DNA from: Mytilus trossulus
Taxonomy: Eukaryota
Assembly (NCBI RefSeq): GCF_036588685.1
Contig: NC_086381.1
Span: 54,002,001-54,066,000 of the forward strand
Direction: 5' to 3'
DNA: 64,000 bases
Shown here: one piece after another, positions 1 to 64,000 of the stretch
Layout of the letters: every line of letters starts with the position of its first letter
How positions within the stretch are numbered: the first letter of the stretch is position 1
Notes under the pieces: model-generated
Databases searched by the model: none
What the model saw: only the letters and a program-made list of their open reading frames with translations
Told to the model about the DNA's origin: nothing
Program-made: the position numbers and the translations under genes

Positions 1-322
1 AACTCTTTGAATAACAAGCGCATTTAATAGCTTTTTTTACCCTGATATTTTGTATTGCTTTATTTTTCCTGGATAATTTTCCATTAACTCTTTTAAAAAA
101 TCAAAATAAGATACTCTCACTATTGTTTATAGTTGTCATTAATCTAAGGACCAAACAACATTATACTTATTGAACCAAGACATTGCATATTATAATATCG
201 TCTGTAAGTGTTCTCTCAACTGAAATATTAATTATAAACCAGAAACATATAATCTAGTTTCAGTATGCATGTTAGGAAAGGGATATAATTAAAATACTAC
301 GATGATGTTACAATAACGATAC

Positions 323-487
323 AAAAAGAGGGACGAAAGATACCAAAGGGACAGTCAAACTCGTAAATCTAAACCAAACTGACAACGCCATGGCTAAAAA
401 TGAAAAAGACAAACAGAAAAAAAATAGTACACATGACACAACATAGAAAACTAAAAAATAAACAACACGAACCCCACCAGAAACTAG
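323..487 (-). mobile_element. 3'-terminal fragment of the young Naiad (Penelope-like) family A
   Basis: Near-identical to 53293-53457 (aaaaagagggacgaaagataccaaagggacagtcaaactc...), the 3' end of the full element. Confidence 0.9.
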
Positions 488-794
488 ATACAAGATATAT
501 ATAAATAAAGATACAAGATATATATAAATAAAAGGTAAAAAAGGCCTATAAGTAGAACTTAATCATCTTAGTAAATCTTCGCATCTGTCGAGCATTATAA
601 ATGGATAACAATTGAATATAAATTGTTTCCTATGGAAATATTTTTGTAGCCTTTTTCTAAAAAAAAAGGGGATATTCTTGTTTGGATCTTTTTCAACTGT
701 TATATATAATGTAGAAATATGTAGAGATTTGAAAGCATGATTAGGTACAACTAATGCAACTCAATTATACACTGCTGGTTTAGTATTTCATATA

Positions 795-985
795 AGGGGA
801 TAATTACAATCAAATATTTGATGGTTTTTCAATTTCTATTGTGGCTTATCCGTTCCTTTGGCACCTTCATATGGTGTTTATATATTTCAACTTCATCAAT
901 TCGGTCGTGCATGTAACAATGTATTTGATTTTAAGGTTCATCCATTGAAAAAATATGACCGTTTACACCACAAAATTATAAAATC
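795..985 (+). pseudogene. Degenerate Naiad/PLE RT C-terminal remnant
   Basis: Translates to ..VPLAPSYGVYIFQLHQFGRACNNVFDF.., cf. IPAAPAYGVYISQLIRYSRAC in the 995-aa ORF. Confidence 0.7.
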
Positions 986-1484
986 TACTATGAATACAGA
1001 CAAACTGGTGCATCTAGGAAAGTTTTAATGCATGGCTGTTAGTAGATAGATAAAAGTTATATTATGTCAATACAGAAGATAGCAAAATAAACAAACACAT
1101 GCGTTTCATTTGATACGGTCCACACAATTACACAGTTTAAATCACCTATTGTATGCAGATATCTATTGTCCATCTATTGTCCATTTAAATTAATACTTAT
1201 CACAACATTTATTATATTAGGGGAGCTTTCCAAACCCCTTTCCCAACTTAGTTTATTTTGGCACATCTGCAAGAATGAAAAAAAAAATGAATAGCAAAAT
1301 CCAGAAAAGTTTTGAAAAATAAAATACATTAAACTTTTACTTATCTAGTTCCTGTCATGCCTTAAAAATGTCCAGGTGCACAGGTTTGTCTGTACTCAGA
1401 GTAAACTTTGTGGTGTTCATAAGGCCATATTAGCCAAAAGGTTATGATGAACCTAAACGAGAAAAATAATTCAGTACAACTGAA

Positions 1485-2480
1485 AAACATATTACACCAG
1501 GGTTTTCGATATCACAAACTTGTCAAAAGTTTTACCTAATTTTATCATCGGTACCAGGACATACTTCGTAGATATAAGTCAATGAACAGAAATTTTATGC
1601 GTACAGGTTTATCACATCCCATCTTTTATGGTTATATTTTATCAAAGCACAAAAATGTCGTCATTAACCTGAAAAACTAACCAAACCTTTTAACAAACTT
1701 ATCAATAAGGGATATAGTTACGATAGTTACTCTTGTCAAGTCATTTAAGGTGGTACATAACACTACAGGGAGATACATTTGTAAAAATCAGCATAATGTT
1801 TTAATCACGTTCTATTGTTAAGGGAATATTAAGCTTCTCAAAGACCAAAATTAGTGTTTGTCAAACTGCTATGTATCCAATGATTTTTTTCGATAAAGTG
1901 AGTGGTTCAAGTTTTTTGAAATTTTTGTCAAAGGGTCAAAGTCAATATTTTGTCAAAATTTAATGAAAATTACACGAGCCAAATTAATTTTAGTCAAGCT
2001 GTTTGGTACAACCTTAAGACGTTTTTTTTTTTATTAATTAATATTTATTCACTCGTACACTGGGTCTTTGCATCAGAAATAAACACATTTATTCTTAACG
2101 CAATTGTTGGCATGATACTGATTATGTTCTTTTCTTATACATGTAACTTATAATACTAAATCCCTAATAGGAGAGATTGTGGTTGATTTTCTATACGATG
2201 GAGACATGATTTTGGATCAGTTTTATTGAGGTCTGCAGCTAGCATGTCAGTAACTGCTAGAAGTCCTTTATCATTTTGTTTTGATCATTGTGATTTTACT
2301 TAGTTTCTTCTGTTACCTATTCTCACATCGGCATCGGACTTCTTTTGATCTGATCGTATTGCTGTGTGTTTGTTTTTTCCCACATTGGCTAAAAGTATGA
2401 GATCTCACAGAACATGTTTGACCCATCCGCATGTTTGCGCCTGTCCCATGTCAGGACCCTCTAGCCTTTGTTATCTCTTA
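1485..2480 (+). mobile_element. Naiad family B 3' portion (RT C-terminus plus long 3' UTR with partial twister motif), interrupted by a MITE
   Basis: LHQGFRYHKLVKSFT*FYHRY resembles LNQEFQMVKLKSSLRKFYGRH of the intact ORF; downstream 2150-2460 aligns with the reverse complement of 42770-43085. Confidence 0.75.
1749..2013. mobile_element. Kolobok-like MITE
   Basis: TTAA on both sides (1745-1748, 2014-2017); termini GGTGGTAC...GTACAACC; interrupts the RT remnant. Confidence 0.7.
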
Positions 2481-2787
2481 TTTTTGAGATACTAAGATAA
2501 GACGTGGCACGGTACTTGTTTATCCCAAATTCATGTATTTGGTTTAGATGTTATATGTGTTATTCTCGTGGGATTTTGTCTTAATGCTTGGTCCATTTCT
2601 GTGTGTGTTGCGTTTCGGTGTTGTGTCATTGTTCTCCTCTTATATTTAATGCGTTTCCCTCGGTTTTATTTTATTACCCTGATTTTGTTTTTTGTCCACG
2701 GATTTATGAGTTTGAACAGCGGTATACTACTGTTGCCTTTATTTAGACTTTTTTTTGTGTATATTTTGGGTCATTTGATTGTTATGG

Positions 2788-3313
2788 AGTTTAGTGTGGC
2801 GGCCATTTCGCAAAATTAGTATAAACTATTGTTAATATCTGCCCTGAAATTTTCAGATGAACTGGACAACTGGTTGTTAGGTTGCTGCCCCCCCAAGTGG
2901 TAATTTTTAAAGAAATTTTTTCGTTTTTGGTTATTATCTCGAATACTATTATAGATAGAGATAAACTGTAAACAGCAATAATGTTCAGCAAAGTAAGATA
3001 TACAAATAAGTCAACATGACCAAAATGGTCAGTTGATCCCATAAAGTTATTGCCCTTTATAGTCAATTTTTAACAATTTTCATTAATTTGGTAAATTGAA
3101 ATAAACTTTTACAAAATATTTTCCTCTGTAACTAAAGGGCCAAGTTTATTATAGATAGAGAAAATTTAAGTAGGAAGAATGTTCAGTAAAGTAAAATCTA
3201 CAAACACATCACCATGACCAAAACACAATTTTGTCATGAATCCATTTGTGTCCTTTGTTTAATATGCACATAGACTAAGGTGAGCGACACAGGCTCTTAC
3301 GAGCCTCTAGTTT
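2788..3313. mobile_element. Helentron/HINE-like non-autonomous fragment
   Basis: Internal diverged tandem units (ttatagatagaga...atgttcag..aagtaa.at.taca at ~2949 and ~3149); ends in ggtgagcgacacaggctcttacgagcctctagtt with an aggctc/gagcct hairpin. Confidence 0.55.
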
Positions 3314-3587
3314 ATTCTTTGACTTCAATTTGTATTAAACATTATTGTTTCTAATTCGTCAATTTCTTCGATTTAGCCAAAAGTAACTTACCGTTAAAGT
3401 CTGCACACATCGTTATTCCTATCTCCACGTGTTCTTTGTACTTTTTAATTTCGATTTATTCATAAATACGAGTCACATTGCCCATCGCATCACTTATATA
3501 TATATAATAATAAAGTCAAATTTAATTGTTTCTTCAAAATCTCTTGAAAAAAACTTGACAGTCATGGTTTAAAATCTCCATAACTTC

Positions 3588-4119
3588 ATGCGAATGCCAG
3601 ACGATAAAACATTACAATGTGAGTATTTTAAAATCTTAGCTTAGATTTAAGATTTCTTATTTTTCATTGGTTGGCTATTTTGCGACAAATGTGTTTCTAT
3701 TGGTGGAAGGAAGAAAAGCTACTGGTAGGCGGTCTCTGCCTGTTACATATATATAAACTAACTTCTTTCTGGATAACATGTACATTTATTTGTATTATTG
3801 TGTATTTTTACCTTACCTCTGGCATACATCTTTATCTTAAAATGTCAATACCACTAGATGCTGAGAGTAAGTATTATCTGTACAATTTGCTTATTTCTCG
3901 ACAGTCCTTTTATAAATGTAGTTAGTCAAATAATTGCACATACAATTGTTTTCCCATGATACAAATTAAAAAAATAAATAATAGTAAAACTATTTGATTA
4001 ATATTGAACTGTTTTCTTCTTTTTGTTTATAGATAAAGGAAAATATTTGATTTCTTCTGGTTGCTGTGAACAAGTTCTTTTTTCACTGCTTTTACATTCT
4101 TTACCGGTTTCATGGCAGG
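3588..4119 (+). CDS. Candidate 5' exons (3588-3618, 4033-4119): MRMPDDKTLQYKGKYLISSGCCEQVLFSLLLHSLPVSWQ
   Basis: ATG, donor GTGAGT, polypyrimidine plus AG acceptor, frame kept across the intron, and phase-1 end compatible with exon 9269; TA-rich box at ~3496. Confidence 0.4.
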
Positions 4120-4955
4120 GTAAAAGTAAATATTTTGTGTCTGGATTTATATTGAAAATAGTTTGAACTCGATTGAACTTTTCTTAATCGCATTGTTAAC
4201 AAGATTGAAATGTAAAACCAACTATTACTAATTTTCCGCCAAAATGACCGACTTACAGTTACAAAATGTATGCATAAAAGTGTGTTGTCGGTCTTAGCGA
4301 TGCAATACGTTGTAAAAAGTCCGGACCGTAATCGGTCTTTTTTTTAAGTGTTGAATAAAGTTAACAGCATTTTACTTTATCACAACAATCATTTCTTTCA
4401 AAGCTGTTATCATTTGTAATGTTCATTAAAATAGGATTTGCGCACGTACGCACGAGTTTGGAAGCGACACGTTACTTTTCAATTTCCGGTCAATAATAAA
4501 GAATAAATTTGGCATGTTTAATTCAAGCACAAACAGTGCTTGATTCATGATCTATAACGTGAATTATGTTGATATTCAATTGCATATCTGGTAAATAGCA
4601 ATAACATCTAAAATGTACTACGTTACAATCAAATGACAGTTTTCATATAAAATAAAGTAGTTTATCCTCAATTACTTTCGAATCACATAGGAACTTCTTG
4701 CTCATGCGCATGACGTAACGCACAAATACATCCTATTCTGTCAACGTTTGAGCATATTTCGGAAAAAAGTGTGCACATGCCCTGCTTGTAACCCGTACAT
4801 CTTTTAAACGAAAACCAGTCCCACCCGAGTACAAGATAACTCTGAAGACACTAAGACCGTTTATTGTGACAATTGGAACAGTTGAAAGAGACAAGTGCAG
4901 TGTTCAATAATAAACAAAATCAGTCCGGTACCGATATCAATTTGGGCCAAAAAAT

Positions 4956-6803
4956 GAATCCATTTGCACCACAACTTATTTGCGCCAATAGTACTTCTGC
5001 GCCACTTCATTACATGTAAGTGCCAATAAAACAATCATACAATTGCGCCAATCTTATCAATTTATTTATTTTTACTTGCATATATCTACTAAATTATTTT
5101 AGAAGGTCGCTCAGATAATATATCAGTTTTTACGTCTGCATGTTGTTTTCAAAATCTGTCTTTCTAGTTTCTAGTTATTATTTGCATGTATATGATATAA
5201 TTCCCCACTCGAAATAACTGTAGAATATTCGTCTGTAAATAGCCTATAGCACAACACGACTTCATTTTACATCTCCATATAATTTATTTACGGCATATGA
5301 GATCTTCTACAACGATGATAGGTTTCTTTCAGACTCTATTTTCTTGTACAATATCATGAATATATCAGACATCTTTACATTGGTAAAACTGTTCGATTAC
5401 TAAAAAAATTATTTATTGGTGAGATTTCTAAATTCTGATGAGTGTTCTATTCATTCTGAAGTCGATAGGTTATATATAGTACGTTACATGTATATTATAG
5501 GTAAAAAACATATACATGTAAATGTGTTGCAGGGAGTTTTGTGGGGACAATTTGGTCGGTTATTTAGGGGATCACTGAAGCATGACTGGAGCGGGCCTTC
5601 TCTTTGGCAGGCAGTGGGTTTTGCAAGACAACCGCCGAGTCAAGGTCAATGTTGGTAAACGAAGAAGGAATGAGGGGGACTTCGTCATACGGGAAAGTTA
5701 TGAATACATATTTTTATTTCATGTATAGTAGATGAATACGTCTGATCAATTTCTTGATCTCCGGATATCATATAGATATTTTAACTACACATTTATCATT
5801 TTCACAAATACAAGATATTATAATTGGATTATACTTGACTAGAAATTCATCGAAATGATATAAGAGGGGGAAATTCCTTGAACGATTTTTATATCTTCAT
5901 TTGTACTCATTCAATATATTTTTAAGTGTTGTACCTTTTTCTGCAATATGTACCTGTCGTCAAGCATCATGTGACTTTCATTTATTATTTCTAATTCGCC
6001 CTATAAGAAATAAGGAATAAGGAAGTACTAGTAGAGGACTACATTTTTGAAATATATATAAAACTTGCCATTATTAGCTATAACTAAATCCTCCTCGTTA
6101 TCCGCACTGAAATCGGATATATCTCAATAAAAATTAAATATTAATCCAAAGTTTGAAACAACACAATCACTATATTCGACGTCGCTATCTGTATGCCGGA
6201 AAGAATTTCATATTAGGAATATGCATTTATCGTCTTAATCTATTTTGAGACACCAAATACATACAGGCCCGTAGCCAGAGTGTTCAAGTAGTCTCGTACG
6301 AACGCCCCTCCCCCTTCCCTCTTTGAAAACAAATAAGCACTATTAAACTTGAGATTGTGTACGTCGCGAATCGATGTAGACCACCCCTTTTGAAAATTAC
6401 TGGCATGTGAAGGTATAATTCATGGCAAAATTAAAATGTAGTCCTAGCGAACGCAAAAAGCATGATACACATGCACTGTGTGTTCATGTACATGTAGCTA
6501 TACATGCAGTTTGCCTTCAACTGTATTTATTTTTGTCTTTTGCTTAAGTTGACCAACATGTAGAATAATATTTATTAAGTTTTTCCAAAACAATGTACAC
6601 ACTTGATAAAAATAAATCTTAACAAAAGTTGTTTTTTGTTTGCTTTTATCAATTTATTTGACAAGTTCAACACTGTTTAAGTAAGATATAAGCCTTTAAC
6701 AGTTCATTCTGTAAAATATTGAACAAGTCCAATATTTTACAGACATAATAGAGAGTGGCACAATTGATCCCTTTTCTAAACTGTACTTGGCGCAAATAGA
6801 TTC
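4956..6803. mobile_element. Non-autonomous TIR element, possibly Mutator-like
   Basis: TIR gaatccatttgcacca / tggcgcaaatagattc with subterminal TGCGCCA repeats; - strand fragment PEIKKLIRRIHLL (~5727-5765) is only weakly MULE-transposase-like. Confidence 0.45.
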
Positions 6804-8543
6804 TAGCCCCGTGTACCCCGTATGAGAACGATAACGGATATTTGTAATAGCCGAAGCGGAGATAAGCAGCCGTTCATATCAATGCATATCAATACATAAT
6901 TTGCCATACACTATCGAAACTTTGTCTTTGTGATTTACATAACATTTAAGACTTTTAACTTTTTAAAATGTAAGACAATTTAGGAAAACTATGGTCTTGT
7001 GTATTTATGGTGAGTAATTATTGATTAATAATAAGAAATATCCAATCTTTAAATGCATTTAGACGACTACTTTTCTTGATCTGACGTAATCAATGTATTA
7101 ATTTCATTTCCAAAGCAACTGCACCTAGTATTAAGCAGCCGCCTTATTTATTTCTCTTATTTTAATTTGTTTAAGTTCCGGTTTAATTCCGGAAATTCGG
7201 GAAAAAAATTTCTTCTTCTTTAAAAACAATTTGCGTGTTGTCTGAACTTGCGATCCCAATATTTTTTTAAAGATTGACGCTCTGGGAATGAAGCGCACCT
7301 TAGTTCAGGAGATTAAGAATATCTAATATCAGTAAGATACGGCTTTTTTATTATTAAACTGCACAGATTAAATTATTTCGGATCACACAAACATGTTTTA
7401 AAATTAAAAAAAAAAAGTAGAAAATTATGGACAAACAAAACTTGCTTTCAGACTTGCATTTTGACTATTAGGTCATCATGCAGACAACAATAAATTAAAC
7501 TGATAAATGTCTGCGGGTATGTTGTTTAATGTGATCTCTATCTGTTTACCAAACAGTAAACCATCTGTCAGACTCGTTTGTGTTGGACAAGGTGTATTTA
7601 AATATGTAAAATGTGTATGTTCTGGAAACGAAACTTTGAACAGTATAGGCCTAGACCGTTGTCAGTGTTATTGTGTTACAGTAGAACGCTTCGAAACAAT
7701 ACCACGTCCTGCAATGATGAAATATCCTTTAAAATATTAGTTCCAAATGGAACAAATATTTTATAATAGTATTTCCACTTAAATTAATGTTAAAGTATTT
7801 GTTTTTAACAGAAAATAGGATATTATAGAACATTTGTTTCAACACGATGTGCATTGTAACTGTAAATATGCCTTTCGATCATAACCACTGTTATATGGGA
7901 CCGTCTGTTTATATAGACAGTTCAAACAGGTTTATAATTCTAGATCAGTAAATATATACATTGATAATCATATTTATATGGTTTAGTTATTTAATTAGAA
8001 ATTTAACAACACCCTAGCAATAGTTTTTGTGATTTTATTATATGTCTTACAATTGCAGGGATTTTTATTAAAGTACGAATTTAAAAACTGCTAGTGATAT
8101 AATATATTTTTTTTAATATTGAAGGGATTCATATTAAAAAATCCCATATTGTACAATTTCACTGTAAATATATACGCCAAGGAGTGTACTAAAACTGTTT
8201 GTAAAGTTTTATAAAAATGTATGCAATACTTCGGTATATAAACTAACATCATAAGGCGTGCAGGTCTCCTAATGATTATGTGAAATTTAATGTGAAGTAC
8301 TTTTCATCATATCATATTGTGCTGCGTAAACTAGTATAACATTCATCTTTCCTTTGCCTTACGGAATGAAGTTCTTCTCTCTCATTTAGTCAGGAATGAA
8401 AGGTGATATCTAAAAAAAGAATGTTCTGTTCTTAAAAGGCGTATCGTGACTGGACAGTATTTTCTTTTGGTTTTGATTGATCGGTTATTGTTTGATAAAA
8501 TGTTATAACAAAATTCAGTCTCACCAAACTATCCTAGCTTGGA

Positions 8544-8648
8544 ATGTTAACAAGTAAGAATATGAATACTTTTACTCCCGTTTTACAGGTATATTTTCAT
8601 ATTTCTGCTTTGTCACTTTGCTGATGAAACTTAAGGATGTCGATGTTG
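8544..8648 (+). CDS. Alternative candidate 5' exons (8544-8553, 8589-8648) encoding signal-like MLTSIFSYFCFVTLLMKLKDVDV
   Basis: ATG TTA ACA A|GTAAGA and ttttacag acceptor; hydrophobic stretch; but the implied intron is only 35 nt and the second donor (GTGCCT) is weak. Confidence 0.25.
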
Positions 8649-9268
8649 GTGCCTTTGCACAACTTGCATTGTTTTTTCCGCATGTTCTGTAACCCAAAAT
8701 TTCCGAGGATCCTGTTTTATACCTTAAATATAATAAACATATAATATCTGTAACAATCTTTGTGAGTCTGTGATAACCTAAAGCGGGAGATGATGGAAAT
8801 ATTTCCTTTACGTAAGAATGTTTTCAATTAAACACAATTGCTTGCGGACAACGGATGGAAGATTTCTGGATCTGAAAAATATTTTATTGACTGTCCGAAG
8901 GCACTGGTGTCTCGTTAATAGTGATTCCTTTTTAATTGGAAGGAGAAACGATAGAAAGTCAATACGAATATATAATTAAAAAAAATATGGAATGTGTAGA
9001 TTCGAAAACAAAACACATATTAAGCGGAGTGTTTATAAAATAGAAAAGGTTCGTTTTCAATGAAGTCTACATGTGTGATTTTCATACAATTGTATTATCA
9101 TTGTCTTTATTGATACATGTAACATATGCCAACTTTTATGACTCGTATGATTTCAATAGATTAACATATGCCTCTGTCCATATGTACCCTGTTATAATCT
9201 AGAGATCATGATATTTGCTGGAGGGTTTTAATATGATAATTTACTTTTACAATGTGTTTTTGTTTCAG

Positions 9269-12200
9269 CAACGGAATCATCTAAGGGTACGACTAAAACT
9301 ATAACAATATTTATTGGAGAAGATGGATGGAAAGGGGAAAATCCACGTATGCTCATTGATGATAAAGGGTAAACATTATCAATATATCTACGTATCAGAA
9401 TCATACTATCCGATTGTCTTTGATAACACAAAATTTGTTATTTACTTTTATTATATTCATGCAGAACTAGTCCTTCACACGAAAAACATTTAATAGATTA
9501 ATTTGTTTTTATTTTATTTTAAACATGTCAACATGAACAGAAAATTGATACTCCCCAAAGATGACACGCTCCCTTTGTTATATTCTTGCAGAACAATCCC
9601 TATAAATGTTTAGACAGAATATAAAGGTTTTATTTTTTAAAATATGCTACGCAAATTTGTGGTTTTGGTTTATGCGTATCACTCTTTCTACTCAATGCTT
9701 AGAATTAAACGTCCAAATTCCCAAAGGACGTGGCTGCGCACTTGTACATCCTGCACAACCAAACGAACGCCCCACTTCGGCAAGGGTTTTACTGCCGGTC
9801 GGAAGAAGACCTGAAGTGAGCATATTTCTATTTTCCAGTCTTATTTTTTTTTGGGGGGGAGGGGCGAATGAATCAAACTAATCATCTTAAAAAGATGGAA
9901 GTCTACTGGCTCTGGGAAAATGACAAAACTTGTTGTCTTGCATGAATTATTTTCATTAAAATAGGACAGATACATGTAAGTGTGTACTATGTAAGGGTTT
10001 TCTGTTAGCCTCCTGTAAGATAAAGCTAAACAGTGCCGACAAATCTATTGCTTGCATGAATTATATCTTAAAAAGCCTCTATAAAAAATGTGTGTGATCA
10101 TCATAATTCTCAAACATTTGAAATTTTCAATTCACACTTTGTTATTGGCTTTTTGGATCCACATGTCGCTATACACTAGGAGTTCACTTCCTGAAGTCCA
10201 TCAACGTTGCGATTAATGCAACGGAATGCTTAATAACTGTGTTTTAATTAGATATTATAAAAATCTGAATCCCACAAGTAAAGAGAAACCTTCAATTGAG
10301 AGTTTTCATTCGGAAGATATCATGCTTTGACAAAACATAAATATGCCAAGATGATTCATGCATAATTTGGAACAATTTCATTTTATTTTGTTTCATTTTA
10401 TACATTTTTCTAAGTTCTAATGAATTCATTTTTGAAACCTCTTAAGCATGTGTATTACGCATGAATAGATCACACTAAAATTTACGCAGTCAGATTTACA
10501 TAGGTATCGTTACGATTGGATTTACCGGGGAGGGTGGAAGGGAGTGGCACATTCAATTATTAGATTGATGTGTGACAAGTAATGACAGAAAAGAGAACGT
10601 ATTCGTTTTTATTGGTGAAACTGATTTTTCAGAAATATCAAAAATTTCACAACAGAGATGTTAACACATTTAAATAGGTGACTGTAAACCATTCAGAACC
10701 ATTGCATGGTGCTTGACTGTACAAGAGCACCACTCTAATTCTAACGTTCTTATTGGAAACACAGGTCCCTCAATATCGTAGCAACAGGGAAATATGCACA
10801 ACGTTTGCACATTCCATATAAAGATGCTGGTAGAATTTTCTAACGTAAAATAAAACGTTTAGACGGGAAAATCGGACGAATATTTTTGGTTGAACAGATA
10901 TATGCGTTACACAAAACATGTACATATTTGAATTTAAATAAGTTAAGGTTGATCCTCATTGTGAACATATTTACATAGTAGTGACTCTCAAAAGTAAAAC
11001 AATATAACTACTATTCCAATTATCGTTACAGACTACACATGGACATTTGTAAAGGAGCCGATGGAAATGAGTATAAATATGATAAGGCAGAATATACAAA
11101 TGGAAAATTCACAATGACGGTATGTGACATGGGAATCATTTTAAATTTATAAGTTGGAAATTAGTTTAAAATTAAAATGTCAATTGTTCGGGAACATTGA
11201 GAGGTCTTTCCTTTTCATATTGTAGAATATATGTTTAAATAGATGTAGAATGCATTGAAAAGCTTTAAAACACACATAAAACCTTTAAAACTGAGACAAA
11301 AACATAACAAGGGGTAAGGTCATAAGTCAATGTCAACTTGAAAATTTTATCTCGAGGCTTTTGCAAGGTCAAATGAATTGATGATCTTCGGTGAAGATCC
11401 TTGGGTGGCTACGATTTACGGTTTTGTGAGATTAAGTGGCCAACTGACATCGGTTAATTTTCAAAGGGGCATAACCCTACCAATGAGACTTGATTTTTTT
11501 CGGCCCAAATGTAACGAAGAACTAAGTTATAGTCCTGAACAATTTCCACCCTTCGGTTTTTTTCTAGCTTTTACGGTTACGGTGTTTTTCCCATAACAAG
11601 GTTTATTGGTTTTGGGCAGATATATCCGGACCTACGAATTTTTACGACTCATAGGATGAGTTCTGGATTAGTATTTGTGACACCGATACAAAATGTGAAC
11701 ATGAAAGCGACATGTCTTACGGTTACAAAGGGAAATTTTGCCAAAGTTTGGCGGAAAAATATAATAACAATTTAAAACCAATTGTTCAGAGAAGAATTGA
11801 TGGTCCTTCTACCTCAACTTTCGATTAAAATAAGTTGTGAGAAGATGTCATTTCAGGTTCATATGATTGGTGACTTCAAAATATAAGGTTTCTGGGTACT
11901 TTATCATTATACTAGTGTTCAAATGGCTACTTCCGGTTCAAAGAATTTCAATTCCGTTTGACCTTTTGAAGGTCATATGTCTACCAAACTAATGCAAAAG
12001 AACTAATGGTTTTATTATGAACCAGTATTAATTTTTAGCAAAGGTCATAATCTAGAACGTTAAATTGGCCTTTGACCTTGACGTCAATTTAAATGCCATC
12101 GGTCAGTGATCTCAAACCGAAAGATCCCATGTCATTCACTTGTATAAGGATGACCGAAACACTTCGACTTAAACTAGAATGTTAAATTGACCTTGAGCTC

Positions 12201-15119
12201 AATTTTAAGGTCATAGATAAGTTATCTCATATCGAATGACCGCAGTTCATTCAATTGTTTTGTTTATGAGTTTTACTGATTTCAAATATATAAGGGGAGA
12301 CAACTATAAAGGGTCACCAAAATAATGCGTTTAAGCTGCTCCATGTCTTAAACATTTTTTTTGCGAAAGCATCTCCTCATTAACTGTAACGGTCTCTGTG
12401 ACTTATGGTGTATGAATTTATTCAACATCACCTGTGTTGAATTTGAAATGGGAAATTACTCCCATACGATAACAAAAAACATCCTTAAGAGTAGACAGAC
12501 AATTTGGAAAAATGTTTTTGTCGATATCATTTACGGTTACAGAAAAATAAAGATAACAAGAAAAAAGGGTCGCGGGGAGATAACTCCTGTAAGAAAACGT
12601 GTTCGGTCACACAGGATGAATGGTGAAAACATAATCACTGTACAATATCATGGGCCAAAAAGTCTTTCGATTTGTCAAGTAACATAAAACATCTCAGAAG
12701 GTCTTTGCACCTCAACTACGATAATAAAGAGTTAAATTTAAAAAACGGTGTTAGAAGATATTACTTCTGGTTCATATGATTTGTTACTTCAAACTGATTC
12801 AAAACATATAAGATTTCTTGATACTCTTTCATTAAATTAGTATGGAATAGGCTACGTCCGGTTAAAATATTGTCACTTCCGGTTGACCTTTTTAAAGGTC
12901 ATATATCTACCAACCTAATGCAAAAGGTTAATGGTTTTATAATGAACCAGTAGGAATTTTTAGAAAAGGTCAAAATCTAGAACGTTAAATTGACCTTTGA
13001 CCTTAACGTCAATTGCAAGGGCATAGGTCAGTGATCTCAACATATCACCTTTATAAATTTGAAAAGGGAAATTACTCCCATAAGATGTCATTGGATCACT
13101 TCAGTTAAACTTAAGCAAAACAGCCTTAAGAGTAGACGAACAATTTAGAAACATATTTTTGTCGATATCATTTACGGTTACACAGAAATAACGATAACAA
13201 GGAAAAGGGGTCGCGGGGAGATAACGCTTATAAAAAAAGTATTCCGTCACACAGGGTGAATGGTGAAATCGTAAAGACTGTACAATATCATAGGCCAAAA
13301 ATCCTTCCGATATGTCTACTAAAAAAAAACTTACTTTTTCAGACGGAAGAAGAAAAAATTAAAAAAATTAGAAGGTTTTTCCACCATTGAATTTCAAAAT
13401 CATTGATTAGAAGTCACTTCCGGTTTACTCTAAATTATTTCTGGTCTAAAATGATAGGTTTTCTTTGTTATATTGATTCTAAATATATATTGATTTTTTG
13501 TTTTTTTGTCTAAAATAGGGAGATGGTTTGCTATTTCCGGTTAAAAACATGTCACTTCCGGTCTCATCAGATAGATTTTTTTCACATTGATTCCAAAAAT
13601 ATTTCTTTTTTTATATACTTTTTCCTTTAATAAGAGGTAATTTGCTACTTGCGGTTTAAAGAGGGTGACATTCAGTCGCAAATGATACGTTTATGCATGC
13701 TGATTAAAAAAAGATATGGTTTCTATGTACTTTTCCATGAAAAGAGTGCAAAAGACAATACTTCAGGTTGACATTTTTTAAGGTAAGAAGTCTCCAAACC
13801 TAATGCCAAAAATCCTATGGCTTTATCATGTTCAAGTATTAAGTTATAGCAAAGGTCAAGATCTAGAAAGTCACATTCTAATTTGACCTTGACCACAATT
13901 TCAAACCATCTCAAATCACTATACCCTAGAAGTTTCCTTTGTATAAATCATGAGTTATATCTTCATACAACTTATTTTAAACTTTCCAGGGTAAAAAAAT
14001 ATTAAAAGCGAAGGTCCTATTTTGACAAAGGTTACGACATGTTGCAACGAAACAATTTGGAAAACATTTTTGTAGTTGTTTATTACGGTTAAGTGAGGAA
14101 AAGCGAAAACAATCAAAAAGTAAAATTTAGATCATAACATTGACCTTTGACATTGACATCAAATTTCTGTTGGTGATCCAAGGACATCAAATCAAAATAC
14201 CCTATGTCTCTATAACTTACAGTTCATGATTAACATTTATATATTAGAATGTAAAATACAGAAGGGTAAATAACTCTCATATGGAGTCTCCGTATCGCTT
14301 CGACAAAATTTAACAAAATATCCTGAGGATAAAGTGTGGAAAAATAAATTTGGCGATTTTTACAGTTGCAGAGAGGTAAACATAACAAGGAAAACAGTGT
14401 ACGGGAAGATAACTCTCACAGGAGAAAGTGTACGGTTACACCTGGTCAGCTGCGAAAGCGTACTCAATGTTCGATATCATATGCTAAAATTCTTTTCGAT
14501 TTTTCGCAAAAAACTAATCTCAACATCAAAAAGACAAAAAATAAAAAAATATCAGGAAATTGGAAAGACCTAATAATCAGAACAAAAGCAAAAGGTCTTT
14601 GCAGGAAAATTTAAAAGACCTAATAGAAGAAATACAGTAAGGTCTTTCCCTTTTAGAAAAGGAAAGACCTTAAGTATATATATTATACTGTCAGAGCCAT
14701 AAATTGGGTAAGAAAAGAAAGAATGCCGAAATACTAGTATGCCTCTTGGTTTAACATTTCTGATTTGTTTGTGTCCTATGTTCATCACATCTACGAGTGT
14801 TTAAAAAAAACAGTTGATTGTTGTTACCTTAAATAATAAGTTACATTCTGAACGACTGCATTTTACTATACATATATATAAAATAATTTCCGATTTAAAT
14901 TACTAAAACACTTATATGTGGGTCATCAATCTAAGTGTTAAACTATGTGTAAGATGCGAATATTAACTTGTTTCCTTAAGATTGACGATTGTTACGAAAC
15001 CCATTTTCACATGTTCTAATATAAATATTCAACTCTATCTATTCATTTTTTTTGTATTTTAGGTGAGGTACGATAAAAAGAAGACCATCATTGTCACCCT
15101 CACACCTTTTGCAAGATGA
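9269..15119 (+). CDS. Orphan small protein, 3' coding exons 9269-9368, 11032-11119, 15063-15119 (..TESSKGTTKTITIFIGEDGWKGENPRMLIDDKGLHMDICKGADGNEYKYDKAEYTNGKFTMTVRYDKKKTIIVTLTPFAR*)
   Basis: Three exons with polypyrimidine-AG acceptors and GTAAAC/GTATGT donors; phases 1-2-0 join into one stop-free frame ending in TGA; AATAAA at 15240-15245. Confidence 0.65.
11193..14673. mobile_element. Helentron-associated (HINE-like) element with internal tandem blocks, in an intron
   Basis: Subterminal aggtctttccttttc at ~11202; terminal hairpin AGGTCTTTCCCTTTTAGAAAAGGAAAGACCT 14640-14670; gacctt(t)gacctt motifs; duplicated blocks ~11800-12120/12690-13040 and ~12440-12670/13060-13310. Confidence 0.65.
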
Positions 15120-15909
15120 ACTTTAGTTCGAAACAACGTAGATGAAACACAGGCAGAGAATTTGTTTTTATTGTAAGACAGCATTTTGATCTACAAGTAT
15201 TTGTAATGAATTTTTCCCTACTTATTATAAAAATTTAGAAATAAATGAGAATCCATAGTCATTGATAATATTTCTGTTGTCTGTCAAACAGATAAATATG
15301 TTTTAAGAAGAGTTTGAAAATATCGAGATGGTGTCATTATTTCTTTTATTTTTTATTTATGAAGGAAAGAAAAAACCAGGTCTACGGAGGCTTCTTTCTG
15401 CCGTCGTGAAGTCGAGTTGCCGAGATCATTAAATCGACTTGCCGAAATATTTACTACGGAAGAGTATATTGGCCTCGTGTTCGTTAATTTTATAACATAT
15501 TTATAATTAATTTTAAGCAAAGTAACACCTTATTTCACAATCTTTCTCTTACTTTTCTTGCATGTGTATGTCAGATTAATTTTAGGCGAGATAACGCATT
15601 GTTTCACATTTTTTTTGATATTTTCTCGCATATATAAATTAAAGTGCCATAATTTGTGATAAATAAATTGCCATGAATATGCTGTCGGTTTAACTTATAC
15701 GATTAAGCTGCCAAACAAAAACTGCTTCCGACTTCTTACTCAAGCCGCAGAAAATGTTGCTATTTTGAAAGTTATTGCTGAAAGATGTACGGTTTTGCTT
15801 TCAATTCACGTAAGTAGTTTTTTGTTAGTTTATGATGTGAAATGTTAAGTCGGGGTCACCCATATCAACCACAGAAATTTAGAAAAAAAGAAAAACAATC
15901 TGGTAAACT

Positions 15910-16060
15910 ACATAAGAAAATGCCTGTACCAAGTCAGGAATATGACAGTTGATATCCATTCGTTTGATGTGTTCGGACTTTTGATTTTGCCATTTAATGG
16001 GGGCTTTCCTTTTTGAATTTTCCTCGGAGTTCAGTATTTTTTGTGATTTTACTCTTTTTT
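15910..16060 (+). repeat. Dispersed repeat (cctgtaccaagtcaggaatatgacagttg family) with the 3' half of the twister motif
   Basis: Related copies at ~27065-27170(-), 29330-29520(+), 33050-33745(-, split by a MITE) and 37260-37740(+). Confidence 0.75.
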
Positions 16061-17827
16061 TTTATAACAGTTCCATTAATGAAAACCAAAAACCTTTGTA
16101 ACGTTAACTAATGAATGATTAGAAAAAACAAAACAAAATTATAAAAACCAAAAGTGTTAAGATATCAAGATTTTCAATGGACTCTCCTTATGTGTATAAA
16201 ACAAGACCGAGTACGTGTTAACTTGAACGATTTCACTGAAACAAAATTTTGGGACAATATGTTTGTTTCATTTGCTACGTAAGGTTTAAAACTTCTCTTG
16301 TTTATAGCCCACGAGAAAACGTTTTCTGTGACCGTAAATGGATGATAAGCTTAACCAATACATAACCACAATTAGGCACATAAGGTGTAATACCACCATT
16401 GATTTCCCCCTATTAGTCTTTGTTAAATTTGCACTTTTCAAAAAAATGTGCAGAATTTATCTTTGTTTTAAATAAAGAAATACTTGTCATGAGTAAAGTT
16501 TTATCCTGTCCAGTACTAACGTCAAAATGTCAAATAACATTTCGTTGCATATAAGAAAATAACCATCACTGGAAGTTAACTTATACAATTTTCACCTTTT
16601 GTTTTCTTTGTGCAAGCTTTAGTAACAATGTAACCTCAGGTTTCCAAATTATTCTATAGAAAAACCAAATGAAAAATAATGATGCTGTGAAACACCAAAG
16701 ATATATATGTATGGCCCAGAATTTATTTACTGCAATGAAATGTAGGATTAATTTTCTTCAAATGTCAAATTCAGGGGAATATCCTTTTCGACTTTTTTGT
16801 TGTTGTATACAACCGGATGTGACGTACTATGATTTGGTAGTATCACACCATAACAGAAAAATATAATTTGTATTGACTAACAATGAACCTGTGCAGCCTC
16901 TGACTTGAAACAGTAAATGTGACAAATAAATAAGAAATGTTTGTTGATAATAACTATCGAGAAATCCCCTCTTATAGTGAAGTTAAACGGTAGGGCCCTT
17001 TAATTTTAATCTGAATTGTCGTTGAAATTTTGGTACTGCATATATATATGTTTACTGGATAACGATGGTGCAGAAGCAGCAGTTTCTGTCAGTTATAACA
17101 TGAATAAGCCCAGAACCACAATTACACTATTTGCATGCAAACTAAATACTATTATTAAAATGAAATGACTTGACAAATGAAGAAACCAACTGTTCAGAGT
17201 GTTAAATCACAATTTAATAGTCGGGCCCTTTAAATCCTATCATCCAACATAATACATATCAAGTATCAGCATATTATTATTAATTATGTTTGGTCGTTAT
17301 TTCTGTCGATCACTGACCCATTTTCAAATTTTTTTTTTGCAACCGTAAATTACCTGCTAATTGAAAATAAATTAAGTAAAAAAAAATAAAACAGGCAAGT
17401 TGATGTATGTACAAACTACCTGTTGAGGATGCACTTCTGATAACGTCATTTAACTGTCGAGCCCTTTAAATGGAACGTTTTTAATGTAAAATATATCAAT
17501 AAGGTGCAATTGCACGGAGTAACATAACAATCGGTCAAAATTTATATGTCGATGTGTCATTTTGTTCGTCTTCTTTTAAGAAACCTGTGAAAACTTCTGT
17601 ACTTATTTTTCTATGTTGAAACATCCCCTTCCACGTGCTATGATTTTATCTCAAAGAGTTGAGACGAGCTTGAGGGTTCTTCAACTTGTTGTGAAATTTG
17701 TGTTCACCCTACTTTCCATTCACGAGTCAATGGAGTAACCTGTATAATCTGGCCGAATATAGCTGCTTATCGGTACTTTCCGAACTTCAAAATGTATGAC
17801 TTTTCCTTAATAAAAAAAATATAAAAT

Positions 17828-17955
17828 AAGAAGATATGGTATGATTGCCAATGAGACAACTCTCCACCAGAGACCAAATAACATAGATATTAACAACTAT
17901 ACATTGTAGGTTGACGTACGGCCTTAAACAATGATCCATACGCATAGTCAGCTTT
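17828..17955 (-). repeat. Terminal fragment of the abundant agatgtggtatgattgccaatgagacaac family
   Basis: Same terminus at ~18335-18515, 22730, 34000-34195, 40135, 40560-40660, 47600-47932 and 59973. Confidence 0.8.
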
Positions 17956-20327
17956 GGTATAGTTTTACTCCAAGAGGCAGAATTACAGGTGACCAACTAA
18001 ATGTACTCGTTTGGGTAATTCTAAAAAGATACTCAAGCTATAGAAAAGCGTGTCAGATTTTTCTCGGCACAATACAAACTTTGTTTGAATATTCTTCTTT
18101 ACAAAATAAAAAACAACAATAGAAAAATTGAAGTCATCTCGTAAGTTGTAAGGCTTAGATAAACTAAAATAATCATTACTTTATATAATATATATATATT
18201 ATGTGTTAAGCATATCAATTCCAATATCGAGCAAACTCTTTATTTTAATTTGTGAATCTTTGATATGTCAAGATAACATGGAATAGTAATAAATGTTTGA
18301 AAGCATCATGGACATGTACACTATATGTCAAAACTATACTTGTTTTTCTCGTTTGAATTGTTTTACATTGTCATTTCGGGGCCTTTTATAGCTGAATATG
18401 CGGTATGGGCTTTGCTCATTGTTGAAGGCCGTACGGTGATCTATAGTTGTTAATTTTGTGTCATTTTGGTCTCTTGTGGAGAGTTGTCTCACTGGCAATC
18501 ATACCACATCTTCTTTTTTATTGTTACAAAAAACACTTCTGGAGGCTCCAATAGGTTGAACGCAGGGTGGTCACAAGTGAGTTCTAAATTATAATCACAG
18601 AAGCAATATATCAAAATATGTTTGATGTTTTCATATAACTTCAAATGACGAATGTCCTTTTGCTTAGTACGATTATTCACATAATTTCGGTACTGTAACA
18701 ATTTGTTCAGACGTTTTGTACATTACATTGGATAAAAAAGACTGTAGTGTATATTACATTATTGTTATCCTTGACGTATTATCAAGGTAGGGGTTTTTCT
18801 TACACATATCTACATATAAATTTATTCTTTTAAAATAGATACCAGTGTAGTGTACTAAATTTTGAACTGATCAAATGCAAATTAAAATATCTACATGTTT
18901 CAACATTAGTGGTCTACCTTGGCCTTCATACTGCGAACACAGACAATTATATTACTACATTCGTATTCAAGACTCACAGAGGAAATGTTATTTACGTTTA
19001 ATTTTTTTAAAGAGATTTACTGTAAGATACTATTATAATTACATAAAAAATGTACCATATATCTGATAGAAACATTTTAGAAAATGAAAATGAATACAAT
19101 TGCAACCAAATACCCATTAATAACGTAAACGTGAATGTAAATTATTCTGCATATTTGGAAATATATGTTCAGTTGTTTGAAAGGTATTGATTGTTATCTA
19201 TATACCGTATTGTTAACGTGATCGATTTTAAATTCTCCAATTCATCGGTCTGCAAAAATTTGCTGTCAATATGTCGTAAATATGTAGCGATATGTTTAAG
19301 TTGAAGCAGAAACATTTTTCTAAACTTACAGAGAGTATGAATCTGTCTTTTTCCATAAATGGTGTGTTCGGGTATCAAACATTATTAAGATAAGTTGATG
19401 TTAACTTAATGTTAATATGAATGCACACTAAGACAAGATTTCAAATATTCAAAGTGTTCAGTAAACTGAGAAAAAAGATAGAAACTTCCATCCCATCACA
19501 ATATGAGACATGAAATAAATGTAAAACTAAGTACACTGTTTACAATAACATAAATGTTAGTTATTAATAAATCTAAAACATTTTCTTTACAACTGAAATG
19601 AACAATAAATAAACAGCCAGTTAAAGATTAAAAGTTTCCATTGAGCGTATTGTATATATGAACTTTTTCGTCAACTTATTTTGTAATTGTCTTTGCTTAA
19701 GTACAATTTGTTTTTAATGTGGCTTGAATTATGTCTTTCTTATGCAGAAAGGCGCATCAGGTGCATGCAGTTATAGAGTGTGATTTTTATTTACTTTCGT
19801 TATTAGGCGTACATCTCTTTTTACACATTACCAGTTTAAAGTTTATTTATCAAGTGTCATTTGAAATGCTTAAGATGTCGTTTCGGAACATTACGTTTGA
19901 ATGCATAATACACTTAACAAAACGTTAGCTTGTCTTTATACAATCATAGCATTTACGATTGTAGCTAGATAGTAACATTATCATTAGTTAAACTGAATAG
20001 ATACAGGATTATTTAAAGAACCTCGAACTTATGACATAAACGTTAGGTCTCAATATTATGAAGCAAAAATACTCAATATTGTGTGTGTGTATTTACATTG
20101 TACATGGTGTCTTTGTAGGTTCACAAAACATCTATCTTTAAAGAATACAATAACCGTCTTATCTTGTTTGTTACCTTAAAAAAGACAAAAAGACAAAAAA
20201 AAAGACAGAGGTTCTGTTCATAAATGTATTACAAAATAAACTTTTTTTTTTATTAATGTTGCATTAAAGTATTATATTGAAAACAAATGTCTTACATAAT
20301 TAAATGCGTCAGTTGAAAATTCGTACA

Positions 20328-20562
20328 AAGGGACATTTAAACTCATAAGTTGAAAATAAACTGACAACGCCATAGCTATAAAGGAAAAAATACCAACAGA
20401 CAAACAATAGTACACACAACACAAAATAAGAAAATAAAGACTAAGCAACACGAACCCTACCAAAATCTGGGGCTGATCTCAGGTGCTCCGGAAGGGTAAG
20501 CAGATCCTGCTCCACATGGGGCACATGTCGTGTTGATCATGTTAGTACAAACCCGGTGAAAA
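20328..20562 (-). mobile_element. Older 3' UTR fragment of Naiad family A
   Basis: Aligns to 53316-53545 (tgatctcaggtgctccggaagggtaagcagatcctgctccacatg). Confidence 0.85.
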
Positions 20563-22729
20563 GTTTCTGATCACCAAGTGTTTCTTTTGAAATTATGTTC
20601 ATTATAAAGATATTTGAAACATAACGATATGACTGCTAACAGTATTAAACGCACAAAAAAAAAAGACAAATCAAAGCATTTCTCATCACTTGGTAGTAAT
20701 GCAGATATTTTCGTATACTATTTGCCTTTTGTTTTACTTTTCTTATTCGAGCTTCACTGGAGAATCCTTTGTTTATGTTACCACGTCTGGCGACCACATT
20801 TTTAACCTTGGTATCTATGCTGAGCTTATCTAAATATTGTGCAGTCGTTATGCACTTTGCTTAGTGGGCACAAAAGATTTTTTGTTAATAGGGGTCACAG
20901 ATGTGAGCATAATTATTGCACACATAAGAGCGGACTTTTTTCATTTGACAAAACCCGATTATTGTTTTCTCAATTCGTATAATAAAATTTATATAAATAG
21001 ATACTAACATATGTACAGATCAAGTCATATTCAATCGATATGACATTGTCTGGATATAATAGTTTTACGCAAAATGACGTCATTCCCTTTTGTATTGGAG
21101 CATTTAAATTTAATTCCACTAAATAACCTGCTTCAAGTTCTGTCCTGCAGGAATTATTGAATCACTTCTTACTTTTACATGTTTTGAAATTCATGCAAAT
21201 AAAAAATATCCATGCGCAATCGATGTTCCTTGATAGATGTCCTTAAACATGTATAATGCCAGCTCAAACTACAAAATGTTACAGCCTGTAGTTTGAGTAG
21301 GAATGCAGAATTATAAATTGTGCTTTATGAAAATTAGTATATTTTAAGAACAACCACCATTTAAATTATAAAGTAAATGAGTCTGTCTAATTTTATTAGT
21401 TTAATTTATGACTTGGTTTTACCTGTTTTAATTTATATACCTTTATTTTTAAACATATGCATTGCCTGCACTATCTGAAACCTATGACACTGAAAAACCT
21501 ATGATAAATGTATGCTGAATCACTTCTAAAAATACTAGTTATGTAGAAGCTGTTTACATACAAGTCATTTTGGCTACAGGGGTTGATATTTGTCACACAC
21601 GTCTCTTTAAGTTTAAAAACTAACAGATTGAAAACAGAATGACCCAAATTAACAAAAAGGAGGGACACTTTAAAGTAAAACAACAAAAGTACAGCAGTCA
21701 ACATTGTGTTATAATCTCAATCAATATGAAAACAAACAAATATGTCAACATAGAAAAACAAAATTGCATATAGATAAAACACATTCGCAAAATTGAAACA
21801 CAAGCAGATAAAAATTGACATCAACACAACAACACAATGTCAGGATGTACAAGTACTTAGCCACGTCTAAAGGATATTACCAAAAATGGACTAAACAGTA
21901 AACGTTCATAATTTACAAAGACAAATGACAGAACACTATTACACGTATTTAAGATGATTAACAACGTCAGTACATAGAATATATACATCAAGATGCTGTC
22001 TGCTCTAAGGTCGGGTTGTTGTCGCATTCCCCAATTCCTTTTCAATTTTATCAAGACCATATATATTCATAGAATAATGCAGCTCTTTATCTAAATAGGT
22101 TAAACAAATCGATTGGAAATTATCAAATTGATTATTTTGTTTGATGTTTAGAAAAGGTTTTTTGTATAACATTTTTGTTTCTAAAAATCATGTGAACCTA
22201 ACAGAACAGAACAGAACACAAAAAATCCAAATCATCAGCAAAAAAAAAAATTGTTTATTGAGAAAAATCAACGGAAAATTGCAATTATTTAAACATCCTC
22301 CAAAATGATAAATTTGAGCTTATCAATATTTGTATTCAACAATAAAACAGTTTATTTTGAATCTGATCCACGCTTAGATAGATTGAATGGTGTGTGTGTG
22401 TGTGTGTGTAGGTGTGTATGTTTGTGTGTGTTTAGCGGAAATGTGAGAATTATATTACCCCTAAACCAATGTGTCATTGTTCTTGTCATTTATATTTTCA
22501 TCCATCAGTCTGAAAACATTTAAAATGAGCATTGCTCTACCTACATCGCTTGGTAGATGTTAGTTAATTTTAAAGTTTTAAAGTTATCATATGAAGAATG
22601 TACATGACATGATAACTAAATTCATATAACATGTTTTATAAAATGTAACAATTAAATAATTTTAAATTCACCATTGTTGACCTTTTTTGCTTTAGTGATA
22701 TTCATCATCAATTGTCAACTTATAAAAAA

Positions 22730-23030
22730 AGATGTGGTATGATTGCCAATGAAACAACTATCCACAAAAGACCAAAATGACACAGACATTAACAACTATA
22801 GGTCACCGTACGACCTTCAACAATGAGCGAATCCCATACCGCATAGTCAGCTATACAAAGCCCTGATAAGACAATGTAAAACAATTCAAACGAGAAAACT
22901 AACGGCCTTATTTATGTAAAAAAAAAAATGAACGAAAAACAAATATGTAGCACATAAACAAACGACAAACACTGAACTACAGGCTCCTGACTTGGGACAG
23001 GCACATACATAAATAATGTATCGGGGTTAG
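22730..23030 (-). mobile_element. Probable 5'-truncated retroelement 3' end with a partial twister motif (22986-23029)
   Basis: - strand TAA CCCC GA tacat..atgtg CCTGTCCCAAGTCAGG, followed by ~255 nt to the family terminus. Confidence 0.7.
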
Positions 23031-25010
23031 TTTTTTTTCCCAAAACTAAATATATTTTGTTTCAGACCGCCAACTCCAAATAATCAGTGATATACAAACA
23101 GCATACTCTGTATCACATATTAGCAATAAAGTGTAAAAGAAGAAAGGGATCTATTCAAACAATATGTTTATACGACAATTTAGAAAAAAGGCTTAAACAT
23201 ATGATATAGTTCATGCTATTTTTCATAAAAAGTGCAAAAACAAAAATTGAATGTAGATTTAAGTTGATTTGAACAAAATTGTATCGTGTCGCTAGGGCGA
23301 ACGACAGGTGTAAATATTTTGCCGTAGTTATGCACTTATGTTTAAGGGCTCAATAGAAATCATTAATTTGGAATAGAAGTAGCAACTAAAGAAATGGTAA
23401 TTGATCAAAATCAGGGCTTACTTTCTTTCAATAGACAAATAGCGATTTATGTGTCCATTCATTTAATACTATGCATATATTTGTAAACCAACACATGTCA
23501 AGATCTTGTAATATTAAATCGGAATACCTGGATTCTTGTTTGCATTGTAAAGTAAACAGCTTCTCAGAAACATTATATATATGAAACTAAATGCCGTAAT
23601 TTGAATTGATTTCCAATAAATGAACCGTTTAAAATTCTGTCCTGTAGAGTTGTACTGCATCACTGCTGCACTTTAAATGTTTTGTAATTCATAACAAACA
23701 AAACATAAACATGCGCATCAGACATTTCTTGATAGACGTCCTTCAACATGTAAAAATGAATATAGAACTGCAAAATCCGGACGCTAGTAGTTTGAGTGTG
23801 ATGACTGACATATATAGTGCTACCACTGTACAATAGTCGAATTTGAACTGAAATTACAAACAAGCATATCTGCTTTGAAACGTTGCCACAAACGAACGGA
23901 ACGGTTTAATTGTATTATCTATCATTAATTGCGTTTTGACTAATACACACTGTATGCAATTTACTGTATTCATTTTTTAATTTTTACTTCACAGTGTATG
24001 CAAAAGTTTGAATTGTGCAATTCGTCGTCTGTTCTAAAAAAAAACAACAGATTGAGTATGTTTTATGATAAAAAGATGTGAAGAAAATTTAAAATATGTG
24101 TGTGTAGCTTTTATACGGCATGAATAGAAAATGAAAGTTTTAAGAAATGCTTGTCTTTTTCCTGATCGGAGAGTGATAATACATTTGTTGTGCGTCCTTT
24201 GGAATATTTATGAGTTCTTGATGTCAAGTAATAACTGTTTATTCATTTTTGTTTGAAGACATCAATTTTCCGGTTTGATCAAATTTTTTTTTTCAAGGCT
24301 GCATATTTTTGTGATGCCATCCATTACCATTTCTAAATTAACTTCATATGCATTTCGTCAAGTATTTAAAATCGTTATGACCTACTTCATCATCGAAATG
24401 TCATAGAAATAGATTCTAAGTAGTTAGTTTTCCTGATTTTTACATCAATAAAATAGACAGGTCACTGTTTTGTCTTTCTTTTGATATCACAGTTTTTTTT
24501 TCTTCGAGCTTACGTCAGGATTTTCTAGACGACGGGGGATAACTCAATTCTGGAAGATATTCCACCATCCATCACAAACTCATTATACGTATGTTTAAAC
24601 ATTTGCATTTGTGTACTGTTTTACCCTGTGCGATTTTAGGGCTCTCATTTTCAACATAGAAGAAAGGGAATATCAGCCATTTTTACTTATGTGATATTCT
24701 TAAAAAGGGCATACTTAGTATTACTTATACAAATCTTAGCTGAAATATTTTTTTTCATACTTGTTTAAACAAAATTAAAACCCGACTGAAACCGCGAAGA
24801 CCCGAAAATAACCCCTTTGAAAACCGCCTGAAAATGTCAAAGAAAATGTAGTGGAAACGATACCAAGTTATCTGTCGAAATAGGAAAAGCTAAGACAAAC
24901 CAATTTATAGTAAACAAAAGTACATTAAATGCATTCTTCGTCTCTAGTACTTCCTTCCAGAAAACATTGTCCTTCCTTCCAGAAAATATTTATCCATGAA
25001 TATTACGAAA

Positions 25011-25381
25011 ACAGTTACTAAAAAAATGTATATCTCACAAATTTCACATTTGAACAGTTACTAAAAAAATGTATATCTCACAAATTTCACATTTAACGCC
25101 ATTCTATGCTAACAAACCATGACAACCACTGTATACTTTGTAAAATTTCTTAATGTTCCTTGTTTAACAAGTATAAATTAGATTAGAAAAGTGTGTGCTT
25201 ACCTAAGAAAAACAATCTATACATTTTTAATTTAATAACATGGGAGTTAAAAAACACATTTAACGCGTTACTATGGCAACAAACATTGACGACCATTGTA
25301 TATTTTGTAAAATTTCTTAATTTTCATTGTTGAACAAGTATAAATTTGATTAGAAAAGTGTGTGCTTACCTAAGAAAAACA
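25011..25381. repeat. Local tandem duplications (44-bp x2; ~168-bp x2)
   Basis: acagttactaaaaaaatgtatatctcacaaatttcacattt occurs twice; catttaacgc...tacctaagaaaaaca occurs twice. Confidence 0.85.
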
Positions 25382-28300
25382 TTATATTTGGGGACATCAT
25401 CATGATCATGTCAATAGTTATAATAAAACTTTTCTTAAATAATTTTGTTGTTTCTTTGTTGCGCACGATGTTTCCATAATAAAAATAATAATGTAAACTG
25501 CTTAGATTCTGAACTTTTCTTCGTTTTCATGAAAATGGTGCATATTATGACGTAATTCTGATTGCATATCATTAAAAATCTTATTCATTTTTATTTCTTG
25601 AGTGATGCATAATGTGCAATTTTGAAATAGTTCCCAAAAGCTTATGTCCATGGCCATAACCGGGCATTGAGTCGTCTGCGTATTAACTGTTACAAAAAAG
25701 TATGATTTTAAGTATCTTCTAACAATACAAGTTATTCTAATGAATTTGCCACTTTAATATGTTTTTTTTTTATCCTTATTTCTTTACTATTATTTAAAAA
25801 AAAAAATTTTTTAGATTTTTTTCTGGTAGATGGGAGATAACTAGATTTACAATATATGCACAGTTTTTTTTTTATATACACAATAGTTGGCTGATTGCAG
25901 GATGAATTGTGAAATCTGCAGCCATGTGTTCCATAGTGCAAAACCACCAACAAACGCAGTTAATGTATGTCGGACTTTCTTGTATTGTCGGTTTCATTAA
26001 TCTTTATTTTTTATCTGTATATAACTTTAGTGCTTTTTGTTTTTTCTTATTTAGATCTCATAAGGTTTTTATCTTTTATTTCATTTGACTTTCAAGGCAG
26101 ACAAATAAAGATACGGAGTCCCTCGGAATTTTTTCACTAGTTATGTTCGAAAGAATTCCGTTCCTAAAACTTGTATAAAAGAAATCACATTCACCTCTGT
26201 TATATATTTCGCCAGCGTGTGAGTGTGTAGGTGACCATCAGAACGTACAGCATTTGATGCTCAGTAATATATTTCATGACAGTTTATTTTACGAACTTAT
26301 AACATAATTTTAAATGAACAAATGAGCTTTGCTGTAGAAATGTCTTTCCACTTGTTTGTGAGAGCGATTAAAAAAGGACTTATCAAAAGTGCTTTAGGCA
26401 TAGTCCCCTTCGTTCCATTTTTTTAGGCTCTATAAGTCTTAGATTATATAGTAAATGTTCTGTCCTATTTCGTCTCATTTAAGACTTGTTTAATATTGCC
26501 ATACTCTTATTTGTACGCGCTTACACTATTATAATTTCAACAAGTTATACATTCACTCTTATTTTCAATGCTGCGATTTAATATTTCAATACACTTTTGA
26601 TTTTAAATAAATGTGAATAATATATTCAAAACAAAATTTGCAGTCCTGTATATCAATACAAATAATCATTTAAGATAAAACTAAACGTATCAACATCATT
26701 TAAGATAAAAATAAACGTATCAAAATCGAAATTCAATTACTTTTTTGTTTTGCATGTATTAAACCATATTTTTGAAAAGAAAGATAAACCCATTTTATAT
26801 GTTCGGACGTCAATTATTGTTACGTTGTTTTGATCATCTCTCTTTGTTCTGTGCATAATAAAACACATTTTAAATGTTCTTTTTTGCGTGAACTTATTTT
26901 CGCGAAATCGGTATTGCAGATGAATTCGCGTGTATTTAATTTTCGCGGTATTGATGAAAACATCAAAATAATCATAACGGACTTTCTGCATTAAAGTGAT
27001 TAAGAGTGTCATATCAATAGTGAGTACAATTTAGTTTATACCTTCGGTATTACTCCATTAAAATGTAAAAAGTAAAATCACAAAAAAACTGAACTCCGAG
27101 GAATATTCAAAACGGAAAGTCCAAAATCAAATGTCAAAATCAAAAGCTCAAACACATCACACGAATGGTAGTGTGCATTAGGGAATTTTGACTTTTAAAA
27201 TCTGACTATCAATAATAAATATACTTACCTTGTTTAAAAAAAGTTTTGTATTTATAAACATGATAAATGTGTTCATAAAATATTAGATGTTTTTATTTAT
27301 TACGTCTTTATTTAATAAACATAATTGATATAACATTCCACTGTTCTAAAAATGATAATTTTTCTTAGCAATCATATACATATTTTTTGACTTGTGCATG
27401 CAACCTAAAACGTTCACAACGAAAATATTCAATAGCAATATAATTCTGAGAATCGTGTTGTCTTTAACATTGTGACTAATTCATATTTTATTAATAGACT
27501 TCCTTAAAAACAGACATGAAATCCAATCGGTCAGCTCTTTCTGATTAGATTCCGGTTGTGTGTGATTTAATATGTTCAAATGACTCAAATAACAACAGCA
27601 ATTGTTAATTGTAATGAGTGACTTGTACTTTTACCAGGATAATCAGATACAAGCAGAGTGAAACGTAACTATCAATATGCGTTATAAGTTTGTGCGCCAG
27701 GAATGCATTAAACTATAGATTTTTCTTTGTTAAAGATCAGCATTTATCTTGTGTTTTTTTTCATTATATTGTAATAAAATGATTATTCACAGTCTAAAAT
27801 ATTTGTCGGGATCTTGCAAGATTAAGGGGTAATGATCCTTTCCTGTATTGTACGTCGGATTATATTAGGTTTTTGTTTTCCTGCGTTAGTGTAGGATTTC
27901 TGTTGAAACCATCTCGTGTCTCTATAGTTACCATGAATGGCCGGTTCTGAATTGGTACCAATTCGACCTTAACTATTTTATGATCTAGGAATTGTAAATA
28001 TGCACTCCCCTGAAACCAGGGGGTAATGCGAATATGAACCGACGTTTTTGCGGACCATGGTCCTTGTTCTCTTTAGCGTTTAACATGGAGGAACTTGAAC
28101 AATCATTGTCACCAATGGTGCACATACTTGTCAATAAAATCACTTACGTCGGCATTCTTCCATCATGTCAGATCTAGTCATTCGAAGTGAACGTTGGCGG
28201 CTATTTGCCTAAATATTTCATGAATTATTTGTTTTTTGATGCTATGCATTAAACGTGATTCTTTAATCAATGTTCATTCGCAAGAGTATGTAACAAGCGT

Positions 28301-30124
28301 AAACAAATTAACCGAACTTCACTTTGCATTGGACGACAGCATACACAAATCAATGATGTTTGTTGTTAAAAATACTGTGACGCAGTCATCTATCTTTATA
28401 TGTTGATTTTTTTATTAGGAATATACATGAAACATCACAAACCGTATTGTAGATGATATGTGTATTAACAATACAAGTAAAATGATTAGTTAAAGAAACA
28501 AATAAAAAATGTGTAAAATGTTTTTTTCTCTGATCTATAATTTTCTTTTAAAAATACTAGTTTTAGTGACGTCAATTTATCAAACTTAGCAGGGTATTAG
28601 TACTCGGCCAGATTGTAGATTCGTCCATGCTTTCTCAAACATACAAAACATATGATGGGTCACCGTGTTGTTTTATAAGCTAAACGTCATGCTAAATTTC
28701 CCAAATATGCATAGATTGTTAATGCAAAATCACTTTTTTTTTGTGAATAAAAAGAAATCTATGAGATATAATTTTGAAATAAAATATGAGAAGATAGGTT
28801 TTAGATTGTTCTTTAAGAAAATAAAAATAAAAAATGGTGTCATCGACCTGGTTTTCTTTCTACAATTCAAAGTTGAACACTGCTTAATCATTCCATTTGA
28901 GTTATCACCCCTTTAATGGCTTAGTTGACAATTTGAATCGAACAAACAAAAACCTTTGGTACTGGATAAATCTGTCCAAATATTTCAATAAGCCACTCCT
29001 TTTCTTTTATTCATATTAACACTCATTACCCATTATTCTGTTTCAAAATTTGCAGATTTAAGCAAAGAACTTGACCTACTGGGAACTTCTATTTTACAAT
29101 CCAAGATGTGTTATACAGTTAATCTATCTAGTAAAAATAAATGTGAACCCTTGAATGAATTCGAACTTCCCCAATTTAGCTGTTATATGTACTCTACATT
29201 TTATTCACTACTCATACAAAAAAAAAACATAGTCTCGGTGCATTATGTATATGCCAGTTTGTTTTTCAAAGTTGAAGTATTTGTTTCTTTTTTTATAATG
29301 ATTAAGATTATAACACAATGCTGACTGTTGTACCCCTATTTTTTCTATTGTTACCTATTATGTCTGTTTGTTTTTGTTAGCACGTTGTCGTTATAGTAGA
29401 ATTTTATGCGATTGTAATACAAGTGAGATGTTTAGCTAGCTATAAGGTGTAATCCATCATTTTCTACAAAAGGGAATGTCTGAACCAAGTCAGGAATATG
29501 ACAGTTGTATTCCAATCGTTGTAATCATCGGATATTGTCCAAAACTATTGACTTTTAAGAATTGTCTGAGTCATGGGTAAACAGTTTCCAAAAGTATTTC
29601 TCAATTAGAACGAAAGCCGACCTGTGACTTCTTCTTATAAATTTTATGAATTAACACAAAATGTAAAAAAATAAAATAATAGCTGATCTATTTTACATTA
29701 TATAATAATTATTTATGGATATCCGTATCGTTAAAAATCCCTCACAGTCAGAGTCAGAGTAATTCGATTTATTATACTGCACGTTAAAATGCCATATTTT
29801 GATTGGCTAATACGAGGGTGTTAAATTACTCTATCACATGGTTAAGCGGGTGGTAATTTTTTTGAATGTCATTCCTCTCGTCTCGATCAATCAAAAATCG
29901 ACAATTCAAAGGATAATGAATTGAATTTACATCAAGTAATTAAAGACAATGCTTAAGTTCTACGTTTTGGCTCAGATTTTATTATTTGACTGTCATTTTG
30001 CTTCACTTCTGTTGATTGTTCTAATACCCATAACGTTGTTATATACGTGACGTCATATAAAATACTTTTAAATACAATTCATCTGTAAACGATAATAATG
30101 ATAGGACACTCAGTATAATAAATT

Positions 30125-30262
30125 AAATAACACATAACTGAGAGGGTGATAGAGCAGATTGGTACCCCTCAAAAAAGCATTGTCAACCTTTGCTTCGCCG
30201 CGGTTGACAATGTTTTCTCGGGGTAACAATCTGCTCTATCACCCTCTCAGTTTGTGGTATTT
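30125..30262. repeat. Long imperfect palindrome (~60-bp arms, GCTTCGC in the loop)
   Basis: aactgagagggtgatagagcagattg...cattgtcaacc / ggttgacaatg...caatctgctctatcaccctctcagtt. Confidence 0.9.
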
Positions 30263-30629
30263 ATATAGTACCCGAGAACAGACAAATATTTGCTAATAAG
30301 TATCTTTTAAATGGACATGTACTGCGTTATATACATGTATGTTACAGTTGACATTAGCCAATATCGGAAACTTACAATGATGTAATACACTTTTGTAATT
30401 ATTTTGCTGTCATACCAGACGACAATAAATCTCATTTTATTCATCTTAGTTATATGTTGAAAACTAAGTTGAACATTTTTGAAAACGTTGAACATGGGAG
30501 CACTCAATAAAATAAAAAGAACAATGAACCAATCAATAAATCTAAAAGCTTGATTAATTTTTTCACATCTCAATGCATATACATGTTTGAGTTAGTGTAT
30601 TCCCCTCACCTCTATTGGACGATTTTTTG

Positions 30630-30890
30630 TGTAAGAAACACACCTCTACTGATAAAACCCGTATAGTGTGAAGATACATGTCCGTAACGTTTCAAATGAG
30701 GTATGTAAACGCCATACGATGGGACAGATGGTACAGATTATATGTTACTGCTAAGACATAGAAATTTGACAATTGGTAAGTGGAAATTATCATGTTTGAA
30801 ATCGTCCAACTTAGACATTGTCAAAGAAGAGATCAATATATGAAGCAGAACTTTTACATTTGACAGTATCATTAAATGCATTAATTGCAG
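30630..30890 (-). pseudogene. Degenerate Naiad/PLE RT remnant
   Basis: SSASYIDL, DNFHLPIVKFLCLSSNI and PSYGVYIPHLKRY match SASYLDL, DDFSFPIVNFPFLSSNI and PAYGVYISQLIRY of the intact ORF. Confidence 0.75.
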
Positions 30891-31724
30891 TTTCATTGAG
30901 CTATTGCAGATACAAGCACTAACTATAACCTGATATATGAAAGTTAGATTAAAGAACATTGCCTACCGCTTTTCGAATAGGATTGCACATTTTACCGAAA
31001 ATATGTATGATTAGTAGCAATGCTGCATCTACATCTGACTGACACTGCTAGTTGCAATTACATCTTCACAATATTTCTGAAGCCATCAGTAACTGTTGAA
31101 AATATTGATATTTTGTACAGCTAATAAAATAAAACGTATGAACATTCTTTCAAGTTTCTGAAATACTAAGGAGTAAAAACATAAAAGACAAAATAAACTA
31201 AATACGTTAAATCAAGTATGCATCTTATCACATAACAAAAATTAAGTAAATGCGTTGTATATATTTGACATTCATTCAATGCATTCATTTTAAAATCAAA
31301 TGACTGGGAGATAATGCATAATTTCAACTGAATAAGAAAAATGAGTGATTGAATATAAAAAAAGAACAACGTTACATACAAAATTTAATATGTTAAACAT
31401 GTTATTTCTTATAATTTATCAGAAATTATTAAATGGATAAAGAAGTACTTAAAACAAAAATCTTATTTTGTTATTTTGTTAAAAAATGACCATTTTTTTT
31501 ACAGCTGACAAATAACAAACAACATTCACTCATGCGATACTTGTAAATCTTGTCGTAAAATACAATATTTTATTATTTTTCCATCTTTGACACGTTTAAT
31601 GTTCTCGCGAATAATGAAATATGTACAAATAGTGGCTCAAATCATTTATGTTGTATTCACAGTATAACATGTATAACAAAACAAGTACGTGAACCATATT
31701 AACACTGCAATGTAAAACAAAACA

Positions 31725-32046
31725 GATAATAACTCGGCAGTTTGATCGAAGGTAATTTCCAAAGTTGATACTGTAAACGTTTGACTTATGGTTCCTTTAT
31801 TTCCCCCTTTCTTGATTGCTTAAATTGTAAATGCATACTCAGTGTTGGGCTTTAATCCTTCTACGACATACGTGCAAGAATTTCCAGGAGTTTAAAAAAA
31901 AAACATGTCACACATATGCCTGTTTCCTCACACATTATCTTATAAAAGTCCATAAAATCAGCACCTAACTTGGTTCATCCCATGTTAATTCAACTTCTGT
32001 TGAAGTCATATTCGAGGCTGATGGACATATTGGTTCAAACGTGGCC
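31725..32046 (-). pseudogene. Fibronectin type III domain pseudo-exon
   Basis: After acceptor ttctatag: ATFEPICPSASNMTSTEVELTWDEP / GADFMDFYKIMCEE / TPGNSCTYVVEGLKPNTEYAFTI*AIKKGG; FN3 W, Y and GLKPxTxY signatures; frameshifts and a TAA. Confidence 0.75.
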
Positions 32047-33078
32047 CTATAGAATATAAACAAACTAAATTTTAATTATTGATTAATTGACAATTATTAT
32101 ATGTAAATTGAAAATAAATATTATAATATAAAATGTCAATAAACGATTAAAAGAAACAAGCACGATTTGCTGCTTTCGAAACGACAACAACTTCGTGGTT
32201 TTGACAAGCAATCTCTGTTATATACATTTGTCCTTGACGGTGAGTTATCTAATAAGCACTCATATCCAATCGTCATATGTATTTCAATTACAGAAGTGTT
32301 ACCGCTAGTTTTATCAAATTCTGTAAATTGGTACTCTTTATTGCTTCTTTTAGATTTGATGTTACCGTTTACAAATTTGTTGCTGTGCATTCCATATAAT
32401 TAAATACAAGCCCAAAAGAGGAATGTGTTTGCTTGGCAAGTAGATCAATAACTTTGAATGTGATATATACGTCGGTATGCATACCGACAATACGACATAT
32501 ACACATACAAGGTTATAACTTTAGTATATTGACGTTAAACAACAGAACTAGAGTTTCAACCAAAAACAAAACTCTAAATCTTATCGAAATTTGGAAACTA
32601 ATACTTGATTTAAATGACAGAACATACTTTCATATCGTGTATAATCGCTTAATTGCTAAAACGCACATCATTAATTCGAAAACAAAAATATATATGAACG
32701 GCGTGTGTTCTTAGGGTTAGTTTTATAACAAAATTTGAACATATATTGTTTGACTTGTGAGTTTGATTAATGTTCATGTACATGTATAACATATATAACA
32801 AAATGAACTGGTAAGATGTACATTCAAGTTGTAAAAGGAAATTGATCAGTATACATCCGAATGATCAGTTTTCGTATTATTCAATTTTTAATATAGAGTC
32901 AATAATCAGGTTAAATGATTCGTTATTGTAAAATGTAAAAAAAAATGAAATTTGGAGCGTTCGAAACGGTTTTCTGTGAAGAAAAAAACATATCATGATA
33001 TATTTTGTTAGTTTACCATCGTTCAATTTATAGTTTTTCTTGAAAAGAAAAATCACAAAAATACCGAACTCCGAGAAA

Positions 33079-33656
33079 GGAGTAGGTCCGGTAAGGATCG
33101 ATTTTGGCCTCAAATTTAAGTTTCATCTGACGAAAGATTTTGACCACTTTTTAAACACTTAAGTGTCTATTTCATATGATTCAATTAATCTATGTGCAAG
33201 ATTTTAACCTATTTAGTCATTAAAAACGATCCAATTCAAGCTCAAATATGAAAAATCTACCAAATATGCGAAAAAATGTCACTTTTCAGATGGTTTTTGT
33301 CAAAAACGAAAGTGGCCGCATCCGTGTTCATCCTCAATCTTTACATATGTTATGTATTATCATCAAATACAACTTCCATTTCAATATTTTGGATGAACAC
33401 GAATGCGGCCACTTTCGTTTTACCCGGAAACTGTCTAAAATTTAACTAAAATGCTGGAATTGTGAAGATTTCAGTAATTTAGCACGACTTCATGGTGCTA
33501 GTACTCAATATATGTGCATTGTATTGTCAAAAACAGCCCATATTATTGTAGCAGAACCATTCTACTATCTAATAACTAAGAAAAAGTTTAAATTTTAACA
33601 ATTTTGTAAAACTGCTATATTTTGGGGCCAAAAAGAAGTCTTACTGAACCTACTCC
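33079..33656. mobile_element. MITE with ~30-bp TIRs and an internal 31-bp inverted repeat, nested in a dispersed repeat
   Basis: ggagtaggtccggtaag...ttttggcc / ggccaaaaa...cttactgaacctactcc; internal IR 33303-33333 / 33391-33421; host repeat continues on both sides (gaactccgagaaa | tttcaaaacgg). Confidence 0.8.
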
Positions 33657-34506
33657 TTTCAAAACGGCAAGTCCCTGATCAAATGGCAAGATCAAAAGCT
33701 CAAAGACATCAACCGAATGGACAACAATTGTCATTTTCCTGAACATCAAACCAATAGTCACACCCATCTTAAGGAAACTTTGCCCAAGGGACTTGGAACC
33801 CTTTCTTGTTTTAGTTCACAGGCAAACAAGATTAGAAATACATAATTATGTACATATCTTCATGACAGCAGTATTATTATGTCAATACGTGAATAAAAAA
33901 GACAACATCGGAAATATTCATGTTACATATTTGCCTATAACATGTATAATTAATTTTAAACTGTTCTTAACCAGGAGGTTATTGTGGTTAAGTGTTTCTC
34001 GTTTCACGTTTTTTATTTAGATTAGACCGTTGGTTTTCCCGCTTGAATGGTTTGATTCTAGTTATATTTTGGGCCCTTTGTAGCTTGCTGTTTTGTGTTG
34101 AAGACCGTACTTTGACCTATCATGGTTTACTTTTATAAATTGTGACTTGGATGGAGAGTTGTCTCATTAGCACTCATACCACATCTTCTTATATCTAATT
34201 AACAATGGTCGAAAAGATCTTAGGATTCGATGCTCGCATGTTATGTTTAGAATCTTGTTCACAAAAGCAGTCCACTTTACCTAAACTATTTGTTAATATT
34301 GAAGATAAATTTGTTGTATTGATTTTATAATGAGGGTACTTAAAAGTAAACGACTTATAGTACCAGGTTCAATTGAAAATTTAGAGTAAAGTTATTTCAA
34401 ACGAAACTGAATTATTATAAAAAAATATACTAAACATATACAAAAGAATACAAACATCATGTACATGAACTTATGTAATGCATAGTGAAGGGAATTAAAC
34501 AGTTAC

Positions 34507-35381
34507 CTCGCTCCAAATTCAGTTATCGTGTTTTTATTGCTTGTTTTCGATAAAACGATATTATAATGTATGTACATGTTAACTGATGATCGCCCTTTCA
34601 TGTCGTGTAACTTTTTTATGTCTTGTTTAGTCTTTTCATTTAACGTGTTGTCGAGTCATTTTATCATGTCATTGAACTTCATGGTTTCTTTCGTGATCGA
34701 TTCCGTTATCGTTTGGTGAGTGTCACCTAACCATACTCGTAGTGTTTTCTTGTCTTCTTTGGTTCACACAGTACAAATGTTTTCGTTTTCTCCGACCCAT
34801 TTTATTCAAGTTTCTTTATCGACCGCTAGGTTTTGTAAAACTATAATTCGGTACGTTACCAACGATGATTTTCTGTTAAATAATACCATTTGAAACTTCA
34901 TGGATTCAGATAATGTTGTTGTTTCTCATTTCTTCCATTCGGCAATTTTTGGGTCGTCTCCGTTCATCCATTTGGGTATTGCTTGGACATCTCTTCTGAT
35001 TCATTTTATTAAATTATCCGTGTCATGTTTTATTAAATCTATTAAAGATTGTTCCGTTGTCGGCTTTAATAAACATAGTAAACCTTTAACCCGTTCTCTT
35101 CTATCATTCGTTAGACCAATGTCTATTATTAGTTCAGATGATTTGAGAAAAAAAACTTCGATACGTAGTAACCAACGATATCCCGATCCATGATAATGCC
35201 TGAAACGGGAAGAATTTTTATCTTTCTTGAAAATAGATCTGTCGTTAGTGTTAAAATAGATTTACTAATTTATTGTTTTACCTTGAGTGGTTGGTTGCTT
35301 AATAATTTCTTGCAGCTGTTCAATGTCAAGAGCGAGAAATAATGAGTCATTATAACAATACGTACACGTGGGTTCTGCCAT
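34507..35381 (-). pseudogene. Pseudogene copy 1 of an 11-residue-periodic Trp/Leu helical-repeat protein (exons 35381-35282 and 35199-34507)
   Basis: ATG exon MAEPTCTYCYNDSLFLALDIEQLQEIIKQPTTQ with a GT donor; second exon LIK*IRRDVQA IPKWMNGDDPK IAEWKK... with 5 TGA stops; paralogous to 52400-53160. Confidence 0.65.
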
Positions 35382-38300
35382 GTGGAACAACAGAGACGCA
35401 AAGCGGGACATTTAGACTGTTAATGGACAACTTATCGTCAGATAGCGCTGAAATTGACTTGGAACCAGGTTAGCGTATAATTCCCTTTACACGATGCAAC
35501 ACAATATCCAAGACACAATAGAGACAAGTAAAGTCGTAGAAGGTAAAAATCTTTATGTTTTTTAAGAGTAAAAAATAAAAATAAAAGGAAATGTATATGT
35601 TAATTAACTGTAGGAGAGCATAACAATAGTATCATCATTATCATACATGTTAAAAAAATATAAAAAATACATGTTGTCATGACAAGGTAGAGATTTGTAA
35701 ATGAAATTTGTATTTGAAAAGCTTATGATATCCGGCCATGTTGGTTTGAACGATAAAATAAGGAATAACATTTATTGAAGAAGACTTATATGGTGTTACA
35801 TTGTTCATACAATTTTTGATATATTGGCCACTAGATTTTAAAAATCAACTAAAGAAAATCTTTTGAAATCATCTAAAATAGCTATGGAATCAGATCTGAT
35901 TGTCACTAACTGTGAGATAAAATGCGGAAGTTGTATATCAAAATACAGCAAAGTTTGCTCTCAATGGATTTATGACTTTCGAACAGCGGTACACTACTTT
36001 TGTCTTATTCAAAACGCATTGTTGACTACTTTTACTTTTTGTTTATATTTTTATACAGTTTTCAGTTACCTAACCTTGTTTTACAGTAAATTAACACTGT
36101 TGTAGGTCTACTATATACACAGGTTTATCATAACTTTTTTTTATGTATGTACAATGTATATAATAGTGTTCAAATATCATGACGACAATAATAAAGTACT
36201 CTCCAGATATATAAGTCGATATATTGGAAATAATGTAATACACTCATTATTTCATTGATAGAAAGTACCATTATGGTTAATAATTGCGAATAATAAAAAT
36301 AAATGGTTATCATATGAAAAAAGTAACTAGTAACCTACCATACATTTAACAGAATTTGTATTGAACCAGTAATCTGAACTACAATACTACTTTTATGCAC
36401 AACTGTTTGCGTATGCATTCGATATAGATCGATTTCTTCCTGAATTTCGTTGCTGAAATCTATCTTTCTTATTACCATTCACCAAATGCCTCAGTACTGT
36501 TTAGTTAAATGCTCTAATACTGTTGAAAGACTGCTTTCACTGGTTATTTTATACATGTTATACTTTTTGATGTTCATACCAAACACAAGTATTTGCAATA
36601 CAATTATTTCCTCGTGTTTCAATCGGCTTTGCGTTTGACCAGGTTTTTTTCTCTTGATTAGTTGATTTATGACCATGGAACTACAGTATACTACTGTTGC
36701 CCTCATTTATCACTAATCGATTCCTTACCAGATTAACAGCACTAAATGTCATTTATTTTGTGGAATGTAACAAGTTTATGTTTCTATATTATACACATCA
36801 TTTTATGAGATTACTATACATTGTAAACAAAAATATGATCAAGTACGCCAAATCACAAAAAAATCAATTCCTGATTGCTGTTTTTGTTTTGTAACAATGA
36901 TTTTTTTTTTTAAATTACAAACCAGATTTGTTTGCACTATCTTTGCAAGTGAGTACCGATACAAGTTCCGAGGGATTTTTTTTTTATAAACATAGGTCTG
37001 GAGTAGATTTTTATTTTCCAGCAACCTTAAATTCATAAATTATTTTGTGCATTTATTATTGAGATTATAAAGATGGCCAAAAGTGAAATTAATAGTTGCA
37101 ATTTAAAGAAAATCTTCATACGGAGATAATATCAAATACCATAATGTGATTTATTTTGGTTGCGATTCTCATCAAGTCGTACTATTCGCTTCAATAACAA
37201 CTAAGCTATACTTTAATTTACATATATTTACATTATTTATGTGTTTTATAGTTTGATTTAGAAAAAATCCTGTCATGTAGTTGTGTTATGTTAGTGTTAT
37301 ATTTAACATTGTCATACTAGTGCTTGGTTTGGCTAGCCACAAAACCAGGTTCAACCCACCACGTTTCTTAAAATGTCCTGTACCAAGTCAGGAAAATGGC
37401 AGTTGTTAATTTATAGTTCGTTTCTGTGTGTGTTGCATTGTCGTTTGTTTTTGTTCACTTCTGGTTTCTGTTGTTTCGTTGTTTTCCTCTTATAGTTGAT
37501 GTGTTTCCCTCGGTTTTGGTTTGTAACCCGGATTTTTTTTTGTCTCAATCGATTTATGACTTTCGAACAGCGGTATACTACTGTTGGCTTTATTTAAACC
37601 AGCTTTAATCTACCAGTTTATACATAAGACAGGAATATGACAGTTGTTTTCCGTTCGTTTGATGTGATTGAACTTTTGATTTTGCCTATTGATAACGGAT
37701 TTTCCGATTAGAATTTTCCTTGGGTTTATTTTTGTTGGTATCAATGTTATTTTCCTTTTTTTATAAAATTTACATTAATCCAAAGCTTGTTTATTTGATG
37801 ACCTTCTTCTCATTGTAATTAAAACAGTACTGAAGGGGCGTCCGTTTTGTAGTCGAGGGTGCATAGAAACGTATTTGTATGCTTTTAGAATTAAGATGTG
37901 AAATTAGATGATCTTTTGCGGTGAATATCCCGCTACCTAGATTTGTGCTGAAACGTATGCTCGAAACTACTCAGATGGATCATTGAGTGGCATGTTGCAA
38001 TATAAGTGTCAATCCTTTTTGGACCATACGTCCTTTAAATGGAAGATTTGACGTGCTATCCTGTTTACCGGTTGAACATATATGGACAATCTATCTTATG
38101 GGCCATGTAACCTAGTTATAGTAAAAAATATCGATGAATAATAAAGCAACCTATTGCTCAATTATATCATCGGTTGGCATTTCATGCGCCATCTTGTGTT
38201 TTAAATAAAAGATGGATGTCAAATACATTTTTTCTTCAAAGTGTTGATACACTCGGTTTCAGTAATTCAAAAATATACATGGAACAAGAAATATCATGTC

Positions 38301-38412
38301 CTCTCATTATTTCAATCATTGTAACTGAAGGAGAAAAACAAGTATTGTTAGGAAGGGCACAGTTTAGAAGAAAATTACCTCTGAATTCTATAAAAAGAAA
38401 ACAAAAATATAA

Positions 38413-39719
38413 TTATTGCCTTTTCAACACTCCCTGGCTACAAGTGCTAAAACGAATGTCATATGCTATACTGTTACAGCATGATATGTGCGGCCCACTA
38501 AACGAATTCAACACTCCCTGACAACAAGTGCTATAACGACTGTCATATGCCGTACTTTTGCAGCATGATGTGTGCAGCACTTTAAACGAATTCAACACTC
38601 CCTGGCAACAAGTGCTAAAACGACTGTCATATGCTATACTTTTACAGCATAACATGTGCGGCCCACTAAACGAATTCAACACTCCCTGGCAACAGGTTTG
38701 AAAACGTGAATCATATTTGCTACTTCCGCATATTGCTGAAATGGAAATACGTATTAGATTTACACAAACGTACTATAGAATTGTTTTTTCTATCATGTAT
38801 TTAAAAATTGTATATTAGTTTCAAATTAATTTCAAATAAATCCTTGTAATTCCAGAGTTTGATTAAACTTAAGATTTAGTAGGGCCAAATCAATACCAAA
38901 ATATATACATTGGTTGACAATTTCAACTTTTGATAAAGTTATTGTAGGATTTGTGATCTAGAAATGATTTTTTTTCATTATTAATAGTTTGCACCATTTG
39001 TAGTTAGAACATCATCGTATGTTTACCTATTATATATAAGGCATATATTGTTGCGTCATTTTCAAACAATATTAACATTTTTGTTTAAGGCTATGGAACT
39101 TTTTTGCAGAGCCCTTCGACAGTTCTTTGCCGAATACACAATACTTTCTAATAACATTAAAATCTTTCAAAAATACCACTGATACCAAAAACATAAGAAC
39201 AAGGGTTTTATACTTAAGCATGTTAAGCGAGGAGTAAAAAGGTAAAAAACATTTAGAAATAACCATAAACTCATTAGACTTCAGGGAGATCATTTATCAT
39301 TATAGAGTAACTATTATTCATGTATTTATGTCTGTTTTCTTCTTCGGAAAATATCTTAACCGAATCAGAATTATGACAGTTGTTTTCTTTCGTTCCGTTA
39401 TCTGATAGCGTTCATCATGTAAATTTGTATGACTTCTCCTTTTGCGTTTACCTTGAAGTTCGTTATTTTGGTGATACTTTCGTGAGGAGTTCTGTCAGTG
39501 CATGTGTTTATTTTTATCCCCTTCATTTTCAAGATCAATATATTTTCTAAATTAAAATATCAAATTCATTTAATTTCTATATATCTGTTTGTAACTCATT
39601 TGCGCCAAATGCGACACATGGCGCTAACGGTACTTGTAAGTTGTAAATACGTTTGTATCTATACCTGCGCCAGTTTCTGCTACCCTTATTGCACATAGAA
39701 GTAGCACCAACTTCAACAT
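38413..39719 (-). CDS. Secreted galaxin-like Cys-repeat protein, 125 aa (exons 39719-39665 and 38735-38413)
   Basis: Signal peptide MLKLVLLLCAIRVAETGA; phase-1 GT/AG splice; then ICGSSKYDSRFQTCCQGVLN and 29-aa (87-bp) repeats ..CCKSIAYDSRFSTCCQGVLN.. with the galaxin double-Cys pattern; TAA at 38413-38415. Confidence 0.85.
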
Positions 39720-41655
39720 GTTCGATACACTGAAACTTTTTGTTTTGGTATGTTTCAGTGTTTCAACAATCTGTATGCCTAGTAAAATAAAATAAAAACA
39801 AGTTAAAAAAATACATAACACACTAAAAAAGGAAAATCAAAATCTCTAGAAAAAAAAATATGTTACGATACTATGGTCACAACTATAAAAGAAAAACGTG
39901 TGGATCTTTGCGAATTAAAGATTACATTTTCCATAAAAAAAAAAAGTTTATTTCTCGAACCAAAGAACACAATTCCCGCGAAAAAAAATCACTATTGATA
40001 AGTTCTTGCATTTATTCCTATATTGTATATCGTTCAAGACAAGCATTTCACGAGTACAAATGTCAATACACACTCAATAGATTTAATATGGTTGGTAATA
40101 TGACTTTTTAAACATGTTAAATATAAAAAGATAAGGAGATGTTGTTTGAATGCCTATGAGACAACTGTCAAAATGAAGTGAATGTAAGCAATCATAGTCA
40201 ATCGTACAGCCTTCAACATTGCAAAATTCCCGTACCGTATAGTCGAAAATAAAAAATATGAAAAGATCAAAATACAAAAAAAAAATCACTATTATAAACA
40301 AAACAAGTTACGAAAACCAAACACGACAGACATGACGACAATCATTGAACTACAGGCTCTTGACAGGCACATAACTAATGTAGCGGGTTTGAACATATGT
40401 TTCAACTCGCAGCACTCCGGGGACAGTGGTGTAAATAAATTAGCCCCATTTATGCGTGTAAAAATATAAATTCAGATTACATGTTGTTATCTTCTATTAA
40501 AAAAGATATACATATTGAAGTCTTTTCACATAAGACGAGAAATAAGACAAGAAGGAACAACTGTTGATGGCCGTACGGTGACCTATAGTTGTTAATGTCT
40601 GTGTTATTTTGGTCTCTTGTGGAGAGTTGTCTCATTGGCAATCATACCACATCTTCTTTTTTATAACTCTAACGAAAGCAGCGTACGAGACATAAATGCA
40701 ATATATAGGACAACAAAGGTTACAGGATTATCTATAATATAGGTAAGCTCTTGATTGCAAACGTTCCAAACAATCTTTTGTGAAGCTGACATTAAGAAGA
40801 CAAAAAAAAAAGAAATCGCTTAAAATACTAGTATATAAACATATATATTACCGGATGGGTACTGCTATTGAAAAAAAAAACATCTGGATATTTGTCAAAA
40901 TTAAACGAATGTTTTCGAACATGCAGTTTAAATTAAGACATTTTTGAAACAAAAACACTTGATCCAATGATTCCTATATACACGTTTTTCAGCGTATGTT
41001 TCAACCATCAATAATGTACATTAAGGACAAGCGATGTGTGTTCAACCAGAGGCCATTAAAAAGTAACCCTTACATCACAATGTGTATAAACCTGTATAAA
41101 CATAATTATAAGTCGCGATGATAAAAACAGAAAAATATTTATACGTTCGAGCAAAATATACCTCATGAATAACCTTTCGTCAAAATAATATGGTATTTAT
41201 TATTCTAACATGACGTCCTTCAAACGCTTTGAGTACATACCCGTGGTAAAATATGAATATATTGCATTGGCTGTTCCGATCGTACTCCCACGTCATATGT
41301 TTTGTTAATGAATGAAGTACCCGACGTCATAGAAATTTAAGCATTTTACGGGAAAATACACGCTTTTGATACCGAAAATCATCACAACAAGGAAACGTAA
41401 ACAAACGATGCAAAAATGTGGTATAAGCCCATTTTTTTTATATACATAGAAGGCATATTTAAGTAAGTTATCATTAAAATTCATCGAAATCTATCTTTAT
41501 AAGTTTTGTGAATAGTTTGAGCATGTCACTTATTCTGTTTTCTCCGTTCTTTTACGCCAATCTAAAAGTGCGTGAATTTATGGGAACGGCAAATAATGGC
41601 CTCCACCTAGGGCGCTTCGATCCAAAAAAGTAGCCGTATTTGTCCTATTAGAATC

Positions 41656-41814
41656 GAAATAATTCATGGGGGCTTGAATATATCTAGATTTTACCACGGG
41701 TTGTCCCTTTATGCCGATATTTTACCCCTCGCTATCGCTCAGGGTAAAATATTTGTCATAAAGGGCCAACCCGTGGTAAAATAACGATATATTCAAGCCC
41801 CCATGAATTATTTC
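41656..41814. repeat. Long imperfect palindrome (~70-bp arms, GCTATCGC in the loop)
   Basis: gaaataattcatgggggcttgaatatatc...ttttaccacgggttg / caacccgtggtaaaa...gatatattcaagcccccatgaattatttc. Confidence 0.9.
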
Positions 41815-41924
41815 TTAATTATTTTTCAAAGAAAAAAAATAATTGTATTAATTAATAGTAACATTTCGTTAAATTATTGATAGTTTGTACTTTTCAATTT
41901 GGGTAAATAAAATCATAAACTTAC

Positions 41925-41976
41925 CCTTTTCAGCCTCTGACAATACTGTCCTTACAAGTAGTGTTGTCGTTTTATA
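41925..41976 (-). promoter_or_regulatory. Putative TATA promoter and non-coding first exon of the galaxin-like gene
   Basis: - strand TATAAAA (41976-41970), Inr-like ACAGT ~27 nt downstream, then donor GG|GTAAGT at 41925/41924; the ATG exon is preceded by acceptor gtttcag at 39730. Confidence 0.55.
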
Positions 41977-42579
41977 TGTATACGAGATCCAACATTTATT
42001 AATTTTGGTTCCGTAAACAGGAAATATGTTGTATTTGTAAGATCATCATCGTCAACATCATATGTTTTAAAATAAAAAAATGATCTCAAACTTTAGCTTT
42101 CCAAAATCTTTGATTACTGAACAAGCGGTTGGAAAAAAGAGGTATTTCTAATATTCCAATAAAATGAAAATAAAAAAAAAACACTAGGAATTTGTATATA
42201 CTCAAAACTGTTAAAGGCAGTTTATTTATATAACATTTTCCTCACATAATGAAACAGTATAAAGCCGGACAAAAATATTGGTTGTGAAATACAACTATGT
42301 ATTTGTTTTATTTAAACTGTAAATAGGGCATGTAGAAAAAACGATAATAGTGAAGATAGGAGTTATCATTCTCTTATATATACTTAATTAATTGCTTAGT
42401 ACAAAATAAATTATTTGATGATGTAATTACCATGATTAAGTGTATAAAGACCTTACCAATATTTTACAGAATGGATTGTTATCGACTTATATCCTTTACG
42501 GCGAAAAAAAATCGCATTTGAAAAATAAAGTGGAGTAATTAAATGGCGAATATTTCAAAGAGTTAACAACACTACCATA

Positions 42580-43555
42580 GGGTAGAAAACAGCTGAGTGC
42601 CACATACATGTATGATTCAACACATCGATAAAATACCGCACACCGAGGCGTGCTTCAACTTGTCCCTTAATAGTATGTGCAGTAGTTCGGTGAAAATGGA
42701 CGTCACACTAATCTAAAAAATATATAGATACACTAAAAATTAAATTATACAAGACTAAACAAGTCCAGAGGCGCCTAACTTAGGACAGGTGCAAACATAT
42801 GGCGGGGTTAAACTTTGTTAGATCTCAACCCTTCTCCTTATACCCCTAGCCAAAGTAGAATAAACAAACACAGAGCAATTCGCACAGTAAATTTCATTTC
42901 AAAAGAAGTTCGAGTGCGATGTCAGAAAAGGTAACAAATGATACTAAGCAAAATGAAAATGATATATAAATCAACATAGGACATATAGAAGCTACTGACA
43001 TGCCAGCTCCAGACCTCAATTAAATTGATTTAAGATTTAATAGGTATGAAATCAAGACCAATCCTTCCCGTTCGGAATTTAGTATCACACCATCTTCAAT
43101 ATATGATAATAAAATAATCCGTATCATGTCATCATATGGTTTTAGAACGTATAGGTTAAATTCTGATGCAAAACCCCAGTTAAGAATCAATATTGATACC
43201 AAAATGGGCCATCTTTAATGCCATGACTAACAGTATCGTTTATATATATCTTATGGATAGGTCTTGTTAAAGGTTTGTTTAATTTTTTTGGTGAATGCCG
43301 ATTTTTTGTGCTTTGTATAGAACATGTACAATATTACCATACAATATTGGATGTGAATCGAACAAGTTGAGACAAATAAACTCCATAAGATGGTGACAAC
43401 GGTACATCAGCATCTGACAATAGATACTTAACAATAGGAAATGGTAAATCATGTCTTTTTTCATAAATTTTGGTTTTGAGCTTCCTGCTAAAGTCACAAC
43501 GGTATATCGTTATTTGCTGTATTGACGGTTTCATAAATTTTATCTTTGACCTGTA
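42580..43555 (-). mobile_element. Naiad family B 3' portion (RT C-terminus, 3' UTR, twister-like motif at 42774-42837)
   Basis: LKTKIYEKRHDLPFPIVKYLLSDADVPLSPSYGVYLSQLVRF matches LKTKLYDKRDDFSFPIVNFPFLSSNIPAAPAYGVYISQLIRY; UTR homologous to 2150-2460. Confidence 0.8.
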
Positions 43556-45395
43556 AATAACTAAAAGTGTTTTGTTTTTATTGTTGTTGTTTTTTATCAT
43601 AACTTTATCTCGTAAGGTTTGGTTTTATATCAATTGACTTTCAAATCAAACTATTAAAGATACACGTAAGGAGGCCCTTTAAATAATGTATCTCATTCCG
43701 TTCGAGAGTAATGCGTTGCTAAAATCTTGTATAAAAGAACATATCACCACCTGTTTTATATTCTGTTCAGTGTGTGTGTGTGTGTGTATACTAATAACGT
43801 TTTGTATTTGTTCCTACTAATATTTTTCATAAGAGACAAAATTAAAAACAACCAGTTTAAAAATTTCAGGCAAACACCAATATCTAAAATTATATGCATA
43901 GGTGACTCTCATTAAGCATGATAAGGGTATTCTTTAACAAAATACTTTTACAAACTAGATAGCATTGGCATTATAATTTTCCGTAGTTGATAATTAAACA
44001 AAAAATATAACATCAGGTAAAACAACTCTACTCAAGAGTAAAACAAAATTTAAAAATCTCCACAACAAAAAACGAAAACCTGGTCATTTGCATGTAGCCT
44101 AGTACATACACACTTATGTTTTAAATGTTCACTGCCAACAAAAGTTGAAGTTTACATTTGTGTTTTCCCTTAAAGAATGTATGTCTTATATAATTTGAAG
44201 AAAAAACAAATCTTACCATTCAACCTGTTTGAATTGAAAGCTTACTTACTAGTAAATAATCTTAGCTCTAAAAAGCCACAAATATGATTGCCATATACAT
44301 AAATAGATAGGGATGCCCTCCATTGCTAAAGTAAGTTGGAAAATTACCTATAGTATTTGAGACGAAACTGTTTACAGTACACCAAATCAAAATTATGTAT
44401 TTTCAATTTTACCAGAATTGGATACAACGAACGAAAATAATACTTTGACCATTTTGATATTCTTCGTACTGGAGTTGCGATTGATTTTCCTTTTTTTAAG
44501 TATGTGACTTGTTTGAAATAGTTTCTTAATAAATGGGAAATAACTCAAATGTGAAATTTGTGTTTATAAAGTATCTGATAAAATAAAGCTTGAGCTGCAA
44601 AAGATAACATAAGCTCTTTGGTCGGATAACTGTCTCTTACACATTCACCATTCCCATTCTCAATTTTATTGGTTAGTAGGGAACTGCATTATATATATAT
44701 AAAGAACAGCTAGTGTGATTTGCATTAAACATTAAAATTGAGAAAAAAAAGATATTTCAAGGATTACAGTTTATACGTTTTTGCTGTAATGTCGACAAAG
44801 AGTCGGTATTTTTATGGAAACTCCCTGTGCTCCCTACATGCCGACTTATTTTATAACTGTAATTTATTCTTTAATAAAGACTGTCAGGAAAGATGAAAAA
44901 AGCTAGCATTATCATGCAACTTATACAGTTTCACGTTAATATCATCTCACTCAACAATTCAAATGTGCGTGTTATGTTTGAACTTATATGTCCTTGCACT
45001 AATTTAACGGATAACACATACATTATATTAGATGGCTACCTCCTTTGGCGCCCATTAAGTTATTGGTACTGAAGGTCAATGGTTGTATCGGTTTGCATTT
45101 GACGATATATTCTTGTTTTACCTATGCAGTTTTATGTGTACAGCTTTCTTTTTTTCTTTGAAACATACCTTAACTTGTAATTTCTCGATCTAAACACAGT
45201 TTATTAAATTCTTTCGAAGCTATTATTTCCTTGCAATCATAATTGCTATATTTGTATCGTTAAACTGTTTTGTACCACGTATCGGAATTTTCTGAAATAT
45301 GTGTAAAGCGGTTCAAAGGGAGCTGACCAATTACGTTATTCCATATTATCAGATAATATAAACTAATTAAAGCGATCATATGAGTGTTAATGTGA

Positions 45396-45932
45396 GGCGA
45401 AATATACCCGAGGGACATTCAAACTCATGGATCGAAACAAAAAAAAAACTGACAACGCCTTGACTAAAGAAGAAAAAGACAATTAGACAAATAATAGTAC
45501 ACACGTCACGACATAGAAAACAAAAGACAAAGCAAAATGAACCCAACCAAAAACTGGGGAAGATATCAGGTGCTCCAGATGGGAAAGCATATCCTGCTCC
45601 ACATGTTGCACCCGTCGTGTTGCTCATGTTATTACAAACCCAGTAAATGGTTATAACGGTAGGTTCCAATCGTAAAAGTCAACGGGATTGTAGTTTCGAC
45701 ATAAGGAACATATCCGATATCATTTGTGAAACGGATATTCCATAACGGTCAACCAACTCGTGGTAGCGTCCGTAACGATTACGAAGGGATGAATTCACTA
45801 CACCATTTGGAGCACTTTGTTTAATAGCTACCTTGTGAGCAGCAACCCTCTATCAAGCAAATACAAGCCCGGGAATATCGATTGATTGATATTGAAATGT
45901 TGCTACAAAGAAATGGAAAGTTCAAAATTTGG
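45396..45932 (-). mobile_element. Diverged Naiad family A-like 3' fragment (RT end plus UTR)
   Basis: Aligns to 53300-53872 (aaggaacatatccgatatcatttgtgaaacgg..ttccataacggtcaaccaactcgtg). Confidence 0.85.
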
Positions 45933-47297
45933 TTTGCAAAGGACCCTAACTGCCATTTTAAATTTTAGTTGCAATTGGTTTTGTATATAGCTACAAGGTG
46001 TAAAGTATATTGTCGATCGCGATATGCTTCATTGGCAAACTGTAAAGCTATTTATCAACATAGTTTATACTCTTGTAGTAAAAACAATATAATGGAGTTT
46101 AAATTCTGATTCGTAAACTCAAACAAATATAAAATATTTATCAAATAATCACAAACTCTCACAAGGGAGATGCCACTTGCAGAGACAAGCTCACATTTTA
46201 TTATACATATGAGGATAATAGTGTGGAAAGTTCGTATAAATACACCTTTATTAAGCAGCTGGTACTGGTTTTCCCATAATATATAGCTAGTGGTCTACAA
46301 AATCTGAAAATAAATAATATAAATAATAACAGTATTTACTTGGTAAAATCCTACTGTACACTTTGACTGTAATGGCTCGAATGACTTTAAACTACATGAG
46401 TTCACTCGTGCATGCACTCAATATCCTAATCGAACCGACCTTACTATAATAAACCAAACTAGTGTCAACTAGAAACCAACAACATTTTTGCATGTTCGAT
46501 TTTTGTACAACTTTGATAAATACTAATTCGTAATCTCAAACGAATATTAAATATTTATCAAATAACAACAAACTCTCACATGGGAGACGCCACTTGCAGA
46601 GACAAGTGCGCTCGAACACACAAAGAACGGGAAAATAGCATTGAGTATTTATGTTAATACCCTATTTTTTTATAAACAGATAATTGTGCTTTGGAGTCTT
46701 CTCTAACGTAACCATCCTTTTCTCTGTCCGATTTAACCTGTTTTGCTTCAGAATAATCCGATCAGAAATACCGGTGTAAGCCCTGGCTCTTGTATATGTA
46801 AGACGTCTGGAACTTATGAACATTGTACTTCTTAGTGAATGTTATTCTAACTAAAAATTAACCAAGGTGTATGTCAGCATCTTACATATAGCTATTAAAA
46901 GAAGTTTATTAAGCCATTGTTTCATATCTAATAATACCAATATGTATTTCTGAAGTTCAGCCAAATAGCTTCAATAATAATCAGTAGTGCCTAAAACATT
47001 CGTTCCAGTGAATTTAATTACTACATACTTAGTGACTTAAATAATAAACGTCCAAGTGGCTTCAATAACTACAAGCCTAGTGTCTTCACCAACAACCAGC
47101 CCAATGTCTTTAATAACAACCTGTCAAGTGTCTTTAACAACAATCTGTCCAGTGTCTTCAATAACAACCTGCCAAGTGTCTTTAATTACTGCATTTCCAA
47201 GAATTTACTCACGTTTTTTTGGTACATTTCTACCTTCGTATATATCAGTACTGTTCGGCAAGACAGATATCTTGTAATGTTATACTTTTTGTTTATT

Positions 47298-47508
47298 CAG
47301 TACTGATTTTGACAGTACTGTTTCAGTACTGATTTCAACAGTAGTGTTTTAGTACTGATTTTGACAGTACTGTTTCAGTTCTGATTTTGTCAGTACTGTT
47401 TCAGTACTGATTTTGACAGTACTGTTTCAGTTCTGATTTGGCAGTACTGTTTCAGTACTGGTTTTTTGACAGTACTGTTTCAGTGCTGATTTCGTCAGTA
47501 CTGTTTCA
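47298..47508. repeat. 26-bp minisatellite built on the palindrome CAGTACTG
   Basis: About 8 units of CAGTACTGATTTTGACAGTACTGTTT. Confidence 0.9.
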
Positions 47509-47599
47509 ATTCAACACTAATTAAATCAGTTCTATATCTGTAGGGAATGTTTCATTACTGTTGAACATATAAACATTGATTGAGTTAGTTTCAGAAAAA

Positions 47600-47667
47600 G
47601 GGAGAAGGTTTGGGCCCATTAAAACGTTTAATCCCGCTGCAAATGTTTGCACCTGTCCTAAGTCAGG
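47600..47667 (+). ncRNA. Putative twister ribozyme, type-P5 permutation (best-preserved copy)
   Basis: GGGA(P2) GA AGG(T1) ... U^AA UCCC(P2) GC(T2) UGCAAA/UUUGCA(P3) CCU GU CCU(T1) AA GU(T2) C AGG(P4); all twister core elements except a conventional P1. Confidence 0.7.
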
Positions 47668-47932
47668 AATCTGATGTACAGTAGTTGTCGTTTGTTTATG
47701 TAATATATACGTATTTCTCGTTTCTCGTTTTGTTTATATAGATTAGACCGTTGGTTTTCCCGTTTAAATGGTTTTACACTAGTAATTTTGGGGCCCTTTA
47801 TAGCTTGTTGTTCGGTGTGAGCCAAGGCTCCGTGTTGAAGGCCGTACTTTAACCTATAATGGTTTAATTTTTAAATTGTTATTTGGATGGAGAGTTGTCT
47901 CATTGGCACTCACACCACATCTTCCTATATCT
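47600..47932 (+). mobile_element. Probable 5'-truncated retroelement 3' end beginning at the twister motif
   Basis: Ends in ggatggagagttgtctcattggcactcacaccacatcttcctatatct; a shorter copy is at 33995-34196. Confidence 0.7.
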
Positions 47933-50900
47933 ATGTACCTCCTCTTTTCAGTGCATTTACTAATAGATCACTGTGTTCATAAAAAAGATGTCCTCTCTTT
48001 AAGTACGTAAATAAGCATCTTTTTTAAGGTTTTATTTGTTTCTATTTCAGGTAAAATTTAGTTTATTTACCTTACCTTAAAATTAGTTACAATGTTTACA
48101 TTTGAATGCATACAGTGATGCCTATTTAAAAGGTCGTAGGTTGTTTTGTATTTTTGGGGTGGGTTAATTGTTCTCTTTGGACACTTACCCCATTTCCATT
48201 CAATTTCTATATCGTGACATGTTGATGTCTTCAACGACAACCTGCCCAGTGTCTTCAACAATTACCAGCCCATTGTTCTCAACACCAATCAGCCCAGAGT
48301 CCTCAACAACAACCATTCAAATGTCTTCTATGAGTCCAGTGTCTTCAAGAACTACCAGCCAAGTGTCTTCAATAACAACCTAACCAGTGGCTTCAACAAC
48401 AACTAGACCAGTCCCTTCCAGTCTCTTCAACAACTACCAGCCAAGTGTCCTCAACAACAACCAGCACAGGGTCTCCAACAACAACCAGCTGAGAATCTTC
48501 ACTAACTACAAGCTCAGTGTCTTCAATAACAACATGCCCAGTGGCTTCAATACCAAATTTCCCAGTGGCGTCTATACTAACCTGCCCATTGGCGTTTTTA
48601 CCCACCTTTTAAGTAGCGTCAATAACAACATGCCTAGTGACATCAATAATGATCTGCCTAGTGTCTCAAATAACTATAACTATTCAGCCCAGTGGCTTTA
48701 AAAATGACATGCCAAGTGGCTTCAACAAAATTAACAACAACCTGTCAAGTGGCTTCAACAACAAACTGCTCAGTTGCTTCAAAAACAACCCGCCCAGTGG
48801 ATTCAACAACAACCTGTACAGTGGCTTCAATACCAACCTGCTCAGTGGGGTCTTTACCAACCTGCCTAGTAACTTAAATAACTATAGCTTACAAGTCAGT
48901 GGTTATAATTACGACAATCTAAGTGGTTTCAACAACAACCAGCCACGTGTCTTCAACATCATGATGTCCACTGGCGTCCATAACAACCTGCACAGTGTCT
49001 CCAATAACAACCTGCCCAGTGGCTTCAATAACAAGATGTCCAGTGTCTTTCATACCAACCTGACCAGTGGTGTCTATACCAACCTGCCCAGTGGCGTCAA
49101 TAAAACATGCCCAGTGGCCTAAATAACTATCAGCCCAGTAGCTTTAATTACGAACTGCCCAATGGCGTCAAAAACAACATGCCCAGTGGCTTCAATAACA
49201 ACCAGCCTAGTGGCCTTAATACCAGTCTAGTGGCGTCTATACAAACCTGCCCTTTGGCATCAATAACAACATGCTCAGACGATTCATGTTGTTATTGATG
49301 CCCAGTAACTTAATTACTATAGCTATCAGCCCAGTGGCTTTAATTTCGACAATCCAAGTGGTTTATATAACAACCAGCCACGTGTATTCAACATCATGCT
49401 GCCCACTGGCGTCAATAACAACTTGCCCAGTGACTTTAATAACAATCTACCCAGTGGCTTCAATAACAACCTTCTTAGTGGCTTCCATACTAACCTGCCC
49501 AGTGGCTTCCATACCAACCTGCCCAGTGGCTTAAATAACTATCAGTCATGTGCATTTAATCACAACATGCCCAGTGGCTTTAACAACAACCAGCACAGTT
49601 GTCTTCAACAACATCCGCCCCACTGGCGTCAATAATAACCTGCCCAGTGGCGTCAATAGCAACATGCCCGGTGGCTTAAATAACTATCAGCCCAGTGGCT
49701 TTAATTACGACTTGCCCAATGTCTTCAATAACAACATGCCTAGTAGCCTCAACTACAACCTGCCCAGTTGCGTCAATAACAACCTGTCCATTGGCGTCAA
49801 TAACAACCAGTTCAGTGGCTTCAACCAAAACTTGCCCAGTAGCTTCAATAAAAACATGCCCAGCGTTTTAAATAACTATCAGCACTGTGGCTTTAATTAC
49901 GACTTGCTGAGTGGCTCCACTAACAACTAGTCCAGCGGCATCAATGACATCCAACCAGTGACTTTGACTTCCTTAACAACCTGCCTAAGTGGCTTTAATA
50001 ACTATCAGTCATTTGCCTTCAATTTACAATATGCCAAGTGACCTCAATAACAAGCAGTTAGATGGCTTCAATAACAATCAACCCAGTGACTTCAATTACA
50101 AACAGTCAAGTGGCTATGATAAAAATGAGCACATTGGCTTCGATAATAACCAGTCAATTAGCATCAATGACAATCAGTCAGGTGCACTAGGTTTCAATAT
50201 TAACCAACACATGCACTAGATTTAACCATCAAAGAGCCAAGTGATTAAGACAAATAGTTACTCAGAAAGTACTCAATCCTAAAGAAATCTTCTAGTATCA
50301 ATCCCAGTGGTAATTAACAATGATTAAGCAACAATAATCAAACAAACTCTTAGTAACTGTATTATAATTTAGCTACAGTTCATAATACTATACATTATAT
50401 CATCTGCGCATGTCAGATTGTTATTTACCCTTTTTTAACCTTTTTAACAGTTAGTAATCATTAAAATCTGATGTATTACTGGATACCACCAAAAGAAGAA
50501 CTGAATTATTTATTCCCAAACTAGTTTAACTACACGTAGGTTAAAAAAAGTGACGCCCTTTTTTTTCGATCTTTGTACCGAAACAGTGAGTGAATTAATT
50601 ACACTAAAATATGTACTATATAAGATACAGATACAAATGTATTTCAAATATTAAACTCTGAACAAGGATAAAAAAATAAATAATTATAGTCTACACAATT
50701 CCTTACTCTGAATTAGTTTCTAAAACAATTGCAGCATTATTATATAGTTCTTGTTAAATATAACAGTATAACTGGTAAAACCGGGATCAACGGGATAGAA
50801 TAACTATTATCAATCATGTCTAAACAAATGAATTATCTTTCAAATAATTATATGGTCTTCTCATTTACCTAAACCGATTACGGAGAGGGATTCTTTTTCA

Positions 50901-51789
50901 TAATCAAATGACATGTTCTGAATTGTATCCAAATGTTCATTTTTATATTTTTTGTATAGATTCAATATGATGAGAAGCAATACATGAGGTAAACAATACT
51001 TATCACCTTGATCTCTAAACGCTGTTGTTCCTTGTGCTTCTTGGTCCGTCAACGTCCGTGTTCTCATCCTCGGAATCGGAATCAAACTTGTCTGACAGGT
51101 ATTATTTTACTGTATCCAATCCAGCTGGTGACTTGTCAGCGATCATACTACACTTGTTCCGCATATGAATTTTCTCCTTAAGGCCATAGCAAATATTCCC
51201 GACTTTAGAATATTCATCACGCTTGGCTGCATCCTTGATACTCTATGTTCAATTTCAGAATTAAATTAATGCTGAACCTGGTTACTGTAAAACTTAAACT
51301 TATAAGAATGTTCTGATTTAAGATGTTCAAACAGGTTTTCTGAATTATTCGTCGCGTCTTCTTCAAGTTCCCTCTTTAGGCTATCATTTTACTGTTTATT
51401 GTTCAAAGTTATGTCTGCAATTATGGTTACTATATCTCTATCTGTTATATCAGTATCATAATGTCTTAAATGTGGCCTTATTTCACGCCCAGAACTTGCC
51501 ATATAACAAAAGTATAAGTTGAGGATAAACTTATAAAATGCTACTGTACAGCTTGACTGTAATGGCTCGAATGACTTTTAACTACCAGAGGTCACTCGTG
51601 CATTAACTCAATATCCAAATCGAACCGACCTTACGATAATTAACCAAAGACGTGTCAACTATAAACAAACAACATTTTTACATGCTTGATTTTTGTACCA
51701 CTTTGATAAATACATAAATACATGCACCATGTAAAAACTACAATTTTAAACAAAATATAAAGTATGTAGGCAAAATAAAACCCCTCTAC

Positions 51790-53158
51790 TGTCGGCTTTG
51801 TTAACTTTACTTTCACGTTAACGTTTTGATCAATTCCGCCACTTTCTTTCTGTTTGCCTATCAATATTATTAATGTTTCTCTATGTCTTTGTAGCAGCTC
51901 ATTCAACGTCTCTTTTCCGATCAATTCTTCCATTGTTGCTTTTTTTTTGTATACATTCATTAAGTATGGTCTTCTCTTTCCCTATCAATCCTACCATTGT
52001 TTCTTTTTCTTTTTGTATACATTCATTAAGTATGGTCTTCTCTTTCCCTATCAATCCTACTCTATGTTTTTTTCTTGTTGTATACATTCATTAAGTATGG
52101 TCTTCTCTTTCCCTATCAATCCTACCATTGTTTCTTTTTCTTTTTGAATCAATTCATTAGCATGTTCTTCTCTTTTGTAATCCAGTCAGCCATTGCTTTC
52201 TTCTCTTTTTCCATCAATTAAGTAAATATTTCCTTCTCTTTTCTTATCAAATCACACAACGTTCCCATTTTCTTTTTCATCAATTGATGTATCGATTCGT
52301 TCTCCTGTTCTATCCATTTGATATATGTTTCTTTATTTACTACCCATCTAGTCGTCGCTTTGTTATCTGCTAGCCAATATATAATTGTTTCCTTATTGCT
52401 TGTGGTTAACGATCATACAATATCATAATTTCTATACATGTTACTGGATGATAGACAGTTCATTTTAGTTGAAATTTGAATTTCTTGTTTAGTTTTTTCG
52501 TCTAACGTTTCGTGGTTTCCTGCTATCATGTTTATAAACGTTTTTTGTCTTTTACGATTGATTCCGTCAACGTTGAATAATTGTCTTTTATCCATTCAGT
52601 TACCGCTATGCTGTCATCTCGATTACAAACAGTAATTTAATTTATGTTTTCCCAAACACATTTTAGTAATGCTTCTTTATCAGCTGTTGGGTTTTGTGAA
52701 ACTATAATTCGGTACTTAACATCAAAGGATTCCCCGATCCATGATACCATTTGAAACTTTATGGGTTCAGTTTTTGTAACACCTTCCTTCCATCTAGCTT
52801 CTGTTTGTTCGTCTTTCGTCCATATCATCAATTCCTTCATGTCATTTGTTATTATTTTAGTTAAGGTTTTAATGTTTTCATTCCTTTTACCCTTAGTTAT
52901 ATCTTCTCCTTCTGTAATCATTTTACATAATTTGATCCGGTATGTAGTAACCACAGATATCCCGATCCATGATACATTGTAATACCTAAAACAGAAAGGA
53001 TTTGTATCTTTTTTGATAAGAGATGTTTTGTTAGTGTTAAAAAAATTAAACATGAAATAACAAATGTAATAAATATTAAAAAATGATTGACGTTTAGTGA
53101 TTAGTGGCTATTTTATATATATATATAGGTCGAACAATTATTAACACGGCTCTGCAAT
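51790..53158 (-). pseudogene. Pseudogene copy 2 of the 11-residue-periodic helical-repeat protein
   Basis: SWIGISVVTTYR and KFQMVSWIGESFDVKYRIIVSQNPTADKE align to copy 1; start codon reads ATT where copy 1 has ATG; stops and frameshifts; ends in 66-bp x3 repeats encoding KEKETMVGLIGKEKTILNECIQ (51945-52146). Confidence 0.65.
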
Positions 53159-53594
53159 GTTGAACAACGGGTTTATAGGGCGGGAATTGTAGACTGCTAC
53201 TTGACAACAAAGGTGTTTGATATGGGATACATCAAGTTTTGCAACAGGTCATGTCAGACCCCTAAGGAAGTTGGTACATGACAAGGATTCTTAAAAAGAG
53301 GGACGAAAGATACCAAAGGGACAGTCAAACTCATAAATCTAAAACAAACTGACAACGCCATGTATAAAAATGAAAAAGACAAACAGAAAAACAATAGTAC
53401 ACATGACACAACATAGAAAACTAAAGAATACACAACACGAACCCCACCAAAAACTAGGGGTGATCTCAGGTGCTCCGGAAGGGTAAGCAGATCCTGCTCC
53501 ACATGCGGCACCCGTCGTGTTGCTTATGTGATTACAAATCCGGTAAATAGTCTAATTCGGTAGGTCAAATTCATGAAAGGGAAGGGGATTGTAG

Positions 53595-56582
53595 TTACGA
53601 CGTAAGGAACATATCCGATATCATTTGTGAAACGGTTATTCCATAACGGTCAACCAACTCGTGATGGCGTCCGTAAAATTTACGAAGGGATGATTTCAAC
53701 TTCACCATTTGGAACTCTTGATTTAATAGCTTCCTTGTGAGCAGTAACCCTCTATCAAGAAAATCATGATAGGAAATGCAAGCACGGGAATATCTTATCA
53801 ATTGAGAGATATATACCCCGTATGCAGGTGCTGCTGGAATGTTGCTACTTAGAAATGGAAAGTTCACAATTGGAAAGCTGAAATCATCTCTTTTGTCGTA
53901 AAGTTTTGTCTTCAACCGACCCTCATTGTCAATTTCTAGATGTAAGTCAAGATATGAAGCTGACTGAACTGTATCAGTAGTATCCTTTATCTCCAATTCG
54001 ATGGGATAGATGCGTTCCACATAGTCACCAAATTTTGAATTGTTTAGTGAAAGAACGTCATCTATATAGCGAAAAGTAGAGTTAAAGGATATTGCTAACT
54101 TCTTATCTTTCTTCCTAAGAAGTTCCTGCATGAAGTCAGCCTCATAATAATAAAGAAACAAGTCAGCAAGTAGAGGGGCACAGTTTGTTCCCATTGGGAT
54201 GCCGACAGTCTGTTGAAAAACACGTCCTCCGAACGTAACAAATATGTTGTCAATCAAGAAATCAAGCATCTTGATAATATCGGTTTCAGAGAATTTTTTG
54301 TTTGAATCAGAGTGATTCTTTGCAAAGTAGGATTTATCCCTCCCTAAGACAAGATACTTGTATCTACGTTGGCCATTCTTTTTTATGAAACAAAGTAATA
54401 CCAACTCTTTTAATTTGTCTTTAAGTTTGGAATGTGGAATACTTGTGTAAAGATTAGAGAAGTAAAATGTTTTAATACTGTTACAAGATGAAAGAGAGTT
54501 AGATTGTATGTACTCTAAAAGATCTTTGGAATTTTTAAGTATCCCCATCTGATTCACGCCACCTCTAGAATAGGCAGTTTCACAATAACTTTGAAGTCCG
54601 TCTTTGATTGCTGATAAAATGGATGTTAATAATTTAGAAAGAGGTTTTGTGGAGCACTTGGAAGACCCAGCAATATACCGCTGTTTGTAAGGACACTTAT
54701 GTAGTTTAGGTATCCAATACAGTGATGGAAGATCCAGTTCTTCATCTTTGGTTGAAATACCAAAGGAACAAAGAACAGACCTATGATTATCCAGGATTTC
54801 CTCTTTGGTAAGTGTCGTGAGGGTATATGTTGAGTTTCCAAGTGAATTGTCTATACCTAATTCGTTTATCAAGCAATTAATGTAATGACTTTTACAGACA
54901 AAAACGATGTTATTTGGGGCTTTGTCTGCGGGGACAACAACATATTTATCATGGAGGTCGGATAGGTGTTTAGCAACATTTGGGTCTTTAAAGATTGACG
55001 TAGAATGGGCATTGATGGACCCATTCAGTTTCTTAATTCTGATTTGTATTAAGGACCTCACGGCCTTTATCCATTCGGATAGAGTGTCTACGTCTTCCTT
55101 CTCGCGCTTAGCCCATTGCCTGGCATAATCCTCGACTGAATCCATCAAAATTTTAAAGTTGTATTTCCAATTGATGGATTTAGGCTCACGATATTTCGGA
55201 CCTTTCGATAACACGTTTCGTAGAGAAGTGTTATTAACAATGTTAAGGTCACCGGTAATAACGTGGCCAGCAGGATTATATGTGAATTGGGAACTAGCAC
55301 AAGTGCAATCAGGAGGTTTAGACTTGAAGTCGTCAATATCGAGATCCTGCAAAACGCGTTTGTAATTGAAAATTTTAGTTGCAATAGGTTTGGTATAGGT
55401 ATAAGAAATTATTGGTACATACTGGTCTTTAAAATGAGGAGGTATTTTCGATTGAACTAATTTATGATGAAGGATATTACCAAGGTTGACGCCATCGAGA
55501 CCTTTGTTGGCAAAGGAAAGATTTAGAAAAGATCTTTTCTCTTTTTCATCTTTTCCAATGCGAACTGGCTTGAAAAGTCTGTGACTTGCAATATCCGCAA
55601 TTATAGCTTGAAGTTTGTATTGGTTTGAATGAGGGTTTGTAACAGTGGATTCCAAACATAAATTGAACAGAGAATGAAGTTTTGAAAGGGGTAATGAATA
55701 CAGTTTCGTGCGAATGAGATGAATACCTAACGGTTTTTGTATGAATGGCAGCAAGTCATTAATAGAGACATCATGCAGAGAGGGTGATGTATAATGACGA
55801 TGACCATGACTGCGTCTACGTCGAGGAGTCGAGTTGAAAATATTCATCACATTCACCGAGTTACACGAAGGACTAGATAGAATACCTATACCATCAAGTT
55901 TTTCATTGCAGCCATACGGTGTTGCAGTTCCCAATTGTCTAATCCAGTAGTCTTCTTTTTGTCTACGGAGAGTCGTTGAAAGATTAGGATTGTTAAAGCT
56001 ATGGTATATCTTTTCGATAATGCGAACTGTCATAGAAACGATGGAATGATCGGGCTGATTGAAATGCTGGTATAGAATGTCGTAAGCATTGAGGTTAATG
56101 TCTGATCTATGACCGCACATCCGTTTGTTTAGCCTTCCTTTCGTTTCACCGACGTATACCAATCCGCAAAGGTTGCACTCTAATCCGTAGACGACATTTA
56201 TCGATTTACAATTCAGATCATCGTAACTTCTGGTAAAATATGACTTCTTGGTCAAATTGCTAGTGAATTCAGCATCTGTAATTAAAATAGCACAAGTTTT
56301 GCAGCCTTTGGTCTCACATTTTGAAATGCGACAGTGTTGTACTGTGTCATCAAAAACCAAAATGTCTTTAAGGAGAACTGAACATGGCTGTATATGTGTA
56401 ATGTTGCTGTTGTCACTAGGACGATGATCTGAATGAGTCGTGTTTGGGATATTTGTCATGTCTGGTGATGAGGGGACACCTGCCGTATCAGACGACACCG
56501 TGTCCATGGTGACGTCTGTTTCGGACCTTTTTATACTGGGCGACGTCCGAGCCAGTTTCCTGTTAGTTTTTTGTAAGTTCAT
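53595..56582 (-). CDS. 995-aa Naiad ORF: N-terminal GIY-YIG endonuclease, CxC linker, PLE reverse transcriptase
   Basis: CKTC...NVVYGLECNLCGLVYVGETKGRLNKRMCGH...HF...H...EDYWIRQLGTATPYGCN (GIY-YIG with CCHH); PDCTC linker; ADK, YWIPKLHK, GIPMGTNCAPLLADLFL, RYIDD (RT). Confidence 0.95.
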   Translation of the reverse strand: MNLQKTNRKLARTSPSIKRSETDVTMDTVSSDTAGVPSSPDMTNIPNTTHSDHRPSDNSNITHIQPCSVLLKDILVFDDTVQHCRISKCETKGCKTCAILITDAEFTSNLTKKSYFTRSYDDLNCKSINVVYGLECNLCGLVYVGETKGRLNKRMCGHRSDINLNAYDILYQHFNQPDHSIVSMTVRIIEKIYHSFNNPNLSTTLRRQKEDYWIRQLGTATPYGCNEKLDGIGILSSPSCNSVNVMNIFNSTPRRRRSHGHRHYTSPSLHDVSINDLLPFIQKPLGIHLIRTKLYSLPLSKLHSLFNLCLESTVTNPHSNQYKLQAIIADIASHRLFKPVRIGKDEKEKRSFLNLSFANKGLDGVNLGNILHHKLVQSKIPPHFKDQYVPIISYTYTKPIATKIFNYKRVLQDLDIDDFKSKPPDCTCASSQFTYNPAGHVITGDLNIVNNTSLRNVLSKGPKYREPKSINWKYNFKILMDSVEDYARQWAKREKEDVDTLSEWIKAVRSLIQIRIKKLNGSINAHSTSIFKDPNVAKHLSDLHDKYVVVPADKAPNNIVFVCKSHYINCLINELGIDNSLGNSTYTLTTLTKEEILDNHRSVLCSFGISTKDEELDLPSLYWIPKLHKCPYKQRYIAGSSKCSTKPLSKLLTSILSAIKDGLQSYCETAYSRGGVNQMGILKNSKDLLEYIQSNSLSSCNSIKTFYFSNLYTSIPHSKLKDKLKELVLLCFIKKNGQRRYKYLVLGRDKSYFAKNHSDSNKKFSETDIIKMLDFLIDNIFVTFGGRVFQQTVGIPMGTNCAPLLADLFLYYYEADFMQELLRKKDKKLAISFNSTFRYIDDVLSLNNSKFGDYVERIYPIELEIKDTTDTVQSASYLDLHLEIDNEGRLKTKLYDKRDDFSFPIVNFPFLSSNIPAAPAYGVYISQLIRYSRACISYHDFLDRGLLLTRKLLNQEFQMVKLKSSLRKFYGRHHELVDRYGITVSQMISDMFLTS

Positions 56583-56594
56583 GCAATTGTAGTT

Positions 56595-56662
56595 TTGCTA
56601 CTGGGCGGATGATGTCCTCGGGGACAAAATGTCCACCAGCAGAGACATCGACCCAGTGGTAA
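56595..56662 (+). ncRNA. Structured element in the Naiad 5' leader with hammerhead-like topology on the antisense strand
   Basis: 11-bp closing stem ttgctactggg/cccagtggtaa enclosing CGGAUGA-U-gucc(ucgg)ggac-AAAA-uguc..gaca-UC; core deviates from CUGANGA/GAAA. Confidence 0.3.
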
Positions 56663-56964
56663 TAAAAGAGGGACGAAAGATACCAAAGGGACAGTCAAAC
56701 TCATAAATCTAAAACAAACTGACAACGCCATGGATAAAAATGAAAAAGACAAACAGAAAAACAATAGTACACATGACACAACATAGAAAACTAAAGAATA
56801 AACAACACGAACCCCACCAAAAACTAGGGGTGATCTCAGGTGCTCCGAAAGGGTAAGCAGATCCTGCTCCACATGCGGCACCCGTCGTGTTGCTTATGTG
56901 ATTACAAATCCGGTAAATAGTCTAATTCGGTAGGTCAAATTCATGAAAGGGAAGGGGATTGTAG

Positions 56965-58070
56965 TCACGACGTAAGGAACATATCCGATATCATTTGTGA
57001 AACGGTTATTCCATAACGGTCAACCAACTCGTGATGGCGTCCGTAAAATTTACGAAGGGATGATTTCAACTTCACCATTTGGAACTCTTGATTTAATAGC
57101 TTCCTTTAGAGCAGTAACCCTCTATCAAGAAAATCATGATAGGAAATGCAAGCACGGGAATATCGTATCAATTGAGAGATATATACCCCGTATGCAGGTG
57201 CTGCTGGAATGTTGCTACTTAGAAATGGAAAGTTCACAATTGGAAAGCTGATATCATCTCTTTTGTCGTAAAGTTTTGTCTTCAACCGACCCTCATTGTC
57301 AATTTCTAGATGTAAGTCAAGATATGAAGCTGACTGAACTGTATCTGTAGTATCCTTTATCTCCAATTCGATGGGATAGATGCGTTCCACATAGTCACCA
57401 AATTTTGAATTGTTTAGTGAAAGAACGTCATCTATATAGCAGAAAGTAGAGTTAAAGGATATTGCTAACTTCTTATCTTTCTTCCTAAGAAGTTCCTGCA
57501 TGAGGTCAGCCTCATAATAATAAAGAAACAAGTCAGCAAGTAGAGGGGCACAGTTTGTTCCCATTGGGATGCCGACAGTCTGTTGAAAAACACGTCCTCC
57601 GAACGTAACAAATATGTTGTCAATCAAGAAATCAAGCATCTTGATAATATCGGTTCCAGAGAATTTTTTGTTTGAATCAGAGCGATTCTTTACAAAGTAG
57701 GATTTATCCCTCCCTAAGACAAGATACTTGTATCTACGTTGGCCATTCTTTTTTATGAAGCAAAGTAATACCAACTCTTTTAATTTGTCTTTAAGTTTGG
57801 AATGTGGAATACTTGTGTAAAGAGTAGAGAAGTCAAATGTTTTAATACTGTTACAAGATGAAAGAGAGTTAGATTGTATGTACTCTAAAAGATCTTTGGA
57901 ATTTTTAAGTATCCACATATGATTCACGCCACCTCTAGAATAGGCAGTTTCACAATAACTTTGAAGTCCGTCTTTGATTGCTGATAAAATGGATGTTAAT
58001 AATTTAGAAAGAGGTTTTGTGGAGCACTTGGAAGACCCAGCAATATACCGCTGTTTGTAAGGACACTTAT
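56965..58070 (-). pseudogene. 5'-truncated RT copy within the upstream tandem repeat
   Basis: Begins at KCPYKQRYIAG; premature TAA at 57106-57108; the first ~21 aa of the tracked ORF 57106-58134 come from flanking DNA. Confidence 0.9.
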
Positions 58071-58803
58071 TTAACTTGCAAGGAACGTAGTATTCCTGCC
58101 ACACAAAACAACACAATATCCGAGACGTAAACAATTTAACGGCCTGAATATAGACAAGAGTACTGGTATAAGAACATTTTTGTTTTTTTTTTCAATTCAA
58201 AAGCTTAAAACATGAACAAAATTCAAAGTTATATTATTATATATCAGCGGTCAAACAGCACACTATTGACATAATACATGTACAAACCTTAATGAAATTA
58301 AAAAGAAGAACATTTTGGCATAACGAGGAAAAGATTTGTTAGTGAAATTTGCATAAAAACTTGTGATGTCCGGTCTAACTACAGACAATAAACATAAAAC
58401 CTGCTGTACCCTCTATAACAAACTGGTTTCATGCACTAACACCTTAGTACAGGTCATTTAGATGAAATATGGTATAATGTTTATCTGTGAAATGAAGTCA
58501 AAAATGGACCTTTCACACACCAACTGTTCCTCTCTTTTGTTTGTTTATGAACACCAGAAGATTGCTTTGATAGACAGCTGTTACGTTTTTCTCACGAATA
58601 ATTGATTTCTACATGATTTCTACTTGTTTGAGTTGCAACACTGGGTAATCTAGCTATAACGAAACTCTATACATACAAAACATGCAGTGGTTTTCTGTAC
58701 ATAGGGAGGAACAAGGGACATACATGTAACATTTGGCTAAATAACCATCGATCATGCTGCAACAAAAACAGTTCCCAGGCAAAACATATTCGCCTCACCT
58801 TAA

Positions 58804-59188
58804 GGATGTTTGCTACTCTGTTTCAAAATAAAAAGCCTGTAATAAATTGATAGTATAAACATAAAGGAAATAAAAAAGCATATATAAGTTAAGGGTCCAT
58901 GTGCTTGTTTTCGAGATATAAGCCAATGAAAATTTAGCGGGAAATTATACTCTCTTGATTTCAGTTACATTCAAAATTGACATATTTTTTCTTTCAAAAA
59001 GCTATGAAAAAATAACAAAGATTTTATAAGATTTTGAAATACGGCTTTTTAAACTATTTGTAATAATATCATGAACATAAAAGTAGGGGTTGGGTTAGTG
59101 GGCAAATTTTTTTAATGGCACTACATTGATAAAACCAGTGATTCCGAATATCGGGCAAAAATTCAAAAACCAAGAGAAGCCAACATCC
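58804..59188. mobile_element. Kolobok-like MITE
   Basis: TTAA flanks (58800-58803, 59189-59192); termini GGATGTTTGCT / AGCCAACATCC. Confidence 0.7.
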
Positions 59189-59972
59189 TTAACATTCATT
59201 TTAGCACGTCTCAGTCTTAATTGTGGAACTGATTGATGATAAAACTACATTAGCAACAAGGCGAAACGAAACATTGGGCCCTTCAACTCAACAAACACTG
59301 TTGTTAAACTGATCAATTGCAGTTACGACGATCCTAACATGGTGGAGCCAAAAACAAGTAAAATCGTCTTCTTCCAATTTCTCTGTGTGCACGCGTTGTT
59401 TTCAAGAATTACTCAGCCACTAAATTGATATTTACTGTATTGTTGGGTGTGTGTGTTCTTAGTATCATATGTGGCCTTGTTACCGAAATAATAGCCATCG
59501 AAAGTTTACGGAAGATTATCGTTACTTCCAGAATTGTATTTGATATGATAATCGTAACTTGTTTATTAGATAGCCGTAACTTGGACTTGATAATAGTAAC
59601 ATATCAGTGATAATCGTAACCTTTTTATATGATGATGGGGGACTATATATAAATCGTGTTTGAGTGTTTGATAGTGTGACAAGAATAAGTGAATAATTTA
59701 CTAGTTTACGTTTTGCTTTGTAGATATATTCTATATGTGATTTTTTACAAGTTATATTTTACGGTAAATGTTCATCATGATGACAAGGAGAAGCAAACAT
59801 TTTCCATGTTCACACATTGTTAATGGACACTTTAATTCTCAAATAACGTTCGTTTTTAAGTAAAGATATGATTTATGTAACGGTATCTTATTCTCCTTTG
59901 AACTATTAATTTCGTTCCCTTTTGTTCAAGGTTCACTTAAATGCAAATTGCAAGCTTACATATATATGAAAG

Positions 59973-60555
59973 AAGATGTGGTATGATTGCCAATGAGACA
60001 ACTCTCCGCAAGAGACCAAATGACTAAGAAATAAACAACTATATGTCTTCGTACGGCCTTCAACAAAAAGCAAAGCACATACCGCATAGTCAGTTATAAA
60101 AGGCCCCGAAATGACAAATGTAAAACAATTCAAACGAGAAAACTAAAGGCCTAATTTATATACAAAACTGAAATGAACTAAAACTAAAATGTAACACATC
60201 AACAAACGACGACCACTGAATTACAGGCTCCTAACTTGGGACAGGCACATATATACAGAATGTGGCGGGGTTACATATGTTAACTGGATCAAAACCCTCA
60301 CACTAACTGGGACAGTGGTGTAACAGTACAACATTAGAACAAACTAAAAAAAATAGTTGAAAAAAGCTTAGCTCATCAGATGGATACAAATAGAAATACA
60401 TCTAACAAAAAAACAGAGTGGACGTGGCTGTATACTTGTACATGTATATCCCAACAACAATACGACACTAAGTACAGGTCTGAGAGTACTCGCAATAACT
60501 GAGAGCTAGTCCAAAGCCACAAACAAATAATTAAAACAATCATGCATCTAAGACT
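59973..60555 (-). mobile_element. Longer copy of the agatgtggtatgattgcc family containing a twister-like motif (60230-60303)
   Basis: - strand GTGT GA GGG ... TAA CCCC GC CACAT..ATGTG CCT GT CCC AA GT T AGG. Confidence 0.7.
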
Positions 60556-60621
60556 ACCTTATTTTGAAAAAAAGTATTTCGATCCTGAATGTTGTTACGC
60601 GTTTGTTATCTTTAAATAATC

Positions 60622-63600
60622 CTTTTAATGCCCCCGCCGTAGCAAAGGGGGCATCAAGTTTTACAATTGTCCGTATGTACGTCCGTCCGTCCACTGTACG
60701 TCTCAAAGTTGGTTTCCGTTCTCTTACTTTAGTTTGCATCAACCAAATGTTATGAAACTAATACACAATGCTCATTACCACATAATGCAGATCAAGTTCG
60801 AAACTGGGTGACATCACTTTTACCGTTCTTTAGTTATTCCCCTTCAGTAACATACACGTTGATGAATTTTCCTTTCAGTTATCATACTTTAGTTTGCCTC
60901 AACTACATGTTATGAAACTTATACACAATGCTTATTGCCATATGACACAGATCAAGTCTGTTTTTTGGAGGCATCACTTATACCGTTCTAGAGTTATGCC
61001 GTTTACCAGAAGTCCATTACTAGACGAAGTGTGCAACCCGCTATGTAGTAAGGCGATCACGTTGTCCCCGTACTTTCAACTGTGATTGAAACGGGATTTG
61101 AGCGAGATTGCTACAAGTGCTACAAAAATCAATGGCCACATTTTTTGTGATACATTCTGGAGAGAGATCATTTATGCAAAACACCCTATAACTTAATTAG
61201 CACACAGTTGAAAATAATGTTTGACCATCGACATGTTAATGAATTGCAGAACCTATATGCCTTATTATATCAGTGCCATGAGTCATTATGATGGTTTTAA
61301 TATTAAATGATGAAAAATGTTAGTATAATTCATTTATTTAAAAACTGCAACTATAACAGTAGAAAAATTGTAAGAGGAAATTAGAAAAGCTCACTTCTAA
61401 GTACAATGAACGCTTGGTTTTAGAGTTAATTGCGAAACAATTGCCATTAAAAAAAAATTTGCAAGGAAACATAAGGTCGGACAATTGTGTATCCATATAC
61501 AGTACAATAAACACTGGAGTATTAGAAATGAGTTTAATTATGTTAATAGGAATACACTTTATATTAGAATTTTTATATATTTAAAGAATATTTGTTACGA
61601 TTTACAATTTTCAAGAAATAAGATTTTTTTTTAAAGTTACATGGGATTTCTGTAGATATAACCATTTTTTGCAACAACAAGAAACACAAGAAAGAGGGGA
61701 AAATAATGGTATGCCCTTTCTTCAATTTCGAATATCTTCAATCCTGCGTAATTGAGATCTAGACGGTAATACTACCTCGGTGATGGTGTGGACGAACAAC
61801 ATTTTATTTATACATTTCAGTTACAAAGATATATTGTTACATTTATCCGTTAAAATACATGTCAAAATGCAGTTAATAAGCGAGGTTAAAATTATAGGAA
61901 AACTTGCCATCACGAACTTTGTAAACAAATGAGTAATACATATATATTCCTTATGTAACAAGTATACTTCATATACTGAAATATGACAAAGTCCTACTTC
62001 AAAAACCTAGCTGTAGTACACTTTGATTTAATGTGTTCAACTTAATACTAACTCAATCTCAAGGGTTAAGCTGTTATTTAGAAAAATAAAGTAATCCCTG
62101 GAAATTTCCGGTTTCAACAGTAAAACTATTTCTTACATGTTTGGGGTGTATACTTTATTAGCACTGAGCCATGTCAGGTTAGAGGAGGACTTCAGCCTGG
62201 CATCCTGACCCAATATAATACTTCGCCGATCAGCTATAGGCAGGATCCCAGGCTATTTTAAATCAAGTACCTCGCGTATTAAGGATAAATTTTATGATAT
62301 CTGATGTTAAATAACAATTACGAAAACTCGTTGATGGGATTTGCATAATATATTTGCCACTGAATGTTAAGCTAGCAACACAGGAATGGATAAATCATTT
62401 TTTTTTAATCCGCATGGTCTACAGAGGTCTTCAGTCTCGTGTGTATAAAATTACAAAAAAGGGACTTTTACACGTTGCAAGACGACTCACGTATATATTT
62501 TATGATGGCAGACGTAATGAGGGACAGACAGTAGTTTTATAAAGTATTATCTTAATTTAAAAAAGCTTAAAAAAACCAACAAGAAACTTTTGAAATTCGA
62601 AATTGTTTTGAAGTCATCTGAAGCAACAAATGGTCAGATATTATTGTATTTTGGTAGCAGTGAAGAAAACCCCCAGTATTTTGCTTATACATAAACGTAT
62701 ATATCTTCATTGGTGCTGTAAGTAACCGAGACATAATTCGTCAACACAACGTTCTATTTAAAATTATAAAAAAAAAATATATATTTGAAAAAGACGATAC
62801 ATTCTTAGTCCGACACGACAGATTTGATAGTTCATCAATCATTTGCCTTTGCGCGATGAAAAATGGTACCAATGAACTCGTTTATAGAATTGTATATCAT
62901 TTTCTAAATGTTGAATTCAAATGAAGAAGTTAAATAACTGACAATAAAAAACCACCGCACTTAGTCGGCTCACTTTTTTTTTTTACAACAAACTGATAAT
63001 TAATCAAACACTCAAGACTTATTAACAGCAATCTGTTCGATAATAACATTTCTAGCCATGATTCCATAGTTATAAAACGAGATTTTGGGGGACCACCAAT
63101 TGCGCTTTCAAGGGGACATCGTGATTGCCTTACTATATAGCGCAGGTTGCATACGTCGTCTAGTAATGGACTTCTGCTTTTACAAATGGAAAAATTGCTG
63201 AATTGTTCGTTTCCATTCTCTAACTTTAGTTTGCCTTACATAACCAAATGTTATGAAACTTATACACAATGTTTATTACCACATAACACAAATCAATTTG
63301 GAATTTTGGTGGGGTCAGTTTTACTGTTCTAGAGTAATGCCCCTTTACAAATGAAAGAAATCGCTGAATTTTTCATTTTAGTTTTCTTACTTTAGTTTGC
63401 TGTAACCAAATGCAATGAAACTTAAACACAATGCTAATTACTTCATAACACAGATCTAGTTTTGAATTTTGGAGGCATCACATATATCGTTCTAGAGTTA
63501 TGCCCATTTACAACTGGAACAATTCAGAATTTGTTGTTTCCGTTCTCTTTCTCAAGTTTGCCTCAATCAAATGTGGTGAAACAAAATGCTTATTACCACA

Positions 63601-63730
63601 AAACTCAAATCAGGAACAAATTTGGGCAGTATCACTTTTACTGTTCTTGATTTATGTTCCTTTATAACGTTTAATGCAAGCAGAGGCATCCTCGATCTGT
63701 GTCCCATGGAAACATTCCCCATTTATTATT
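60622..63730. mobile_element. Helentron-associated (HINE/DINE-like) element with a ~165-bp tandem array, split by an insertion
   Basis: Hairpin atgccccc..gggggcat, (GTCC)n microsatellite, repeated ccaaatgttatgaaactt units at 60745-61005 and 63180-63660. Confidence 0.7.
61007..63176. mobile_element. 2.17-kb non-autonomous DNA transposon with ~60-bp TIRs (P- or hAT-like CA...TG termini)
   Basis: cagaagtccattactagacga..tgcaacc..gctat.tagtaaggc.atcacg.tgtcccc mirrored at 63112-63176; 7-bp flanking duplication cgtttac/cttttac. Confidence 0.8.
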
Positions 63731-64000
63731 AAATATTCCGTTAGCAGAGAGTACTGATACAATCAGTTACTATGATCATAGACATATTTTATACAGTTAC
63801 GATTATCTGTCAATATTTTTGTCCACAAGTTACGATTATCTTCTTTTTGAGTTACGATGATCTTCCGTAAATTTTCGATGGCTACTATATCGGTAACAAG
63901 GCCATATATGATACTGAGAACACACACACACACAACAATATTGTAAATATCAACCTAGCGACTGAGTAATTCTTGAAAACAACGCGTGTACACGGAGAAA

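Follow-up and report, generated by a model that had tools for sequence, protein, structure and literature searches.

The sequence at 47591-47674 of the window, as we term the whole 64,000-nucleotide stretch of DNA analysed here, is on comparative grounds a type-P5 twister-type fold which is predicted to cut itself, although as a variant rather than a canonical member of that group. It lies in the 3' end of a Penelope-like element (PLE) of the Naiad group and, where helix P1 would be expected, it carries two palindromic boxes that are likely to pair with those of a second RNA copy. A known ribozyme class is therefore found in a new host element, together with strong comparative evidence for a pairing between copies. 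That these boxes, by pairing with their counterparts in a second copy, promote or couple the predicted self-cleavage at both sites is the reading we favour by a narrow measure. The bolder proposal that the bivalve Naiad twister is the first natural example of an obligate dimer, with a two-helix clasp for P1, a family-specific key and cleavage confined to tandems, is tentative and, in our estimate, falls somewhat short of an even chance.

A search of the 151 bases 47560-47710 against Rfam yielded a match to Twister-P5 (RF02684, clan CL00120) of 21.8 bits (E 0.0082), which falls below the gathering cut-off of 37.6 bits, and the twister was missed in a scan of the whole window, which gave no twister match at E<=1. 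All model positions 1-58 were matched in the RF02684 alignment, with 20 bases of the P1 region unaligned, and the U^AA, the G-A in L1 and the L4 consensus of the twister were all present. Hammerhead matches were absent from both the whole-window and the 47560-47710 scans, and the hammerhead catalytic core is lacking. A structure descriptor gave 87 matches against 5 in a reversed control over 824,709 bases, drawn from loci mostly selected for carrying the motif. These results, with the folding and the covariation described below, uphold the twister identity that had been proposed in the first-pass annotation.

On the forward strand the fold begins with the 5' arm of the P5 closing stem (47591..47595), which pairs with 47670-47674 in duplex folding and whose outer extension has been lost in the focal copy. 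The GGGA strand of P2, the conserved G-A and the AGG strand of T1 follow at 47600..47608, assigned from the Rfam alignment and T1 covariation, and within the G-A lies the predicted general-base G (47604). Box A, the palindrome TGGGCCCA at 47611..47618, and box B, AAACGTTT at 47622..47629, are each predicted to form an intermolecular helix, box B ending on U-1 and standing in for P1; both were already recognised as palindromic in the first reading of the sequence and proved to be longer than was noted then. The predicted cleavage site U^AA (47629..47631), with its cut between 47629 and 47630, follows the twister consensus. Beyond it lie the TCCC strand of P2, the GC strand of T2 and the P3 hairpin (47632..47651; Rfam alignment, descriptor and folding) and then P4, CCTG/CAGG, with loop L4 TCCTAAGT carrying the partners of T1 and T2, and the 3' arm of P5 (47652..47674).

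Covariation was examined in a MAFFT alignment of eight hand-picked representatives, in which 91.3% of the cells were paired and 9 of 21 pairs were changed on both sides; none of 500 shuffles matched this, a result that does not amount to a probability because the sequences are akin. When the registers were slid, pairing dropped to 27-54%. P2, T1, T2, P3 and P5 covary between families. T1 reads AGG/CCT, GGG/CCC or GGT/ACC according to family, and two of its three pairs, and one of the two in T2, are changed on both sides, while P3 and the closing P5 stem carry different letters in each family with pairing kept. P2 is paired in 91% of cells, with one pair changed on both sides, and P4 in 86%, with none, and by eye the letters of both differ in the published elements Mphi, Scon and Mmer. 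In a folding set of 14 representatives, from which family E was left out since the chosen copy had a degenerate L4, the P5 flanks formed duplexes of -6 to -21 kcal/mol in 13, distinct for each family.

The segment of 21-24 nt between T1 and the cut site has a folding energy of 0.0 kcal/mol in families A, B and C1, and none of the 14 representatives does better than -2.0 kcal/mol; duplexes of box A with box B range from +0.3 to -3.6 kcal/mol. These energies rule out an intramolecular P1 in any register, as had been suspected from the sequence, and a mini-hairpin within each box is ruled out because the two central bases covary. Self-pairing of the boxes gives -12.5 to -18.6 kcal/mol for A:A, where the boxes are Watson-Crick, and -3.6 to -9.4 kcal/mol for B:B, the family A box B being weak (-5.9). 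Palindromes are enriched over shuffled controls: among the 11 segments that occurred two or more times, there were 8 in which only 0.025-0.37% of 20,000 composition shuffles reached both palindromes; the remaining three were the GT and AC variants described below, both fetched deliberately, and a box with a central U-G pair. The summed self-duplex energy was reached by <=0.2% of 500 shuffles in 12 of the 14 representatives and by 1.4% and 2.2% for the GT and AC variants, respectively. The centres of the two boxes are 11-12.5 nt apart in every family examined. Across the eight aligned representatives all four pairs of box A are changed on both sides, compared with one of four for box B, where the outer AAC/GTT is nearly fixed and the centre varies by family; within family A that centre was CG in 94 of the first 100 of 3,606 copies, with no alternative centre among them.

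The letters of the boxes change between families while palindromy is retained, as had been claimed from the window, and this now extends over families A to E, metagenome contigs and published Naiad ends. Family B carries TGAGATCTCA and AAACATGTTT with a freely varying 1-nt linker between them and family D carries GGGATCCC and AACATGTT, a pattern for the two giving 5,983 matches. Family E, with GGTACC and GGCGCC, gave 177 matches. Family C gave 4,228 and shows TAGCTAGCTA, a shorter TAGCGCTA, and GGCTAGCC with AACCAGGTT; its P2 is shortened or bulged, and it reads identically to the 3' end of Naiad_Mgal. The metagenome contigs, where about 20 of 23 loci resemble the twister motif and several are decayed, add TGAGTACTCA, GCTATAGC, AAACTAGTTT and the box with the central U-G. 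Among 38 published Naiad 3' ends in the supplement of PMC8557442, of which the last ~450 characters each were inspected by eye, five (Mgal, Bpla, Mphi, Scon and Mmer) carry the twister with two other palindromes; they include the clams Scon, with a 12-nt box A, and Mmer, and the set shows further changes in P2, T2 and P4. The twister is unannotated in these five consensuses, and neither "twister" nor "palindrom" occurs in the main text of that paper. The family specificity suggested earlier finds support in the duplex energies of box A but is partial, box B being common to families A and E and likewise to B and D.

A fuzzy scan of the window revealed a twister-like L4 hairpin at six sites, along with two further fragments. 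The palindromes recorded at all six by the first-pass annotation read as given, with the correction that the six sites make up four families (A; B twice; C twice; D) rather than six and that five of them are decayed, an intact core being found in the focal copy only. Of the two family-B copies, that at 2399..2455 (+) has kept both boxes but has its P2/T1 strand deleted and its UAA changed, and that at 42774..42836 (-) has a shortened box B. The family-C copy at 29424..29494 (+) keeps box A TAGCTAGCTA with a damaged box B, a family-C-type copy at 37331..37392 (+) carries GGCTAGCC and AACCAGGTT, and the family-D copy at 60230..60300 (-) belongs to the family with boxes GGGATCCC and AACATGTT. The CATATG earlier read as a box within 60264-60290 arose by decay, and box B of family D is AACATGTT. 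Elsewhere in the window, a long inverted repeat at 33284-33440 with sub-threshold plant miRNA matches is probably a MITE-like element.

The pairing between copies that was proposed initially is supported by the two bases at the centre of box A. Among 3,267 family-A copies with fixed flanks, about 97% have GC, AT or TA at this position, and a hand count of the first 100 gave GC 50, AT 41, TA 8 and GT 1. Non-complementary centres, CA not being counted, total 98 of the 3,267 genome-wide (GT 54, AA 16, AC 8, TT 8, TG 3, GG 2, AG 2, CC 2, TC 2, CT 1 and GA 0), and since few master elements lie behind the copies, all these counts overstate the number of independent events. Neighbouring central bases are unable to pair in a hairpin, so that their covariation needs a second molecule or a second copy, and a pairing of the boxes between two RNA copies is likely.

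The ratio of GT to AC centres, 54:8, arises in contexts that are symmetric in DNA (binomial 1.7e-9, for copies that are not independent). GT, and not AC, can pair on the sense strand, as G-U, while the converse holds on cDNA, and the excess thus favours sense RNA and points to this strand as the one on which the pairing would act. Part of it stems from an amplified GT lineage, given that 9 of 20 GT copies fetched (of the 54) share two private changes and are ~1% apart; the other fetched GT copies occur on AT- and GC-type backgrounds, which would fit a path from AT through GT to GC, and all eight AC copies are scattered. Removal of the share of the GT lineage leaves roughly 30 to 8, and errors with a strand bias, made in RNA or during reverse transcription, could add to the excess. 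A similar wobble test with GGTGCC/GGCACC in family E was dropped, because CpG decay of GGCGCC gives both. In RNA runs X21-X24 family-A copies have AT and TA at the box centre in comparable proportions and hardly any GC, which indicates a turnover of the dominant palindrome between related genomes.

The focal copy is a solo, 5'-truncated 3' end (pLTR/3' UTR) of a family-A element at 47588..47934 (+). This fragment of ~350 nt shows a median identity of 97% to 26 other copies, with a fixed 3' end and a variable 5' end, and in family-A copies generally the 3' end lies at a common point about 305 nt beyond the cut site and the 5' end varies. One motif pattern found 3,759 copies in the genome G000 and none in the control. 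Longer copies continue into a Naiad EN-RT ORF with a Penelope-type reverse transcriptase (RT), and at two loci, L259 and L261, a 1,001-aa frame carries, by eye, an N-terminal GIY-YIG, CxC, DKA and a C-terminal RT. Pfam gave only a weak RVT_1 match for this frame (E 0.048) and none for the endonuclease piece. The combination of GIY-YIG, CxC, DKA and RT comprises the diagnostic Naiad features described in PMC8557442, and by these motifs the family-A host element is a Naiad. The frames (L259:2202-5207 and L261:2126-5131) are open only if selenocysteine is assigned to five TGA codons, most of which fall at cysteine-motif positions, and by eye a SECIS-like hairpin seems to be present in the family-A 3' UTR; in the available text of PMC8557442 selenoprotein Naiads are reported in clams and spiders only. 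The focal insertion is flanked by arrays of a 24-bp repeat (46957-47210 and 48209-50115), with broken frames, that could encode Asn/Ser/Gly-rich units of 8 aa.

Tandem arrangement, also anticipated from the window, was found in part of the family and not at the focal site. Among the best 30 of 40 scored copies that reach the 5' region of the element, and are thus near full length, an upstream 3' end abuts in 12 and an upstream twister lies at a fixed distance in 9, while 21 show no upstream twister within 1.5 kb. Nine tandem loci were fetched; eight have a pair of GC-box twisters separated by 4,410-4,445 nt, within pLTRs that are 97-100% alike, and L256 has a GT/GT box pair. Within the window no tandem partner accompanies the focal copy, which, being in addition a solo ~350-nt fragment, is most likely an inert insertion that records the design of its master. 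Two further arrangements were observed. At L052:2600-9440 the region directly upstream of a family-A element is occupied by a remnant of a family-B Naiad together with its twister, and from the duplex energies poor cross-pairing would be expected between the boxes of this mixed-family tandem. At L254-L255 (G000:C9:63.31 Mb) three GT-box copies occur ~3.5 kb apart without the 5' anchor of the element, and either segmental duplication or rolling insertion may be their origin.

Not all Naiads in the window carry the twister. A near-full-length Naiad tandem at 53400-58200 on the minus strand, with a 1,000-aa open frame at 53598-56597, has a different motif in its pLTR, comprising a GGGTG/CACC stem, a 10-nt palindrome, a small hairpin and a likely pseudoknot, with copies near 53488 and 56858 and others near 20501 and 45588. 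The same motif occurs in 9 of the 38 published ends (oysters, Tgra, Pmar, Skow and Pfla), its palindrome varying between species and including a G-U variant in the window; no credible Rfam match was obtained, and it is a candidate for an unclassified ribozyme or a dimer signal. Several nematode Naiad 3' ends in the supplement of PMC8557442 show hammerhead core boxes with long inserts, and Naiad lineages therefore appear to use differing ribozyme folds at the same place; that paper, in the text available, describes Naiads as lacking canonical hammerheads.

In the mechanism that we narrowly favour, a transcript starting in the upstream pLTR would hold two twisters, and A:A' and B:B' would form two side-by-side helices of 8-12 bp, each end being a junction with one core. 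B:B' would stack below the active site in place of P1, and the two cuts would free an RNA of unit length, ending in 5'-OH and cyclic phosphate and open to circularisation. Poor cutting would be expected of the monomeric circle and of most solo copies, as in the logic put forward for dimeric hammerheads in PMC4209133 and PMC6765202. An off-switch may contribute: monomer folds of several families have the AAC half of box B paired with the T1 strand, and B:B' pairing would then free T1. PLE hammerheads with palindromic loops are described as acting as dimers (PMC4209133, PMC6765202). Several considerations limit the proposal. Box B is weak in family A and only one of the four box-B pairs is changed on both sides, the Rfam score is sub-threshold, and 21 of the 30 near-full-length copies lack an upstream twister within 1.5 kb. 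Mini-twisters without P1 are reported to cleave at near wild-type rate (PMC5408937) and P1 imperfections brought no drop in cleavage in a large natural set (PMC11662667), so that P1 would be dispensable and a monomer may cut unaided; moreover, U-1 lies inside box B in several families, such that pairing could hinder the cut.

The best placed of the alternatives, which we nevertheless regard as unlikely, is that the monomeric twister cuts by itself and that the palindromes are a separate signal for RNA-RNA dimerisation. After the cut the boxes would lie at the 3' extremity of the unit RNA and hold two templates together, with possible roles in the assembly of ribonucleoprotein, in end joining, in priming, or in the template jumps by which pLTR tandems arise. 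The palindromes would in this respect resemble the dimer-initiation site of retroviruses. The exact termination of box B on U-1 in families A and B accords with such a signal, as does the varying 10-nt palindrome in the unrelated second motif of other Naiads (9 of 38 ends and also the window genome), which suggests that self-pairing may serve the element rather than the catalytic core. The dispensability of P1 noted above (PMC5408937, PMC11662667) also favours it.

RNA reads bear on the same alternative. Four raw RNA runs, chosen by species label, were mapped on L052:8833-9432, where the predicted cut falls at 9132/9133. In three of them, which belong to one study, the ratio of depths, minus-first over plus-first, is 0.30-0.35 around the cut, compared with 0.45-0.71 upstream and 0.46-0.72 downstream, a dip that a few loci could drive; in the fourth, which is probably unstranded, it is ~0.8-0.9 across the site. 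Provided that the first mate is the antisense one, the cut site lacks about half of its sense coverage. No pile-up of read ends was seen there in these runs, and many sense reads span the site. The dip is consistent with partial cleavage, or with selection against sense copies that are intact within transcribed DNA. The reads behind it are probably mostly from solo copies, and it consequently counts against a strict tandem requirement, with which it agrees less well than with monomer or trans cleavage, and suggests cutting by solo copies, as the monomer alternative would have it. Against that alternative, the boxes lie exactly at the P1 position, tightly spaced to T1 and the cut, although a free signal could reside anywhere in the 1-kb UTR, and the PLE hammerheads provide a precedent for dimer-gated cleavage (PMC4209133).

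Much less probable is a repressive role, in which B:B' would sequester U-1 such that paired RNAs are kept as templates and unpaired ones are cut. In families A and B, as in the published Mphi, Scon and Mmer, the palindrome of box B is indeed perfect and U-1 is its final base, and genomic copies end ~305 nt past the site, so that templates carry an uncut or rejoined site; however, the terminal pair is broken in families C1 (C at -1) and D (U opposite U), and a terminal A-U pair frays easily. We consider it more improbable still that the palindromes act on DNA or cDNA, by binding a protein or letting strands anneal, or that they arose by accident in a few masters, for although box B hardly varies in its outer bases, like a binding site, and thousands of copies derive from few masters, box A is palindromic in the face of no shared sequence between families, GT and AC would be equal on duplex DNA and AC the form able to wobble on cDNA, contrary to the excess of GT with its amplified lineage, and the shuffle tests of both palindromes and self-duplex energy argue against it.

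Should the obligate-dimer proposal hold, then, together with the dimeric hammerheads and the second Naiad motif, it would make RNA self-pairing a general step in Penelope-type retrotransposition, reached independently by unrelated folds. Naiads dominate many invertebrate genomes, and the reported absence of hammerheads had left open whether PLEs need a ribozyme; a twister at the place of the hammerhead in bivalve Naiads suggests that the need is for ribozyme function and not for one fold. The palindrome clasp would allow the dimer model of PLE RNA processing, which is of long standing, to be tested cheaply and on a small scale. It may also account for the tolerance of thousands of copies in host transcripts and, were cleavage to be dimer-gated, it would represent a natural, programmable two-input ribozyme architecture.

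Literature searches and term look-ups in openly accessible text, including PMC10085705 and two 2026 preprints, found no twister in Naiads or other PLEs and no dimeric or palindrome-paired twister. The bivalve motif shares with the type-P5 twister (RF02684) its order of elements, U^AA, G-A, L4 consensus, P2, P4, T1 and T2, and differs in having no P1 hairpin, with two palindromes in the segment of 21-24 nt instead, in the shortened or bulged P2 of family C, and in its host, a metazoan retroelement. The host agrees with the Naiads described in PMC8557442 in its N-terminal GIY-YIG, CxC, DKA, C-terminal RT, 5' truncation, partial tandems and unit of ~4.44 kb. The T-variant twisters of Perere-3 in Schistosoma, as presented in PMC8501958, likewise combine an atypical P1 with a retrotransposon and a cleavage tied to retrotransposition, but they lie at the 5' end of a LINE-type element and their P1 is completed by the target site, whereas the bivalve twister lies in the pLTR of a PLE and has palindromes instead of P1. 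Closest in organisation are the minimal type-I hammerheads carried by PLEs and by non-LTR retrozymes (PMC4209133, PMC6765202), which, as described there, share the pLTR, the tandem layout and the replacement of a required helix by palindromic sequence, and whose dimer model may by analogy apply here. The bivalve motif differs from them in belonging to another ribozyme class, in carrying two palindromes of 8-12 nt rather than one short loop, and in a predicted geometry that is not a simple strand-swapped helix.

What the first reader, a model, noticed from the sequence alone, without database searches (positions are those of the whole stretch)
47600..47667. Type-P5 twister ribozyme motif in the 3' regions of Naiad-related retroelement families
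Seen: in the + strand RNA, GGGA(47600-03) pairs with UCCC(47632-35), followed by the conserved GA. AGG(47606-08) pairs with CCU(47657-59). UAA lies at 47629-31, GC pairs with GU as the second pseudoknot, and there is a P3 hairpin plus P4 CCU/AGG enclosing GUCCUAAGUC. The same skeleton recurs at 2391-2455(+), 15923-15938(+), 22986-23029(-), 29423-29494(+), 37320-37392(+), 42774-42837(-) and 60230-60303(-). The T1 pseudoknot covaries between copies (AGG/CCU, GGG/CCC, GGU/ACC), P2 is GGGA/UCCC here with CCCC on the 3' side in other copies, and T2 is GC/GU or AC/GU. Two copies (2391, 42774) lie sense-strand a few hundred nt downstream of Naiad RT remnants. Established: twisters cleave at U^A and have a GUCCCAAGC-type L4 with two pseudoknots; canonical PLEs carry hammerheads in their pseudo-LTRs, whereas Naiads were described as lacking canonical hammerheads. 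Inference: some Naiad lineages use a twister instead, cleaving in successive tandem repeats to release unit-length RNA. I am not aware of this association being described, but cannot verify novelty.
Basis: partly seen in the sequence, partly recalled or inferred. Interest (0 to 1): 0.9.

Follow-up and report, generated by a model that had tools for sequence, protein, structure and literature searches.

The report
Twister-type ribozyme in Naiad retroelement tails
The 84-base stretch has the fold and key bases of a rearranged "twister" self-cutting RNA. It lies in the tail of a very abundant Penelope-like (Naiad-type) jumping gene, a group reported to lack any ribozyme, but cutting itself has not been shown.

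Summary
Observation confirmed. All eight listed loci are recovered by a motif search (8 found, 0.14 expected) and by my own covariance model.

The focal copy belongs to a young family (97-99% identical copies) that is the 3' tail of a 5'-truncated retroelement. Its RT has long relatives with an N-terminal GIY-YIG domain, which is the Naiad architecture. At least five families carry the motif, and P5, P3 and the T1 pseudoknot keep pairing through changes on both sides. P2 does so between families A/C and B but is poor in D and E.

Three weaknesses remain.
- There is no intramolecular P1. Two self-complementary words sit there instead, and the first stays palindromic in at least eight spellings, which suggests pairing between two copies.
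- Rfam's Twister-P5 model scores at most 23.4 bits, below its 37.6 cut-off.

Seven of the eight window copies are decayed. An intact Naiad in the same window has no twister.

No held paper links twister with Naiads. The scan has already noted this motif elsewhere in this genome.

The parts
47588..47938 (+). 5'-truncated copy of retroelement family B (3' tail only). Other copies extend upstream into an RT ORF.
   Evidence: Genome copies are 95-99% identical over query 69-419. 5' ends vary and the 3' end is fixed. The RT ORF is seen in L044 and L058.
47591..47595 (+). P5, 5' strand (UCAGA)
   Evidence: Pairs with 47670-74. It appears in the MFE fold. Each family has a different closing helix here.
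47600..47603 (+). P2, 3'-side strand in the canonical numbering (GGGA)
   Evidence: Pairs with UCCC 47632-35. Column pair 7-76 is GC in 32 rows and AU in 14.
47604..47605 (+). GA; by position the G is the twister general base
   Evidence: Aligned to GA of the Rfam Twister-P5 consensus. The role is taken from PMC11662667.
47606..47608 (+). T1 pseudoknot, 5' strand (AGG)
   Evidence: Pairs with CCU 47657-59. T1 was not part of the model, yet it covaries.
47611..47618 (+). Palindrome 1 (UGGGCCCA), in the place of the P1 hairpin
   Evidence: At least eight palindromic spellings occur across families. The predicted homodimer is favoured, with a ddG of -14.5 kcal/mol.
47623..47628 (+). Palindrome 2 (AACGUU), directly 5' of the cleavage-site U
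   Evidence: The AAC..GUU frame is kept in families A to E, but only 69% of cells pair.
47629..47631 (+). UAA; predicted cleavage between U47629 and A47630, with A47630 as the general acid by position
   Evidence: Aligned to UAA of the Rfam twister models.
47632..47635 (+). P2, other strand (UCCC)
47636..47637 (+). T2 pseudoknot strand (GC)
   Evidence: Pairs with GU 47662-63. Column pair 80-172 is GU in 52 rows and AU in 36.
47638..47651 (+). P3 hairpin (UGCAA AUGU UUGCA)
   Evidence: All five pairs change on both sides between families.
47652..47667 (+). P4 (CCUG/CAGG) with loop L4 UCCUAAGU, which carries the T1 and T2 partners
   Evidence: There are 39,139 exact genome matches to CCTGTMCYAAGTCAGG and 0 for the reversed control. 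The variant CCUGUCCCAAGUCAGG (as in families A and C; one base different from the focal copy, which has U at 47659) is present in a canonical Twister-P5 that passes Rfam's cut-off.
47670..47674 (+). P5, 3' strand (UCUGA)
60226..60306 (-). Family A copy of the motif, with P2 decayed (GUGU opposite CCCC)
   Evidence: R1 scores 63.9 bits. Feature count.
22982..23044 (-). Family A copy that begins at the UAA. Its 5' half is missing.
42770..42840 (-). Family C copy (AA in place of GA), about 450 nt downstream of RT remnant 43295-43501(-)
2392..2459 (+). Family C copy, heavily decayed, about 670 nt downstream of RT remnants 849-1721(+)
37317..37396 (+). Family D copy (short unit of about 330 bp); GA lost and P2 poor
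29420..29498 (+). Family E copy, decayed
15886..15942 (+). Family E copy with an internal deletion

Best explanation
The stretch 47591-47674 is the sense-strand image of a twister-class self-cleaving ribozyme in the type-P5 circular permutation. It sits about 290 nt before the 3' end of a Naiad-type Penelope-like retroelement, family B. This copy is 5'-truncated, so only the tail is present.

Shown here:
- The RNA can form P5, P2, P3 and P4 plus the two pseudoknots T1 and T2.
- It keeps the U^AA site, the GA after P2 and the L4 loop.
- P5, P3 and T1 persist through compensatory changes across at least five element families. P2 does so between families A/C and B.

Inferred:
- The transcript cleaves between U47629 and A47630.
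- The canonical P1 hairpin is replaced by two self-complementary words, so two copies may pair with each other (neighbouring tandem copies or separate RNAs). This would parallel the dimeric hammerheads of other Penelope-like elements.
- Cleavage would process tandem or read-through transcripts. Which RNA end it defines is not known.
For: - Sequence: every helix and conserved base is present.
- Rfam: Twister-P5 (RF02684) aligns end to end with a family C copy at 23.4 bits, E = 0.0035 in a 170-nt search, skipping only P1. Twister-P1 matches the focal core weakly.
- Positive control: a canonical metagenomic Twister-P5 with the family A/C P4-L4 16-mer CCUGUCCCAAGUCAGG (one base different from the focal copy) scores 49.7 bits against a cut-off of 37.6.
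- Covariation on 94 distinct rows: 81.5% of cells are paired, against 69.9% when shuffled (0 of 500 shuffles reach it) and 24-44% when the partner is slid. The covariation score is 0.302, against 0.146 shuffled and at most 0.088 slid.
- T1 was not in the model that made the alignment, yet it shows GC 59 / AU 12 at one pair and GC 43 / UA 35 at another.
- P5 is a different helix in each family. A helix of at least 5 bp is found in 76% of copies, against 30% when flanks from different families are combined.
- 22 of 27 family B copies keep every core feature.
- Published tolerance rules say P1 is dispensable and that wobbles in the pseudoknots and flaws in P2 are tolerated (PMC11662667).
- Naiad link: the RT ORF lies upstream in L044. 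The protein P0001 is 99% identical. Long relatives have an N-terminal GIY-YIG and a C-terminal RT.
- Palindrome 1: GGGAUCCC, GGGCCC, GGAUCC, GGCUAGCC, GGCAUGCC, AGCUAGCU, AGCGCU, GAGAUCUC and GGUACC. The homodimer ddG is -12 to -17 kcal/mol in six of seven representatives, against about -7 +/- 3 for shuffles.
Against:
- Neither the focal copy nor any other reaches an Rfam gathering score.
- No intramolecular P1 exists, and 8-12 nt separate palindrome 1 from the cleavage site. That geometry has no studied precedent that I know of.
- Families D and E pair only 2-3 of 4 positions in P2.
- Folding energy is not unusual (z = -0.95 for the focal copy).
- Cell counts count related copies, not events. 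The independent lineages number about five to eight.
- An excess of 5' ends at the predicted cut was seen in a small local sample (4 of about 17 within 2 nt). Genome-wide pattern counts did not confirm it: 10 at the site against 43 and 69 at control positions, and the controls are confounded by subfamilies.
- Copies keep sequence on both sides of the site and share a fixed 3' end, so the cut does not define the ends of the template.
- An intact Naiad in the window has no twister.
Confidence: 0.68

Rival explanations
1. The fold is twister-derived and under selection, but it no longer cleaves or cleaves negligibly. Instead it serves as a structured 3'-UTR element, for example a handle recognised by the element's RT during target-primed reverse transcription. 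The palindromes would then act as an RNA dimerisation signal.
For: P1 is missing and P2 is poor in the abundant families D and E. Genomic copies retain both sides of the putative cut and share a 3' end 290 nt further on. There is no genome-wide excess of 5' ends at the site. The motif is conserved in non-autonomous short units, as expected for a cis-acting handle.
Against: The catalytic positions (A after the cut, the G of GA) and both pseudoknots are kept in the young family B (22 of 27 copies). These bases matter for catalysis rather than for a generic fold. Canonical Penelope-like elements carry active ribozymes at the same place (PMC6765202).
Confidence: 0.2
2. The conserved block works at the DNA level, for example as a promoter or protein-binding site within the pseudo-LTR, with the palindromes as dimeric protein sites. 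On this view the twister likeness is a coincidence.
For: The palindromes resemble 6-10 bp protein-binding sites. Penelope pseudo-LTRs are known to carry the promoter (PMC8557442). Folding z-scores are weak.
Against: Compensatory changes occur in a long-range pseudoknot (T1) and in P5 and P3. A DNA site does not predict these. The palindrome changes its letters while keeping its symmetry. The 16-mer of families A and C is identical to that of a canonical twister.
Confidence: 0.05
3. The motif is a SINE-type conserved central domain shared by unrelated mollusc short elements, and its link to Naiads is incidental.
For: Family D is a short unit of about 330 bp with a defined 5' end. Mollusc SINE superfamilies with conserved central domains are known (PMC4758252).
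Against: No tRNA or Pol III head was found. Family B runs continuously from the RT ORF to the motif. Family C copies in the window follow RT remnants in the same order. I could not compare with the published SINE domains, because no sequences are held.
Confidence: 0.05

Closest known systems
Type-P5 twister ribozyme (Rfam RF02684, clan CL00120)
   Same: Same order of elements: P2 strand, GA, T1 strand, P1 region, UAA, P2 strand, GC, P4 with L4. Same conserved bases. The P4-L4 16-mer of families A and C (one base different in the focal copy) is identical to that of a canonical member, L085.
   Different: There is no P1 hairpin; two palindromes stand in its place. A P3 hairpin is inserted where the model has about 4 nt. 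L4 ends in U rather than C, giving a G.U wobble in T2. The score is below the gathering threshold.
Dimeric minimal hammerhead ribozymes of Penelope-like elements (Cervera and de la Pena 2014; Lunse et al. 2017, as summarised in PMC6765202)
   Same: A ribozyme in the 3' or pseudo-LTR region of a PLE. One helix is too short to form alone and carries a palindrome, so two copies must pair. The elements are arranged in tandem.
   Different: A different ribozyme class (twister, not hammerhead) in the PLE clade reported to lack hammerheads. Dimerisation is only inferred here.
[quoted passage not shown]
   Same: A twister-class ribozyme embedded in, and inherited with, a retrotransposon.
   Different: Those sit at the 5' end, and their cleavage defines the 5' end of the element RNA, with target-site duplications contributing to P1. 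Here the motif is about 290 nt from the 3' end and copies keep both sides of the site.
Naiad clade of Penelope-like elements (Craig et al. 2021, PMC8557442)
   Same: N-terminal GIY-YIG, CxC and DKA motifs, C-terminal RT, partial tandems, 5'-truncated copies, and very high copy number in bivalves.
   Different: The clade was described as lacking canonical hammerheads and no ribozyme was assigned. Here several families carry a twister fold, while at least one intact family in the window does not.

Membership tests
Twister ribozyme (type P5) | Cleavage site N^A-A in the internal loop, with the A as general acid | tested here: met
   UAA at 47629-31 aligns to UAA of the Rfam models. It is kept in 26 of 27 family B copies.
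Twister ribozyme (type P5) | G of the GA that follows P2 (general base) | tested here: met
   GA at 47604-05. The role is taken from PMC11662667.
Twister ribozyme (type P5) | Pseudoknot T1 between L4 and the strand after GA | tested here: met
   AGG pairs with CCU in the focal copy. Two of three pairs change on both sides across families, and 86.5% of cells are paired.
Twister ribozyme (type P5) | Pseudoknot T2 between L4 and the dinucleotide after P2 | tested here: met
   GC pairs with GU (C-G plus a G.U wobble). 95% of cells are paired, but only one-sided changes are seen, so there is no compensatory proof.
Twister ribozyme (type P5) | P2 and P4 helices and the L4 consensus UCCCAAGC | tested here: met
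   Both helices are 4 of 4 in the focal copy. L4 is UCCUAAGU. P2 is poor in families D and E.
Twister ribozyme (type P5) | P1 helix closing the cleavage-site strand | tested here: not met
   No complementary strands exist; there are two palindromes instead. The literature calls P1 dispensable.
Twister ribozyme (type P5) | Score at or above Rfam's gathering threshold | tested here: not met
   No hit in the window at gathering. The best score was 23.4 bits against 37.6 on L073.
Twister ribozyme (type P5) | Site-specific self-cleavage | not testable with these tools
A bench assay is needed.
Naiad Penelope-like element | PLE-type RT at the C-terminus of the ORF, upstream of the motif on the same strand | tested here: met
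   A 275-aa RT C-terminus in L044 ends about 700 nt before the motif. There are 7,806 homologues with E below 1e-5.
Naiad Penelope-like element | N-terminal GIY-YIG endonuclease | tested here: inconclusive
   Present in long relatives P0122, P0130, P0138, P0144 and P0157, and readable by eye in the window's own 995-aa ORF, where Pfam reported no GIY-YIG hit.
Naiad Penelope-like element | CxC linker motif, and DKA in place of DKG | tested here: inconclusive
   Both are readable in the window's intact ORF, which is 42-44% identical to the family B RT. They were not seen for family B itself.
Naiad Penelope-like element | No canonical hammerhead | tested here: met
   No hammerhead match anywhere in the window, even at E up to 10.

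The most novel reading that the evidence does not exclude
Naiad elements use an obligate-dimer twister. The P1 hairpin has been replaced by covarying palindromes, so an active ribozyme assembles only when two copies pair, either adjacent tandem copies or two transcripts. That would be a convergent solution with the dimeric hammerheads of other Penelope-like elements. It would also imply that a copy-number-sensing ribozyme, of whatever class, is a required part of the Penelope-like life cycle.
Probability: 0.3. Interest if true: 0.9.

Novelty: new variant of a known kind. Interest (0 to 1): 0.77.

Why it matters
Penelope-like elements are defined in part by hammerhead ribozymes in their pseudo-LTRs. 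The Naiad clade dominates bivalve genomes and was reported to lack them, which led to the suggestion that the ribozyme is dispensable or merely parasitic. If several Naiad families carry a twister at the equivalent place, the ribozyme requirement may be general and the class interchangeable.

That would give twister a second retrotransposon role and about 39,000 genomic instances in one animal. The palindromes in place of P1 would also be a first natural candidate for a twister that works only as a dimer. The prediction is directly testable with a transcript of about 90 nt.

Tried and rejected
- Rfam at gathering threshold on the whole window found nothing.
- A whole-genome search with RF02684 gave no match, but the controls were silent too, so it is uninformative.
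- I first suspected a tRNA-derived SINE, because UAAUCCC resembles a B box. I dropped this once family B was seen to run from an RT ORF with variable 5' truncation.
- An LTR-like reading of two family A copies 5.3 kb apart in L031 was rejected: no RT lies between them and the whole block is duplicated.
- 5' ends at the predicted cut as evidence of in vivo cleavage: suggestive locally, not confirmed genome-wide. I do not count it as support.
- The Craig et al. and CHiTA supplements are not held.
The script held typed copies of the short majority strings printed.
- Only short majority strings (220 nt or less) of the non-coding motif region were made. No full-length or repaired element sequence was built.
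- Complex prediction, structure tools and phage or plasmid searches were not relevant.

Full report
**What is at the site**

The sequence at 47588-47680 reads, on the + strand:
- UCAGA, the P5 strand (47591-95)
- AAAA
- GGGA, a P2 strand (47600-03)
- GA (47604-05)
- AGG, a T1 strand (47606-08)
- UU
- UGGGCCCA (47611-18)
- UUAA
- AACGUU (47623-28)
- U^AA (47629-31)
- UCCC, the other P2 strand (47632-35)
- GC, a T2 strand (47636-37)
- the hairpin UGCAA-AUGU-UUGCA, which is P3 (47638-51)
- CCUG-UCCUAAGU-CAGG, which is P4 with loop L4 (47652-67)
- AA
- UCUGA, the other P5 strand (47670-74)

The minimum-free-energy fold of 47588-47678 gives exactly P5, P2, P3 and P4. Its energy is not unusual (z = -0.95), as is common for small pseudoknotted RNAs.

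**Is it more than chance?**

- Genome-wide, CCTGTMCYAAGTCAGG has 39,139 exact matches. The reversed control has none.
- A covariance model I built from seven copies (R1) recovers all eight loci in the window. It finds 114 copies in the 352 kb of this genome that I held.

**Comparison with the curated twister models**

- At gathering thresholds Rfam reports nothing in the window.
- In a narrow search the focal copy matches only twister-P1, over the UAA-to-P4 part (14.4 bits).
- A better-preserved family C copy (L073:667-733, minus strand) matches Twister-P5 (RF02684) over the full model at 23.4 bits, E = 0.0035 for that 170-nt search. The cut-off is 37.6 bits.
- In that alignment P2, GA, GGG, UAA, GC and P4/L4 all match. 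The 20 model positions of the P1 hairpin are skipped and P3 is treated as an insertion.
- As a positive control, a metagenome contig carrying the family A/C form of the 16-mer (CCUGUCCCAAGUCAGG) plus a normal P1 hairpin passes the cut-off at 49.7 bits (L085:562-615). The focal family B copy differs from that 16-mer by one base (U at 47659).
- So the motif is a Twister-P5 without P1 and with P3 added.

**Covariation**

I added the two pseudoknots and both palindromes to the model-made alignment A4 (94 distinct rows). Neither pseudoknot was part of the model. Results:

| Measure | Observed | Shuffled | Partner slid 1-3 columns |
|---|---|---|---|
| Cells paired | 81.5% | 69.9% (0 of 500 reach it) | 24-44% |
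| Covariation score | 0.302 | 0.146 | at most 0.088 |

- T1 shows GC 59 / AU 12 / GU 5 at one pair and GC 43 / UA 35 at another.
- P2's outer pair shows GC 32 / AU 14.
- All five P3 pairs change on both sides.
- T2 changes on one side only (GU 52 / AU 36).
- These counts are of related copies, not independent events. By family consensus the independent lineages are about five to eight:
  - A: GGGG/CCCC in P2, GGG/CCC in T1
  - B: GGGA/UCCC, AGG/CCU
  - C: like A
  - D and E: GGU/ACC in T1, AC or AU opposite GU in T2
- P5 is a different helix in each family:
  - A: CAGG/CCUG plus ACCACUG/CAGUGGU
  - B: UCAGA/UCUGA
  - C: GCUAGAGG/CCUCUGGC
  - D: UGCCAU/AUGGCA
  - E: CUGCCAUA/UAUGGCAG
- A closing helix of at least 5 bp is found in 76% of copies. 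When flanks from different families are combined, the figure is 30%.

**Weak points of the fold**

1. No intramolecular P1 can form.
2. Families D and E pair only two or three of four P2 positions.
3. L4 ends in U, which gives a G.U wobble in T2.

A high-throughput cleavage study of about 1,900 natural twisters found that P1 is dispensable. It also found that flaws in P2 and P4 and wobbles in the pseudoknots are tolerated, whereas the general acid (the A after the cut) is essential and changes at the general base (the G after P2) reduce cleavage (PMC11662667). Both bases are present here. In the young family B, 22 of 27 copies, including the focal one, keep every core feature.

**The palindromes**

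An 8-10 nt self-complementary word stands where the P1 hairpin should be. Its letters differ while its symmetry is kept:
- UGGGAUCCCG (A)
- UGGGCCCA and UGGAUCCA (two subfamilies of the 97-99% identical family B, so this is a recent double change)
- UGAGAUCUCA (C)
- UGGCUAGCCA and UGGCAUGCCA (D)
- UAGCUAGCUA and UAGCGCUA (E-like)
- UGGUACCA (an old B-like copy)

In one search its inner pairs show GC 46 / CG 29 and AU 45 / UA 31. A palindrome of this length cannot fold on itself through its central pairs, so the kept symmetry argues for pairing between two molecules.

Cofolding predicts a homodimer gain of -12 to -17 kcal/mol in six of seven representatives, against about -7 +/- 3 for shuffled sequences. 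Family E is the exception, with -8.0 kcal/mol, which is no different from shuffles.

A second frame, AAC..GUU, lies directly before the cleavage-site U. It is less well kept (69% of cells paired).

This parallels the dimeric minimal hammerheads of other Penelope-like elements (PMC6765202). The geometry of such a twister dimer is my inference and is untested.

**What the element is**

- Copies of family B are 95-99% identical. They share a 3' end about 290 nt after P4, and their 5' ends lie anywhere from 46 nt to more than 1,560 nt upstream of P4. That is the signature of reverse transcription from the 3' end.
- The longest loci (L044, L058) run into an RT reading frame whose stop lies about 700 nt before the motif.
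- That RT is 99% identical to a 462-aa database protein.
- Its long relatives (892-996 aa) have the RT at the very C-terminus and a GIY-YIG domain at the N-terminus. This is the Naiad/Chlamys architecture.
- In the window, family C copies at 2392-2459(+) and 42770-42840(-) lie about 670 and 450 nt downstream of RT remnants on the same strand.
- Family D is a short unit of about 330 bp, and family A includes a unit of about 1.65 kb without an ORF. These are probably non-autonomous derivatives.
- Craig et al. state that Naiads lack canonical hammerheads and do not mention twister. No held paper contains both words, and papers holding both 'twister ribozyme' and 'Penelope-like' do not link them.

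**Limits on the functional claim**

- I looked for copies whose 5' end coincides with the predicted cut. Among incidental copies, four of about seventeen truncations fall within 2 nt of it, from families A, A, C and D.
- Genome-wide counts for family A give 10 such junctions, against 43 and 69 at two control positions and 4,073 intact junctions. The controls are inflated by subfamily variants, so the test is inconclusive and I do not count it as support.
- Copies keep both halves of the ribozyme and a fixed 3' end, so the cut does not set the ends of the retrotransposed template.
- Not all Naiads here have the motif. The window holds an intact 995-aa Naiad ORF at 53595-56582(-), in which the GIY-YIG, CxC and DKA motifs can be read by eye in the translation. 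It sits in partial tandem with a second copy, and its 305-nt 3' UTR shows no twister.

**Other DNA**

A scan of metagenome contigs for the 16-mer found:
- near-identical family A and C copies (L121, L106, L155)
- a diverged copy (L084)
- canonical-looking twisters with the same 16-mer, of which L085 passes Rfam's cut-off; L094 looks like a type-P1 twister by eye but did not reach the gathering score
- a separate repeat in eleven contigs, where the 16-mer is followed by AUAA-AGUGG-GAGGG, which is the type-P1/P3 order

The last group was not followed up.

The scan's own earlier notes describe the same motif, the Naiad link and the palindromes at other places in this genome. I reached the same reading from my own tests and do not count those notes as evidence.

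**Verdict**

The identification as a twister-class fold in Naiad tails is well supported by anatomy and covariation. Catalysis, dimerisation and biological role remain inferences. I rate it a new variant of a known kind, with high interest for ribozyme and transposon specialists.

Noticed in passing
window 53595-56582 (-), with 56983-58134 (-): An intact 995-aa Naiad ORF in which the GIY-YIG, CxC (PDCTCAS) and DKA motifs can be read by eye in the translation (Pfam reported only a weak RT match). It lies in partial tandem behind a second RT copy. The shared 3' UTR of about 305 nt is 99% identical, which suggests a recently active element. It has no twister or any Rfam ribozyme match downstream.
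   Followed up: partly
window 323-487, 20326-20564, 45398-45699: Further pieces of the 3' UTR of that twister-less Naiad family (80-95% identical).
   Followed up: no
window 47296-47512: A tandem repeat of about 26 bp (cagtactgtttcagt...) directly upstream of the family B copy. The element may have inserted beside a minisatellite.
   Followed up: no
window 33285-33437: A long inverted repeat that matches several plant microRNA precursor models on both strands, below their thresholds. It is probably a MITE-like hairpin.
   Followed up: no
genome contig C1:1156668-1156954 (outside the window): The P4-L4 16-mer CCTGTACCAAGTCAGG repeats every 39 bp. This looks like a satellite built from the D/E-type motif.
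   Followed up: no
L088, L091, L100, L108, L113, L120, L130, L142, L143, L145, L160 (metagenome contigs): A different repeat in which the same 16-mer is followed by AUAA-AGUGG-GAGGG. That is a twister-like order of type P1 or P3, probably from another invertebrate host.
   Followed up: no
window about 37,000-45,000: This block, with its family D and C copies, recurs 93-97% identical about 80 kb further along the same contig. It is a segmental duplication.
   Followed up: no
L023:1460-1548 (-) and flank: A family C copy that begins at its UAA is joined directly to the 3' end of a family A copy. This is an example of the nested or tandem insertions typical of Penelope-like elements.
   Followed up: partly
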